Positions 1 through 64,000 are shown, counted from the stretch's first letter. The stretch is 64,000 nt of DNA from Pseudomonadales bacterium (GCA_022827245.1 JAJDTI010000076.1:13198-77197); one strand, 5' to 3'. The notes: a model not told the origin generated them from the sequence alone. Numbers and translations are program-made.

Positions 1-124
1 CCTCGATTCTCTTTTCGCGGATACGCTTCCAGCGGTCGACGATCTTTCCACTGTCGGGGACGCCAAGCGCCTTCAACTGCTCCTCCAACGCCGCTTCCCA
101 ACCTTTCGACCCTGAATCTGACAT
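1..124 (-). CDS. Partial CDS (first 41 codons; continues past the left edge), unknown function
   Basis: ATG at 124..122 (minus) followed by an open frame to position 1: MSDSGSKGWEAALEEQLKALGVPDSGKIVDRWKRIREKRIE... No recognisable motif. Absent from the ORF track because it is truncated. Confidence 0.25.
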   Translation of the reverse strand, partial: MSDSGSKGWEAALEEQLKALGVPDSGKIVDRWKRIREKRIE

Positions 125-355
125 CCCATCGACCTCGGTGCGTTGCCGTAGATGACCCGTCGCCCCGAACCAGACCTACCAGCTTGGCCTCCCATGTCCG
201 GTGAGCGACCGCGTTGACCAATAGACCCTAGTCGGAACGCGGGCCCGTGGAAACGAAACCCAGAGGCTACGAGCGGTAGTCGGCGTTTCCAGAACCGCGC
301 TACGGAATCCGGCAGTGGGGCTACGATGTCGTCTTCACACCGGGGCGATCGGTTC

Positions 356-3118
356 CTAGCCCGTCGGCGGCAACATCCCCAGCTCCCGCGCCCGCCTTAC
401 CGCCGCGCCCCGATCCCGCGCATCCAGCTTCACGAACAGCTTCCGGATGTGATACCGCACACCGTCCGCGCTGATCCCGAGTTCCGCCGCGATCTCCTTG
501 TCGCGCCGGTGCTCGAGGCGCTCCAGCACCTCCTCTTCGCGGCTCGTCAGCCGGGGAATCACTTCCGTACCGCGCCGGCTCGCGGCCGCGAGCAGTGTCT
601 GCGCCGCCTCCCGGTCGCGGGCCTGCGGATTCGTGTCCAGGAAAGCCTGGAGTGCCGGAGCGGCGACCTCGCGCTCCCGCACGAGGGACCACGCATAGTC
701 GGTCTCGGCGAACTGCCGCACGAAACCGGCGAGGTGGTCATGTGCCGCGTCCCGCCGACCGGCCCGGTCTTCGAACACCACCGCCAGCGACAGGCCACGC
801 ATCAGCGTTCGCCGCAGACCCCGGGCGCTGGTCGTCTCGAGCAGCCCGTGTAACAGCCTCCTCGCGTCGCCCAGCGCGCCCTCGGCGCTGAGCATCCGCA
901 CGCGCGCCAGGGACAGCGCTTCCATCTCTCGCCAACTCTGGCCACCGAGGTCGAGACACCCCTCGGCCGTCTCCGGCAGGGCGCCGCTGCGCCACGTGCG
1001 ACCCGCCTCGTCGAATCACCCCGCGTCCGCGAGCACGGACGCGTACGATGCGCAGAGAAAACGCGCGAGCGCAGGAAGCTCCGTTCGCCGCGCGTACTCC
1101 CACATCTCGTCGATCGCGGCGAGCGCCGCATCGACGCCGCTGGTTTGCAGGGCCAGCTCCGCCTCGACCGTCGCCGCCGCCGCGTAGGACACCAGCGGTG
1201 TGCCGCTCTCGCACAGCTCGGGCGGAACGCCCGGCGCCGGCTCGCCCTCGACGATCCGGTTCCGTTCCAGGTTCAGCTCCCGGATCAGCACCTGGCAGAA
1301 GACGGCGTGGTGCGGGTCGTCGGGAAAGCTCTCCCTGGCCACCTGCCGGCCTCTCCGATACCACTCGGCCGCATCCTGGACACGCCCCTGGGCCATGGCG
1401 ATCTGGCCCATCTGCAGGTCCACGAGCATCGACAGATAGCGCGAGCGGCCGCGCACGCGCTGTTGGGCGCGCGAGCAATAGTCGAGCGACGGAGCCAACT
1501 CCCCCTTCATGTGGTGGATGACCGACGCGCCAAACTCGAAGCCTGCGCGTACCAGCGAGTCCGCCCCCGCCAGGTCCGCCAGCCGGGCGAAGTCCGACGC
1601 CACGCCCATGCTCATGTCCGAAGACAGGGGTACGCAACCGAATATGGCGATGACCCCGCACACGAGGCTGTAATCGATTTGCAGATCCGACAGGCCATCG
1701 GACATCCGCACGGCGGCCGGGTGCGCGCGGGTGACGGCCGCGAACAGCCGTCTTGCATCCGCGAGGCGTCCGGTGATGGCCAGCACGACGCAGCGGGCGA
1801 GCGCCACACGCGGCATGCTGGAGACAGTCTCCTCCAGGACGAACCGGTCCGCCGCGCGCAGTCCCACCAGCCCGTCTCGCAGCCACAGCCGCGCACCTCC
1901 GGCTTCCACGAGAATGCGGCCGACGAGCGCCTGGTCGTCCGCTTCCGCGGCGTGACGCATGGCCGCCACCGTCTCCTCCCGGCGCGCCAGGGCGAGTGCG
2001 ATACGGCGATGGAGGGCACGGTACCGGTCGGGATCGTCCCTGCGCAGGAGCTTCGCGCACAAGTCCGCCACGAACGGATGCAGGCGCCATACCTTCGCCC
2101 CGCGTCCCTTGCAGGGCTCGAGCAGACCGAACAGCCAGGACATGCCCTCCACCCGGGAGGCCGCGTCCGCCCGCTCGAAGACCTCGTCCAGCAGGCTCGC
2201 GTCGACCCGCTCGAACAGTGCCAGGTCGAGCAGGAACTCGCGCTCGTCGCTGCCGACGCCCTCGAGCAGCCTCGACTCCACCCAGTTCTCGATCACCTCG
2301 CGCACGACCAGCGATTCGCCGCGCATCCCCCGCTGGCCCTGGTTGCGATGGATACCCAGGGCGATGGGCCAGCCGCGGGAGTCCGCCGCCAGGGCCGCAA
2401 GTTCCCTGCGCGACAGCCGCAGGTCGAAGTAACGTGCAATCTCGGCGCGGTCAAAACGCAGTTCCTCGGCCGTCAGGATCTCCGCCCGGCCTTCGAGCAC
2501 CGGCGAGGCAATGTTCAGTCCCGCGGGGAGTTCCCGGCACGCGAAAGCGAGGTGCAGGGTCGCGGGTCCGCGGAGCACCAGGAAGTTGATCAGCGCGACC
2601 GACTCCGGATCACGCAATCGCTCCAGTTCGTCCAGCGCAAGTACGCAGGGGGCCCCCTGGCTCTCGACCACCCGGAGCAGCACGCCAAGTCGACGCAGCG
2701 GGTGGTCCGGGGGCCTGTCCGGCGCCGTCCCCCGCCCCACGCGGAATCCGGCGGCCTCGAACGCGAGTTCAAGGTAGGCGGCCAACGTCGCCGGGTCGTC
2801 ATCGTCATCGAGGGACAGCCACGCGGTCGGGACGCCGCGCCGCGCAAGCGAGCGGCAGCACTCGGCCAGCAGGGTGGTCTTGCCGAACCCGCCCGGGGCC
2901 TTCAGCAGGATGATGCGATGTTCCGTTGGCATGCAGCGGCGCACGACTTCCGGACGGTCGAGGTAGTCCGCCGCCCGGTCGGGTACGGTGACCCGGTGCC
3001 GAAGGAGTGGAGAGGCCGCGCGTTCGGCATCCCGCCCGGGGGGACCGTCCGATGGCTCACGCCGCGCGGTACTCCCGCGATCCGCGGGCTGGTCAGTTGC
3101 CATCGGCCCGTCGCGCAT
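356..3118 (-). pseudogene. MalT/LuxR-family (LAL, STAND ATPase) transcriptional regulator interrupted by a single in-frame TGA at 1018..1016
   Basis: ORF 1016..3118 has Walker A 'KAPGGFGKTTLLAE' and a long helical-repeat region. ORF 356..925 ends in a LuxR HTH ('LTSREEEVLERL..KEIAAELGISADGVRYHIRKLFVKLD'). Both lie in the same frame ((3118-925) is divisible by 3), and the 30 codons between the TGA and Met-925 are open (FDEAGRTWRSGALPETAEGCLDLGGQSWRE). The joined length of about 920 aa is typical of MalT-like proteins. Confidence 0.7.
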
Positions 3119-3421
3119 GGCACTCGGGCGACCGCCCGAACCGAACGCTCCAACGATCAGACACGTCGCGACCGCCGCGCGGTCGCCGTCTCAATTCCCC
3201 CATTCGACTACAGTTGCCGCTCGTGCAACGCCGCGACGCGACGCGCAGCAAGCCGCCCCTCTCCATAGGGTGTCGTCTCGCGACTGCTGTGGGTGTCGGC
3301 CTCCCCCCGGACGTGTCCGGTACGACCGCCGACACGCCACTTCGCAGCCTAGCCTGCCCACGGGTGCATTGGAACAACGTCGGGGCGAGGAACGGCGGGT
3401 AGCCGGGCGAACGCGCCGCGG

Positions 3422-3439
3422 ACTACAAGAGCTTGTAGT
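3422..3439. promoter_or_regulatory. 18-bp palindrome ACTACAAG-AG-CTTGTAGT in the divergent regulator/permease intergenic region; candidate operator
   Basis: Perfect 8-bp arms with a 2-bp spacer, read directly. It is AT-rich relative to its surroundings and lies about 125 bp upstream of the permease ATG (3566) and about 300 bp upstream of the regulator start (3118). Confidence 0.3.
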
Positions 3440-3565
3440 GCCGGCCTGGCAGCGGCCAACCGCCGGGCACGAACGGGACGGGTCGCCACGAGGTCGCCAC
3501 GAGGGCGTCCCCCACGGGACCTGTCCCGGAATAGACTTGGGCTGTCCTCACGCCACCGGAACTCC

Positions 3566-5299
3566 ATGCCGTCCACGAGCCACGAAGTCCGTTACGAAGC
3601 CGACGAGCGCCCGCCCCCGGCCCTGACCCTGGGCCTCGGACTGCAGTACGCGGTCCTCGCCCTGGCCTCCGTCGTGCTGACCCCGGCGATCCTCATCAGC
3701 GTTGCCGGAGGAGGCGAGGCCTACCTGACCTGGGCCGTGTTCGGGGCCCTGATGGTGAGCGGCGTGGCCACCATCGTCCAGGCCGTCCGTATCGGGCGCC
3801 TCGGCGCCGGCTATATCCTGGTCATGGGCAGCACCGCGGCGTTCCTCCCGATGAGCGTGACCGCCCTCACCGAGGGCGGGCCGGCGATGCTCGCCACGCT
3901 CATCGTCATGTCCTCCATCGTGCAGTTCGTACTCGGCGCCAGGATGGCGGCTCTGCGCCGCGTGTTCACGCCCACGGTCGCCGGGACGGTACTCATGCTG
4001 ATCCCGGTGAGCCTCGGGCCGATCATCTACAACAAGCTCACGGACGTACCCGCCGGAACGCCCGTAGCCGCCGCGCCGGTCACCGCGCTCGTCACCCTCG
4101 CGGCCATCGTCCTGGTGGCGTTGCGACTGTCCGGCGCATGGCGGGTCTGGGCGCCCGCCATCGGCCTCGTGGCGGGGGGCCTGGTGGGCCTCGCTTTCGG
4201 GATCTACGACCTCGATCGCGTGGCCGCGGCTCCGTGGATCGGGCTCCCGGACTTCGCGGCCTACCCGGGCCTGGACCTGAGCTTCGACACGACCTTCTGG
4301 GCACTGCTGCCGGGCTTCCTGATCGTCACCCTCGTAGGCGCCATGGACACCCTGGGCGACGCCATCGCGATCCAGCGCGCTTCCTGGCGCAAGCCGCGGG
4401 CCATCGACTTCCGGTCGATACAGGGGGCCATCAACGCGGACGGCCTCGGCAACCTCCTCTCCGGCATCGGTGGCACGGTTCCCAACACCACCTACGGGAG
4501 CAGCATCGCGATCGCCGAGCTGACCGGCGTGTGCGCGCGATCGGTCGGCGTGTGTGTCGGCACCCTCTTCGTCGCGCTGGCCTTCCTGCCGAAGGTCGTG
4601 GCCCTGGTCATCGCAATGCCGGGCCCGGTGGCCGGCGCCTACCTCACGGTGATCGTCGCGCTGCTGTTCGTATTCGGCGTGAAGATCCTGACCAACGACG
4701 GGCTCGACTACCGCAAGAGCCTGATCGTGGGGTTCGCGTTCTGGGTGGGTCTCGCGTTCCAGTTCGACATGGTGTACCCGGAACTCCTGACGGGGCCGTG
4801 GGGAGAGCTCCTCGGCCAGGGCATGACCGCCGGGGGCATCACCGTGATCGTGCTTTCCGGTTTCCTCGACCTCACGGCAGCCCGGCCCCGCCGCCTGCGC
4901 ACCGCGCTTTCCAACGACGCGCTGTCCGAGATAGACGCCTTCCTCTGCGACTTCGCGAAACGCTTCCGGTGCGACGAGCCGACGACGGCCCGCTTGCGGG
5001 CGGTGGCCGAAGAAACCCTGCATACGCTGCTCGGCGACGACGCCGAGCCCAGCGAGCGGGAACTCCTGTTGGTGGCGCGGGCGGACGGTCCGTCGGCGGA
5101 CCTCGAGTTCATCGCCGGCGGCACGGACACCAACCTGGAGGACCAGCTCGCGATGCTGAGCGAGGGCGTCACGGAGATTCCCAACGAAGCCGAAGCGCCG
5201 TTGCGCCTGCTGCGGCACTACGCTTCGTCCGTGCGCCACCAGCAGTACCACGGCACCGATATCGTGACGATCCGGGTCGAGCCACGGGTACCCGACTAG
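3566..5299 (+). CDS. NCS2 (xanthine/uracil/purine) family permease with a soluble C-terminal extension of about 140 aa
   Basis: 577 aa with multiple hydrophobic helices. 'PNTTYGSSIAIAELTGV' resembles the NCS2 signature (UraA 'TTYGENIGVMAIT'). The last ~140 aa (from 'RPRRLRTALSNDALSEIDAFL') are hydrophilic. Confidence 0.75.
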   Translation: MPSTSHEVRYEADERPPPALTLGLGLQYAVLALASVVLTPAILISVAGGGEAYLTWAVFGALMVSGVATIVQAVRIGRLGAGYILVMGSTAAFLPMSVTALTEGGPAMLATLIVMSSIVQFVLGARMAALRRVFTPTVAGTVLMLIPVSLGPIIYNKLTDVPAGTPVAAAPVTALVTLAAIVLVALRLSGAWRVWAPAIGLVAGGLVGLAFGIYDLDRVAAAPWIGLPDFAAYPGLDLSFDTTFWALLPGFLIVTLVGAMDTLGDAIAIQRASWRKPRAIDFRSIQGAINADGLGNLLSGIGGTVPNTTYGSSIAIAELTGVCARSVGVCVGTLFVALAFLPKVVALVIAMPGPVAGAYLTVIVALLFVFGVKILTNDGLDYRKSLIVGFAFWVGLAFQFDMVYPELLTGPWGELLGQGMTAGGITVIVLSGFLDLTAARPRRLRTALSNDALSEIDAFLCDFAKRFRCDEPTTARLRAVAEETLHTLLGDDAEPSERELLLVARADGPSADLEFIAGGTDTNLEDQLAMLSEGVTEIPNEAEAPLRLLRHYASSVRHQQYHGTDIVTIRVEPRVPD

Positions 5300-5307
5300 C
5301 GCCTGCA

Positions 5308-6489
5308 ATGCCCGACCTCCTCGAGTATCGCGTCCCCATCAGCGCCACGCTGCTCGTGCTGTCCCTGGCCTCGATGTTCGTGCTTACCAGCCAGAGCGGT
5401 TCGAGCTTCCCCACGTACGTCCTCGCCGCGTACACGCTCCTCGGCTTCCGCCGCTGGAGCGGCCTCTGGTTCAACTGGATCTTCCTGCTGGCGGTCGGCG
5501 TGTCCGGATACATCGCGTTGACCAGCCTCTGGTCGACGCCGTTCGACGCGCGGGGCACGCTCAGCCAGTTCAGCCGGGCCCTCCTCGGCATCTGCTTCGT
5601 GGTCGCCGTGGCGGAGGGTTTCCGCGTCGACTGGTTCCGCGCCCGGATGACGGCCGCGCTGGCCCTCTGCGGCGGCGCCGCTGCCTGTGCAGCCGTGGTC
5701 CTGTTCTTCGCGGACCCTCCGCCAGACGGGCGGCTGAACGGTCTTGGACAGCTCGACGCCCACATCCGGGCCGCGCTCTGCTTCGGCGTCTCGCTGGTGT
5801 GCGCGATCGCCTGGATGACCGAGACCCCGTCGGCCACGTCGCGCGTCGTCGCCGTCGTCCTCGCCGTGTTTCTCGGCGTGGCGGTCGCCCTGTCGACTTC
5901 ACGCAACGCGTGGATCACCGTGCCCTTCGGCTGCCTCGTGTTCCTGATCTCCCGATACGCTCCCCGACGCGGACTCCTGGCCGCGTGCGGAGCCGCGTTC
6001 GCGCTCGTCGCCGCCGCGGTCACCCTGGCGATCTGGTTCGAGCCGTCGCGCGACGCCCTGCTGTCCCGCGGCGACAGCTACCGGCCCGACATCTGGATCG
6101 AGATCCTGAGGCGCGTCGCGGACCACGGACCGTGGTTCGGCAACGGCGTCCTCAGCGACGACAGCGTGACGATGAACGGCCTCGTCCTGCCGCATCCCCA
6201 CAACATGTACCTGGCCGTACTCTTCCAGGGCGGAGTCGTGGGTCTCGCGCTGTTCCTCCTGCTCGTTGCGTTCGCGCTACGCACGCTGCTCGCCCACCTC
6301 GCGGAGCCCGAAGCGAAGCTCGCCCTCGGAATACTCGCGATCGGGCTGCCCGCCTGGCTGCTCGACGGCTACGAACTGGTGGACAAGATCGGCTGGACCT
6401 GGATGCTCTTCTGGTTTCCCGTCGCCGTGGCCGTCGGCCTGGGAAGCCGGCGCGGGCTGGCGGACGCGCGCAGGTTCAGCGGCGGCTGA
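5308..6489 (+). CDS. waaL: O-antigen ligase family protein (Wzy_C/WaaL-like)
   Basis: ATG at 5308 inside track ORF 4138..6489. 393 aa, polytopic, with 'LSTSRNAW' and 'PHPHNMYLAVLFQGGVVGLALFLLLV' typical of the O-antigen ligase/polymerase loop. Confidence 0.7.
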   Translation: MPDLLEYRVPISATLLVLSLASMFVLTSQSGSSFPTYVLAAYTLLGFRRWSGLWFNWIFLLAVGVSGYIALTSLWSTPFDARGTLSQFSRALLGICFVVAVAEGFRVDWFRARMTAALALCGGAAACAAVVLFFADPPPDGRLNGLGQLDAHIRAALCFGVSLVCAIAWMTETPSATSRVVAVVLAVFLGVAVALSTSRNAWITVPFGCLVFLISRYAPRRGLLAACGAAFALVAAAVTLAIWFEPSRDALLSRGDSYRPDIWIEILRRVADHGPWFGNGVLSDDSVTMNGLVLPHPHNMYLAVLFQGGVVGLALFLLLVAFALRTLLAHLAEPEAKLALGILAIGLPAWLLDGYELVDKIGWTWMLFWFPVAVAVGLGSRRGLADARRFSGG

Positions 6490-7645
6490 GTTCCGCGGCC
6501 GACGCCTGCGGCGGGGCCTCCGGCACCCGGGAATCACCCGTCAGCTCGCCATAGATCTCGGCGTAGCGCAGGCCCATCAGTTCCCCGGTGAAGAGCTTCT
6601 CGTAGCGGCGCCGCGCGTTCCGGCCCATCATCCGCGCCATGTCCGGACGATGATGGAGCTGGTCCATCGCCCGGCGCAGCGCCGACGGGGACCCGGGGGC
6701 GACCACCAGTCCGGTCTCGCCGTCGACGTTGACGTGGCTGGTGCCCGAACCCACCTCGGTCGAGACGAGCGGGCGGCCGTACATGGCCCCTTCTAGCAGT
6801 CCGACACCAAAGGCCTCGGATCGCAGGTAGGACGGGAACACGACCCCCCGGGCCAGTTGCAGCATCGCGACCTTCTCTTCGTCGGGCACGTAGCCCGCGA
6901 AGTGGACGTTGTCCTCGATGCCCAGCCGGGCGACCTGCGCCCGCAGGTCCCGCTCCGTCGGCCCGGACCCCGCGATCACGACGCGGTAAGGCGCTCCCGG
7001 CAGGGCATCGAGCAGGATGTGCAGGCACTTGTAGTAGCGCAGCACGCCCACGAACAGGAAGAAGTCCTCGCCGTACTTCCTGCGCGCGTCGTCGACGGCC
7101 TCTTCCGATACCCGCGGATAGGTGTCTTCGTTCAGCCCGATCGGCACGATGTCCACCTTGTCCTCGAAGCGGCTGAGGACGTCGCTCGTGGCGAAGTAGT
7201 TCGGCGACGTCCCGACGATCCGGTCGACGGCGCCGAGGAAGCGACTCATCAGGGGCCGGTAGACCTGGCGCAGCAGGCGTTGCCTGACGATGTCCGAGTG
7301 GTACGTGACGACGGACGGACGGCGCCGGCGCGCCGTCAGGTGCAAGACATCGCCGAACGGCCACGGGTAGTGGTAGTGGACGACGTCGGCCCACGCGGCG
7401 AGCCGCCGGTAGACCGCGAACGCCTCGAGGGACATGCCGCAGGACGCGATCTCGAGGTCGCGGTGCGCGCGGTAGACGCGCGCCTCCACCCGCCGCACCG
7501 CCCGGCGCGACACGTTGGGGCTCAATGCGAGGACCCGGTTCTCCACGCCGTGGGGACGGGTGTTGACGCAGATCTGCCGGATGACCTCCTCGATGCCGCC
7601 CTGGGTATCCGGGAAATACGTCCTGTAGACCTGTAGTACGCGCAC
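6476..7645 (-). CDS. Glycosyltransferase family 4 (GT-B, group 1)
   Basis: C-terminal 389 codons of track ORF 6476..9136, with a GTG start at 7645 (VRVLQVYRTYFPDTQGGIEE). Has the E-x7-E region 'PSYLRSEAFGVGLLEGAMYGRPLVSTEVGSG'. Its 3' end overlaps the waaL 3' end by 14 bp (convergent). Confidence 0.8.
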   Translation of the reverse strand: MRVLQVYRTYFPDTQGGIEEVIRQICVNTRPHGVENRVLALSPNVSRRAVRRVEARVYRAHRDLEIASCGMSLEAFAVYRRLAAWADVVHYHYPWPFGDVLHLTARRRRPSVVTYHSDIVRQRLLRQVYRPLMSRFLGAVDRIVGTSPNYFATSDVLSRFEDKVDIVPIGLNEDTYPRVSEEAVDDARRKYGEDFFLFVGVLRYYKCLHILLDALPGAPYRVVIAGSGPTERDLRAQVARLGIEDNVHFAGYVPDEEKVAMLQLARGVVFPSYLRSEAFGVGLLEGAMYGRPLVSTEVGSGTSHVNVDGETGLVVAPGSPSALRRAMDQLHHRPDMARMMGRNARRRYEKLFTGELMGLRYAEIYGELTGDSRVPEAPPQASAAELSRR

Positions 7646-7840
7646 GGCCTGGTGACTTCCGCATGGCGGCGCCACGACAGTCGGCGCCTCGAGTGACTTG
7701 GTGCTGGCAGCTTCGGAGGGCGCAATATGTGCCGCGACGCTCTCGAACGCAAGTTCGGCAGCCCGCCGTTCCGCTCCGGGTCTCGCTTTCCTCGCCCGCT
7801 CCGCTGTGGTTGACTTGCGCGACTTCCGACGGGCACTTGC

Positions 7841-9274
7841 ATGACCTCCATCCTTCCGGTGGTTCTGGCGGGGGGCTCCGGCACCCGCCTCTGGCCCCTG
7901 TCCCGCCAACTCCATCCCAAGCAGTTCATGGCCCTGACGAGCGGCCGCTCGATGCTGCAGGAGACCCTGCACAGGCTTCAGCCACTGCTCTGCGAGCCTC
8001 CCGCGATCGTCTGCAACGAGGAGCATCGCTTCCTGGTCGCCGAACAGTGCCGCGGGACCGGCGTGCGCTGGGGCGCCATCCTGCTCGAGTGCGCGTCGCG
8101 CAACACCGCCCCGGCGGTGGCGCTCGCCGCCTGTCACGCGCTCACGCGGGGCTCCGATCCCCTCCTGCTGGTGGTCCCGTCCGACGGTCACTTCGACGAC
8201 GACGAGGCGTTCCGCGACGGCGTGCGGGCCGCGGTGGAACCCGCCGCCGACGGCCGGCTGGTCGCGTTCGGCATCCGTCCTTCCACGCCACACACCGGCT
8301 ACGGCTACATACGGCCGGGGGAACCGGTCGGCGCGGCGCGCGAGATCGCCGCCTTCGTCGAGAAGCCGAACCGCGAGAAGGCCCAGGCCTACGTCGACTC
8401 CGGCGACTTCCTGTGGAACAGCGGGGTCTTCCTCTTCCGTGCGAGCCGCTATCTCGAGGAACTCGGCCGCCACGTTCCGGCGATTCCGGCGGCATGCCGC
8501 GACGCCGTCGATACCGGGACCCAGGACGTCGACTTCTTCCGTCCCGGCAGCGCGTTCGGCGACGCACCCGACATCTCCGTGGACCACGCGCTGATGGAGA
8601 AGACCGGCGACGCGGTCGTGGTGCCGCTGGACGTAGGCTGGAGCGACGTCGGCTCCTGGCAGGCGGTGCACGACCTCGGCAAGACAGGAGACGGGAACAA
8701 CGCGCTCACCGGCGATGTCCTGGCCCTGCGCACGACCAACACCGTCGTGCACGCCACGGAGCGGCTCGTCGCGACGCTCGGAGTCGACGGCCTGATCGTC
8801 GCCGAGACCGGGGACGCCGTCCTCGTGGCCGACCGCAGCGAGGCCCAGGACGTCGGCGATGTCGTGGCGCTCATCGCGCAGTGCGCCCGTCGCGAGCATC
8901 ACGCGCATCGGCGCGTGCATCGGCCGTGGGGGCACTTCGAGACCGTCGAGGCCGGTCCCGCGCACCAGGTCAAGCGGCTCACGGTGAACCCGCGCGCCAG
9001 GCTGTCCATGCAGCAGCACCGGGAGCGGTCCGAGCACTGGGTCGTCGTCCACGGGACCGCCGAGGTGATGCGTGACGGCACGTCGCACACCCTGGTCGAG
9101 AACGCTTCGATCCATATCCCGAAGGGAAGCTGGCACCGTCTCTCGAACCCCGGCGACGCGCCCCTCGAACTGATCGAGGTCCAGGTCGGCAAGTACCTCG
9201 GCGAAGACGACATCGAACGACGGGACGACGATTTCGGGCGCGCGGCGTCCGACGGCGACGCGGCCGCGCCATGA
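7841..9274 (+). CDS. manC: Mannose-1-phosphate guanylyltransferase / mannose-6-phosphate isomerase (type II PMI)
   Basis: 'VVLAGGSGTRLWPLSR' nucleotidyltransferase motif plus a C-terminal cupin ('HRPWGHFE...HRERSEHWVVVHGTA'). 477 aa. Confidence 0.92.
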   Translation: MTSILPVVLAGGSGTRLWPLSRQLHPKQFMALTSGRSMLQETLHRLQPLLCEPPAIVCNEEHRFLVAEQCRGTGVRWGAILLECASRNTAPAVALAACHALTRGSDPLLLVVPSDGHFDDDEAFRDGVRAAVEPAADGRLVAFGIRPSTPHTGYGYIRPGEPVGAAREIAAFVEKPNREKAQAYVDSGDFLWNSGVFLFRASRYLEELGRHVPAIPAACRDAVDTGTQDVDFFRPGSAFGDAPDISVDHALMEKTGDAVVVPLDVGWSDVGSWQAVHDLGKTGDGNNALTGDVLALRTTNTVVHATERLVATLGVDGLIVAETGDAVLVADRSEAQDVGDVVALIAQCARREHHAHRRVHRPWGHFETVEAGPAHQVKRLTVNPRARLSMQQHRERSEHWVVVHGTAEVMRDGTSHTLVENASIHIPKGSWHRLSNPGDAPLELIEVQVGKYLGEDDIERRDDDFGRAASDGDAAAP

Positions 9275-10146
9275 CCACGAAGGCGATCGTCCTCGCGGGA
9301 GGCCGGGGGACGCGGCTGTACCCCGTGACCCGCAGCGTGTCCAAGCAGTTGCTGCCCGTCTACGACAAGCCGATGATCTACTACCCGCTGACCACCCTGA
9401 TGCTCGCGGGGCTTCGGGAAGTCCTGGTCATCGCGACGCCGGAAGACATGCCCCGCTACCAGGAGCTGCTGGGCGACGGCAGTCAGTGGGGCATCTCGCT
9501 CACCTACGTCGTGCAACACGAACCGCGTGGCCTGCCCGACGCCTTCCTCGTCGCGAAGGCGTTCATCCGGGACGATCCCGTCGTCCTCATCCTCGGCGAC
9601 AACATCTTCTTCGGCGCGGACCTTCCCGGCCTGGTGCGGCGCGCCATCGTCGAGAACCGCGGCGCCACCGTGTTCGCCTGCCAGGTGCAGGACCCGAGCG
9701 CTCTCGGCGTGGTCCGTTACGAGGACGGCCGCGTCGCGGACATCGTGGAGAAGCCCGCCAACCCGCCGTCGAACCATGCCGTGACGGGCCTGTACGTTTA
9801 CGACAACGATGTCGTCGCCGTGGCCGGGTCCCTCGCGCCCTCGGCCCGCGGCGAACTGGAAATCACCGACGTCAACCGGCACTACCTCCGACGAGGCGCC
9901 CTCGACGTCGTGTTCCTCGGACGGGGCATGGCGTGGCTCGACACCGGCACGCACGACACGCTGCTCGAGGCCAGCCAGTTCGTGCAGACCATCGAGCACC
10001 GGCAGGGGCTCAAGATCGCGTGTCCGGAGGAAGTCGCGTGGCGCATGGGGTGGATCTCCGACGCGGAACTCGTCCGGTTGGCCGACGGAACGAGCCGGGC
10101 GTACGGAGACTACCTGCTGGGGCTCCTCGACGAGCCGGGAAGGTAG
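9271..10146 (+). CDS. rfbA: Glucose-1-phosphate thymidylyltransferase
   Basis: 'AIVLAGGRGTRLYPVTRSVSKQLLPVYDKPMIYYPL', 291 aa. ATGA overlap with the manC stop. Confidence 0.93.
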   Translation: MTTKAIVLAGGRGTRLYPVTRSVSKQLLPVYDKPMIYYPLTTLMLAGLREVLVIATPEDMPRYQELLGDGSQWGISLTYVVQHEPRGLPDAFLVAKAFIRDDPVVLILGDNIFFGADLPGLVRRAIVENRGATVFACQVQDPSALGVVRYEDGRVADIVEKPANPPSNHAVTGLYVYDNDVVAVAGSLAPSARGELEITDVNRHYLRRGALDVVFLGRGMAWLDTGTHDTLLEASQFVQTIEHRQGLKIACPEEVAWRMGWISDAELVRLADGTSRAYGDYLLGLLDEPGR

Positions 10147-10173
10147 GTCGAGCCCGCTCGCCGCCGAACCACG

Positions 10174-11358
10174 ATGAAGATCCTCATGGTCAACGACCAC
10201 CGGCCCGAGGAGGTGCTCGGCGGCACGGAACGCTACATCCTCGACGTGACCGGGGCCCTCGAGGAGCGGGGCCACGAGGTGCACCTGTTCGCGATGTCCG
10301 ATACGCGATCGGAGAGGACGCCGGTGCGGCAAGTGTTCCACGCCCGCGCCCGGAACCTCCTGGCCCTCTATCTCAAGCGAACGTTTTTCTACCCGGCGCT
10401 CTACCGCGCGTTGCGGGCGTACCTGCGCGAGGTCCGGCCCGATGTCGTCCACCTGCACAACAACTATCGCTGTGCGATCACGGTGAACCTGGCGCTACGC
10501 GGCCACCGGGTCGTCCAGACCGTCCACGACTACACGGCGCTGTATCCGACCGCCTCCTGTGCGAAGGAGCACTCCTGCGCGGGCCGCTCGCCCCTCGTCG
10601 CCATCCGGCACGGGTGCCTGAACTGGAAGGTATTCCTGGCGGCGGGCTGGCTACTGTACAACCGGCGCTTCCTGGACCGGCGCATCGTGGACCGTTTCAT
10701 CGCCCCGAGCCAGGATCTCGTGGAACACCTCCAGCAGCGGGGCTACAGCAACGTACACCATCTGCCCAACTTCACGTCCGTGGCCGTTCGGCCCGAGCGG
10801 CCATTGCCGGACAAGCCCGTCGTCCTGTACGTCGGGAGCCTGATTCCACACAAGGGGGTGGACGTGCTGTTGCGGGCGTTCGCGCAGGTCAGCCCCGAAC
10901 TCGATGACGCCGCCCTGTGGCTGGTCGGGTCCGGGCCGGACGAAGACCGTCTGCGGGCGCTTGCGGGCGAGCTCGGCCTTTCCGGCGTCCGCTTTCTCGG
11001 TCGGCAGGATCACGACGCGCTCGGACGCTTCTACGACGCGGCACGGGTCGTGGTCATCCCGAGTCTCTGGCTCGAGAACGCTCCGTTGGTCGCGTACGAA
11101 GCCATGGCGCATCGGCGGCCGATCGTGGCGAGCGGCGTCGGAGGGCTCGCCGAGCTCGTACGGGATGGGGAGAACGGCTATCTCTCCGCCAGGGGCGATG
11201 CATGCGCCTTGCGAGCCAGACTTCTCCCGATTCTGAAGGACGCGGATCTCGCGCGGGACATGGGATCCCGGGCGGTCGGACAACTCAGGACGCTGGGCGA
11301 CGGGGACCGGCACGTCGAGGCCCTGCTCGAGAGGTACCGACTGTCCACGTCGCACTGA
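10174..11358 (+). CDS. Glycosyltransferase family 4
   Basis: 394 aa. 'PSLWLENAPLVAYEAMAHRRPIVASGVGGLAELV' (E-x7-E). The N-terminus is typical of GT4. Confidence 0.8.
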   Translation: MKILMVNDHRPEEVLGGTERYILDVTGALEERGHEVHLFAMSDTRSERTPVRQVFHARARNLLALYLKRTFFYPALYRALRAYLREVRPDVVHLHNNYRCAITVNLALRGHRVVQTVHDYTALYPTASCAKEHSCAGRSPLVAIRHGCLNWKVFLAAGWLLYNRRFLDRRIVDRFIAPSQDLVEHLQQRGYSNVHHLPNFTSVAVRPERPLPDKPVVLYVGSLIPHKGVDVLLRAFAQVSPELDDAALWLVGSGPDEDRLRALAGELGLSGVRFLGRQDHDALGRFYDAARVVVIPSLWLENAPLVAYEAMAHRRPIVASGVGGLAELVRDGENGYLSARGDACALRARLLPILKDADLARDMGSRAVGQLRTLGDGDRHVEALLERYRLSTSH

Positions 11359-11513
11359 TTCCCGGACTCCGCGACGGTCCGCTTCGGTCATTCACCGCAA
11401 GGCGAACTGATAGAATCCACGCGGCGAGGCAGCCGGGAATCCGGCCTGACTTGTCCCCTATCCGACACGCCGTTGAAGCGACGCCAGGCACCAACGGACC
11501 AGCGAGACACAGC

Positions 11514-12284
11514 ATGCTCCTGATCGACCCCTACCTGTGGCGATACGCCGCGTATCGGGCCTATCTCAACCTGATCGGCGAGGCGTCGCGCTATTACCTG
11601 GGTTGGCTGTGGTGGTTCCTCGAACCCATCGCCATGACCGCCGTTTTCTACTTTGTCTTCACCTATCTGCGGGGACCCAGGGCCGAGCACTTCCCCTACT
11701 TCCTGATCATCGGGGTGACCACATGGCTTTGGTTCAACAATGCCGTGGCGAACTCGACGGACAGTCTCATGGTGGCAAGGAGCATGATCGCCCAGATGCG
11801 GCTGCCGAAGCTGATGTTTCCCCTGACCGTTGTCATTTCCGCTTCCCTGAAACACGCGTTCGTCTTCTCCATCGTCCTCGTGGTCTCGGGACTCGTGCTC
11901 GGGGCCTCCGTCGCATGGGTGTACCTGCCCGTCCTGGTCGCCACGCAACTCCTGCTGATCCTGGCGGTCGGTTCCGCCGTCGCCCTGTGTTGCTGCTGGA
12001 TCCGCGACCTGCGCCTGATCGTGAGGTCGGGGCTGACCTTGCTGATGTTCTGCTCGGGCATCTTCTTTCCTATCGACATGATGCCCCCCGCCTTTCAGGA
12101 CGTGCTCCGACTCAATCCCATGGCGGTCCTCATAGAGGACTTCCGGACAGTGTTGTTGGGCGGGGTGGCGCCGGACCTCTCGAGATGCGCTGTCGTCGCC
12201 GGGCTGAGCATGCTCTTCCTGTACGCCATGAAGTGGGCTTACACGCGTTTCGACCTGACACTGACGCGACGGGTGATTGCCTGA
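11514..12284 (+). CDS. wzm: O-polysaccharide ABC-2 type exporter, permease
   Basis: ATG at 11514 inside track ORF 10917..12284. 256 aa with about 6 TM segments and an ABC-2 pattern. Immediately followed by the ATPase gene. Confidence 0.85.
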   Translation: MLLIDPYLWRYAAYRAYLNLIGEASRYYLGWLWWFLEPIAMTAVFYFVFTYLRGPRAEHFPYFLIIGVTTWLWFNNAVANSTDSLMVARSMIAQMRLPKLMFPLTVVISASLKHAFVFSIVLVVSGLVLGASVAWVYLPVLVATQLLLILAVGSAVALCCCWIRDLRLIVRSGLTLLMFCSGIFFPIDMMPPAFQDVLRLNPMAVLIEDFRTVLLGGVAPDLSRCAVVAGLSMLFLYAMKWAYTRFDLTLTRRVIA

Positions 12285-12961
12285 TGCGACTCCGGGGCGT
12301 CTCGGTCGTGTACAGCGACTATGGCTTTCTCTCGAACAAAAGGGGCGTCATTGCGTTGACGGACGTGTCGCTGGATGTGCACCGCGGAGACAAGCTCGGG
12401 ATCATCGGCCGCAACGGTGCGGGCAAGTCCACCCTGATGCGGGTGATGGCCGGCGTGCTGAGCCCAAACCGCGGGACGGTCGACTACGAGGGCATGTCAA
12501 GCGCGCTCCTGTCCCTGAACGCCGGCTTCGACGCCGACCTGTCGGGCGTACACAACGTCGTGATGCACGGCATGCTCATGGGGTTGTCGCGGAAGGAAGC
12601 CGCGACACGTGTCGATGCCGTCGTCGAGATGTCCGAACTCGGCGACGCCATCCATCGGCGCGTGTCCACCTATTCCTCGGGAATGCGGGCGCGTCTCTGC
12701 TTCTCGACCGCCATCAACCTCGACCCGGACGTGCTGCTCCTCGACGAGGTGTTCAGCGTGGGCGACGGCGAGTTCCGCGAGAAGTCCCGCCGCATCATGC
12801 TCGACCGCTTCGCGGCCGGGAAGGCCATCGTGCTCGTAACGCACGGCGTCCAGATGATCAGGCGCGTCTGCAACCGCGCAATCTGGCTGGACGACGGCAG
12901 GATACGGGCGCAGGGGCAGGTAGAGGACGTTGTGGCCGCGTATCAGAGGTCAGCGTCGTAG
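12284..12961 (+). CDS. wzt: O-polysaccharide ABC exporter ATP-binding protein; NBD only, no C-terminal carbohydrate-binding module
   Basis: ATG at 12284 overlaps the wzm TGA. 225 aa with Walker A 'GRNGAGKSTL', signature 'YSSGMRARL' and Walker B 'LLLDE'. The protein ends about 20 aa after the H-loop region. Confidence 0.88.
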   Translation: MRLRGVSVVYSDYGFLSNKRGVIALTDVSLDVHRGDKLGIIGRNGAGKSTLMRVMAGVLSPNRGTVDYEGMSSALLSLNAGFDADLSGVHNVVMHGMLMGLSRKEAATRVDAVVEMSELGDAIHRRVSTYSSGMRARLCFSTAINLDPDVLLLDEVFSVGDGEFREKSRRIMLDRFAAGKAIVLVTHGVQMIRRVCNRAIWLDDGRIRAQGQVEDVVAAYQRSAS

Positions 12962-13079
12962 CGTTGCCGGCGTCGCGGCGGCGACAGGCCAACTGCCTAA
13001 GCCGATCTTTGGACCTACGCCGCCCGCTTTCCGAAGCGGGCAGGTGGCGCGCTGTCCACAGACCACGAACCGGACAACG

Positions 13080-13830
13080 GAATCTTGAGGGAGAGCATCA
13101 CGTCGCCTCGTTTTGCCACGGCCAACTCTAAACGCCACCGCGCTGAGGTAGCCCAGTGCCGAGTGACCGCGTTTGCGGTGCTAGAGCGCCTCGATGAGGT
13201 CGAACACCGCCAAGCCCGACGCGGCACGCGGGAAACGCGCCGCGCTACCTCAAATCGCCTTCGAGTGTCGCGAAGAAGCTCTCGCATCGCGCGTTGTCAT
13301 CGCAGTCGCCTTCGCCGCCCATCGACAGCGTCATGGCGGCCCCAGCAGCGCTTGCCGAACGCGATCGAAGTGTATCGGGCGCCGTGAGCCGAGTGATGGA
13401 TGATGCCCCGCGCATCGTGCTGGCCCAGGCGCCATGTCCAGCGCTTCGAGGAGCGGGCCGCCGACCACCCGCGACCCCATCGACCGGCCCACCATGGGCC
13501 GTGAGTACACGTCGATCACCACGGCCAGAAACAGGCACCCTGCCAAAGCCGGAGCGTACGTCGCGCAGCAGGGGCCTGCGTCGCGAGTCCCGACATCTGT
13601 CCGAATGCCGCGTCGGCCTTCGCCACAAGTTGCCTCACCGGCGCCTTGGGCGACACCCGCGCGTCCGCCGCGACGGACCCGGCAACTGACCGCATGGTCC
13701 ACATCCCTTTGGTCCGAAGCGTCACGATCATCTCCTGGTCGTCTCGACACGCCGACTTCATGCCCACTTTCCTCCGGCGCCGCACTTCGAGTCCAGGCTC
13801 AGCGCGTTTGGACAAGGGCTTTGTGCTGTC
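13080..13830 (-). mobile_element. IS3-family transposase (OrfB/rve) remnant; multiple frameshifts and an internal stop; orfA largely missing
   Basis: Pieces of an rve integrase are spread over three minus-strand frames: 'LFLAVVIDVYSRPMVG(R)SMG', 'LSMGGEGDCDDNARCESFFATLEGDL', 'AVFDLIEAL*HRKRGHSALGYLSAVAF'. Boundaries are approximate. Confidence 0.7.
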
Positions 13831-13848
13831 CCGGCGATGCCAGTGCTT

Positions 13849-13857
13849 GCTAGAATA
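13849..13857 (+). promoter_or_regulatory. Possible extended -10 box TGCTAGAAT upstream of the methyltransferase/LicD pair
   Basis: TGnTAnnAT pattern read directly, about 190 bp upstream of the GTG at 14045, at the junction between the IS scar and the lower-GC block. No -35 element was assessed. Confidence 0.25.
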
Positions 13858-14044
13858 GTCGGCTCAAGGTCGCCTCCCACGCGAGCATGGCGTTGGGGCC
13901 GGGTGGAGCGCGGGGCGGTGTTCAAAGCCTCAGAGTTGATCCCTGCGGGGCGCACGATAGTTGTCCCCGGAGATGCGAGCAGCCGGCCCTGCAGCGGACA
14001 TGAGAGGCGTTCGTCCCATTTGGTGAGCAGTCGTTGGTACATCT

Positions 14045-14707
14045 GTGACCGAACAAATAAGCAAGTACTGGTCGCAATTCTATTCCGACCCCCATACGCT
14101 GCGTCCGACTCCGTTCGCGCGTTGCGTGGCTAAGGAGTTGACGGCGCCCACGCAGGTTGTGGACATTGGGTGTGGGAACGGGCGCGACTCACTATTCTTC
14201 GCTGGTCTGGGCCATCATGTGCTCGGCCTCGACGCGGCTGGTACAGCGATTGCCAGAAACCGCGAGGTTGCGCGCCAACGGGGCGTCGAAGGCGTCGCGT
14301 TCCAAGAGGTGGACCTCGGCGTCGGCGGCGGCTTCCACACCATCTTGAACCGCTTGTTGACTGGACCGGATGGCGTCGGCACCAAATCGCTCGCCGTTTA
14401 CGGTCGCTTTCTCCTGCATGCCGTCACCGAAGACGAAGAGGACACCGTACTTGCTGCTTTAGCGGCTAGTCTGCGGACCGGGGATCGCTGTTTTCTCGAA
14501 TTTCGGACGGACAAGGACCTTTCCTTGCGCAAACAGTTCCGCAGCCACTATCGTCGGTTCGTCAAACTCGACGAGTTTCTGGACAAGGTCCGCAGCGCGG
14601 GAGCACTCGATTGCCTCTATGCCGAGGAAGGCCAGGGCATGGCGAGATATGGAGACGAAGACCCCTTCGTTGCACGGGTCCACCTGGCGCCATTTCCGAA
14701 GCAGTGA
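14045..14707 (+). CDS. Class I SAM-dependent methyltransferase
   Basis: 220 aa, GTG start. Motif I 'VVDIGCGNGRDSLFFA' and post-I 'VLGLD'. Confidence 0.8.
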   Translation: MTEQISKYWSQFYSDPHTLRPTPFARCVAKELTAPTQVVDIGCGNGRDSLFFAGLGHHVLGLDAAGTAIARNREVARQRGVEGVAFQEVDLGVGGGFHTILNRLLTGPDGVGTKSLAVYGRFLLHAVTEDEEDTVLAALAASLRTGDRCFLEFRTDKDLSLRKQFRSHYRRFVKLDEFLDKVRSAGALDCLYAEEGQGMARYGDEDPFVARVHLAPFPKQ

Positions 14708-14770
14708 TCTGCTTTGGTGCGTCTGATCAGCGTAACGCCTCGGAAGATCTGGCCGACGGAGCAGCGACGC

Positions 14771-15718
14771 ATGACGATACTTGGTTTTGTGGAGAGTGTG
14801 TCCGCTAACGCGATCAAGGGTTGGTGCATCGACAGCTCGCACGACGGCGTGGTGGACGTTGAGTTGAGAGTCGGCGCCGTCTCCCTCGGACGCGTACATG
14901 CGGATCTCTATCGGCGAGACCTGCATGAGAAATGGGGCCGAACCGCCGGCGGATTTAGGTTTCCGATTTCCCCACGCCTCCTCTCTCTTCTCCCCCACAA
15001 GGAAAGCGTAGGGGCCTATGTTGACGGAAATCCCCTACGCTTTACGGTCAAGTGTGCTACTCACATCGAGAACCCTGAGGCCGCTGAGGCGGGCAAGCTC
15101 GCGCAACTGCTCGAGGACGGCTATGTCATCAGTCCCAAGTCCGGCGGCATCCATCGTCCGATTGGGGAACGATTGAGCCCGGGGCGTATATTCGACGCTA
15201 TCGCTCGGACCAACTCCCTGTTCGAGAGGCTATTCGCGAAGAACCTGTTCATCTGTTACGGGACGCTTCTCGGTTGTGTTCGGAGCGATGATTTCATTGC
15301 TCATGACGATGACGTCGACGTGTGTTTCCTGTCGGACGCGCGTAATGTCAACGCAGCCGCCGAGGAGTTCTCTGACATCATTAACGTCTTGCGAGCCGAG
15401 GGCGAGAAGGTCCAGTGGCCTGGCGGTGCGCACTTCCACTGGAACATGCTCGATGTGTTTATCGCCTGGTTCGAGGATGGCGTGCTCTACCTTTACAACG
15501 CTGGTGGAGAGTGCGAAGAGCGGGTCGTGCTACCGTTGCGACTTCGACGTTTCAAAGGGCGAGACGTCCTTGTCCCAAACCACCCGGAACAGTTCTTGGA
15601 GCTGATTTATGGGGCCAACTGGCGAACCCCGGACCCAATGTTCCAATGGCGGGTTGAGCCCGAGATACGACAGAACTTGCGACGCTTCTCGGACCGATTG
15701 TCTCAACTGTTGGAGTGA
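14771..15718 (+). CDS. LicD-family phosphotransferase (nucleotidyltransferase fold) with an N-terminal extra domain
   Basis: 'ICYGTLLGCVRSDDFIAHDDDVDVCF' matches the LicD/fukutin motif. ATG at 14771 is preceded by GGAG; the track ORF begins at an upstream TTG (14714). The transferred group cannot be inferred. Confidence 0.7.
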   Translation: MTILGFVESVSANAIKGWCIDSSHDGVVDVELRVGAVSLGRVHADLYRRDLHEKWGRTAGGFRFPISPRLLSLLPHKESVGAYVDGNPLRFTVKCATHIENPEAAEAGKLAQLLEDGYVISPKSGGIHRPIGERLSPGRIFDAIARTNSLFERLFAKNLFICYGTLLGCVRSDDFIAHDDDVDVCFLSDARNVNAAAEEFSDIINVLRAEGEKVQWPGGAHFHWNMLDVFIAWFEDGVLYLYNAGGECEERVVLPLRLRRFKGRDVLVPNHPEQFLELIYGANWRTPDPMFQWRVEPEIRQNLRRFSDRLSQLLE

Positions 15719-15759
15719 GCGTTGCTGCCCGTGACACCAAGACGACCCTCGCGTTCCCC

Positions 15760-16755
15760 TCAACGGTCGAGACCCAAGTGCCGGCGAATCTCCCGAACCT
15801 GCTCATGCAGCTTGAAGACCTGAAGTTGTAGTACGTGGCGCTCGAAGTTATCCTGGCTGGCGGGTGACTGTGGGCTGGAGGTGCGTTTCGGGGGGAACAA
15901 CGGGCGCTTGACGCCCGGAAGGTACTTTCGACGAAAGCGCTCGTTACGTTGAGCATAAACGGACATGATGGCCTGGGCTTCTTCGTCCGAGAACAAAGAG
16001 GGGCCGTCCGAATCCTTGACGACCAGTTCGTGGGCCAGTTCGCGAACGCTTCGGTAGAAAGACTGATCGTGCGGTCCATCGAATAGGTGAGGGTTACCCT
16101 CGACCATCCGGCTGAGCATCGCATTCAGGCCCGGGTTGCGTTCACCGGGCAGCTCCAGCTCCTTCGGGTCCTGGCCGAGTACTTCACAGAAATCCGGAAA
16201 CACATCCCCACCGGCGAGGAGCTTGCGATCGTAGACGCGTGCGACGATCCGCTCCTCTCCGAACATGTTGGCCCAAGGCTCGATCACGCGCCACCAGTTC
16301 CCGCGAACACCAACGTTCCTGACCGCCCACGCAAGGAGGGAACCGCCGTGCTTGATGTCCCACTGCTGCCAGGACGACTCGAGGAGTTCGTCCTGTCGCC
16401 GAACATATAGGAGTATCCTGACGTGGAATCGGTCCTTCAGGTTCCCGAAGACCTCTTCAAAGCCATTCGGATTGGAGAGGTTTTCCGCTGACACAACCAC
16501 CGTGGACGCCTTAACGGCGTCCGCGGCGCCCTCGAGCAGGTCACCAAGTTCTGGAATCGGTTTCGCCCGACGTTCCTCGATACGGGCTTCGAAAAAGGGG
16601 CCGTGCGATCCGGTCACTTCGGAACGCGGCGTGAGATCAACTCCGGGAACCGCCACTCCTTTCAGGGCGAGTTCCCTGTGGTTCAGCCGCAGACCCATCT
16701 GGATCGCGGAACTGCCGCCTTTGGCACACCCGATGTGGACCAGGAGATCTTTCAC
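15760..16755 (-). CDS. Sulfotransferase-fold protein (putative)
   Basis: 331 aa, GTG start preceded by GAGGG. N-terminal 'LLVHIGCAKGGSSAIQ' resembles a 5'-PSB loop and 'ILLYVRRQDELLESSW' resembles the 3'-PB motif. This is weaker than the domain in 20640..24035. Confidence 0.45.
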   Translation of the reverse strand: MKDLLVHIGCAKGGSSAIQMGLRLNHRELALKGVAVPGVDLTPRSEVTGSHGPFFEARIEERRAKPIPELGDLLEGAADAVKASTVVVSAENLSNPNGFEEVFGNLKDRFHVRILLYVRRQDELLESSWQQWDIKHGGSLLAWAVRNVGVRGNWWRVIEPWANMFGEERIVARVYDRKLLAGGDVFPDFCEVLGQDPKELELPGERNPGLNAMLSRMVEGNPHLFDGPHDQSFYRSVRELAHELVVKDSDGPSLFSDEEAQAIMSVYAQRNERFRRKYLPGVKRPLFPPKRTSSPQSPASQDNFERHVLQLQVFKLHEQVREIRRHLGLDR

Positions 16756-16949
16756 GCAATCGCCCTCGGCGAGACTCCACCGCCATCGTCAACCGGACCC
16801 TTTGACGTTGCCGACATCCAAGCTCCAGGGCACTCCCCTCGGAAGTAGGGTCCGATGCCCCAATCGAGAAAAATACCAGAACGGCAGGTCGACACCAAGT
16901 CCATGTGTTGGGAGCCGCGAACGCTTCGAAGGGAGGCTCCGGGCTCCGT

Positions 16950-17822
16950 CTACGCCAGACTCGTCGTAGACAAGTACTCGCTCAATCCGGCTTGCCAGGA
17001 CCTGGGGGCGCCAAACCTAACGGCGAGCTTACGTGTACTCAACACGCTGTATCGTGGCCTCATCGCCCGCGCCTGATAATCCTCGCTGCTACAGGGCGTC
17101 ACACGAGCCTCCACACCTGCCTGGGCAAGAATCTCGCGCGCGAACTCGTACCAAGTAGCACAACCATCATTTACAGCATGGTATGTCCCAACTTCACAAC
17201 GCTCCGACACCATTCGGAGCAACACTCGGGCGACATCGACGGTAGCCGTTGGCGACATCACCTGGTCATCGACCACCCTTACGTGCCCACGCTCTCGAGC
17301 CAAGCGCACTATCGTCTCCACGAAGTTACCGCCCTTCCCGCGTGCACCTCTCGCTCCGAACAGCGAGGCCACTCGAACCACCACGACGTCTCCGCAAGCG
17401 AGAGGCGCCAACGCTTCGCCCAACGCCTTGGATGCGCCATACACGTTGACCGGCGCAATCGGGTCGCCCTCCTGAAGGGGAGTGTTCCGGGCGCAGTCTC
17501 CGCCGAAAACGTAGTCGGTACTGATGTGTATGAAGCGCGCACCCTGGCGTTCACACGCCCGCGCCATTCGCTCAACCGCGTGCGCATTCACCAAGAATGC
17601 CAGTCCGGCGTTGTCCTCCACTTCGTCGGTCTTGTGATAGCCCGTGCAGTTGACCAGCACGTCAAAGCTCCTCTCGGCCAGCTGCTCCTCCAGCGCCGGC
17701 GTCGAGACGTCGAGGCGGTCCCGGCCCACGGGGACCAGGTCGAACGGCCCACCCGCATCGGCGTGCGCCTTGCGGAAGTCGTGTCCGAGCTGCCCATCGG
17801 GACCCAGGAGAAGGACTTTCAT
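16950..17822 (-). CDS. rfbD: dTDP-4-dehydrorhamnose reductase (RmlD family)
   Basis: ATG at 17822 inside track ORF 16950..18083 (MKVLLLGPDGQLG...). Has 'STDYVFGG' and 'NVYGASKALGE' (YxxxK). ATGA overlap with the upstream SDR gene. 290 aa. Confidence 0.8.
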   Translation of the reverse strand: MKVLLLGPDGQLGHDFRKAHADAGGPFDLVPVGRDRLDVSTPALEEQLAERSFDVLVNCTGYHKTDEVEDNAGLAFLVNAHAVERMARACERQGARFIHISTDYVFGGDCARNTPLQEGDPIAPVNVYGASKALGEALAPLACGDVVVVRVASLFGARGARGKGGNFVETIVRLARERGHVRVVDDQVMSPTATVDVARVLLRMVSERCEVGTYHAVNDGCATWYEFAREILAQAGVEARVTPCSSEDYQARAMRPRYSVLSTRKLAVRFGAPRSWQAGLSEYLSTTSLA

Positions 17823-18841
17823 ATCTCCACTATTCCCCCGTACATTTCCACGTCCCGAATCACCCTGTGCCAACGCACAAGTTCCTTGTACCAGTCGAGC
17901 GTGATGGTCTCCGGGGTGCGAGCCACGGTACCTCCCTGCAGCGCCTCGCAGACCTCCGCCACACCATCGGCCGCAGTCCACTCGGTACGGTAGCCAAGCG
18001 CCTCGATCTTGTCGAACGACACCCGGTAGCTCCGTTCGTCCGGATCGCCGTACCAGTCGATCATCACCTCCTTGGGTACGCACGAAGCCACAAGGTCCCC
18101 CAGCGGACCGATCTGCCAGGTATCGGCGATCGACCCGACATTGAATATCTCTCCGTTCACCTCCCGCGGGTCCGTCTCAAGCACGCGGATCTGCGCCCGC
18201 GCAGTGTCGCGGACATGGATCATCGGCCGCCACTGTGTCCCGTCGCGCATCAGAGGCAGCTTCCCCGTCCTCCATGCCCCGTAGGTCATACCGTTGATCG
18301 CGAGGTCGAAGCGCATGCGCGGGGAGAGTCCGAACACCGTAGCCTGGCGCAGGACGACCACGCAGAAGGTCTCGTCCGCGAGACCGAGCACGCCACGTTC
18401 CGCCAACTCGTTGGCGCGGGCGTAGGTCGTCAACGGCCTCGGTGGAGCCGTTTCGTCCGCCACGACGCCAGGTTCCTGAAACCCGTAGATGCTGCACGAC
18501 GAAGGTAGGACATAGCGCGCTACTCCCGCACTCTTGGCCAATCGCGCGCAACGGACCCGACTCTTGTGGTTGATGGCCATCGTCGCTTGCTGGAAGAACT
18601 CTCCAGACGGATCGTTCGATATGGCCACGAGATCGACGACCGCATTCACGCCGTCGAAGTGCGTTGGCTCCAACCTGCGACTGTCCTCGACCACGACCTC
18701 AAGCCGAGGATGCGGCGCAAGCAAACCCCGGCCAAAGAAGAAGCGGTCAACCGCGCGGACCTCATACCCCGCATCAAGCAGCATTGGGGTCAGAACCGTG
18801 CCGATGTATCCCCCAGCCCCAGTGACCAGAACCTTCATCAC
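17819..18841 (-). CDS. Extended SDR (NAD-dependent epimerase/dehydratase family), atypical; not a canonical RmlB
   Basis: 'VLVTGAGGYIGTVL' Rossmann motif and 'SSCSIYG'. The expected YxxxK reads 'YARAN'. 340 aa. Confidence 0.7.
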   Translation of the reverse strand: MMKVLVTGAGGYIGTVLTPMLLDAGYEVRAVDRFFFGRGLLAPHPRLEVVVEDSRRLEPTHFDGVNAVVDLVAISNDPSGEFFQQATMAINHKSRVRCARLAKSAGVARYVLPSSCSIYGFQEPGVVADETAPPRPLTTYARANELAERGVLGLADETFCVVVLRQATVFGLSPRMRFDLAINGMTYGAWRTGKLPLMRDGTQWRPMIHVRDTARAQIRVLETDPREVNGEIFNVGSIADTWQIGPLGDLVASCVPKEVMIDWYGDPDERSYRVSFDKIEALGYRTEWTAADGVAEVCEALQGGTVARTPETITLDWYKELVRWHRVIRDVEMYGGIVEI

Positions 18842-18871
18842 GAGGCATTCCTCCGCCGCGACATGTCCGCT

Positions 18872-19447
18872 CTACTCCGCCGCCCTCGCAAGGTACACGA
18901 AAGGCGTCTCGAACGTCGCCAGCCGCGGCTGCGCGCGATCCTTGTCGGAGAGCACGACCTCGCCCTCCGGTATCGGCCAGTTGATCCCCAGTGCCTGATC
19001 ATTCCACAGGATGCCGCGATCATGGTCGGGGGCATAGTAGTCGCTTACCTTGTAGACGACCTCGGTGTCAGGCTCGAGCGTCATCAGGCCGTGCGCGAAC
19101 CCCGGCGGCACGAGAATCTGGTTCCATTCCTTGGCGGACAGCGTCGCTGTGACGTGGCGCCCGAACGTCGGCGAACCACCACGCAGGTCAACCGCCACGT
19201 CGAAAACGGACCCCCGGACCACTCTGACCAGCTTAGCCTGCGCGAACGGCGGGGTCTGGAAGTGCAGTCCGCGCATGGTGCCGCGTTCGGCGGAGAGAGA
19301 GTGATTGTCCTGCACGAACTCGATGTCGATACCCACCTCTCCAAATCGCTTCCTGTTGTAGACCTCCGAAAAGAAGCCACGATGGTCCCCATGCCTCACG
19401 AGAGACAGGACCTTCACGTCCGGAATGGAAAGTGACTCTATCCGCAC
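18872..19447 (-). CDS. rfbC: dTDP-4-dehydrorhamnose 3,5-epimerase
   Basis: 'HGDHRGFFSEVY', 'RGLHFQ', 'KLVRVVRGSVFDVAVDLR', 'YKVSDYYAPDHDRGILWND'. 191 aa, GTG start. Confidence 0.92.
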   Translation of the reverse strand: MRIESLSIPDVKVLSLVRHGDHRGFFSEVYNRKRFGEVGIDIEFVQDNHSLSAERGTMRGLHFQTPPFAQAKLVRVVRGSVFDVAVDLRGGSPTFGRHVTATLSAKEWNQILVPPGFAHGLMTLEPDTEVVYKVSDYYAPDHDRGILWNDQALGINWPIPEGEVVLSDKDRAQPRLATFETPFVYLARAAE

Positions 19448-19451
19448 GACG

Positions 19452-20624
19452 TCAAACCCCCCGCTCCGAAGGCCTTGCCAGCGTCATCTCTCCGCGAACG
19501 GCGGCCAAACGCTCGAGTTCATCTTCGAGCTGCCGCATCTTCTCCATCCCGTCGAATTCCCGGCGCGCGGCCGACGCCAGGCCACCGCGCCAGCCGCCGT
19601 CGCCATCACCGAGCACCTTTGGTAACAGCCCCACAACCCGTTCTGCATCGGGCGAGCCCGTGACCGCGTATCCAAGGCGAGCCAGAGTCCCCGCGCTGGC
19701 ACCCGTATTCGTGAACGCTATTGCCCTCTTTCCGAGCAACAGCGCCTCCGCAACGACCAGCGGGTTGGGATCCTCGCGGGAAGTGAGCACGAAGGCGTCG
19801 AGTTGCCGCAGGTATGCGTACGGATTGTCCACCAAGCCGGTTACGTAAAAGTTCGGTAACGCCAGTCGCTCGAACCGCTCGAGGGTCGGGCCGTTGTCTT
19901 CCGTCTCCGGCGGTCTCCAGGGTCCGATCCAAAGGAAGTCCTGGCCGGGTAGTCGTGTCGCGACATCAAAGAAAATGTCGGCGCCCTTCCGGGGTTGCGC
20001 GAGCCCGCACATCCCCACAACGTGCCGCGCGCGTCCATCGCCATCCGCAAGCGGCTCTCCCCTGGCGTTCACACCCGGAGGCACAGCAGCAGTGCTGCGT
20101 TCGAGCACCGTCTCGACGTCGAGGAAAATACCCAGATCCAGGTGGTGGTACACGGAAGTAGTCGTAAGATCCTCGATGTCCTCAATGGCCTGACGAGACG
20201 CACCGATCAGCACGTCCGCCCAACGCAACACACGCGGCGTGCAAACACTCGACAGCAGCCCGGGCAGGCTGTCGCGCATCTCGTGTGTGTGCAACGCAAC
20301 CAGCGCTCCCGCACGGGCTCCCGCCTCACACCATTCTCCCGAGGCGACGGAGTTCACATACAGCACGTCCGGGCGGAGTTCCTCCATGATCGTCATAGCC
20401 CTCTCAACGCGCTCGCGGTAGGTAAGGTCCGACACCAAGTGGCTGGTCTCTAGTGAGCGATAGCCCTCCCGCAGTCTGGCGTACCGGGGAAAGTCGATCA
20501 ACGGGCCATTTCGCTTGACCAGCAGCGTCGTGTCGTGGCGCTCCGCAAAGAACGCCGCGATGTCGAATCCGATTCGCGGCGCGCCAGTCAGACTCGCTTC
20601 ATGACAGACTACGCAGATGCGCAC
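19452..20624 (-). CDS. Glycosyltransferase family 4
   Basis: 390 aa, GTG start. 'SREDPNPLVVAEALLLGKRAIAF' E-x7-E-like region. Confidence 0.75.
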   Translation of the reverse strand: MRICVVCHEASLTGAPRIGFDIAAFFAERHDTTLLVKRNGPLIDFPRYARLREGYRSLETSHLVSDLTYRERVERAMTIMEELRPDVLYVNSVASGEWCEAGARAGALVALHTHEMRDSLPGLLSSVCTPRVLRWADVLIGASRQAIEDIEDLTTTSVYHHLDLGIFLDVETVLERSTAAVPPGVNARGEPLADGDGRARHVVGMCGLAQPRKGADIFFDVATRLPGQDFLWIGPWRPPETEDNGPTLERFERLALPNFYVTGLVDNPYAYLRQLDAFVLTSREDPNPLVVAEALLLGKRAIAFTNTGASAGTLARLGYAVTGSPDAERVVGLLPKVLGDGDGGWRGGLASAARREFDGMEKMRQLEDELERLAAVRGEMTLARPSERGV

Positions 20625-20639
20625 AACCAGGCTCCGTCG

Positions 20640-23600
20640 CTACCGCCACTCGAAGCGGTAGCCCATGTCTCGAGCTACGGCGCCGAACACGCGCTCGAAA
20701 GCGTGGGCCCACGCACCATCGGGATTGCCCTCTGCCGTGACCGCGTCGCTGCGTTCGAACGCGACGCCCTCCGCGGCGTCGAAGACGCGGCCGAGCAGAT
20801 CGCCACGGAGGAGCATCATCGTACCCGACAGAAACTCCACATCGTCCGCACACTCAACGATGCCGAACTTGCTCAGAAGGGCATCGTACTTGTCACGATT
20901 GGCGTTGATCTCCGTGTACCGGCACTGCGCGGAACCGACAATGCCGACCGTCTGATCCTCGAGCATGATCCGCAGGTTATCGGCTGCGCACTCCTGTGTC
21001 CCCAGAAGCGGCTCGAGCAGTCTGCGACGCCACCGCTGCACTTCGCCCTCGGCCATGTGCGGGCTCTTCTTCGTATGAACGAGGCAGAAGACCCGATAGT
21101 CCGCGGTCCGCAGGTGGCGCAGTAGATGGAAGTGTCCCCCGACGTCCCGACCGATGTTCTCACTGATGTAGACGCGCGCCTCCGGAAACACATTGCGAAT
21201 ACGCCCGAGCAGTTCCGGGTCGAACGTCTCGTCCACCAGATTGACGTAGAGGTCGTAACTGTCGCGCGACAGATTCCCGAGATAGCCGGCCAACTCGTCC
21301 CACAGCTCCGGGTAGTACACGTGCGCCAGCACGCACAGCGGCGGCCGCGTCCCTTCCGCCGAGGCGGCAAGCTCAGCGTTCGCTTCGTTCTCCGCGCGGG
21401 CTTCCGCGGGATCCGTCCGCAACGTGTGCAGACGCGGCTCGAAGCGCCCGTGGCACATGTAGTGGCGCAGCGCCTCGAGCGGAGACTGTTCGGCCAGATA
21501 GCGAAGGTCCGGATACAGCCGGATGTACTCCGAGGCATCGAAGTCCAGCGGGATCTCCCGCGGATTCTGGCAAAGCTCGAACGCGAAGGCTGCCCTCGAA
21601 CCAGCTCGCTCTCCGTTTCCCGGGCAAAGCAACGCGAGTTCGCGGTCGCTTAGTCCGGCCAGTTCAGGGTACATGACGCGGGAGAACCCGGCATCGAAGG
21701 CATGCGCTTCTTCCGCGGCCAGGTCGAGTCGGTGCAGCCCCTCGATGACCGGATCGACTTCACCCGCTTTCAGGTCGACCGGCCATCGTCCCTCTATCGC
21801 CCCGTGTTGCAGGTAGTGCGCCAGCGGATCTATGCCCGCAGTCCGGATGTCCGGATAGGTCGCCAAGTACCAGTCGGGGTCGAACAGGATGGGGACATCT
21901 GTCCCATTCACGCGCGCTTCGTAGTTGAGGTCCGCGAGGTCGAGCCACCCCGACGGCATGTATCTCGCCGGTGCTGGACGCTCGGCGGAACGCGCGAGCG
22001 GGCCCAGGAATGCAAACGAGCCCAAGGCGGTGCGTTTCAGCCGTGCCCGAGCCGACCGAGGCAACGGCAACAGCCGCCACCCAACCCGCAGAGTCCCTCG
22101 CGCCACCGAGGTGATACCCCGGGCCACGGCGCGTCCGGCTCCGAGGAGCAGCGCCTTCCCCAAGCGCAGAGGCGTCGTCAATCGCCATGAACTCGAGCGG
22201 TAAACTGCGGCCAGCTCCTGATCCCGCCGGTCGACCACCTCGTGCAGGCCATCGATCTGGTTCTGCCTTCCCTCGGCCGTCTGGCGCAGCGCATCGCGTT
22301 CCTCGACCGCGACCATGAGTGTCTCGATCTGCCCGTCGCGATCCGTCGCCTGCCGATCCAGCGCATCGATACGCCCGTCGCGATCGGCCAGCGCATCCTT
22401 CAGTGCCGTGATCTCGCCGTCGCGGCCGGCAATCTCGCGATCACGATCCGCCACCTGGAGATCGAGCGCATCGATCCGCCCGTCCCGGTCCGCGAGCGCT
22501 TCTTTCATTGCCGCGATCTCGCCGTCGCGGCCGGCCATCTCGCGATCGCGATCAGCCGCCTGCCGGTCCAGCGCATCGATACGTCCATCCCGGTCCGCCA
22601 GCGCATCCTTCAACGCCGTGATCTCGCCGTCGTGGCCGGCCACCACGTGTTGCAGGGCGTCGATCTCTCGATCTCGATCCGAGAGGGTGGTGCCGAGCCG
22701 GTCCAGTTCGCGGTCCTTCGCCTGCACCACACCGTCAAGCTGTGCGGCGTGGTCGTCGCGATCCTCCACCGCTCGGTTCAGGGAGTCTATCTGGCGTTCG
22801 CGATCAGCGACAACGCCCCGTAGCGTCTCGATCTCGCGACCGCGGTCAGCGGTCTGCCGATCAAGCGCATCGATGCGTCCGTCCCGATCCGCGAGCGCCT
22901 CCTTCAATGCCGTGATCTCGCCGTCGCGGCCGCCCACCACGTGCTGCAGCGCATCGATCTCCCGATCTCGATCCGAGACGGTGGTACCGAGCCTGTCCAG
23001 TTCCTGGTCTTTCACCTGCACCACACCGTCAAGGTAGGCGACGTTTTCGTCACGGTCCCCGATTGCCCGGTTCAGCGAGTCGATCTGCCCTTCGCGGTCA
23101 GCGACAACCTCGTGCAACGCGCGGACTTCCCTCTCGAGGTCGCGGTTTCGCTGACCCGCACGCATGCCCGTGACCAGTGGGCGGGCGAAAGCCCCACCGG
23201 CCTCGTCGAAGGCGGACCGCACGGCATCGAGCGCCACCCTGTCCGACTCCCGGACCTCGCCGTGGGTCCAGCGGTCAACGATCTCGAAGGTGGACGTGAC
23301 CCACTCGGACACGTCGGGACGCTCCAGGACAGCCGCGTCATCGGCGATCTGGTGTCGCGCGGACGGCTCCAGACGCTCCTCGATCTCGACGCGCGCCGAA
23401 GTCGACTGCCGCGGCCACGACAGCGCCAGGTCCCGGGCAACCGCCCCGGCCACGGCCTCCCAGTCCCGCAGGAGATCCTCGAAACGCACGAAGCTCCGCC
23501 CATGGTCGCGCGACGCCGCTTCGGCGTCGAGGACATGGCGCAGCCAGAGCAGCAGTCCCACCGACGGATCGATGGCATCCCGATCCTGCAACGAGCCGGC

Positions 23601-24035
23601 AACCTCCAACGGGTTGCGGATCGGCAACGCGACGCGGACATCGGCTCCGAAATCAGCCAGGACACTTGTCCAGAAAGGGAGCAGCCTGGCGATCCGGGGA
23701 TCCTTCAGGACAAACAGCGGCTCGCCTTCGAACTCCGCTTCGAGCACCGAGACCGCTCGCTCGCGGAAGTCGCCGGCGACCGGCGACGCGTACCAGCCCG
23801 GGTTGAAGGGTTCCCAATCGTCCCAACTCGACCCGGCCGACTCCAGCAACGCGTCGTTGAGGGAGGCGACCTCCTCCGACTCCCAGTACCCGGAGACGTT
23901 GTACTCGTTTGCGGGCATGAGGGTCTTCGGCAGTCCGCAGCCCAGGCTACCCAGCACTCGAGTGAGCGCCGACGTGCCGCTCCGGTGCATGCCGGCAACG
24001 ACTATGGCTACGCTGTCCAAGTCTCGACCATCCAA
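20640..24035 (-). CDS. Three-part fusion protein: N-terminal sulfotransferase domain, repeat-built coiled coil, C-terminal RgpF (rhamnan synthesis F)-like glycosyltransferase domain
   Basis: 1131 aa; the start is a TTG and is uncertain. N-terminus: 'VAIVVAGMHRSGTSALT' (5'-PSB) and 'PIRNPLEVAGS' (3'-PB). Middle: about 310 aa of DRDxxIxxL heptad repeats ending in 'SSSWRLTTPLR'. Then three 'YPD...PL.HY..HG..EGR' repeats. C-terminus: 'LCVLAHVYYPELW..SENIGRDVGGHFHLL..CLVHTKKSPH..WRRRLLEPLLG'. Confidence 0.75.
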   Translation of the reverse strand: MDGRDLDSVAIVVAGMHRSGTSALTRVLGSLGCGLPKTLMPANEYNVSGYWESEEVASLNDALLESAGSSWDDWEPFNPGWYASPVAGDFRERAVSVLEAEFEGEPLFVLKDPRIARLLPFWTSVLADFGADVRVALPIRNPLEVAGSLQDRDAIDPSVGLLLWLRHVLDAEAASRDHGRSFVRFEDLLRDWEAVAGAVARDLALSWPRQSTSARVEIEERLEPSARHQIADDAAVLERPDVSEWVTSTFEIVDRWTHGEVRESDRVALDAVRSAFDEAGGAFARPLVTGMRAGQRNRDLEREVRALHEVVADREGQIDSLNRAIGDRDENVAYLDGVVQVKDQELDRLGTTVSDRDREIDALQHVVGGRDGEITALKEALADRDGRIDALDRQTADRGREIETLRGVVADRERQIDSLNRAVEDRDDHAAQLDGVVQAKDRELDRLGTTLSDRDREIDALQHVVAGHDGEITALKDALADRDGRIDALDRQAADRDREMAGRDGEIAAMKEALADRDGRIDALDLQVADRDREIAGRDGEITALKDALADRDGRIDALDRQATDRDGQIETLMVAVEERDALRQTAEGRQNQIDGLHEVVDRRDQELAAVYRSSSWRLTTPLRLGKALLLGAGRAVARGITSVARGTLRVGWRLLPLPRSARARLKRTALGSFAFLGPLARSAERPAPARYMPSGWLDLADLNYEARVNGTDVPILFDPDWYLATYPDIRTAGIDPLAHYLQHGAIEGRWPVDLKAGEVDPVIEGLHRLDLAAEEAHAFDAGFSRVMYPELAGLSDRELALLCPGNGERAGSRAAFAFELCQNPREIPLDFDASEYIRLYPDLRYLAEQSPLEALRHYMCHGRFEPRLHTLRTDPAEARAENEANAELAASAEGTRPPLCVLAHVYYPELWDELAGYLGNLSRDSYDLYVNLVDETFDPELLGRIRNVFPEARVYISENIGRDVGGHFHLLRHLRTADYRVFCLVHTKKSPHMAEGEVQRWRRRLLEPLLGTQECAADNLRIMLEDQTVGIVGSAQCRYTEINANRDKYDALLSKFGIVECADDVEFLSGTMMLLRGDLLGRVFDAAEGVAFERSDAVTAEGNPDGAWAHAFERVFGAVARDMGYRFEWR
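22350..23147 (-). repeat. In-frame tandem repeats inside 20640..24035: 3 x 105 bp (35 aa) and 2 x 294 bp (98 aa)
   Basis: Unit starts were read at 22350, 22455 and 22560 (105-bp period) and at 22560 and 22854 (294-bp period). The 105-bp unit recurs inside each 294-bp unit. More degenerate copies flank the array down to about 22240. Confidence 0.9.
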
Positions 24036-24062
24036 CTCTGCCAGCGACCCGCAGGCGCGGGC

Positions 24063-24701
24063 CTATACCGGCCCTCCTTCGAGACGGAAGCTCGTCGTCA
24101 CGTAATCGACGAGCTGCGTGACGCAGCACTCGACATCACTCTTTGTCGTGTCGATCACGAGTGAGGGCTTCTCCGGCGGCTCGTAGACGTCGTCCACCGC
24201 CGTAAAGTTCGCGATCTCCCCGGCCCGGGCCTTGCGGTAAAGCCCCTTGGGGTCACGCTGCTCGCAGGTGGCCAGGTCGGCCCGCACGTAGACCTCGTGG
24301 AAGCGTCCGGGGGCCGCGTCCCGGGCAGCGGCGCGATCTGCCCGGTATGGAGAGATGAAGGCGGCGATGCACAGGAAACCGGCATAGGCGAACAACGCCG
24401 CCACCTCGCCCGCGCGGCGGATGTTCTCGCCACGGTCCTTCCGTGAAAACCCGAGGTCTGCGTTCAGTCCGTAACGCACGTTGTCGCCGTCGAGCACATA
24501 AACCTGCACACCGTCGCGAAACAGGCGCTCCTCCAAGGCGAATGCGAGCGTGGACTTGCCCGCGCCCGAGAGGCCCGTCAACCACAGCACACCTCCCAGA
24601 TGGGCGTTCCTGCGTTCCCGATCACAGAGCGTGATCCGGTGCTCCACGGGAGCGATGTTGCGTGGGTCCATGGGCGGCGGGCGTGCGGCAAGGCCGCGCA
24701 T
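24063..24701 (-). CDS. cysC: Adenylyl-sulfate (APS) kinase, stand-alone
   Basis: 'LWLTGLSGAGKSTLA', 'LDGDNVRYGLNADLGFS', 'AFISPYRADR', 'RDPKGLYRKARAGEIANFT'. An alternative ATG lies at 24671. Sits 27 bp upstream of the 1131-aa gene. Confidence 0.9.
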   Translation of the reverse strand: MRGLAARPPPMDPRNIAPVEHRITLCDRERRNAHLGGVLWLTGLSGAGKSTLAFALEERLFRDGVQVYVLDGDNVRYGLNADLGFSRKDRGENIRRAGEVAALFAYAGFLCIAAFISPYRADRAAARDAAPGRFHEVYVRADLATCEQRDPKGLYRKARAGEIANFTAVDDVYEPPEKPSLVIDTTKSDVECCVTQLVDYVTTSFRLEGGPV

Positions 24702-24749
24702 CTTGCGGTTTGGGCCCGGAGATTGTCAATCGCCCGAGCGCGCGCCGCG

Positions 24750-25271
24750 TCAACTCGGCCGGAACTCCGCGTCGAGGTCGTGGTCGTCGCAGAAGTAGAA
24801 GAAGGCGTCGCGCAGCTCCGCGATCCGCACGTCCGGCGGCAGTTCGACCTCCATGACGAGCGAGAAGATGGGCGTGCCCGTGTGCGCGGCGCGTTCGCTC
24901 ACCGTGTCGAGGTTGTAGATGTTGATGTCGCGCGAAGAGAAGAAGCTCGCCACCCGGTGCACGATGCCGGGGTGGTCCATCGCCGTCACGCTGACGGTGT
25001 AGGGCACGCGGCCCTCGACGTCCGTGCGCTCCCCGGTGCGGCGCAGGAGCCACGCCAGCTCCTTGTCCTCGGCGAGGCGCTCGAGCTTGGTCTCGAGGCG
25101 CCCGAGGGCGAGGTCCCCACCCGCGACGCTCATCAGCACGGCGAACTCGCCGCCGAGGACGGTCATGCGGCTGTCCTCGATGGAGAGGTTGAGGTCGGCG
25201 GCCAGCTTCGCGAGATCGTTCACGAGGCCCGGACGGTCGTGGCCGATGACCGATATGACGACCCGGCTCAT
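24750..25271 (-). CDS. gcvR: Glycine cleavage system transcriptional repressor-like protein (tandem ACT domains)
   Basis: ATG at 25271 ([17 protein letters not shown]...), with a second ACT at '[14 protein letters not shown]'. 173 aa. ATGA overlap with the glyQS stop. Confidence 0.65.
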
Positions 25272-26644
25272 GCCGTCGCCCCCTCCGCCAGGGACTCGCG
25301 GACGTAGGCCGGGAGGTCGGCGACGGCAACGCGGGTCTGCTCCATGGAGTCGCGGTCCCGCACGGTGACGGTGTCGTCCTCCTCTATCGTCTGGAAGTCC
25401 ACGGTCAGGCACAGTGGCGTGCCCACCTCGTCGTGGCGGCGGTAGCCCTTGCCGATGTTGCCCGTGTCCTCGTAGAGCACGCGGCCGAACCCGAGGGCCT
25501 GGAGGTCCTTCCGGATCGCGCGCGCCTTGGCGACGATACCCTCGTGGTTGCGCTTCAGCGGCAGGACAGCGACCTTGACCGGCGCCAGGTGGGCTTTCAG
25601 TCCGAGCACGGTGCGGGTGGAGCCGTTGTCCAGTTCCTCCACCCGGTACGCTTCGTTCAGCACGGCGAGCACGCCCCGGTCGACGCCGGCCGACGGCTCG
25701 ATGACGTACGGGACCCGCCAGGCGCCGGCGTCAAGATCCCTGATGGCCAGCCGGGCGTTCGAGTCGGGGTTCTGCTGGACCGACGCGTCGATGGCGAGTT
25801 TGTCCTGGTCCTTCGTGTGGGACCCGAGGTCAAAGTCCGTGCGGTTGGCGATCCCCTCCAGTTCCTCCACCCCGTGCGGGAACCGGTACATCACGTCGAA
25901 GGTCGCCTTCGAGTAGTGCGCGAGTTCCTCGGGCGGGACCCGGTAGAGTTCGAGGCGGTTGGGGTCGATCCCCTGCCGATGCCACCAGTCCAGCCGCTCC
26001 TGTACCCAGGTCTCGTGCCACGCCTCGTCCGTGCCCGGTTCCACGAAGAACTCGAGTTCCATCTGTTCGAACTCGCGCACGCGGAAGATGAAGTTCCGCG
26101 GCGTGATCTCGTTCCGGAAGGCCTTGCCGATCTGCGCGATGCCGAACGGCAGGCGCCGGGAGGTGGAATCCAGCACGTGCTTGAAGTTGGTGAAGATGGA
26201 CTGCGCGGTTTCCGGGCGCAGGTACGCCGTCGACGACGCGTCCTCCACGGGGCCCACCTGCGTCCGGAACATGAGGTTGAAGGGCCTCGGCTCCGTCAGG
26301 TCCTGCGAGCCGCATTTCGGACAGCGCCCATCCTCCACGTGGTCGGCGCGCCAGCGTGAGCGGCACTGTCGACAGTCCACCATGGGATCGGTGAACGTGG
26401 CCTCGTGACCCGAGTACTGCAGCACCTTCCGGTTGGTCAGGATCGCCGAGTCGAGGCCCTCGACGTCGTCCCGTTCGTAGACCATCGCCCGCCACCAGGC
26501 GGCCTTCAGGTTGTTCTTGAGCTCCACGCCCAGGGGCCCGTAATCGTAGACGCCCTGCAGCCCGCCGTAGAGATCGCTCGCCTGGAACACGAACCCTCGG
26601 CGCTTGCACAGGGCGACGAGTTCGTCCATCGATCGTGCGGGCAC
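25268..26644 (-). CDS. glyQS: Glycine--tRNA ligase, homodimeric (alpha2) type
   Basis: 458 aa. '[30 protein letters not shown]', '[11 protein letters not shown]', '[28 protein letters not shown]'. Confidence 0.92.
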
Positions 26645-26685
26645 GTGAGGTCTCCCGGGGCGTGGCGCGGTGCGGAAGCGGCGGG

Positions 26686-26714
26686 ACTATACAGCAAGCG
26701 GCGAAGTTTAGGCA
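26686..26714 (-). promoter_or_regulatory. Candidate sigma70 promoter for glyQS-gcvR (TGCCTA-N17-TATAGT on the minus strand)
   Basis: -10 'TATAGT' is the complement of 26686..26691; -35 'TGCCTA' is the complement of 26709..26714; the spacer is 17 nt. About 40 nt upstream of the glyQS ATG. Pattern match only. Confidence 0.3.
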
Positions 26715-26808
26715 TCGGCGCGAAACGTGCTTCCCGGACGCCCTTCCGCCCGGCCGATTTCGCGCAATAATGGTGTCGGGATGGCTCGGGAACCGACGGG
26801 GGCGCGAC

Positions 26809-27558
26809 ATGGCGGGAACCAGGTGGTGGACGAAGACCCTCTTCTACGGCGGCTTCGCCGCGGGTGCGCTGCTGGTCGTCGGCGCCCTCGGGAGCCGCGC
26901 CGAGCTATGGCCCTTCAACGTCGGCTTCCTCGTGGCGGCAGCCGGGATCGCCGTCGCCGCCGTGGTCACGTTGTGGGGGCTCGGAGGGCTGGTCGTGGTG
27001 GTCCGCCGGGCGTTGCGCCCGGAACTGCCCGCACTGCTGGCAGCCTTGGCGGTAAGCCTCGTGGTGCTCGGCGCATTCGCCCTGCAGCTCGTACGGCTCT
27101 ATTCCGTCCCGCCGATCTACCAGGTCACGACCGACATCGACGATCCCCCCGCGTTCGACGCCGTCGTCGAACTGCGCCCCGCGGGCTCCAATCCGCATGA
27201 CTACGACCCGGCTCAGCCGATACTCGAGACCACGCTGGCCGAGGCGCAGCGCGCGGCGTGGCCCGAGCTCACGAGCCTGCACACACCCCTCGACCCCGAT
27301 GCCGCGCTCGACCGCGCCGTCGCCGTCATCGAGCGCATGGGCATGGCCATCGTAAACGTGGACGCGGAGGCCGGCATCGTGGAGGCCACGGACACGACAC
27401 CCTGGTTCGGTTTCGAGGACGATGTCGTCGTCCGCGTGCGCGGGGACGGAGAAGGCGCGGTGGTCGACGCGCGGTCCGTGTCCCGGGTCGGTGTCAGCGA
27501 CCTCGGGGCGAACGCGCGGCGGGTGCTGCGGTTTCTGGAACGGTTCGGCGAGGCCTAG
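26809..27558 (+). CDS. DUF1499-like membrane-anchored protein
   Basis: ATG at 26809 (alternative in-frame ATG at 26770) inside track ORF 26635..27558. Several N-terminal TM helices, then 'DIDDPPAF...PWFGFEDDVVVRV...DARSVSRVGVSDLGANARRV', which resembles DUF1499. Confidence 0.6.
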   Translation: MAGTRWWTKTLFYGGFAAGALLVVGALGSRAELWPFNVGFLVAAAGIAVAAVVTLWGLGGLVVVVRRALRPELPALLAALAVSLVVLGAFALQLVRLYSVPPIYQVTTDIDDPPAFDAVVELRPAGSNPHDYDPAQPILETTLAEAQRAAWPELTSLHTPLDPDAALDRAVAVIERMGMAIVNVDAEAGIVEATDTTPWFGFEDDVVVRVRGDGEGAVVDARSVSRVGVSDLGANARRVLRFLERFGEA

Positions 27559-27800
27559 CCCGCATATTGCACCAGGCCGCTTATGCACGGGTCGTAACTC
27601 TTTGGTTTTGTGTCAGTTATCTTCCGAACCCAGCATGATCTCCAGATGACAGAACGCTGGCCGCGCCCTCGCCGGTCTTTTCGCCCTGTGCGCGCACGTG
27701 CTCCCTCAACCTTAGCCCCACTAGGCTCTCGGTCGCGAGCACGCGCACAGGACGAAAATCCTCGGCGATCATCACGGCCCCTGGTGCAATATGCGGGCTA
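27556..27800. mobile_element. 245-bp MITE-like element bounded by perfect 21-bp terminal inverted repeats
   Basis: 27556..27576 TAGCCCGCATATTGCACCAGG is the exact reverse complement of 27780..27800. The interior is visibly less GC-rich and contains an imperfect hairpin (about 27685..27752). The outermost TAG/CTA triplets are the stop codons of the two convergent flanking genes. Confidence 0.5.
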
Positions 27801-28283
27801 GAACCGCAGCAGCCGCGCGTCCAGGCGGTCAAGGTCCACCACCCCCACCGCGTTGAGCCCCTGCATGTGCCCCGCGCACTCGCCCGGGTTGAAGACGAGG
27901 TGGTACTCGCGTTGCTCGATGCGCGTGAAGTGCGTGTGTCCGTGCAGCGCGAGATGGTGCTGCTGACCGAGCACGCCGTCGAACTCCAGCGGGTCGTGCA
28001 CGACCACGATGCGCCGCCCCGCCCACGTCAGTTCCAGCGGCGGGTCCTGGAACCGGAAACCGAGCCGCGCGACGGCTTCGTCCAGCGACTCCCGCTCCTG
28101 GTCGTTGTTGCCGAAGACGCCGTGCAACGGCGCCTCGAGGTCCCCGAAGACCTGCAGCGTCTTGGCCTGGGTAATGTCGCCCGTGTGGACGACCGCGTCG
28201 ACGGCCGCCTCGTTGAAGAGTTCGACGATGCGCCGGCAGTTCTTCAGGTTGTTGTGCGTGTCGCTGACGACGCCGATGCGCAT
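27798..28283 (-). CDS. Metallophosphoesterase (YfcE/MJ0936 family)
   Basis: 161 aa. 'VVSDTHNN', 'HTGDITQ', 'GNNDQE', 'LHGHTH'. Confidence 0.85.
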   Translation of the reverse strand: MRIGVVSDTHNNLKNCRRIVELFNEAAVDAVVHTGDITQAKTLQVFGDLEAPLHGVFGNNDQERESLDEAVARLGFRFQDPPLELTWAGRRIVVVHDPLEFDGVLGQQHHLALHGHTHFTRIEQREYHLVFNPGECAGHMQGLNAVGVVDLDRLDARLLRF

Positions 28284-28308
28284 GACTCAGTCCGGAGCCG
28301 CGGCCCGC

Positions 28309-28344
28309 AAAGAAAAGCGCACACGCCGTTGCCGGCGTGCGCGC
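28309..28344 (-). terminator. Rho-independent terminator-like hairpin (minus strand)
   Basis: Arms 28317..28327 / 28334..28344 (11 bp, one A.C mismatch), a 6-nt loop, then TTTTCTTT on the minus strand (complement of 28309..28316). Lies 120 bp downstream of the thiolase stop. Confidence 0.5.
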
Positions 28345-28465
28345 TCGTTCGACTTACCCCCCGAGCGCCCCGAGTTGCGTAGCAACTCGAATGCTACGCC
28401 GAAGGCGTAGCGCAGTTGCGCAGCAACTCGGAACGCGAACCGTCAGGTTCGCGCGCCGAGGCGCG

Positions 28466-29614
28466 TCAGGCCGCCGCCTTCTCCAGGATGTGAATCCCGC
28501 AGGCGCTGCCGAGGCCGATCACGTGGGTCAGGCCGATGCGTGCGTTCTCGACCTGGCGCTGGCCGGCTTCGCCGCGCAGGTGCGTCGACACCTCGTAGAT
28601 GTTGGCGATGCCCGTCGCGCCGAGCGGATGCCCCTTGGAGAGCAGGCCGCCGGAGACGTTGACCGGGATGCGCCCGCCGAGGGCGACCTCGCCGTCGTCG
28701 ACCATCCGGCCGGCTTCGCCGTCGCCGCAGATGCCGAGGTTCTCGTAGTGCAGGATCTCCGCCGTCGCGAAGCAGTCGTGCAGCTCGATGAGATCGACGT
28801 CGTCGGGGCCGAGCCCCGCCATCTCGTACGCTGCGGCCGCGGCCTTGCGCGTACAGGTGTTGACGTCCGGCATGACCAGGTCACGCTCCTGCCACGGGTC
28901 CGACGTCAGCACGGAGGCGCGCACCTTGACGGCGCGACCCATCAGGCCGAGTTCCCGGGCCTTGCGCTCGCTCGCGATCACCGCCGCCGCCGAGCCGTCC
29001 ACGTTCACCGAGCACATCAGCTTGGTGTTCGGATAGGAGATCATCTCGGCGTTCATGACCGTCTCGAGGGGCGTCTCGATCTGGTACATGGCCTTCGGGT
29101 TCATGGTGGAGTGGTGATGGTTCTTCACCGACACCTTGGCGAACTGCTCGAAGGTCGTGCCGTACTTGCGCGCGTGCTCCATCCCCGCCTCGGCGAAGAC
29201 CGTGGGCATGGTGCCGGAACCGAGCAGCCCTTCCTTCGGGATGCCCGTCGCGCCACCGGCGCTGCCGAGCAGGCCCTTGCCCATCTGCTCGACGCCGACC
29301 GCGAGCACGAGGTCGTAGAGCCCCGCCTTGACCGACGTCCAGGCCTCCCGGAACGCCGTCGCGCCGGTGGCGCAGGCGTTCGCGCAGTTGACCACCGGAA
29401 TGCCGGTCTGGCCGATCTGCTGCAGGATGCGCTGCCCGACCATGCCGCTCGACTGACCCAGGTTGCCGCAGTACAGCGCGTCGATGTCCTGGATCTTGAG
29501 GCCGCAGTCGTCGAGCGCCATGAGCGCCGCTTCCGAGCCGAGTTGCGGTACGGACTTCTCGGGGAAACGTCCGAACTTGATCATGTCTACGCCGACAACG
29601 TATGCGTCAGTCAT
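28466..29614 (-). CDS. Thiolase-like protein (SCP-x / lipid-transfer type)
   Basis: 382 aa. 'GIPVVNCANACATGATAF' (active-site Cys region) and C-terminal 'NVSGGLLSKGHPLGATG'. Confidence 0.85.
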   Translation of the reverse strand: MTDAYVVGVDMIKFGRFPEKSVPQLGSEAALMALDDCGLKIQDIDALYCGNLGQSSGMVGQRILQQIGQTGIPVVNCANACATGATAFREAWTSVKAGLYDLVLAVGVEQMGKGLLGSAGGATGIPKEGLLGSGTMPTVFAEAGMEHARKYGTTFEQFAKVSVKNHHHSTMNPKAMYQIETPLETVMNAEMISYPNTKLMCSVNVDGSAAAVIASERKARELGLMGRAVKVRASVLTSDPWQERDLVMPDVNTCTRKAAAAAYEMAGLGPDDVDLIELHDCFATAEILHYENLGICGDGEAGRMVDDGEVALGGRIPVNVSGGLLSKGHPLGATGIANIYEVSTHLRGEAGQRQVENARIGLTHVIGLGSACGIHILEKAAA

Positions 29615-29659
29615 TGAACAATCTCCTCCGTGGCGGTGGCCACTTGCGTTGGTTTGAAG

Positions 29660-30073
29660 TTATCTGGGTTGAAAGAAATACGACAGGTACGAGTTTCCGT
29701 CCCTGTCCTTGCGCCCGAGCGCGTCGTCGTAGACGACCTCGATCGGCATGCCGAACTCGATCTTGTCGGGGTCCGGATCGATGTTGATCAGGTTGCCCTT
29801 CACCGTCCCCCCGCCGTCGAGGTCCACGATGGCGGAGATGTAGGGAACGTCGATGCCCGGATAGGACCGGTGGACGATCGAATAGGAGTACAGCGAACCC
29901 GTGTTGGACAGCGTGATGGGACTGAATCCGCCCCGCGCGCCGCACTTCGAACAGTAGTCACGCTCACCCAGGAACACGGCCCCGCAGGAGCCGCACCTGC
30001 TTCCTTCCAGGTATGGATCGCCGTCGTCCGGGATCTTCAGATACTCCACGGCCGGCAATGGTCGCTCGGACAT
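29660..30073 (-). CDS. Zn-ribbon/OB-fold protein (DUF35), partner of the thiolase
   Basis: ATG at 30073 preceded by AGGAAAGG. 'CGSCG...CSKCG' zinc ribbon followed by an OB-fold region. 137 aa. Confidence 0.8.
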   Translation of the reverse strand: MSERPLPAVEYLKIPDDGDPYLEGSRCGSCGAVFLGERDYCSKCGARGGFSPITLSNTGSLYSYSIVHRSYPGIDVPYISAIVDLDGGGTVKGNLINIDPDPDKIEFGMPIEVVYDDALGRKDRDGNSYLSYFFQPR

Positions 30074-30124
30074 CGAAACCCTTTCCTCGCCTGATAGTCG
30101 GGGTACGAGCATACACCGGCCGGG

Positions 30125-32056
30125 TCAGTGCATGAACCCCCTGTCGCGCAGCAGCTCGAGGACCCGCCCGGCACAGACGTCCACGTCGAGCTCCTCCGTG
30201 TCCATGACGAGGTCCGGCGAGCCCGGCTCCTCGAAGGTGGCGTTCACGCCGGGGAAGCTCGGGATCTCGCCGCGCTCCGCCGCCGCGTAGAGGCCCTCGT
30301 CGTCGCGTTTCTTCAACGCGTCGAGGGAGGCGGTCAGGAACACTTCCAGGAACCGGTCGCCCCCCACGCTGTCGCGCATGCGCTCGCGCACGGCCTCGTG
30401 AGGCACGACGAACGCCGTCAGGCAGATGAGGCCGGCATCGTTCATGAGACGCGCCGTCTCGGCCGCGCGGCGCAGATTCTCCGAACGGTCGTCCGCCGAG
30501 AACCCGAGGTCGCGGCTCATCCCCAGGCGGAAGTTCTGCCCGTCCAGCACGGTGGCCAGGCGCCCGAGATCGAAGAGCTTGCGTTCGAGGGCCCGGGCCA
30601 CCGCGGTCTTGCCGCTCTTCGACAGGCCCGTGAACAGCACGGTGACCGGCGACTGCCCGAGGCGGAGCGCCCGTTCGTCCGCCGTCACCGCGGAAGCGGA
30701 CGCGACGAACGCCCCGTGGGGGGCCTCGTCCCAGTGGGGGCCGCCCACCACGCCTCCCCCGGCCGCGATCATCCCCGCGCCGACGGTCACGTTCGAGATG
30801 CGGTCGATGACGATGAACGCGCCCATGCCCGGGTTGTCCTCGTAGGCATCGTGGACGATGGGCTCGGCCAGCACGAAGCGCACCTGGCCGATCTCGTTGA
30901 GCGCGAGTTCCGGCGCCGGGCCCTGCTCGAGGGTGTTGACGTCGATGCGGTGGCGCAGCGTCTGCACCCTGCCGAAGACCTGGCGCGCGCCATGCTTGAC
31001 GATGTACTGCCGTCCCGGGACCATCGCCTCCTCGGCCAGCCACACGAGGGTGGCGTCGAACGTGTCCGAGATGTGCGCCAGCCGGTCCGTGCCCGAGAGG
31101 ACGTCCCCCCGCCCGACGTCGATCTCGTCGGCCAGGGTCAGCGTGACCGCCATGGGCGCGAACGCCTCGTCGAGGTCGCCATCCATGGTCACGACGCGCT
31201 CGACCGTCGTTGCGAGACCCGACGGCAGCACGCGAACCCGGTCCCCGGGCCGGACGACGCCGCTCGCCACGGTGCCGCTGTAGCCGCGGAACGAAGCGTC
31301 CGGCCGGTTCACCCGCTGCACCGGCATGCGGAAGCTCCGGAAGCCGCGGTCGGCCGCGACATGGACGTGTTCGAGCAGGTGCATCAGCGACGCGCCCTGG
31401 TACCAGGGCATGTTCACGGACTGCTCGACCACGTTGTCGCCGTGCTTCGCGGAGATGGGCACGAAGGTCAGGTCGTCGACGGCCAGACGCGACACGAAGG
31501 CGTCGTAGTCGCCACAGATGGCGTCGAACACGGCCTCGTCGTAGCCCACGGTGTCCATCTTGTTCACCGCGACGATGAGGTGGCGGATGCCCACCAGCCG
31601 CGCGAGGAACGTGTGTCGCTTCGTCTGCGTCAGCACCCCGTGCGCCGCGTCGATCAGGATGACCGCCACGTCGCAGGTGGACGCCCCGGTGACCATGTTG
31701 CGCGTGTACTGCTCGTGACCGGGCGTGTCGGCGATGATGAATTTGCGGCGGTCCGTCGAGAAATACCGATAGGCGACATCGATCGTGATGCCCTGCTCGC
31801 GTTCCGCCTGCAGGCCGTCCACGAGCAGCGCGAGGTCCATTTCATCCCCGGCGCTCCCGGAGGCCTTGCTGTCCCGCTTGATGGCGGCGAGCTGGTCCTC
31901 GTAGATGAGCCGGGAGTCGTGCAGCAGGCGGCCGATCAGCGTGCTCTTGCCGTCGTCGACGGATCCGCACGTCAGGAAGCGGAGGATCTCCTTGCGCTCG
32001 TGGCGGGCCAGGTACGCGAGGACGTCGTCGCCGATGGGGTCGGTGTCGCCCGCCAT
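30125..32056 (-). CDS. cysN: Sulfate adenylyltransferase subunit 1 fused to an APS-kinase-like domain (CysN-CysC/NodQ type)
   Basis: ATG at 32056 inside track ORF 30125..32617. GTPase motifs 'GSVDDGKSTLIGRLL', 'DTPGHEQY', 'NKMD'. The C-terminal kinase-like domain has 'FTGLSKSGKTAVA', 'LDGQNFRLGMSRDLGFS', 'AFVVPHEAVR'. 643 aa. Confidence 0.9.
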   Translation of the reverse strand: MAGDTDPIGDDVLAYLARHERKEILRFLTCGSVDDGKSTLIGRLLHDSRLIYEDQLAAIKRDSKASGSAGDEMDLALLVDGLQAEREQGITIDVAYRYFSTDRRKFIIADTPGHEQYTRNMVTGASTCDVAVILIDAAHGVLTQTKRHTFLARLVGIRHLIVAVNKMDTVGYDEAVFDAICGDYDAFVSRLAVDDLTFVPISAKHGDNVVEQSVNMPWYQGASLMHLLEHVHVAADRGFRSFRMPVQRVNRPDASFRGYSGTVASGVVRPGDRVRVLPSGLATTVERVVTMDGDLDEAFAPMAVTLTLADEIDVGRGDVLSGTDRLAHISDTFDATLVWLAEEAMVPGRQYIVKHGARQVFGRVQTLRHRIDVNTLEQGPAPELALNEIGQVRFVLAEPIVHDAYEDNPGMGAFIVIDRISNVTVGAGMIAAGGGVVGGPHWDEAPHGAFVASASAVTADERALRLGQSPVTVLFTGLSKSGKTAVARALERKLFDLGRLATVLDGQNFRLGMSRDLGFSADDRSENLRRAAETARLMNDAGLICLTAFVVPHEAVRERMRDSVGGDRFLEVFLTASLDALKKRDDEGLYAAAERGEIPSFPGVNATFEEPGSPDLVMDTEELDVDVCAGRVLELLRDRGFMH

Positions 32057-32057
32057 G

Positions 32058-32960
32058 TCAAAAATAGCCTTCCCGCTTTTTCTGTTCCATCGACCCGGCG
32101 GCGTCGAAGTCGATGAGCCGTCCCTGGCGCTCCGAGTACCTGGCGCGCAGCATCTCCTCGATGATCTCGGGCAGCGTCGCGGCGGTGGACTCGATGGCCC
32201 CGGACAGCGGGTAGCAGCCGAGCGTGCGGAAGCGGACCATCCGCATCTCCGGTTCCTCGCCGGGCTCGAGCGGCATGCGGTCGTCGTCGACCATGATCCA
32301 GGTGCCGTCGCGGCGCACGACCGGACGCCGGGCGGCGAAGTACAGCGGGACGATCTCGATACCTTCCAGCAGGATGTACTGCCAGACGTCGAGTTCGGTC
32401 CAGTTCGACAGGGGGAAGACGCGTACTTCCTCCCCGCGGTTGATGTTGCCGTTGTAGAGGTTCCAGAGTTCCGGACGCTGGCTGCGCGGCTCCCAGCGGT
32501 GATTCCCGTCGCGCACCGAGTAGACCCGTTCCTTGGCGCGGGAGCGCTCCTCGTCGCGCCGCGCGCCGCCGAACGCCGCGTCGAACCCGTGCCTGTCGAG
32601 CGCTTCGAGCAGGGCATGGGTCTTCATGATGTCCGTGTACTTCCTGCTGCCGTACGTGAACGGCGTGACCCCGTTGCGCACGCCCTCCTCGTTCGTGTGC
32701 ACGATGAGGTCGAGGTCCAGCTCCCGCGCCTTGCGGTCCCGGAAGGCGATCATGTCGCGGAACTTCCAGGTGGTGTCGACGTGCATCAGCGGGAACGGCA
32801 GCCGGCCGGGGTAGAAGGCCTTGCGGGCGAGGTGCAGCAGCACCGAGGAGTCCTTGCCGATGGAATAGAGCATCACCGGCCGTTCGAACTCCGCGGCGAC
32901 CTCGCGGATGATGTGGATGCTCTCCGCCTCGAGCTGCTTGATGTGGGTCAGGCCGGCCAT
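32058..32960 (-). CDS. cysD: Sulfate adenylyltransferase subunit 2
   Basis: 300 aa. '[15 protein letters not shown]' PP-loop and C-terminus '...[10 protein letters not shown]'. Confidence 0.95.
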
Positions 32961-33042
32961 GCGGCTATTTTAATGCCTGATGCCGTGGGCGAGGCGCTGG
33001 GCGTTAACAGATCGGGTTATAACAATAGCCCCTGGGACGCCG

Positions 33043-34476
<1,434 letters not shown>

Positions 34477-34486
34477 CGCCGCCACA

Positions 34487-35917
34487 CTATCCCTCCGGGT
34501 GCCGCCGGTGCCAGTCCGTCCGCCGCTGGAACTCGTGGCCGAGGGCCAGCAGGCGGCCTTCCTCGAAGGCCGGGCCGATGAGCTGCAGTCCGACGGGCAG
34601 GCCGCCGACGAAGCCGCAGGGCATGGACATGGCCGGCAGGCCGGCCAGGCTCGCCGGCGTCGTGAACACGTCCTGCCGGTACATCGCCACCGGATCGTCC
34701 ACCGCGCCGAGTTCGAACGCCGGGCCCGGCGCGACCGGCGCCGCAATCGCGTCCACCTCTTCGAAGGCCTCCAGGAAGTCCTGCTGAATGCGCCGCCGCA
34801 CGCGCTGCGCCTTCAGGTAGTAGGCGTCGTAGTAGCCCACGGACAGCGTGTAGGTGCCGGTCAGGATGCGCCGCTTGACCTCGGTGCCGAAACCCGCGGC
34901 CCGCGAGCGCCGGTACAGGTCGTCGAGGTCGGCGGGATCCTCGGCCCGAAAGCCGAACCGGACGCCGTCGTAGCGCGACAGGTTGGCCGACGCCTCGGCG
35001 CCCGCGATGACGTAGTAGGCGGGGACCGCGGCGTCCGTGTGCGGCAGGGAGTGGGAGACGAGGGCGTGCCCGGCGGCCTCGAGTTCCTTCGCCGCCGCCA
35101 GCAGACACTCCCCCATGTCGCCCGCCAGCCCCGTCCAGTACTCCGAGGGCAGGCCTATCCGCATGCTTCTGGCGCCGTTGCGGCGCGTCGGGGCCCGTTC
35201 CGCGCTCGTCGAGTCGAGCGGGTCATGGCCTTCCATTGCCCCGAGCACCGTCTCCACGTCCTCGACGGACAGCCCGAAGGCGCCCCCCTGGTCGAGGCTC
35301 GACGCGAACGCGATCATGCCGTAACGCGATACCCGCCCGTACGTCGGCTTGAGTCCCGTGACGCCGCAGAACGCCGCCGGCTGGCGGATGGACCCGCCGG
35401 TGTCCGTGCCGGTGGCGCAGGGCACGAGCCCCGCCCCCACGGCCGCCGCCGATCCCCCCGAAGAGCCTCCGGGCGCGCGGTCGCGATCCCACGGGTTGCG
35501 CGCCGGGCCGAACCAACTCGTCTCGCTGGAAGACCCCATGGCGAACTCGTCCATGTTCGTCTTGCCGAGGCACACCGTCCCCGCCGCGGCGAGCCGCGCC
35601 ACGACCGTGGCGTCATAGGGCGGCACGAAATCGGCGAGCATCCGCGACGCGCACGTCGTGGCGACGCCCTCCGTGCAGAAGATGTCCTTGTGGGCCAGCG
35701 GAATCCCGGTCAGGGGGCCTCCCTCGCCCCGCGCGATACGCCGGTCCGCCGCGTCCGCCGCCCGCAGCGCGCGCTCCTGCGTGACGTGGATGAAGGCGTT
35801 CAGATCGTCGTCCGCCGCCGCGATGCGCTCGAGGTGGAAAGTCGCGAGTTCACGGGCGCTGTAGTCCCCGCGGGCGAGCCCGCGACCGAGATCGGCGATG
35901 GAGGCGAACGGCTGCAT
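34487..35917 (-). CDS. gatA: Glu-tRNA(Gln) amidotransferase subunit A
   Basis: ATG at 35917. Amidase signature '[11 protein letters not shown]'. 476 aa. Confidence 0.95.
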
Positions 35918-35925
35918 GACGGCGT

Positions 35926-38392
<2,467 letters not shown>

Positions 38393-38396
<4 letters not shown>

Positions 38397-38887
38397 ACCC
38401 CCTCCGCGGAGGCTGGCTCGTCGGCGTGACCTTCTTCGCGGCGGCGACGCTGGCCGTCGCGCACCTGCCCGCCGGCCTGCCCGACTGGGTCGGCTGGCTG
38501 CGGCCGGCGTGGGCGCCGCTGGTCCTGTTCTTCTGGATCGTGGAACGCCCGCACCGCATCGGCCTCATCAGCGTCTGGGCATTCGGGCTGCTGCTCGACG
38601 TCGTCCTCTCCGAGCCCCTCGGGTTGAACGGGTTCGCCCTGGTCGTCATGGCCGTGCTGGGGCTCTCTGCGTACGAGCGGCTACGCATGATCAACGTGTT
38701 CCAGCAGGCGGCCGCCCTGCTGCTCCTGGTCCTCGCGACGGAGCTCGCCAAGGGGATCGTGGTGTCTCTCGCCCAGGGTGCCCCCCTGTCCGGTCAGTTC
38801 GTTGCATCGGCCATGGTCACGGCCGTGCTGTGGCCCTTCCTGGTCGGACCGCTGCGGTGGGCGACCTGGCGCGCCGGAACGGCATGA
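38393..38887 (+). CDS. mreD: Rod shape-determining protein MreD
   Basis: 164 aa, polytopic. ATGA overlaps with both mreC and maf. Confidence 0.85.
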
Positions 38888-39462
38888 TCGTCCTGGCCTC
38901 CGCCTCGCCGCGCCGGGCGGAGTGGCTCGAGCGGATCGGCGTTTCGTTCGTGGTCCGGCCCGTGGCGATCGACGAATCCCCCCGCCCCGGCGAGCCGGCC
39001 ACCGCCTACGTGCTGCGCCTTGCGCGCGAGAAGGCGGCCGCAGCCGCGGGCGACCGCGTGGTGCTGGCCGCCGACACGACCGTCTGCCTGGACGGTCGCA
39101 TCTTCGGCAAGCCCCGGAACGAGCGTGACGGGATCGCGACGCTGCTCGCCCTGTCCGGCCGCGAGCACGAAGTGTTCACGGCGCTGGCCGTGCGTTCCCC
39201 GGACCGCGAGGCCTGCCGGCTGGCGTCCGCGACCGTCACCTTCCGGCCCATCGACGCCGCCGAAGCCGCGGCCTACTGGCGCACGGGCGAGCCAGCGGAC
39301 AAGGCCGGGAGCTACGGCATACAGGGGATGGGCGGGGTCTTCGTCAGCCGCATCGACGGCAGCCCCGGGGCCGTGGTCGGACTGCCCCTGCGCGAGACGT
39401 ACGACGTGCTCGCGTCCTTCGGCATTCCCTGCTGGTCGGCCTCTCCGAGCCGGACCGCCTGA
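38884..39462 (+). CDS. maf: Maf-like nucleoside triphosphate pyrophosphatase
   Basis: 'IVLASASPRRAEWL', 'KAGSYGIQG'. 192 aa. Confidence 0.9.
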   Translation: MIVLASASPRRAEWLERIGVSFVVRPVAIDESPRPGEPATAYVLRLAREKAAAAAGDRVVLAADTTVCLDGRIFGKPRNERDGIATLLALSGREHEVFTALAVRSPDREACRLASATVTFRPIDAAEAAAYWRTGEPADKAGSYGIQGMGGVFVSRIDGSPGAVVGLPLRETYDVLASFGIPCWSASPSRTA

Positions 39463-39528
39463 CCGGGCCGCAACCCGCGACGCCGTTCAAGCGCCGTTCA
39501 GTCCGCGGGGACACCGCAGGGGTATGAT

Positions 39529-42500
39529 GTGCGCCTGCGCTTGCCGCCGCCGAGACGTTCATTGCCCGGTTTTGGAAGGAGGTTGTTCGTCGTGGCCGCC
39601 GTGGCCGCCGTCTGCGCCGCGGCCATGCAGGGCGGCGGACGCCTCCTGATCGCCGCGCTCCCGGAACTGGAACCCCGCGTCAACGCCTGGCTGGCCCCGC
39701 GCGAGGTGACGGTACACGGCCTCTGGGGCGGCTGGAGGCACCTGAACCCGGTCCTCGGCGCGGAGTCGCTTACGCTCCCCGGAGCCGAGTTCCACGATAT
39801 CGCCCTCGAACTCGACGTCGCCGAGAGCCTGTGGCGCAACCGCATCGTGGCGCGGCGCTTCGCGGTCGCCGACGCACGGCTGCGCCTCGAGGAAGGTCCG
39901 GCCGGCTGGCGCCTCCAGGGTGCCGGCGAGGGCCCGGCCCCCGACCTCGAGGCGTTCTTCCGCCATAGCGACGAGGTCCGCCTCGACGCCCGGGTCGAGT
40001 TCCTGGCCAACGGCGCCTCCGGCACGGTCGACATCGCTTTCTCCGCGCTCAACGAGGCGCCGGCGCATCGCTGGCAGGCCGAAGTCTCGACCGACCCCGC
40101 CTGCGGCGACTGTTATGCGCGTCTCGACGCGGACATCCACCAGATCGGGCCCGGCGTCGGGGACCAGACCGGAGCCCTCAGCTTCGAGGCCAGGAAGTTC
40201 CGGCTCCCCGCCCCCCTCGCCGAAGCCCTGGGCGTGCCGGCGCTGATCCTCGACGCGACCGGGCAGTGGTCCGCGGACGGCGTGGACGCGGCGGCCCGCA
40301 CGGAACTGCACCTGTCGGACATCGCCCTTGCCGCCAACCCGGCGAGTCTGACGATCCATGCCACCGCCGCCGGAGCGCACGGTCTTTACCGCGGCGTCGG
40401 ATCGCTGCGGGCCGCGACACGCGACACGGAAATGTCGGTCGAGGACATCGGTTTCGCCGCGGATGCAGCCGGCGCCCTCACCCTGTGGGCGGATCTCCTG
40501 GACCTCGGGGCGTGGAACGCCCTGCTCGTCTCCGCGCTCGGCGCGGGCGGGACGCTGGGCCGGTGGTTGCAGGGCGTGGATGCCCGCGGCCAGCTCCGGG
40601 ACGTCCAACTGCACCTGGACCGGGAGGGCATCGCCTACGAGGCACTGCTGGACGGCGCCTACACCGAGAGTTTCAACGGTATCCCCCGACTCGACGACGC
40701 GGGCGGCCGGCTGCAGGGACACCTGAACGCCATGCGGATAGCGCTCCCCGGCGCGCCCCTGCGCGCCGCGATGCCGGAGCATTTCGACGGCAGGTGGAAC
40801 TACGACAGCGCCGCGGGGGAGATCACGCTCTGGTTCGAGCTCGGCTACCTGGGCCTGCGAGGCACCGGCAACCTCCGGTCCGAACAGGCCGGCGTCGAAC
40901 TGGGGTTGGCGTTGACCCGCCCTCACGACCCGCTCGAAGGACACCTGTCGATGGTGGCGCGGGTCGACCGCGCGACGGTCCGCCATGCCAGGCAGTTCCT
41001 GCCCCGGGAGCTGCGGGGGGACCTGCGCTCCTGGCTGGATACGGGCCTCGTCGACGGGCGGCTCACGGACGGCGCGCTCGCCTACCACGGCCACACGCGC
41101 ACGTTGCCCGACCTGCCGATGCGCAGGATCGTCCTGACCGGGAACGTTCGTGACGGCGTGGTCGCCTACCACCCCGACTGGCCGATCGCCGAGTCCCTCT
41201 CCGGGCGCGTCACCGTCAGCGGCACCGCGGTGCGCGGGCGCTTCGACGCCGGCTCATCGCTCGGCCTGTCGGTACAGGGTCTGCAGGTCGACGTGCCCGG
41301 CGACGCGGCCTACGTGGATGTGGGCGTGCAGGCGCGACCTTCGGCCGGCGAAGCCCTCGCGTTCGCGTTCGCGACGCCGATCGAGGACTTCGTGCAGTTC
41401 GCCTGCGAGTGCTGGACCGGTACCGGTCCAGTGGGGATAGACGCCACGCTCCGGATACCTTTCGGCGGCCCGCCCGAACCCGGCGACGTAGCCGCGACCT
41501 TCGACCTCGACGGTGTCTCCCTCGACCTGACCGACCTCCGCCTGCAGTTCCACGACCTCGCCGGCGCCGCACGCTTCCGCACGCCCCACCACCTCGCGGC
41601 CGAGGGTGTGGAGGGGACGTTGTTCGGCTTCCCCGTGCGGATCGACGCGGCCTCCGACGAGAACGCGGTTTCGTTCGCCCTCGCGGGACACGGCCGTGTG
41701 GAGGACGTCTTCGCGGTGCTGGACCTGCACGACCCGGCCGCAGCGATGGCGCCGTCGGAGGTCGTGGACGGGGAGTTCGACTTCGACGCCACGTTCGATT
41801 TCTTTGCCGCGAGTCACCGCCCGCCGGTGCTGCGGGTCTCGACCGACGCCCTGGGCGTGACCCTCGACCTGCCGGCGCCCCTCGCCAAGGACGCGGCGAC
41901 GGCCCGACCGCTCTCGACGCGCATGGTGTTCTCGGGCGACACCGTGTTCGCGGACGGCAACGACGCGGTGTCGTCCTGGTGGCTGCGGGTCGGCCCGGAC
42001 GCGGAGCTTCGGGGCGCGGTCGGCATCGGCGTCCCGCCGAGACCCCCCGAGGCCGTTCCCGACGGAGTTACCATCGCGGGGGCGCTCAGGCACTTCGACG
42101 CCTCCGGCGCCTCCACGTTGTCCGACGCACCGGTCCGCTGGCGGCTCGACGACCTGGCCGTCCACCGGATCCGGCTGCACGACATCGAACTGACGAACGC
42201 GCGCCTGCAAGGGTCCGGAGGGCCCGGGGAACTCGCGCTCCAGTTCGACAGCGACGAAATGACCGGATCCGTGGCCGTACATCCCGACCGGCCGTTGCGG
42301 CTCGACGTCGCCGAAGTGCGCCTGCCCGGGGGAGAGACCGGCGTCGACCCCGTTCACGTGTCGGTCATCCCGCTGTTGCCGGCGGCGGATGTCGAGATCC
42401 GGCGCGTCCTGCTGGACGGTGAGCACTACGGAAGCTGGCGCTTCGGGGTCCGACCCGGGGAAGACGCCGTCCACTTCACGAACGTGTCCGGCGACATCAA

Positions 42501-43272
42501 GGGTCTGCGCATAGACGCCCTCGAGGACATCGTCTGGACCCAGGGCAACGAGTCGCGCTTCCGCGGAACGGTGACGGCGTCGAACCTGGCCTCCGTGCTG
42601 CCCGCCTGGGGCTACGCGACGAGCGTCGAGAGCACCGACGTCGACATCCGCGGAGACGTTACCTGGCCCGGCTCCCCGCTCAACTTCCAGCTCGATCACC
42701 TGTCCGGCGACATCGGCCTCACGGTGACCGAAGGGCGCTTCCTCGACGTCGGGGAAGTGCCGGCCGGACGCATCCTGACGCTGCTCGATTTCTCGAAGGT
42801 CGCGCAGCGACTGAAGCTCGACTTCTCCGACGTCTTCGGGCGGGGGATCGGCTTCGAACGCATACGCGCCTCGACGAGCCTCGAGCGGGGCGTGCTGCAC
42901 TTCGAGGAACCTCTCGAGATCCAGGGGCCAGGTTCCGAGTTCCGGATCTACGGGACCGTCGACTTTCACGACGGCGCCCTCGACAACGAGATGGTCGTCA
43001 CGCTGCCCCTCTCCTCGAGCCTGCCGTGGTACGCGTTCTGGCTGGCTTCGACGAACCCGGCCACCGCGGCCGGCGTACTGCTGGGGCGCGAAGTGTTCAA
43101 GCGCCAGATCGAGGCCCTCTCCAGCGCCCGCTACCGCGTCACCGGGACGCTCGAGGAACCGAAACCGAGCTTCGTCGGCATATTCACCGGCGAGTTCTCG
43201 GAAGCCACCCCGGAAGCCGCAGCGCCAGCGCCGGAGGCACAGACCGACGCGCAGCAGGGACCGCACGAGTGA
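39529..43272 (+). CDS. yhdP: YhdP family (AsmA-like) envelope protein
   Basis: 1247 aa. N-terminal TM anchor, a long beta-rich body, and a C-terminus '...[37 protein letters not shown]' typical of YhdP. Position between maf and tldD fits. The exact start (GTG 39529) is uncertain. Confidence 0.8.
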
Positions 43273-44729
43273 ACGAACCGATCGAAGTCGCCAAGCGCCA
43301 GCTCTGGGAAAGCAGCGAGATCGCCGACCGCGACGTGGACCGGCTCGTCGGCCGGCTGATGCGCCGCGACGTCGACACCGGCGAGCTCTTCTTCCAGCAC
43401 CGCCGGTCGGAGTCCTGGAGCCTCGAGGACGGCGCCGTCAAGGACGGCTACTTCAGCGTCGACCGCGGCGTCGGCGTGCGTGCGATCAGCGGCGAGAAGA
43501 CCGGCTTCGCCTATGCCGACGACATCGCGCTGCCCGCGCTCTCGCAGGCCGCCGACGCGGCGCGGTCCATCGCGCGGGCCGGCGGCGACCGCGCCGTCCA
43601 GGCCTATGCCCGGAACGCGGCGCCCTCCCGGTACGCGGCCCTGGATCCCATCGGCTCCGCCAGCGACGACGACAAGGTGGCCGTGCTGTCGCGCGTCGAC
43701 GCCTTCGCACGCGACCTCGACCCTCGGGTCACGGAGGTCACCGCCCGGATCGCCGCGAGCCAGGAGATCCACCTCGTCGTCGCCAGCGACGGCACGCTGG
43801 CGGGGGACGTCCGTCCGCTGGTCCGCTTCGACGTCACCGTGATCGCGGAACAGGACGGCCGCCGCGAACGCGGCTTCGGCGGCAGCGGTGGCCGGCACGA
43901 CCTCGGGTCGATCCTGGCCCGGGGCGCCGACGGGTCCGACGGGACTCCCGAGCAGGTCGCGCGCGAGGCGGTGCGCCAGGCGTTGCTCAACCTCGACGCC
44001 GTCGACGCGCCGGCCGGCTCGATGCCCGTCGTGCTCGGTCCCGGTTGGCCGGGCGTCCTGCTGCACGAGGCGGTGGGACATGGCCTCGAAGGGGACTTCA
44101 ACCGCAAGGGCACGTCCACCTACTCCGGCCGCGTCGGCGAGCGGATCGCCTCGAGCCTGTGCACCGTGATCGACGACGCCACCCTCTCGGACCGTCGCGG
44201 CTCGCTGACCGTCGACGACGAAGGGACCGCCGGGCAGCGGACGGTCCTGATCGAGAACGGTGTACTCACGGGGTACATGCAGGACAAACTCAACGCCCGG
44301 CTGATGGGCGCGGCGCCCACCGGCAACGGACGGCGCCAGTCGTACGCGCACGTCCCGATGCCGCGCATGACCAACACCTTCCTGCTCGATGGCGAGTCGG
44401 CGCCGGAGGAGATCCTCGCCAGCGTCGATCGCGGGATCTTCGCCGTGAGCTTCGGCGGCGGCCAGGTCGACATCGCCTCCGGCCGGTTCACGTTCTCGGC
44501 GACCGAGGCTTACCTGATCGAGGACGGCCGGGTCACCGCGCCCATCCGTGGCGCAACGCTGATCGGCAACGGTCCCGACATCATGACGCGGGTCTCGATG
44601 GTCGGTAACGACCTCGAACTCGACCGCGGCGTGGGCGTGTGCGGCAAGGACGGCCAGAGCGTGCCCGTCGGCGTGGGGCAGCCGACGCTGAAGATCGACC
44701 GGATCACCGTCGGCGGGACGCGTTCCTGA
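43269..44729 (+). CDS. tldD: Metalloprotease TldD
   Basis: GTG at 43269 overlaps the yhdP TGA. '[13 protein letters not shown]'. 486 aa. Confidence 0.92.
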
Positions 44730-44754
44730 CGACGGTTCCTCCCCGGGCCGCCGG

Positions 44755-45300
44755 TCAATCCGAGCCGTCGGCGCGATCCTCCCGTTCCTCCCGTTCCTCC
44801 CGTTCCCGGAGGAGCCGAAACAGCCGGCGCGCGAAGTCCGCGCGCACCTCCGGATCCCGCGCCCGCCGCGTGCGGCCGATCAACTGCCGCAGCGACTGCA
44901 CGTCGGTCCCCGGATACCGGCCAACGTACTCGGTGAGCGCCTCCGGCTCAGCGAGCAGGCGCTCCCGCCAGCGCTCGAGCCGGCGGTTCCGGCCGCGCTC
45001 CTCCGGCGTGAACTCGGTCACCCGGGCCAGGCCGGCCGCTATGGCATCGCGGTCCTCGTTGCGCATCAGGCGCCCGATGCGCTGCAACTGACGCCGCCGA
45101 GCCTCGCGTTGCGACAGCCCCCGGTATGCGTCCAGCGCATCGGACAATGCCTCGCTGACCGGAATGCGGGCGAGCCGCTCGGGGTCTATGCGCGTCAAGG
45201 CCTCACCCAGGCGGCGCGCCTCCCTGGCGTCGCGCTTGCGGGCGGACTTGCTGACCGCGGGCGCACGGTCGGCCTCTGGCGACCCACCGTCGGTCTTCAT
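44755..45300 (-). CDS. yjgA: Ribosome-associated protein YjgA (DUF615)
   Basis: ATG at 45300. 181 aa, basic and helical ('RQLQRIGRLMRNED'). Divergent from pmbA, as in enterobacteria. Confidence 0.7.
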   Translation of the reverse strand: MKTDGGSPEADRAPAVSKSARKRDAREARRLGEALTRIDPERLARIPVSEALSDALDAYRGLSQREARRRQLQRIGRLMRNEDRDAIAAGLARVTEFTPEERGRNRRLERWRERLLAEPEALTEYVGRYPGTDVQSLRQLIGRTRRARDPEVRADFARRLFRLLREREEREEREDRADGSD

Positions 45301-45318
45301 GTCGGCTATGCTACCGGA

Positions 45319-46662
45319 ATGTCCCAGGCCCTCACGGAAGTCGCGGAACAGGAGCGCGAGCTCAAGGACCTGGTCGCGGGCATCCTGGAGGAAGCGCGCC
45401 GCCAGGGCGCGTCCGCGGCGGAGGTGTCGGTGAGCGAAGACGAGGGGCTGACCGTCTCCGTCCGCCAGCGCGACCTCGAGACCGTGGAGTTCAACCGCGA
45501 CCGGGGCTTCGGCATCACCGCCTACGTCGGCGACCGCAAGGGGTCCGCCAGCACCTCCGACGCCAGCCCGGATGCCGTGCGCACGACCGTGCGGGCGGCG
45601 CTCGCCATCGCGCGCCATACCGGGGGGGACCCCTGCAACGGCCTTGCCGACCGCGAGCGGATCGCGACCGAGTGGCCGGAGCTCGATCTCTACCATCCCT
45701 GGGACGCCGGGCCGGACGACCTGCGGGAACTGGCGCTCGAGATGGAAGCCGCCGGGCTCGACCACGACCCGCGGATCGTCAACTCGGAAGGCGCACAGAT
45801 GTCTACCCAGCGCGGCTGCCGCGTCTACGGCAACAGCCACGGCTTCCTGGGCGCCACCCGCGCCACGCGCCACGGCGGGACCTGCGTCATGATCGCCCGG
45901 GACGACCGCGGCATGCAGCGCGACTACTGGTACAGCGTAGCCCGGGACGCCGCCGACCTCGAAGACCCCGTCGGCGTCGGCGAGCAGGCGGCGCAACGCA
46001 CCGTCGCGCGGCTGGGGGCCCGACCCGTCACCACGGGTTCGTGGCCGGTGCTGTTCAGCCCACGGATCGCGGCGGGGGTGCTGGGGCACCTCATGGGGGC
46101 GATCAGCGGGGGGGCACTCTACCGCCGTGCCTCGTACCTGGTGGACGCCCTCGGGCGCGACGTCGCCGCGAAGTCACTCACGCTGGCAGAGCATCCGCAT
46201 CTGCCCAAGGCCCTCGGCAGCGCCGGCTTCGACGGCGACGGGGTGGCGACCGCCGGCAAGGCGTTCGTCGAGAACGGGCGCCTGACGAGCTACGTCCTCG
46301 ATACCTATGCCGCACGCCGCCTCGGCATGGAGACCACGGGGAACGCGGGGGGCGTCTTCAATCTCGCCGTCGAATGCGACGCCGTCGCGCCGGAGGCGTT
46401 GATGGAGGAGATGGGCACGGGGCTCCTCGTCAACGAGCTCATGGGACAGGGCGTGAACCTGGTGTCGGGCGACTACTCGCGCGGCGCCGCGGGTTTCTGG
46501 GTGGAAGACGGCAAACCCGCCTTTCCGGTCGACGAGATCACCATCGCTTCCAACCTCGACGCCATGTTCAAGGGCATCGCCGGCGTCGGCGACGACGTCG
46601 ACACGCGCGGCAACATCCGCACCGGCTCCGTCCTCGTGAGTTCGATGACCGTCGCCGCCTGA
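45319..46662 (+). CDS. pmbA: Metalloprotease PmbA (TldE)
   Basis: ATG at 45319. 447 aa. 'GFGITAYVGDRKGSASTSD', 'GDYSRGAAGFWVEDG'. Confidence 0.92.
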   Translation: MSQALTEVAEQERELKDLVAGILEEARRQGASAAEVSVSEDEGLTVSVRQRDLETVEFNRDRGFGITAYVGDRKGSASTSDASPDAVRTTVRAALAIARHTGGDPCNGLADRERIATEWPELDLYHPWDAGPDDLRELALEMEAAGLDHDPRIVNSEGAQMSTQRGCRVYGNSHGFLGATRATRHGGTCVMIARDDRGMQRDYWYSVARDAADLEDPVGVGEQAAQRTVARLGARPVTTGSWPVLFSPRIAAGVLGHLMGAISGGALYRRASYLVDALGRDVAAKSLTLAEHPHLPKALGSAGFDGDGVATAGKAFVENGRLTSYVLDTYAARRLGMETTGNAGGVFNLAVECDAVAPEALMEEMGTGLLVNELMGQGVNLVSGDYSRGAAGFWVEDGKPAFPVDEITIASNLDAMFKGIAGVGDDVDTRGNIRTGSVLVSSMTVAA

Positions 46663-46684
46663 GCTTCGGGAGGGTTCCGCGCCC

Positions 46685-48022
46685 TCACGCGTACACGAGG
46701 GTCGCGAGCCCGAGGAAGGTAAAGAACCCCGCCACATCCGTGATCGTCGTCAGCACGACCCCGCCGGCGATCGCGGGATCGACGTCCAGCATCGCGAGCA
46801 GGGATGGCAGCAGGCTTCCGGCGATGGCCGCGACGAGGATGTTGATGACCATCGCAAGGGCGATGATCCCGCCCAGCGTCGCGTCCTGGAACGCCAGCGC
46901 CGCGGCCGTCGCGACGAGCGCGGCCCACAGCAGCCCGTTGAGCGCGGCGATCAGGAGTTCCCGGTTGAGGAACCAGCCAAGGTTGGCCGGGGCGATCTGC
47001 CCGAGCGCCATGCCCCTGATGACCAGCGTCAGGGTCTGCGTCCCGGCGATGCCGCCCATGCTCGCGACGATCGGCATCAGCACCGCGAGCGCGACGACCT
47101 CCGCGATGGTCTCCTCGAAGACGTTGATCACGGCCGCGGCGAGGAACGCCGTGATGAGGTTCACCCCCAGCCAGGTCGCGCGGCGGCGCGCCGACCGGAG
47201 CACCGGCGTGAACGTCTCCTCGTCGGTCTCGAGGCCGGCCTGCGCGAGCAGTGTCTCGTCCGCGTCCTCGATGATGACGTCCACGACGTCGTCGATGGTG
47301 ATCCGGCCCGCGAGCCGGCCGTCGGCGGTCACCACCGGCGCGGAAACCAGGTCCCGCTCGGCGAACAGGCGGGCCACGCGGTCGTCCGGCAGATCCACCG
47401 GAACGGCCTCCACCTCCGCGTCCATGACTTCCCGGACGGTGACCTTCGGGTCGGCCGTCAGCAGTCGCGCGACCGGCAGGACGCCGAGGTACGCGTCCGC
47501 GCTGTCGACCACGAAGAGCTGGTCGGTGGCATCCGGCAGCGTTCGCCGCCGCCGCAGGTAACGCATGACGACCTCGATGCTGTGCCGCGGCCGCACCGCC
47601 ACGGTGTCGGTGTTCATCATGCCGCCGGCGGTGTCGTCCGGATAGGAGAGCACGACCTCGACGCGGCCGCGGTGCGCGGCGCTCATCGACTCGAGCACCT
47701 GCTGCATGAGCGTGTCCGGGAGCTGCTGCAGGATGTCCGCGAGGTCGTCGGTGTCGAGTTCGTCGGCGGCCGCGGCCAGGTCGCGCGCATCCATCGCCTC
47801 GGCGAGGTCGCCGCGCACCTCGTCGTCGAGACTGTTGAGCACCCCGCCAACGCGGCCGGGCTCGAGGAACCCCCACAGGATGCCCCGCACCTTCGGAGGC
47901 GTCGCCTCCAGCACGTTCGCGACTTCCGCGTCGTTCATGCTCCGGAGCAGGGAGCGCGTCTCGCCCGACGCGCCCTCGCCTACGGAACGGACGATCTCCG
48001 GGAGCCGCCGGGGGGTTTCCAT
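46685..48022 (-). CDS. mgtE: Magnesium transporter MgtE
   Basis: 445 aa. 'PDDTAGGMMNT', a CBS pair, and a C-terminal TM domain 'MPIVASMGGIAGTQT'. Confidence 0.93.
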   Translation of the reverse strand: METPRRLPEIVRSVGEGASGETRSLLRSMNDAEVANVLEATPPKVRGILWGFLEPGRVGGVLNSLDDEVRGDLAEAMDARDLAAAADELDTDDLADILQQLPDTLMQQVLESMSAAHRGRVEVVLSYPDDTAGGMMNTDTVAVRPRHSIEVVMRYLRRRRTLPDATDQLFVVDSADAYLGVLPVARLLTADPKVTVREVMDAEVEAVPVDLPDDRVARLFAERDLVSAPVVTADGRLAGRITIDDVVDVIIEDADETLLAQAGLETDEETFTPVLRSARRRATWLGVNLITAFLAAAVINVFEETIAEVVALAVLMPIVASMGGIAGTQTLTLVIRGMALGQIAPANLGWFLNRELLIAALNGLLWAALVATAAALAFQDATLGGIIALAMVINILVAAIAGSLLPSLLAMLDVDPAIAGGVVLTTITDVAGFFTFLGLATLVYA

Positions 48023-48066
48023 GGTCGCCAGCGTTCGAGGGACGGGACGCCGCAGGGGCGTCCCTC

Positions 48067-48336
48067 CTACTCGGCCTCTCCGAAGCGGTCGGCGACGAGC
48101 CCCGTCAGCGCCGTGAAGGCCTCGAGGTCGTCCGGCCCGTCCACGCGCAGGACCAGCTCCGTACCCCGCGCGGCGGCCAGCATCATCACCCCCATGATGC
48201 TCTTGCCGTCCACCGACTTGTCGCCCACCCGCACCTCGACCGTCGAGGAGAACGTCTTGGCGAGGTTGACGAACTTCGCCGCCGCGCGGGCATGCAGACC
48301 CAACGCGTTGACTACGGTGATGTGCGCCTCGATCAC
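48067..48336 (-). CDS. ptsO: HPr-family phosphocarrier protein (NPr of the nitrogen PTS)
   Basis: GTG at 48336 (GTGA overlap with the rapZ stop). 89 aa. 'NALGLHARAAAKF' (His15) and 'GKSIMGVMML' (Ser46). Confidence 0.88.
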   Translation of the reverse strand: MIEAHITVVNALGLHARAAAKFVNLAKTFSSTVEVRVGDKSVDGKSIMGVMMLAAARGTELVLRVDGPDDLEAFTALTGLVADRFGEAE

Positions 48337-48701
48337 CCCGCGTTTCCCGTGTGGCGGACGCTCACGCCCGGCATGCGGTCGCGCAGGTGGCGGGCCAGCC
48401 GTTCCGCCATGTACACCGAACGGTGCTGTCCGCCCGTACAGCCGATGGCGACGTGCACGGCCGCCCGGTCCCGCGCGGCGAACTTCGGCAGCCAGGTCTC
48501 GAGGTAGCCGCGGATGTCGTCGAACATGCGGTCGGCGTCGGGGTCTTCGTCGAGGAACGCGATCACCGCCGCGTCCCGGCCCGTGAGCGCCTGCAGCGTT
48601 TCGACCCAGTGCGGATTGGCGAGGCAGCGCACGTCGAACACGAAGTCCGCGTCGGGGGGCAGCCCGTGCTTGTAGCCGAAAGAACTGACGAGCACCTTCA
48701 T
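48333..48701 (-). CDS. rapZ: RapZ C-terminal domain only (122 aa); the P-loop NTPase domain is absent
   Basis: 'SSFGYKHGLPPDADFVFDVRCLANPHW...VAIGCTGGQHRSVYMAERLA' aligns by eye with E. coli RapZ residues from about 155 to the end. Its ATG overlaps the ptsN stop (ATGA), so there is no room for an N-terminal domain. Confidence 0.85.
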   Translation of the reverse strand: MKVLVSSFGYKHGLPPDADFVFDVRCLANPHWVETLQALTGRDAAVIAFLDEDPDADRMFDDIRGYLETWLPKFAARDRAAVHVAIGCTGGQHRSVYMAERLARHLRDRMPGVSVRHTGNAG

Positions 48702-49165
48702 GCGGCGGCGCGGCCCACCATCCGCAGCAGCGTCTCCCGGAGTTCCGCGTCGTCCTCCGCGCGGCGCAGCATCTTCCTGTTGGAGGGCAGATCGAAGGCC
48801 TGCGCGAGGGCGCCGAGTATCTCGAGGTGGCGCCGCGCCTCGCCGTCGGGAACGACCAGCACGAACAGCAGGTCGACGGGCAGCCCGTCCGGCGCGTCGA
48901 AATCCAGCGGTACCGCCAGCCGCAGCAGGGCCGCGGCCGGCCGGACGCAGGGCATCCTGCAGTGCGGAATCGCCACGCCGTCCCCCAGGCAGGTGTTGCC
49001 CAATCGCTCGCGCGCGAGGAGTCCTTCGAGGAGACGCCGGGGCTCCATGTCCGGGCGGTCACCCGCGATGATCTCGCTCGCCTGCTCGAGGGCCGCCTTC
49101 TTCGACGCGGCCCGGTGACCCGCGCGCGTGCAGGACGGAAGCAGAAGCTCGTGGAAGTCGATCAT
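48698..49165 (-). CDS. ptsN: PTS IIA-Ntr (PtsN)
   Basis: ATG at 49165 (MIDFHELLLP...). Phosphorylation site 'GDGVAIPHCR'. 155 aa. Confidence 0.9.
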   Translation of the reverse strand: MIDFHELLLPSCTRAGHRAASKKAALEQASEIIAGDRPDMEPRRLLEGLLARERLGNTCLGDGVAIPHCRMPCVRPAAALLRLAVPLDFDAPDGLPVDLLFVLVVPDGEARRHLEILGALAQAFDLPSNRKMLRRAEDDAELRETLLRMVGRAAA

Positions 49166-49186
49166 CGATGGCCCAGCCTCGACCAG

Positions 49187-49235
49187 GGGCTTGCGCCGTG
49201 GAATTGAACGGCAGTGGACTCTACGGCGCAAGCCC
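49187..49235. other. Perfect 13-bp stem / 23-nt loop hairpin in the hpf-ptsN intergenic region
   Basis: GGGCTTGCGCCGT (49187..49199) pairs with ACGGCGCAAGCCC (49223..49235). No U-tract follows on the minus strand, so it is not a classical terminator. Confidence 0.6.
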
Positions 49236-49282
49236 AGGGCGAGGTGGGCGCTCAGGGCCAGCGAGGCGCCTTGCGGGGCGTC

Positions 49283-49585
49283 CTAGTTGCTGCGCACCCG
49301 GTGGTCGTGGACCTTTTCCTTGTGCTTGACCACCTGTCGGTCGAGCTTGTCCAGCAACGCATCGATCGCCGCGTAGAGGTCCGTGTCGTCCGCGTTCGCG
49401 AAGAGTTCGGCCCCATTGGTGTGAACCGTGGCTTCCGCACGCTGCACCAGCTTGTTCACGGAGAGGATCACGTGCACGTTGGTGATGTGGTCGTCATGGC
49501 GTTGCAGGCGCGACATCTTGTTCCTGACGTACGCCTTCAGCGCGTCCGTGACGTCGATGTGCCGTCCTGAGATGCTGAGCTGCAT
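49283..49585 (-). CDS. hpf: Ribosome hibernation promoting factor (short HPF)
   Basis: 100 aa. 'MQLSISGRHIDVTDALKAYV'. Position downstream of rpoN fits. Confidence 0.92.
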   Translation of the reverse strand: MQLSISGRHIDVTDALKAYVRNKMSRLQRHDDHITNVHVILSVNKLVQRAEATVHTNGAELFANADDTDLYAAIDALLDKLDRQVVKHKEKVHDHRVRSN

Positions 49586-49686
49586 GAAACCTCCTTACCG
49601 CCGTCGGTCCGGCGCGCCAGCAGCCCCTGCGGGGTAGCACCAAGTGTACACGGGGACGCCCCTTGCGTTTCCGGGCGCCCGCCAGG

Positions 49687-51183
49687 TCAAAGCAGGCGCT
49701 TGCGCTGGCTGGAAGGCGGCATGGACATCGACTCCCGGTACTTGGCGATCGTGCGTCGCGCCACGGAGATGTTCCGCTCCGACAGCAGCGTCGCGATGCG
49801 GCTGTCCGACAGTGGCTTCCTGGGATCCTCGTCCGCGACCAGCCGGCGGATGAGCGCGCGGATCGCCGTACTCGACACCTCGCCTCCCGTCAGCGTCCCG
49901 ACGTGGCTGGAGAAGAAGTACTTCAGCTCGAAGATGCCGCGCGGGGTGTGCAGATACTTCCGTGTCGTCACGCGCGAAATGGTGGACTCGTGCATGCCCA
50001 CCGCGTGGGCGATCTCGGCGAGTCCAAGCGGCACCATCGCCTCGTCGCCATGTTCGAGGAAGGCGCGCTGGAACTCCACGATCTTCGATGCGACCGCCAG
50101 CAGCGTGTCCCCCCGGTTGCGCAGGCTCTTCACGAACCAGCGGGCTTCACGCAGGTTGTCCCGCAGGAACGTGTTGTCCGGACTGTTGTCGCCGCGGCGG
50201 ACGAGGCACGCGTAGTCGCCGTTGATCCGCACCCGCGGCAGGGCGTCGGGATTCAGCTCGACGATCCAGCGGTCGCCGTCCCTGCGCACGAAGACGTCCG
50301 GCTCGACATACTCCCCCTCGAAGTCGCCCACCGCGGAACCCGGACGCGGATGCAGCGAGCGCACCAGTTCCAGTGCGGCCCTGAGCGCGGCGTCGGGCAA
50401 CTTCGACCGGCGCGCCAGGGCTGCGTAGTCCCGCGCCGCCAGCACATCGAAACAGTCCTCGAGCAGCGCGCGCGCGACCTCCCGATGGGGCGTGTCCGGG
50501 GGCAGTTCCGCCAACTGCAGGAGCAGGCACTCGCGCAGGTCCCGCGCCCCTACCCCCGCGGGCTCGAACTGCTGCACGAGCTTCAGCATGGCTTCGACTT
50601 CGTCGACCCCGACGGCCAGGTCGGAGGCGATGTCGCCCACGTCCGCCGTGAGCATGCCGTCCGCGTCGATCGCGTGGACCAGCGCCGTGCAGATGACCCG
50701 GTCCCGCGTCGAGACCGGGGCGAGATTGAGCTGCCAGAGGAGGGAGTCCGTCAGCGACTCGCCGCCGCCGGCGAACTCCCGCTCCCGCTCGGGGGATACC
50801 GGCCCCGCCAGCGGCGGCGCCTGGTAGATGTCGTCCCAGCTCGTGTCGACGGGAAGCTCCCCCGGGATCTCGGGGCTTGCGAAGGAGACCTCCTCCGACG
50901 GGCCCTGCCCCCAGTCCGCGTCCGGAGGGTCGTCCTCGTCCCACGCCTCTTCCCGCGCCTCCTCCGCCGCCTCGTAGTCGTCCGCCTCCTCGCCGTTCTC
51001 CCCGCCCTCGTCCGCGTCGGAGTCCGTCTCTTCCGGATAGTCGAGCATCGGGTTCGTCTCGATGGCTTCCCGGACTTCCTGGGCGAGCTCGACCGACGAG
51101 AGCTGCATCAGGCGTATCGCCTGCTGGAGCTGCGGCGTCATCGTGACCTGCTGGCCGACCCTGAGGGACAGCGCGGGCTTCAT
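49687..51183 (-). CDS. rpoN: RNA polymerase sigma-54
   Basis: 498 aa. N-terminal 'LRVGQQVTMTPQLQQAIRLMQLS' and RpoN box 'ARRTIAKYRE'. Confidence 0.97.
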   Translation of the reverse strand: MKPALSLRVGQQVTMTPQLQQAIRLMQLSSVELAQEVREAIETNPMLDYPEETDSDADEGGENGEEADDYEAAEEAREEAWDEDDPPDADWGQGPSEEVSFASPEIPGELPVDTSWDDIYQAPPLAGPVSPEREREFAGGGESLTDSLLWQLNLAPVSTRDRVICTALVHAIDADGMLTADVGDIASDLAVGVDEVEAMLKLVQQFEPAGVGARDLRECLLLQLAELPPDTPHREVARALLEDCFDVLAARDYAALARRSKLPDAALRAALELVRSLHPRPGSAVGDFEGEYVEPDVFVRRDGDRWIVELNPDALPRVRINGDYACLVRRGDNSPDNTFLRDNLREARWFVKSLRNRGDTLLAVASKIVEFQRAFLEHGDEAMVPLGLAEIAHAVGMHESTISRVTTRKYLHTPRGIFELKYFFSSHVGTLTGGEVSSTAIRALIRRLVADEDPRKPLSDSRIATLLSERNISVARRTIAKYRESMSMPPSSQRKRLL

Positions 51184-51269
51184 CGGTCGTATCCGGAATC
51201 TCGTGGTGTGCGGCAGTTTCCCGAACTTCGCACCCGTACGGCAAGTTTGGCCGCGCGGTGACCGCGCCG

Positions 51270-52010
51270 CTAGAGCTCGAAGCGCTCGCCGAGGTACACC
51301 CGCCGGACGGTCTCGTTCGAGAGGATGGCCTCCGCGTCACCCTCGGCGATGATGTGCCCTTCGTTGACGATGTAGGCGCGGTCGCAGATATCGAGCGTTT
51401 CGCGGACGTTGTGGTCCGTGATGAGGACCCCGATCTGCCGATTCGCGAGACCCTGGATCTCACGCTTGAGATCGTCCACCGAGATCGGGTCGATGCCGGC
51501 GAAGGGCTCGTCCAGGAGGATGAACGCGGGCTCGCCTGCGAGCGCGCGGGCAATCTCCAGCCGGCGGCGCTCGCCGCCCGAGAGCCGCTCGCCGAGCGTC
51601 GCGCGGATGTCGTTCAGGCGGAACTCCTCCGCCAGACGGTCCACCAGGCGCCGGCGTTCCTCGCGGCCGAGGTCGCGCCGCAGCTCGGCGATCGCGTTGA
51701 GGTTGTCCTCCACCGACAGCCGCCGGAACACGCTCGCCTCCTGGGGCAGGTAGCCGATGCCGGCGCGCGCCCGGTCGTGCATCGCCGCCCGGCTGAGGTC
51801 GGCGCCGTCCAGCAGGATCGTGCCCGCGTCCATGCGGACGAGCCCCACGATCATGTAGAAGCACGTCGTCTTGCCGGCGCCGTTCGGCCCGAGCAACCCC
51901 ACGATCTCGCCGCTCGCGAGGCGCAGGGTGACGTCGTCCACGACCGTGCGGTCGCGGTAGCGCTTGCGGAGGCCGTTGGCGGAGAGTTCAGCCACCGGCG
52001 CCGCCGGCAT
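51270..52010 (-). CDS. lptB: LPS export ABC transporter ATP-binding protein LptB
   Basis: 'GPNGAGKTT', '[15 protein letters not shown]', 'ILLDEPFAG'. An alternative GTG start lies at 51995. Confidence 0.95.
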
Positions 52011-52584
52011 CCCGCTCCGGCTGCCAGATCATCTCCACGCTGCCGTCGCCGTCGCCCGCCGCGTCGATGCGCCCTTCCCGCACGTCGTAGTGGATGACCT
52101 CGCCGCGAAACTCGTTCGGCTCCTGTGCAAGGTACGCCCGGCCCAGCAGCTCCACGCGTTCCTCCACCGCGTGGTAGACGATCCGCTCGGCATCCGCTTC
52201 GACCGGCCCGGCGTCCGGCCGGGGTCGCTGCCGGTAGCGGGCGGGAGCGCCCTCCGCCGTGATGCGCACCACCCGGTCCCCGTCGTACTCGATCACCATG
52301 CGATCGGCCTCGACGCGTAGCGTGCCCTGTTCCATGCGGACGTTGCCGGTCAGGATGGTGCGTCCCGTGGCGTCGCCCTCCGCGTGGTCCGCGCGCCAGT
52401 GAATGGGCTGTTCCGCATCCGGACCCGGAGCCGCTTCCTGCAATGGCTCCCCCGCTTCCCCCGCCCAGGCAGCGGCCCACAGCAGCAGTGTCGCCGCGAA
52501 TGCGGTCGCCGCGAATGCGGTCGTGGGATACAGCAAAGGCTTCACATCTGGCGCCCGGTGTCGTTGCCCCGCGCTCTCGCTCAT
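51988..52584 (-). CDS. lptA: LPS transport periplasmic protein LptA
   Basis: OstA-like: '[22 protein letters not shown]' and 'LLGRAYLAQ'. Sits between lptC and lptB. The start is uncertain (ATG 52584 or a downstream GTG). Confidence 0.85.
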
Positions 52585-52600
52585 GTCGACGCTCGGCTGC

Positions 52601-53209
52601 TCAAGGGTCGCCGTCGCCGGGGCGCGGCGCGGCGACGATGTGGACGCGTTGCCCGGGCGCGGACGACAGGCGCATCCACCCGCGTTCCAGGTCGCCTTCG
52701 AAGCCCGCCGCAGTGCCGCGTCGGCCGGGCGCCTCGATCATAACAGGCCGGTCCGTACGGGCGTATTGACGCTCCGGGTAGACGTAGAGCGAGGCGGTGT
52801 TGACGACCAGCGCGCCGCCGTCGCCGAGGTCGCGCCGCAGGACGACGTTCTCGCGCAGCAGCAGTTGTTCTTCGGGCGCTCCCGAGGGTCCGGCTACGGT
52901 CCGCAGCACGCCGCGCTCGGCCGAGACGCGCCAGGGCGGCTCCGCCAGCGGAAAGAGGTCGAGCACCGGGCCCGCAAGCCTGGCAAGTCCCTGCCGCTCG
53001 TACTGCCGGATCTCGTCGGACGCGATCCGGTAACGCAGGGCGCCGTCCTCCCGGAACTGCGTGATCACCGCCCCGTCGATGTAGACATCCGGTTCGTCCC
53101 GGAGTTCCGGAGGCAGGTCCGGCGCCGGCCGATCGTCGGCCTGCAGGAACACCAGCGCAAAGACGAACGCCGCCGCGAATCCGCCGCCCCAGTGCCACCG
53201 TTTCTTCAT
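52601..53209 (-). CDS. lptC: LPS export system protein LptC
   Basis: 202 aa with an N-terminal anchor. Position upstream of lptA fits. Confidence 0.8.
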   Translation of the reverse strand: MKKRWHWGGGFAAAFVFALVFLQADDRPAPDLPPELRDEPDVYIDGAVITQFREDGALRYRIASDEIRQYERQGLARLAGPVLDLFPLAEPPWRVSAERGVLRTVAGPSGAPEEQLLLRENVVLRRDLGDGGALVVNTASLYVYPERQYARTDRPVMIEAPGRRGTAAGFEGDLERGWMRLSSAPGQRVHIVAAPRPGDGDP

Positions 53210-53224
53210 GTGGAGGAGGGCCGG

Positions 53225-53812
53225 CTACCGCGCCCCGGACCCGCGGGCCCCGACCAACGCATCGCGCCAGAGGCCCCGCGCGACCAGGATCAGGTGGCAG
53301 ACCTCGCGTACCGCCCCCGCCCCCGCCGCCGTCGCGGTCACGTAGTCGGCCTCGGCCGCCACCGCCGGGTGCGCGCCCGGCACGCTGACCCGGAAGCCGA
53401 CGCGATCGAACAGTGCCAGGTCCGGGATGTCGTCACCCACGTGCGCCATGCGTTCCGGCGGGACTCCCGTGGCGCGGCGCAGCGCCTCAAGCGCCCGCGC
53501 CTTGTCCTCGGCTCCCTGGTGGACGTGGGCGATGTCGAGTTCCCCCGCGCGCCGCGCGACCGCCGCGGAGTCCCGCCCCGAGATGATCGCCACCGGTACC
53601 CCGGCCCCCTGCAGCATCTTGATGGCCGCTCCATCCTGCGCGTGGAAGGCCTTGGTCTCGACACCGCCGTCCGAGTAGTTCAGGCGGCCGTCGGTGAGGA
53701 CGCCGTCGACGTCGAGGATCAGCAGCTCGACCTCCCGCGCGCCGGCCAATGCCTCGGACGGGAACGCGGCGGGACTCGGATCTTTTGCGGTCACGCCTGC
53801 TCTCGCGGTCAC
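53225..53812 (-). CDS. kdsC: 3-deoxy-D-manno-octulosonate 8-phosphate phosphatase
   Basis: HAD motif 'LILDVDGVLTDG', then 'GDDIPDL'. The GTG at 53812 forms a GTGA overlap with the yrbG stop; an alternative GTG lies at 53794. Confidence 0.85.
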   Translation of the reverse strand: MTARAGVTAKDPSPAAFPSEALAGAREVELLILDVDGVLTDGRLNYSDGGVETKAFHAQDGAAIKMLQGAGVPVAIISGRDSAAVARRAGELDIAHVHQGAEDKARALEALRRATGVPPERMAHVGDDIPDLALFDRVGFRVSVPGAHPAVAAEADYVTATAAGAGAVREVCHLILVARGLWRDALVGARGSGAR

Positions 53813-54771
53813 GCCTGGTGGTAGAGCAGCACCATGTACCCGATCCACGCCAGCACCATCACGGAGCCCTCGAAGCGCGTGATCGTCGGCCGCGAGCCGA
53901 TCGCGTACGCGAACAGGACGAGCAGCGCCGTCAGCGCCGCCATCATCCCGAAGTCGCGCCACAGGACGTGCGCCTCGATCCCCACCGGGTGGACCAGCGC
54001 GGGGACGGCCATCACCGCCAGGATGTTGAGGATGTTCGACCCGACGACGTTGCCGATCGCGATGTCCGGGTGCCCCTTGAGCGCGGCGCTGAGCGTGGCG
54101 GCCAGTTCCGGCAGGCTGGTGCCCACGGCCACGACCGTCAGTCCGATGACCAGTTCGCTGACGCCGAGCAGGCGCGCGATCTCGGTGGCGGCCCACACGA
54201 GGATCCACGCCGCCGCCAGCAGGACCGCCAGGCCGATCGCCGTCCAGAGCAACGCGCGGGCCGTGGTCATGCTCGGCAGTTCCTCGAGTTCCTCCTCGAG
54301 CGTCTCGCGGATCCCGTGCGCCGCCCCCCGCTGCTTGCGCATGAGGCGATGCATCACGAGCCAGAGCCCGGCGAGCAGGACCAGACCGTCGAACGTGCCG
54401 AGCCAGAGGTCGAAGAGGCAGATCAGTGCGAGGAGCGTCGCCGCGATGAGCCAGGGCAACTCCAGCTTGAGCACGCCCGGGGCGAACGGCAGGGGCGCGA
54501 CCATCGCCGTCACGCCAAGGACGAGCCCGACGTTCGCGATGTTCGAACCGATCGCGTTCCCGATCGCGAGGGAAGACGACTCCTCGAGCGCCGCCGCGAG
54601 GGCGACCAGGATCTCGGGGGCCGAGGTGCCCACCGAAACCACCGTGAGACCGATGAGGACCTTGGAGACGTTGAGATTGCTGGCGGTGGCCGCCGCCCCG
54701 GAGACGAACCGGTCGGCGCTCCAGATCAGGGCGACGAACCCGACGATCAATGCCAGGATCGGGAGCCACAT
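53809..54771 (-). CDS. yrbG: Ca2+/Na+ antiporter family protein (CaCA, YrbG)
   Basis: 320 aa with two alpha-repeats: 'GTSAPEILVALAA..GNAIGSNIANVGLVLG' and 'GTSLPELAATLSAALKGHPDIAIGNVVGSNILNI'. Confidence 0.9.
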   Translation of the reverse strand: MWLPILALIVGFVALIWSADRFVSGAAATASNLNVSKVLIGLTVVSVGTSAPEILVALAAALEESSSLAIGNAIGSNIANVGLVLGVTAMVAPLPFAPGVLKLELPWLIAATLLALICLFDLWLGTFDGLVLLAGLWLVMHRLMRKQRGAAHGIRETLEEELEELPSMTTARALLWTAIGLAVLLAAAWILVWAATEIARLLGVSELVIGLTVVAVGTSLPELAATLSAALKGHPDIAIGNVVGSNILNILAVMAVPALVHPVGIEAHVLWRDFGMMAALTALLVLFAYAIGSRPTITRFEGSVMVLAWIGYMVLLYHQA

Positions 54772-55122
54772 CGGGGCGGGCCGGCTCGGGAACTGTCCTG
54801 TCGATCAAGCATTGCTACGCCGCGCGACGACGTCAAACGACCAGCGGAACACGGGCCGCGCACACAGAGTCCTCACGATCGGGCACCGCTCACCATTTTC
54901 TCCAGTATCGCTGCGCTTTCGTGCGTTACCGTCGCACCTTGAAGCACTGCCGTCGCCGCTACGGAAGGGCGTGTGGCGTCGTGCCGCCGAGTCCGGCGAC
55001 CGCGTCCCGCGCCCCCGGCCGCTGCCGCGGCATGTTAACGTGAATCGGCCGCCGCCAAGGAGCTTGCGCCGCAAGGCGGACCATCCGGGGGACGGCCCGG
55101 GGACAGCCGGAAACGGGAACGC

Positions 55123-55383
55123 ATGAAGGAATCCATCGCGGGGCTCGTGCAGGATCACCTCGAGGACGCCGAGGTCGAGGTGCACGCCGAAGGCAATCAC
55201 TTCCAGGTGGCCGTCGTCAGTCCGGCATTCAGCGGGTTGAGCCGCGTGCGCCGCCAGCAGCTCGTCTACCAGGCCATCGGGGAACTGATCCGCGACGGCT
55301 CGGTCCACGCGGTGACCATCCGCGCGGCCACACCCGAGGAGGCCCTCGGGTCCCGCGGTTCGGATCCCGACGCGGGCGGCTGA
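55123..55383 (+). CDS. ibaG: BolA-family protein (IbaG/YrbA)
   Basis: 86 aa. '[27 protein letters not shown]'. Lies immediately upstream of murA. Confidence 0.85.
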
Positions 55384-55397
55384 CCGGGGCGGCGACC

Positions 55398-56675
55398 TTG
55401 GACAAGCTGGTCATTCGCGGCGGGACACCGCTCGCCGGAGAGTTGACGGTCTCCGGCGCCAAGAACTCCGTGCTGCCCATACTGGCGGCGGCACTGCTCG
55501 CCGAGGCGCCCGTGCGCATCCACAACGTGCCCCGGCTCCGGGACGTGACGACGATGATCGCCCTGCTGCGCAATCTCGGGGCCGACGTTGCCGGGGAAGA
55601 CACCACCGTCGAAGTCACCCAGTCCGGAGTGTCCCGCTTCCGCGCACCCTACGAACTGGTCAAGACGATGCGGGCGTCGTTCCTGCTCATGGGGCCCCTC
55701 CTCGCGCGTTTCGGTCGCGCGGAGGTCTCCCTGCCCGGCGGGTGCGCCATCGGCCCGCGACCGGTCGACCAGCACCTCAAGGGATTCGAGGCGCTCGGCG
55801 CGCAAGTAGAACTGGAGGACGGCTACGTCAAGGCGCGCGCCCCGCGGGGGCTGCGCGGCTGCAGGATCGTGCTCGACGTCCCCACCGTCGGCGGCACCGA
55901 GAACCTGCTCATGGCCGCGACGCTCGCCCTCGGAACGACCAGGATCGAGAACGCCGCGCGGGAACCCGAGATCGTCGACCTGGCCACCTGCCTCGTCGCC
56001 ATGGGCGCCCGCATTCACGGGCACGGCACGCCCGTCATCGAGATCGAGGGGGTACCGGCCCTCCGGGGCTGCCAGCACCGGGTCATGCCGGACCGGGTCG
56101 AAGCGGGCACGTACCTGATCGCCGCCGCCGCGACCCGGGGCAACGTGCGGCTGCTGAACGGGCAACCGTCCTCCCTGCGCGCCGTCCTGCAGAAGCTCGA
56201 GGACGCCGGCGCCGCGATCGAAACCGAGCCCGCTCGGATCGCGCTCGACATGCACGGCGAGAGACCGAAGGCGGTGGACATCGAGACCGCCCCGTATCCC
56301 GGCTTCCCCACCGACATGCAGGCACAGTTCCTGGCGATGAACACGGTGGCACGCGGCACCAGCCGGGTGGTCGAGACCATCTTCGAGAACCGCTTCATGC
56401 ACCTCAACGAACTGTCGCGGCTCGGCGCGGACGCACGGCTCGAGGGCAAGCGGACCGCCGTCGTACGCGGCGTGGCGCGGTTGCGGGGCGCGCCCGTGAT
56501 GGCGACCGACCTGCGGGCGTCCTTCGGGCTCGTGGTCGGCGCGCTGGTCGCCCGCGGCGCTACGGTGATCGACCGCATCTACCACATCGACCGCGGCTAC
56601 GAGGGCATCGAGCGGAAGCTCGCCGCGCTCGGCGCGGACGTACGCCGCGTCTCGGGGGACCGGTCCACGCCGTGA
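55398..56675 (+). CDS. murA: UDP-N-acetylglucosamine 1-carboxyvinyltransferase
   Basis: 425 aa, TTG start ('LDKLVIRGG...[12 protein letters not shown]'). '[11 protein letters not shown]' carries the active-site Cys. Confidence 0.96.
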
Positions 56676-57982
56676 CCGGGATCGCCCGTCTCGATACACG
56701 CGCGGCGGACTTCGACGCCGCCCTCGCGCGGCTCGGCTACTGGGATACCTCCAACGACGTGGCGGTCGAGCGCGCGGTCGCGGACATCCTCGGCGCGGTG
56801 CGGGAGCGGGGCGACGCCGCCGTGCTGGAGTACACGCTGCGCTTCGACGGCCTCGACGCCGACAGCCTCGCGGAGCTGAGCCTCGACGCCGCGAGCCTCG
56901 CGGAGGCCCATGGCCGGCTGCCCCGCGCCGACCGCGATGCGCTCGACGACGCCGCGGGGCGTATCCGCGACTTCCACGAACGCCAGCTCGAGGAAGTCGC
57001 GTCATTCGACTACGACGACGGTCTCGGCAACCGGCTCGGCCAGCGCGTCGTACCGCTCGACCGCGTGGGCGTCTACGTCCCGGGCGGTCAGGCGGCGTAT
57101 CCGTCCACCGCGCTGATGACCCTCGTCCCCGCACGCGTCGCGGGGGTCGGACAGCGCATCGTCGTGGTCCCCACCCCCGGCGGCCAACACAGCGACCACG
57201 TCCTGGCGGCGCTCCACGTCGGCGGCGCCAACCTCGTCTTCACGATCGGCGGCGCCCAGGCGATCGGGGCGCTGGCCTACGGCACGGCCACGATCCCGAG
57301 GGTGGACAAGATCGTGGGACCCGGCGGCGCCTACGTGGCCGCCGCGAAGCGGCAGGTGTTCGGACCGGTCGGCATCGACAGCATCGCCGGGCCCAGCGAG
57401 GTCGTCATCGTCGCCGACGGCACCGTGCCGACCCGCTGGACCGCCCTCGATCTCTTTTCCCAGGCGGAACATGACGCGGCGGCGCAGGCCATCCTGCTCT
57501 CTCCTGACGCGCAATATCTCGACGCGGTAGCCGGGCAGATGGAAGCCCTGCTGCCAGAAATGTCCCGCCGCTCCGTGATCGCCGCGTCCCTGGACGCCCG
57601 CGGCGCGCTCATCCGAACGCGCGACCTCGACGAAGCCGTCGACGTCGCGAACCGGCTGGCGCCCGAGCACCTGCAGCTCGCCGTGGAGGACCCGGACGCC
57701 CTCCTGCCCGGGGTGCGGCACGCCGGCGCGATCTTCCTCGGCGGGCACGCCGCCGAGGCGCTCGGCGACTACAGCGCCGGGCCAAGCCACGTGCTGCCCA
57801 CCTTCGGCACCGCGCGCTACGCATCGCCGCTGGGGGTGAACGATTTCCGCAAGCGCAGCTCCGTGATCGGCGTCTCGGCCGCCGGGGCCCCCGCGCTGGC
57901 CCGTACCGCCGCCGCCATCGCGAGGACGGAGGGTCTCGAGGCGCACGCCCTGTCCGCCCTTGCACGCCTCGAGGACGTCTGA
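56672..57982 (+). CDS. hisD: Histidinol dehydrogenase
   Basis: GTG at 56672 (GTGA overlap with the murA stop). '[16 protein letters not shown]', 'SQAEHD', '[13 protein letters not shown]'. 436 aa. Confidence 0.93.
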
Positions 57983-58016
57983 GCTTCTTCCGCGCGGTAA
58001 CCGTGGCCCGGCACGC

Positions 58017-59126
58017 ATGACGGTTCCGACCGCCGCGCACGAGCGGAACCTCGCCGTGCGCCGTTTCCGCCGCGATCCGGCACAGGACGGGGCACTGCGC
58101 GAGCTCGACGCACTGCACCGCCGGCTCGTGCGGGCGCACGGGCAACCGTCCGGCCCGTTGCGCCCGTTGCGCGAGACGCTCGCGGCGCTGCTCCGGCGCC
58201 GGACGCCGCCGGTCGACGGACTGTACCTCTGGGGCGGCGTCGGTCGCGGCAAGACGTACCTGATGGACCTGTTCTTCGAGTGCCTTCCCTTCGAGGCCAA
58301 GCTCCGTCTCCACTTCCACCGCTTCATGCTGCGCGTACACAACGACCTGCGCCGCATGGCCGGCGTGCCGAATCCCCTGCAGCGCGTCGCGGACGGCATG
58401 GCCGATGAGGCGGCGGTGCTCTGCTTCGACGAGTTCCACGTCTCCGACATCGGCGACGCGATGATCCTGGGCGAGCTGGTGGGCGCGCTGTTCGACCGCG
58501 GCGTGACGCTGGTCTGCACCTCCAACGTCGAGCCCCGGCGCCTCTACGAGAACGGGCTGCAACGGCGGCGCTTCCTGCCGGCCATCGAGCGCATCGAGAC
58601 GCGGATGCAGGTGCTGCATCTCGATGGCGGCACCGATCACCGGCTGCACGTGCTGTCGGACGCCGACACCTATCAGTCGCCGCTCTCCGACACGGCGGAA
58701 GCGCGGCTCGCGGAGTGTTTCGCGGCCCTGGCGCCCCAGCCCCCCAGGGAGGCGGAGCGGCTCGAGGTGAACGGGCGCGAGATACGGACGCGGCGGCGCA
58801 CCGACGACGTGGCCTGGTTCGACTTCTCCGAACTCTGCGAGGGGCCGCGCAGCCAGAACGATTACGTCGAGCTGTCGCGGGAGTTTCACGCGGTCGTCCT
58901 GAGCGCCGTGCCGGTGTTCGACCGGGGGCGCGAGGACGCGGCACGACGCTTCATCGGACTGATCGACGAACTGTACGACCGCAACGTCAAGCTCGTGCTT
59001 TCCGCACAGGCGGCCATCGGGGACCTCTACCAGGGCGAGCGCCTGCGCACGGAGTTCGACCGGACCGCCAGCCGCCTCCGCGAGATGCAGTCCCTGGAGT
59101 ACCTCGGCCGCTCGCACAAACCTTGA
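58017..59126 (+). CDS. zapE: Cell division protein ZapE (AFG1-like ATPase)
   Basis: ATG at 58017. Walker A '[14 protein letters not shown]' and Walker B 'LCFDEFHV'. 369 aa. Confidence 0.88.
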
Positions 59127-59152
59127 TCGCCCGCGCGCTCGTTCGATAGAAT
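59123..59152 (+). promoter_or_regulatory. Candidate sigma70 promoter for rplM-rpsI (TTGATC-N18-TAGAAT)
   Basis: -35 at 59123..59128 and -10 at 59147..59152, 30 nt upstream of the rplM ATG. Pattern match only. Confidence 0.4.
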
Positions 59153-59181
59153 CCGCGCGCTTCCTAGGCCGGATCCTCCGC

Positions 59182-59610
59182 ATGAAGACCGTCAGCACGC
59201 GTCCTCAGGATGTCGAGCGCGCGTGGTTTGTCATCGACGCCGAAAGCCAGGTCCTCGGCCGCCTCGCGACCGAGGTGGCGCGTCGTCTGCGGGGCAAGCA
59301 CAAGGCTGCCTACACGCCGCACGTGGACACCGGCGACTACATCGTGGTGGTCAATGCCGAGAAGGTGCGCGTGACGGGTAAGAAGGCCACCGACAAGACG
59401 TACTACCGCCACACGGGCTATCCCGGGGGCATCAAGGCGACGCGTTTCGAGAACATGATCGAGAAGCACCCGGAGCGAGTGATCGAGAAGGCGGTCAAGG
59501 GCATGCTGCCGCGCAATCCCCTCGCACGCGCCGCGTTCCGCAAGCTCAAGGTGTACGCGGGACCCGACCACCCGCATTCGGCGCAGCAACCGAGGTCGCT
59601 GGCGCTGTAG
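59182..59610 (+). CDS. rplM: 50S ribosomal protein L13
   Basis: 142 aa. '[25 protein letters not shown]'. Confidence 0.98.
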
Positions 59611-59679
59611 CGGCGCGGCTTCCCGCACGCAACCGCAGCGGTCATTCAGCGCAAGCAGCCCCGGTCTTCGAGGACGAGC

Positions 59680-60072
59680 ATGGCACAGGGACAGAATTAC
59701 GGCACCGGCCGTCGCAAGAGTTCCACCGCACGGGTTTTCATACGGCCGGGCAACGGTCGCATCCTGGTGAACGAGCGTCCCGTGGACGAGTATTTCGGAC
59801 GGGAAACCGCGCGGATGATCGTGCGGCAACCGCTGGAGGTCGCCGGGGCGCTGGACCGCTTCGACATCACCGTGACGGTGAAGGGAGGCGGTTCGTCCGG
59901 TCAGGCGGGCGCCATCCGGCACGGCATCGCCCGCGCCCTCGTGGACTACGACGAGACCCTGCGTTCGGACCTGCGGCAGGCCGGCTTCATCACGCGCGAC
60001 GCGCGGGAAGTGGAGCGCAAGAAGGTCGGGCTGCGCAAGGCGCGCAAGCGTCCGCAATACTCGAAGCGGTGA
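59680..60072 (+). CDS. rpsI: 30S ribosomal protein S9
   Basis: 130 aa. '[12 protein letters not shown]' and C-terminus '[12 protein letters not shown]'. Confidence 0.98.
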
Positions 60073-60193
60073 TCCGGGACGGACGTTCACAGGTCGGTTG
60101 CCCGCCGCGCGTGACTACGCCTGGCGGCACACCTGAGACGCGACGACAGACGCGACAGACGCGACGAAAGCAGCACGGCGGGAGCAGCCTGTC

Positions 60194-60796
60194 TTGAGCG
60201 ACGACAGCATCAACACCGGACGCCGGTACTTCCTGATCGCCTCAACGTCGGCGGTGGCCGGCGTCGGCATGGTCGGCGCCGCCATACCCTTCGTCAAGGC
60301 CTGGACCCCGAGCGCCAAGGCCAGGGCGCTCGGCGCCCCGATCCGGGTCGACATCGGCAAGCTGCGGCCCGGAGAGATCCTCGGCCCGATCCCCGCCTGG
60401 CGGGGCCAACCGGTTTTCATCGTCTACCGGGCTTCGGAATCGGTCGAACTGCTCGCGTCCGACACGGCGGACCTCGCCGACCCGGACTCGGAGAACGCGG
60501 ACATGCAGCCCGACTACGCGCGCAACGCCTGGCGTTCCCGACGGCCCGAGATCGGCGTCTACGTCGGCCTCTGCACGCACCTCGGCTGCTCTCCCAAGTA
60601 CTACGGGGCGGTCCAGCCGGAGACTTTCGACCCGGATTGGCAGGGGGGTTTCTTCTGTCCCTGCCACGGGTCCCGGTTCGACCTGGCGGGACGGGTCGTC
60701 AAGAGCGTGCCGGCGCCCGACAACCTGCCCGTGCCGCCGTATTTCTTCGAGACGGACGACGTGATCGTCATCGGTGAGGACGAGGAGACCGCCTGA
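60194..60796 (+). CDS. petA: Ubiquinol-cytochrome c reductase Rieske iron-sulfur subunit
   Basis: TTG start. Tat-like 'GRRYFLI'. Rieske boxes 'CTHLGC' and 'CPCHGS'. 200 aa. Confidence 0.95.
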
Positions 60797-62070
60797 TGGC
60801 CGAGTCGAACGCCCCCGCACCCGGACGCCTGACCGGACCCCTGAGACGTTTAGTGGCGTGGCTCGACGAGCGCATGCCGCTCACCGAGACGATCGAGTAC
60901 CACGCGACGAAGTACTACGCTCCGAAGAACTTCAACTTCTGGTACTACTTCGGCGTCCTCGCCCTCGTCGTGTTCGCCATCCAGATTCTCTCGGGGATCT
61001 GGCTCACGATGTCCTACGTCCCGAGCGGCGACGGGGCGTTCGCTTCCGTCGAGTACATCATGCGCGACGTGGAGTACGGCTGGCTGATCCGTTACCTGCA
61101 CTCCACCGGCGCGTCCGCGTTCTTCCTGGTCATCTACCTGCACATGTTCCGCGCCCTGGCGTACGGCTCGTACCGCGCGCCGAGGGAGCTGCTCTGGCTG
61201 ATCGGCATGGCGATCTACCTCGTGATGATGGCGGAAGGGTTCTTCGGTTACGTGCTGACGTGGGGGAACATGTCGTTCTGGGCCGCGCAGGTGATCGTCT
61301 CCCTGGCCGGCGCCATCCCCTTCGTGGGGCCCGAACTCATGGAGTGGATCCGCGGCGACTACGGCATGTCCGAGATCACCCTGAACCGGTTCTTCGCCCT
61401 GCACGTCGTGGCGCTGCCGCTCGCCCTGGCCGGCCTGGTGTTCCTGCACATGGTGGCCCTGCACCACGTCGGCTCGAACAACCCGGAAGGCGTGGACATC
61501 AAGAAGCACAAGGACCCGCAGGGCGTGCCCCTCGACGGCATCCCCTTCCACCCGTACTACACCGTGCACGACTTCATGGCCACGGTCGCGTTCCTGATCC
61601 TGTTCTGCGCCATCGTGTTCTTCGCGCCGGAGATGTTCGGGTACTTCATCGAGAAGCCGAACTTCGAGGAGGCCGACCCGCTCAAGACGCCCGAGCACAT
61701 CGCGCCGGTCTGGTACTACACGCCGTTCTACGCGATGCTGCGGGCGACGACGTTCCCCCTGTTCGGCCTGTCCGCCAAGTTCTGGGGCCTGATCGTCATG
61801 GCCGCAGCCATCGTGATTCCGGCCATCCTCCCCTGGCTCGACCGCGGCAAGGTCAAGTCCATCCGTTACAAGGGCCTGCTGTCCCGCCTCATGCTCGCCA
61901 TGCTCGTCGTCAGTTTCGTCGTGCTCGGCTACCTCGGCACGATCCCGCCGTCACCCACGGCCACGGCGGCGGCGCAGGTCTTCACCGTGCTCTACTTCGC
62001 CTACTTCCTGCTGATGCCGTGGTACTCGCGGGTCGACCGGACGAGGCCCGTACCGGACCGCATACCGTGA
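60796..62070 (+). CDS. petB: Cytochrome b
   Basis: 424 aa. 'NFNFWYYFGVLALVVFAIQILSGIWL', 'RYLHSTGASAFF'. Confidence 0.96.
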   Translation: MAESNAPAPGRLTGPLRRLVAWLDERMPLTETIEYHATKYYAPKNFNFWYYFGVLALVVFAIQILSGIWLTMSYVPSGDGAFASVEYIMRDVEYGWLIRYLHSTGASAFFLVIYLHMFRALAYGSYRAPRELLWLIGMAIYLVMMAEGFFGYVLTWGNMSFWAAQVIVSLAGAIPFVGPELMEWIRGDYGMSEITLNRFFALHVVALPLALAGLVFLHMVALHHVGSNNPEGVDIKKHKDPQGVPLDGIPFHPYYTVHDFMATVAFLILFCAIVFFAPEMFGYFIEKPNFEEADPLKTPEHIAPVWYYTPFYAMLRATTFPLFGLSAKFWGLIVMAAAIVIPAILPWLDRGKVKSIRYKGLLSRLMLAMLVVSFVVLGYLGTIPPSPTATAAAQVFTVLYFAYFLLMPWYSRVDRTRPVPDRIP

Positions 62071-62834
62071 CGGCACGAATTCTCGTACTCCTCGTTGCCC
62101 TGGCCGGCCTGCCGGCCGCGGCCGCCACGACGGACTGGCCGATGCAGTCCATGGAGCCGGACCTGCACGACAAGCCGTCCCTCCAGCGGGGGCTTGGCCT
62201 GTACGTCAACTACTGCCTGGCGTGCCACTCCCTGAGGTTCCAGCGCTACGAGCGCACGGCGGACGACCTCGGCATCCCGCACGAGCTGTTTCTCGAGAAC
62301 CTGGTGTTCACGGGGCAGAAGATCGGCGGTCTGATGGCGACGTCGATGCCCGAAGAAGAGGCCAAGGCGTGGTTCGGGGCCCGCCCGCCCGATCTCACCA
62401 TGGTCGCGCGCGTGCGGGGCGAGGAGTGGCTCTACAACTACCTGAAGACCTTCTACCTCGATCCCACGCGACCGTTCGGGGTGAACAACAAGGTGTTCGA
62501 GAACGTCGGCATGCCCCACGTCATGATGGACCTGCAGGGCGTGCAGCGGGAGGTATGCAGGGGGTTCAAGCCCGTCGACCTGCTTGACGGCGAATCGGTC
62601 ATCGTTGCCGAACCCGAGCCGCACTGCTTCCTCGAGGTAGAGGAAGGCTCCGGCAGCTTCAGCGCCGGCGAGTTCGACGACGCGGTGTACGACCTCGTCA
62701 ACTTCCTGTACTACGTGGGCGAACCGACACGCCTCGAACGGGAGCGACTGGGCGTCTACGTCCTGCTCTTCCTGGGGCTGCTGTTCGTCTTCGCGTACCT
62801 GCTGAACCGCGAATACTGGAAGGACGTCCACTGA
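62067..62834 (+). CDS. petC: Cytochrome c1
   Basis: GTG at 62067 (GTGA overlap with the petB stop). Signal peptide, heme motif 'CLACHS', 'PPDLTMV', and a C-terminal TM anchor. 255 aa. Confidence 0.92.
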   Translation: MTARILVLLVALAGLPAAAATTDWPMQSMEPDLHDKPSLQRGLGLYVNYCLACHSLRFQRYERTADDLGIPHELFLENLVFTGQKIGGLMATSMPEEEAKAWFGARPPDLTMVARVRGEEWLYNYLKTFYLDPTRPFGVNNKVFENVGMPHVMMDLQGVQREVCRGFKPVDLLDGESVIVAEPEPHCFLEVEEGSGSFSAGEFDDAVYDLVNFLYYVGEPTRLERERLGVYVLLFLGLLFVFAYLLNREYWKDVH

Positions 62835-62851
62835 TCCTGCGCGAGGTGCCA

Positions 62852-63484
62852 ATGAGCGTCCTGACCAGGCGAGGCTCGATGACCCTGTTCTCGGACCCTG
62901 CGGACCACCAGAGCCACCGGGTTCGGATGGTCGTGGCCGAAAAGGGCATCAACGTCGACATAGTCGACGTGGACCCGCGCCACAAGCCGCAGGAACTGGG
63001 GCAGATCAACCCCTACAACACCCTGCCGACCCTCCTCGACCGCGAACTCGTGCTCTACGAGAGCACGGTGATCATGGAGTACCTCGACGAGCGCTTTCCG
63101 CACCCGCCCCTGCTGGCGGTGTACCCGGTCGCCCGGGCGCAGAGCAGGCTCCTCATGCACCGCATCGAGAAGGACTGGAGCCGCCGCGTCAACCTGCTGA
63201 TGGCCGGCCGCGGACGCGCCGAGTCCCTGAACAAGGCCCGGAAGGAGCTGGGCGAGAGCCTTCTCGCGGTCGCCCCGGTCTTCGCGAGCCAGCCGTTCTT
63301 CATGAGCGACGAGTTCACCCTCGTCGACTGCTGCGTGGCGCCCATCCTCTGGCGGCTCCGGGCGATGGACGTCAAGCTGCCCGAACGTTCCACGCGCGCC
63401 ATGCGCCAGTACATGCGCCGCATCGTGGAGCGCGAGTCGTTTCGGCGGAGCCTTACCGAGGCCGAAGTCGAGATGCGGGAGTGA
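62852..63484 (+). CDS. sspA: Stringent starvation protein A
   Basis: ATG at 62852 preceded by GAGGTG (the track ORF begins at GTG 62846). GST fold: 'MTLFSDPADHQSHRVRMVVAEKGI'. Confidence 0.92.
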   Translation: MSVLTRRGSMTLFSDPADHQSHRVRMVVAEKGINVDIVDVDPRHKPQELGQINPYNTLPTLLDRELVLYESTVIMEYLDERFPHPPLLAVYPVARAQSRLLMHRIEKDWSRRVNLLMAGRGRAESLNKARKELGESLLAVAPVFASQPFFMSDEFTLVDCCVAPILWRLRAMDVKLPERSTRAMRQYMRRIVERESFRRSLTEAEVEMRE

Positions 63485-63485
63485 C

Positions 63486-63920
63486 GTGGGCTCCCCCCGG
63501 CCGTACCTGATACGCGCGCTGATCGACTGGATCGTCGACAACGACTGGACCCCGCACCTGCTGATCGCCGCCGACGCCGAGGGCGTCGCCGTCCCGCGTG
63601 ACCACGTCAAGGACGACCGCATCGTCCTGAACGTCGCGGCCCGGGCCGTGCGCGGTTTCGTGTGCAGCGACGAGGCGGTGTCCTTCGACTCCCGTTTCGG
63701 CGGCCGCGCGTTCCACGTGGTGGTGCCCCTGGAGGCCGTCCTCGCGGTGTACGCCCGCGAGAGCGGAGCGGGCCTGGCCTTCCAGGGCAGCAACGTCGCG
63801 GGCAGCTTCCCGAGCCCCGAGACCGGGACCGATACCGGTCCCGGGCCGGTCGACGACACGACGCCTCCAGATCGTCCCGGCGGCGCCAGGGGGAAGCCGA
63901 AGCTCACGCTCGTCGACTGA
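63486..63920 (+). CDS. sspB: ClpXP adaptor SspB
   Basis: 144 aa. 'RPYLIRALIDWIVDNDWTPHLL' and C-terminal 'KPKLTLVD' ClpX-binding-like tail. Confidence 0.9.
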   Translation: MGSPRPYLIRALIDWIVDNDWTPHLLIAADAEGVAVPRDHVKDDRIVLNVAARAVRGFVCSDEAVSFDSRFGGRAFHVVVPLEAVLAVYARESGAGLAFQGSNVAGSFPSPETGTDTGPGPVDDTTPPDRPGGARGKPKLTLVD

Positions 63921-64000
63921 GCCCGCCGGCCGGGAACAACGGGACCGGCCGGGGGCGCCAGTACGCGGTCAGCCGCCGGCGTCCAGGTACTCGAAGGCCT

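Follow-up and report, generated by a model that had tools for sequence, protein, structure and literature searches.

A sulfotransferase-fold, coiled-coil and RgpF-type fusion protein as a candidate sulfating ruler in a Wzm/Wzt glycan cluster

The findings presented here suggest that a 1131-amino-acid protein, encoded in the 64,000-nucleotide stretch of DNA that was analysed (the window), may be a chain-terminating molecular ruler, and also a polymerising enzyme, for a rhamnose-containing und-PP glycan exported by Wzm/Wzt. We give this reading a probability of about 0.5. The identities and order of the domains, the coiled coil, the membrane-binding character of the segment that follows it, the conserved gene context and the rapid, heptad-wise change in coil length are established.

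Results

The target was a single open reading frame on the minus strand with a TTG start that spanned exactly positions 20640..24035, the coordinates given in the original prediction, and every peptide quoted there was found in its translation. Codon-position GC (0.74/0.46/0.79) was typical of coding DNA. Pfam, Foldseek and hydrophobic moment analyses ordered the modules as sulfotransferase (ST), coiled coil, amphipathic helix and GT-A domain. HMM, structure-prediction and comparative tests bore out the proposed WbbB-like arrangement of a modifying enzyme, a coiled coil and a membrane-proximal glycosyltransferase (GT), and the case is stronger because coil length varies across the family in heptad-quantised steps.

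Residues 1-290 (23166..24035, minus strand) are predicted to have a PAPS-type sulfotransferase fold, and PAPS dependence is assigned from the AF2 model, Foldseek matches and invariant motifs. The AF2 model was confident (pLDDT 88.1, pTM 0.88). All 14 Foldseek matches in the PDB at E<=1e-3 were PAPS sulfotransferases, as were nearly all of the top 50; the best E values, with TPST1/2 and the CurM/OLS ST, ranged from 2e-6 to 2e-4, with TM-scores of 0.43-0.51 and 13-18% sequence identity to the matched enzymes. A sequence profile of the domain against the PDB gave a best E of only 0.21. The expected profile-HMM match was obtained in part: the whole Sulfotransfer_3 profile (PF13469) aligned to aa 11-208 (E=5.5e-4), but its 20.7 bits fell short of the 27-bit gathering cut-off, which many homologues pass in precomputed annotation. 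RefSeq labels the Cereibacter and Phaeobacter relatives as sulfotransferases.

Both PAPS-binding signatures, defined according to PMC10951654, were present as predicted and were invariant in relatives. In the AF2 model the 5′-phosphosulfate-binding strand-loop-helix motif comprised a strand (aa 8-13), the P-loop GMHRSGTS (aa 15-22) and a helix (aa 18-30); H17-S22 did not change in 14 close relatives or in 57 distant ones. For the 3′-phosphate-binding motif (R...S), a strand (aa 131-139) was followed by RNPLEVAGS (aa 140-148), which opened a helix at aa 142-153 and whose R140, P142 and S148 did not vary; in the family alignments HRSGTS and RNP..V..S were both invariant. Together with the motifs WES (aa 51-53) and LKDPR (aa 110-114), these segments supply the invariant residues R18/E52/K111, which parallel the catalytic R78/E99/K158 of TPST2 (PMC10951654); the candidate catalytic Glu and Lys were kept across divergent relatives.

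The coiled-coil stalk comprised about 46 heptads (aa 291-612, 22200..23165, minus strand), slightly longer than the ~310 aa originally claimed. One heptad register ran unbroken over aa 291-583 (~42 heptads) and was followed by a single +3 shift. Hydrophobic power was 8.5 at a period of 3.5 and at most 0.16 at the other tested periods, except for the harmonic at 7 (1.13), and the segment was matched by many Pfam and NCBIfam coiled-coil families. If fully helical, the stalk would be ~48 nm long. Two DNA tandem repeats lay within the coil, one of 105 nt x2.9 (22336-22642) with a unit of 5 heptads and the other of 294 nt x1.9 (22537-23108) with a unit of 14 heptads; both duplications are recent.

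Both end modules were kept in at least 120 full-length relatives, while the spacer between them ranged from 104 to 626 aa, which would give members of the family stalks of ~15 to 93 nm. A single mod-7 class held 82 of 121 spacings (68%, p=2e-60). Among close pairs (N-domain identity >=90%), coil length differed in 168 out of 181, and 137 of these 168 differed by whole heptads; such differences occurred even between alleles whose flanking domains were 100% or 99.6% identical. Repeat mis-assembly could explain part of the variation among metagenome-derived proteins, and the heptad-wise pattern was also seen in chromosome-level assemblies. Heptad quantisation proves a coiled coil, not a ruler. 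Because the coil differs between otherwise identical alleles, its length may itself be a trait under selection.

Downstream of the coil, aa 613-690 (21966..22199, minus strand) contained the SSSWRLTTPLR motif and an Arg-rich, cationic amphipathic helix with a net charge of +14. Its hydrophobic moment reached 0.75, compared to a maximum of 0.63 elsewhere in the target, and no transmembrane segment was detected. S3, W4, R5, P9 and R11 of the motif were invariant in alignment A2. These sequence features lead us to propose that the segment could serve as a peripheral membrane anchor and docking element. The next region (aa 691-880, 21396..21965, minus strand) gave no hit in Pfam with the cut-off relaxed to E<=10 and contained three repeats of the type FD..Y...YPD......DPL.HY...G..EGR, recognised by sequence and alignment. 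Repeats 1 and 3 matched the YPD..PL.HY..HG..EGR form in which all three had been described, but repeat 2 was degenerate here and intact in homologues.

The C-terminal RgpF-like domain was confirmed as an RgpF-family, GT-A-fold glycosyltransferase-like domain by Pfam and Foldseek (aa 898-1131 plus the stop codon, 20640..21344, minus strand). PF05045 matched with E=4e-20 and 72.4 bits, above the gathering score of 25, although only over positions 271-503 of the 503 in the profile. The matched part formed a complete GT-A-like domain in the AF2 and Foldseek analyses, where the enzymes retrieved were PcManGT, SpsA, HAS, K4CP and GtrB; model confidence was moderate (pLDDT 67), and many polar residues were invariant in the alignment.

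The gene neighbourhood agreed with the original prediction. A dedicated cysC, encoding adenylyl-sulfate (APS) kinase, lay directly upstream (24063..24701, minus strand; Pfam APS_kinase E=6e-63; NCBIfam 250 bits versus a cut-off of 163), its stop codon 28 nt before the target start, and in 11 of 19 related loci a cysC immediately preceded the homologue of the target. Directly downstream was a GT4-family gene (19452..20624, minus strand; Pfam Glyco_trans_1_4), which held this position in 17 of the 19 loci and whose product is the probable polymerase partner. Rhamnose genes were found as NCBIfam equivalogs: rmlC (18872-19447) and rmlD (~16950-17822) on the minus strand, separated by an SDR epimerase/dehydratase gene that is not rmlB (17819-18841, minus strand; NCBIfam, Pfam), and rmlA (9271-10146) on the plus strand beside manC (7841-9274, plus strand), also an equivalog. 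NCBIfam gave no recognisable rmlB in the neighbourhood.

The plus strand also carried a second GT4 gene (10174-11358; Pfam), wzm (ABC-2 permease, 256 aa; 11514-12284; Pfam) and wzt (12284-12961; Pfam, NCBIfam), the last of which was present in 13 of the 19 loci. They were followed by genes for a SAM methyltransferase (14045-14707, plus strand) and a LicD-family phosphotransferase-like protein (14714-15718, plus strand), both identified by Pfam and paired in 7 related loci. The predicted waaL corresponded to a polytopic membrane protein of the O-antigen ligase/WaaL family (5278-6489, plus strand) with a Wzy_C domain (PF04932, E=4e-17, 62.8 bits versus a cut-off of 31.7) and at least 8 hydrophobic segments. 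A 331-aa protein of an unannotated family (15760..16755, minus strand) gave no match in Pfam and NCBIfam searches. From the PDB, the profile of its family retrieved only SULT sulfotransferases, at E 0.03-0.7 and with the alignment falling on the 3′-PB motif, and H-x-G-x-x-K-x-G-S was invariant in the family; on this sequence evidence it is probably a second, free-standing sulfotransferase.

The Wzt of the cluster had no C-terminal carbohydrate-binding module (CBM): its 225 aa comprised the nucleotide-binding domain (NBD) only. A CBM was likewise found in none of 13 related Wzt sequences, all of which ended within 27 aa of the NBD, and the best NCBIfam matches were CBM-less galactan Wzt/RfbE and TagH. 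This is unlike every characterised capped system, whose Wzt has a C-terminal CBM, and it counts against a strict WbdD/WbbB model. Since Wzt is without a cap-binding module, export is probably ungated by cap recognition.

Family-wide searches placed the N-domain in ~18,600 representative clusters, with fusions to GT2, GT4, RgpF or WbsX modules in other proteins. Split, WbdD-like versions occurred in Cereibacter sphaeroides 2.4.1, and in Cereibacter and Phaeobacter the genes for split ST-coil proteins had a gene for a free-standing RgpF or another GT nearby. The stand-alone ST-coil proteins of these two genera, which fit the WbdD format, ended in SSSWRLTTPLR, and a repeat of the target type was found at the N-terminus of the RgpF-family protein that C. 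sphaeroides pB encodes separately. Split and fused forms here mirror WbdD/WbdA and WbbB, respectively.

Discussion

A mechanism can be proposed in which the cationic amphipathic helix (aa 613-690) would pin the target to the cytoplasmic face of the membrane, where the adjoining RgpF-type GT-A domain, with the adjacent GT4 enzyme, would extend the chain at its non-reducing end. In this proposal, und-PP is undecaprenyl diphosphate, on which the glycan would be made. The coiled coil (aa 291-612) would keep the PAPS-dependent sulfotransferase off the membrane, so that the growing tip would be sulfated, with PAPS supplied via the adjacent cysC, only when the chain is long enough to reach the N-domain. 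Sulfation would then stop further glycosylation and fix the chain length, and export would probably not be cap-gated, unlike in E. coli O9a or Klebsiella O12. In this scheme we infer the acceptor (the terminal residue), the stop imposed by sulfation, the role of the coil in setting length and the nature of the glycan, which may be O-antigen or another lipid- or protein-linked glycan.

The strongest alternative, which we consider less likely, is that the sulfotransferase decorates the chain interior, either throughout or in the membrane-distal zone of long chains. The coil would then chiefly be a scaffold for oligomerisation, or a spacer, in a multi-enzyme complex, and chain length would depend, as in Klebsiella O2a, on coupling to the transporter, which lacks a CBM. 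An enzyme at the end of a ~48-nm stalk (~15 to 93 nm in the family) would be out of reach of membrane-proximal residues, which makes uniform sulfation of every repeat seem a poor fit to this layout. We know of no decorating sulfotransferase with such a stalk. Internal sulfation is a credible rival because 2-sulfated rhamnose (Rha2S) in every repeat is documented in marine gammaproteobacteria, together with ABC export and cluster-encoded PAPS genes (PMC11766843). The Wzt also has no CBM and is closest to the galactan Wzt/RfbE of the O2a type, and O2a-type systems use no terminator (PMC11231755). Against decoration, proven terminators have exactly this order of modules, the probable free-standing sulfotransferase could carry out internal sulfation instead, and the difference in coil length between otherwise identical alleles suggests selection on length.

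Improbable, in our estimate, is a ruler or scaffold for a non-LPS glycan (a capsule-like polymer, a protein-linked O-glycan or a glycolipid), still sulfated by the N-domain. In NCBIfam the Wzy_C protein weakly matched the O-oligosaccharyltransferase (TfpM) and 'O-glycosylation ligase' models and not the WaaL equivalog, its gene lies ~1.3 kb outside the manC-cysC block, and Wzt resembles TagH too. On the other side, its Wzy_C domain is above the Pfam threshold, and Wzm/Wzt, rml genes and a ligase form the classic ABC-dependent O-antigen set. Under this alternative the product would be called something else, but the target protein would work in the same way. Finally, an N-domain that is a degenerate P-loop module, binding a regulatory nucleotide or transferring another group, would fit the Pfam score (20.7 versus 27 bits), the PDB profile E of 0.21 and the moderate TM-scores (0.43-0.51), but it is very improbable given the invariance of both PAPS-binding motifs and the candidate Glu and Lys in divergent relatives, the significant fold matches, all to sulfotransferases, the many homologues that pass PF13469, the adjoining APS kinase gene in 11/19 loci and the RefSeq naming of the Cereibacter and Phaeobacter relatives.

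A sulfating ruler remains our preferred reading. More tentatively, and with odds that we place below even, it could represent a large class of rulers in which non-reducing-end sulfation is the stop signal, export is not cap-gated and the coil, built from near-perfect DNA repeats, is a fast-evolving 'length dial'. If this were true, alleles that are otherwise the same would gain or lose whole heptads and so adjust the length of surface polysaccharides within populations of marine and host-associated bacteria.

To our knowledge, no sulfate-terminated bacterial glycan has been described, and none was found in the searched literature. In agreement with the claimed novelty of a sulfate cap coupled to a ruler, the searchable literature, which did not cover the census of terminator chemistries by Mann, Kimber & Whitfield (2019), held no description of one. 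The N-domain shares with the TPST/CurM-ST/NodH type (PF13469) the fold, the 5′-PSB R-x-G-T/S, the 3′-PB R...S and the candidate Glu and Lys, but it forms one chain with a long coiled coil and a GT, and its acceptor is likely a glycan rather than tyrosine, a polyketide or Nod factor. As for RgpF of Streptococcus mutans, there is a PF05045 match with rml genes in the cluster; the target matches only the C-terminal half of the model (271-503), and its rhamnosyltransferase role is putative. Clusters of the Cobetia marina KMM 1449 type resemble that of the target in combining, at one locus of a marine gammaproteobacterium, genes for rhamnose and mannose precursors and for PAPS with sulfotransferases and an ABC exporter, but they belong to the Kps-type capsule systems and put sulfate on every repeat unit, and no coiled-coil sulfotransferase is described in the paper on them (PMC11766843).

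The closest parallels are the rulers themselves. WbbB (Raoultella terrigena/Klebsiella pneumoniae O12) makes a polymer that contains rhamnose, in a pathway that depends on an ABC transporter, and, like the target, has an N-terminal modifying enzyme, a coiled coil, which acts as the ruler, and a C-terminal polymerising GT (PMC11231755). Its terminator is a GT99 beta-Kdo transferase where the target has a sulfotransferase-fold domain, it carries two polymerase GT modules instead of one RgpF-type GT-A domain and a separate conserved GT4 neighbour, and in O12 the cap is recognised through a CBM of Wzt, which the Wzt here lacks. No sequence similarity of the target to any solved structure was detected. 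WbdD (E. coli O9a/K. pneumoniae O3, O5) and ORF6 (O7) place a non-glycosyl cap enzyme, a methyltransferase with or without a kinase, distally on a coiled coil, with a proximal amphipathic, membrane-associating region and a site for recruitment or fusion of the polymerase, as in the target; in K. pneumoniae O7 ORF6 the GT modules are fused C-terminally, in the same module order. The target differs in the proposed transfer of sulfate from PAPS rather than methyl or phosphate, in an unrelated catalytic fold and in the CBM-less exporter. Thus, among the features of the WbdD/WbbB class, the coiled coil, the distal enzyme with a proximal polymerase and wzm/wzt were present and the Wzt CBM was absent. 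Altogether, the target appears to be a variant of the coiled-coil ruler/terminator class, whose new part would be sulfate as the capping chemistry, placed at the chain terminus.

Results

The target reading frame, which joins a sulfotransferase, a coiled coil and an RgpF-like domain, starts at a TTG codon and runs for 1131 codons at 20640..24035 of the minus strand, exactly as originally predicted, and every peptide quoted in that prediction was found in its translation. The codon-position GC content (0.74/0.46/0.79) was that of a typical coding sequence of this genome. The frame lies in a segment of the window (10-22 kb) where GC falls to 0.59-0.65, compared to about 0.70 in the flanks. The NCBI protein P0001, 100% identical to the target, is annotated from Met16 (1116 aa), a start that would drop the first β-strand, ahead of the P-loop (window 23991-24035, minus strand). 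Comparison with homologues shows the longer N-terminus to be the correct one. The annotated start of the Cereibacter sphaeroides homologue WP_017140449.1 likewise falls at 'MHRSGTS', and the start-site mis-call looks like a recurrent one in this family.

The sulfotransferase proposed for the N-terminus (N-domain, aa 1-290) aligned with the full length of the Pfam Sulfotransfer_3 model, although its score fell under the threshold (E=5.5e-4; 20.7 versus 27 bits). Direct sequence searches of the PDB with the N- and C-terminal parts returned nothing meaningful, and the best PDB match of the N-domain family profile was SULT4A1 at only E=0.21. Because sequence and profile searches gave so little, we relied on fold comparison. 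An AlphaFold2 model of aa 1-290, computed from 14 family sequences, reached a pLDDT of 88.1 and a pTM of 0.88. At E<=1e-3, Foldseek gave 14 PDB matches, every one of them a PAPS-dependent sulfotransferase (human and tick TPST, the CurM sulfotransferase domain and an olefin-synthase sulfotransferase domain), and nearly all of the top 50 were sulfotransferases. The superfamily is defined by the 5'-PSB strand-loop-helix and the 3'-PB strand-helix motifs (PMC10951654), whose counterparts in the target are GMHRSGTS (strand-loop-helix) and RNPLEVAGS (strand-helix), respectively. Both motifs, together with W51-E52-S53 and K111-D112-P113-R114, were invariant in close and distant relatives. Residues R18, E52 and K111 are candidate counterparts that parallel the catalytic R78, E99 and K158 of TPST2, and in both proteins the Glu and the Lys lie 59 residues apart.

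The RgpF-like C-terminus was confirmed by PF05045, which matched aa 898-1131 above threshold (E=4e-20), the match being limited to profile positions 271-503. In the model of the C-terminal part (pLDDT 65-90 in the RgpF-like region and 67 overall) this region formed an alternating β/α domain, and its best PDB fold matches were GT-A glycosyltransferases (PcManGT, SpsA, hyaluronan synthase, K4CP and GtrB), while the family profile found nothing relevant in the PDB. The many invariant polar residues argue for an active enzyme. Three repeats had been predicted before this domain; repeats of the FD..Y...YPD...DPL.HY..G..EGR type do occupy aa 691-880, but the second is degenerate in the target. Between the coil and the repeats, aa 613-690 comprise the conserved SSSWRLTTPLR motif followed by an Arg-rich helix, with a net charge of +14 over 77 residues and a hydrophobic moment of up to 0.75 (maximum 0.63 in the rest of the target). 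No transmembrane segment was found in aa 613-690, a candidate peripheral membrane anchor resembling that of WbdD. Neither the SWR/amphipathic segment nor the repeats matched a Pfam domain, even at E<=10. Altogether, our confidence in the domain assignments of the target is very high.

The coiled coil was also recovered as predicted, residues 291-583 following a single heptad register with no break; after one +3 shift past residue 583, the heptads go on to about residue 621. Hydrophobic power was 8.5 at period 3.5 and 1.13 at the harmonic of 7, compared to 0.16 or less at the other periods tested, and aa 291-612 were matched by many coiled-coil families. The underlying DNA contains 2.9 tandem copies of a 105-nt unit (5 heptads) and 1.9 of a 294-nt unit (14 heptads). 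We also observed a 14-residue super-repeat, 'EIxxLxx xVxDRDG' (window 22200-23165, minus strand), in which every second heptad has Arg at d and Asp-Gly at its end, an unusual core pattern. The rise of a coiled coil is about 0.15 nm per residue, and the stalk would thus be about 48 nm long.

A full-length family search gave 1843 matches. Among the best 120, proteins were 779-1518 aa long and none carried a functional name; the N-terminal, middle and C-terminal modules kept the same order in all 120, with an N-domain identity of 52-84% and a spacer of 104-626 aa (roughly 15-93 nm) between the end modules. Two conserved tryptophans stand one on each side of the coil. The distance between them ranged from 148 to 670 residues and, for 82 of the 121 proteins, belonged to a single mod-7 class (p=2e-60 by chi-square). 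Moduli 2-6, 8, 9 and 11 gave no comparable signal and modulus 10 only p=0.004; moduli 14 and 21, both multiples of 7, scored as well. Of the 181 pairs whose N-domains share 90% identity or more, 168 had coils of different length, and in 137 of these the difference was a multiple of 7 residues. The homologues P0002 and P0005, for instance, have flanking domains 100% and 99.6% identical and coils 12 heptads apart. Repeat collapse in short-read metagenome assemblies was ruled out as the sole cause of this variation by 13 chromosome- or Mb-scale assemblies with 11 distinct coil lengths, 10 of the 13 assemblies being in the same mod-7 class; as the pattern persists there, repeat mis-assembly is not the whole story. 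These comparisons show a continuous coiled coil with two conserved ends, whose length shifts fast and in steps that preserve the register. In one chromosome-level MAG (L016, OZ242179.1, ~8542-11560) the homologue frame is just 613 aa and the N-domain and the C-terminal part are in separate frames. The protein may be naturally split there into a WbdD-like protein and a glycosyltransferase; alternatively, the gene may be a pseudogene, or the repeat may contain a frameshift error.

With E<=1e-3 as the cut-off, an exhaustive search with the N-domain reached 18,594 representative clusters, 4,846 of which also passed E<=1e-30. Among the 150 best matches listed, the domain was almost always N-terminal, in proteins of 304-2179 aa. 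Its C-terminal partners in a sample of 57 included GT2 (14), GT2_3 (12), GT1/GT4 (9), RgpF (6), WbsX (4), TOD1-like (2) and TPR (2). The domain is also found on plasmids of cultured bacteria, at 45-49% identity and annotated just as 'sulfotransferase'. Plasmid pB of C. sphaeroides 2.4.1 encodes a stand-alone sulfotransferase (WP_017140449.1) with a coil of ~170 aa and the C-terminal sequence SSTSWKVTRPIR, two genes from a separate 'rhamnan synthesis F family' protein (WP_017140450.1) that has the DP..HY repeat and RgpF motifs. A similar sulfotransferase-coil-SWK protein occurs in Phaeobacter sp. G2, where its neighbours are glf, a 1221-aa glycosyltransferase, a short ABC ATPase of 217 aa and another two sulfotransferases.

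The cluster neighbours named in the original prediction (wzm/wzt, a ligase-family gene, rhamnose genes and cysC) were all present, and the block from manC to cysC spans ~17 kb. Along the window, a Wzy_C/O-antigen-ligase-family protein (~5278-6489) is followed by manC, rmlA, a GT4 gene, wzm and wzt (12284-12961, plus strand, 225 aa), then by genes for a small SAM methyltransferase and for a phosphotransferase-like protein of the LicD family (14045-15718, plus strand), a 331-aa protein of an unannotated family (15760-16755, minus strand), rmlD, an SDR gene (17819-18841, minus strand) and rmlC. Past rmlC lie a second GT4 gene, the target and cysC, whose stop codon is 28 nt ahead of the target start, and beyond these are housekeeping genes (an ACT-domain protein, a class II aminoacyl-tRNA synthetase and cysNC/cysD). 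Between wzt and the methyltransferase, the glycan cluster is split by a decayed IS3-like transposase/integrase remnant (~13245-13750, minus strand), whose frameshifted fragments include the peptides 'VIDVYSRPMVGRSMG' and 'NARCESFFATLEGDLR'; the interval of about 1 kb at 12961-14045 has no intact gene. The methyltransferase and LicD-family genes are paired in seven related loci, and their products may put another (phospho-)substituent on the glycan of the target. RmlB models did not match the SDR, leaving its assignment as RmlB without support; it showed weak similarity only, to GalE and HpnA, and rmlB was not found in the cluster. The SDR is kept at 71-86% identity in the 12 related loci where it adjoins rmlC. 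The cysD and cysN/cysC-fusion operon (30125-32960, minus strand) is ~6 kb from the stand-alone cysC, and the genome therefore has two APS-kinase domains. The leftmost part of the window (356-3118, minus strand) encodes a 189-aa LuxR-family regulator and a STAND/AAA ATPase of 700 aa whose TPR region is MalT-like; both are unrelated to the target finding.

We compared the window with 19 related loci from MAGs of uncultured Pseudomonadales, 'Ca. Azotimanducaceae' or unclassified gammaproteobacteria. The gene directly upstream of the target homologue was cysC in 11 of the 19 (it was elsewhere in the locus in two more) and the gene directly downstream was a GT4 in 17, with rml genes and wzt/wzm usually close by. 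In the eight loci sharing a flank with the window (L001-L008), housekeeping genes were 89-100% identical to those of the window. Identity was lower for cysC, at 74-85% there and 67-70% in another five loci, and for the remaining genes of the cluster, at about 45-86%. Being less conserved than the housekeeping flank, the stand-alone cysC thus belongs to the variable glycan cluster. The order ACT-cysC-target-GT4-rmlC recurred in an independent assembly, around a homologue from the 90%-identity cluster of the target.

The family of the 331-aa protein is small and unnamed (51 matches), and no Pfam or NCBIfam model matched it. Its N-terminal H-x-G-x-x-K-x-G-S is invariant, and it also has a YVRRQDELLES motif. 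The only PDB matches of the family profile, all weak (E=0.03-0.7), were SULT-type sulfotransferases aligned at the 3'-PB motif. It was rejected as a paralogue of the N-domain (hhalign probability 0.13). Judged from these matches, the 331-aa protein is probably a second, free-standing sulfotransferase, and its family an undescribed one. It occurs in about 5 of 20 loci (the window and four of the 19 related ones); cysC, by contrast, tracks the target.

Discussion

The best-supported reading of the target is a sulfotransferase-tipped ruler, and we put the probability of a terminal-sulfation ruler mechanism at about 0.5. The amphipathic helix would anchor the protein, RgpF-type and GT4 enzymes would lengthen the chain at the membrane, and the chain tip would be sulfated, and hence blocked, only on reaching the stalk-mounted enzyme, with PAPS supplied by cysC. 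The chief rival is that sulfate decorates repeats within the polymer instead of capping it. Such decoration is documented in Cobetia, where every repeat carries Rha2S, export is of the ABC type and the cluster itself encodes PAPS genes (PMC11766843). Geometry, in turn, supports the ruler, since an enzyme tens of nm off the membrane would be poorly placed to act on each repeat unit; the 331-aa protein could perform internal sulfation, leaving the terminus to the stalk-mounted enzyme.

The ruler originally proposed is partly supported: its architecture and context are fully borne out and its function is inferred, but a cap-binding Wzt, one of the features that define the class, is missing. The Wzt of the window is a bare nucleotide-binding domain of 225 aa without the cap-binding module (CBM), as in all 13 related loci with wzt, and is closest to the CBM-less O2a-type galactan Wzt and to TagH. 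This is the main counter-evidence to a terminator. The ABC ATPase of the Phaeobacter sp. G2 cluster is also short (217 aa).

If true, a sulfate cap would be a new termination chemistry and would make the outer tip of the surface glycan strongly anionic, with a bearing on interactions with hosts, phages and minerals, and ruler-based termination would be separable from CBM-gated export. This large family reaches cultured, genetically tractable bacteria (C. sphaeroides 2.4.1, Paracoccus, Azospirillum and Phaeobacter), so the hypothesis is directly testable. Natural alleles differing only in heptad number offer a ready-made experiment on coil length versus polymer length.

The characterised coiled-coil terminators described in a 2024 Klebsiella paper (PMC11231755) add methyl, methyl-phosphate, β-Kdo or α-Kdo caps. 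Coiled coils and O-antigens are both absent from a 2024 review of polysaccharide sulfotransferases, and the searchable literature, which does not take in a 2019 census of terminators, yielded no bacterial sulfotransferase tied to a coiled-coil ruler. That bioinformatic census of terminator chemistries, by Mann, Kimber and Whitfield in Glycobiology, may, to go by its title, already list such candidates, which is the chief reservation about novelty. The split and fused formats of the sulfotransferase-coil family resemble the split WbdD/WbdA and the fused WbbB or O7-ORF6. If the target is a terminator, the lack of a CBM means that export is not cap-gated, and the system would depart from its prototypes. 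We place the target with the coiled-coil terminators as a proposed member that stands apart by its terminating chemistry, an RgpF-type fused glycosyltransferase and a CBM-less transporter.
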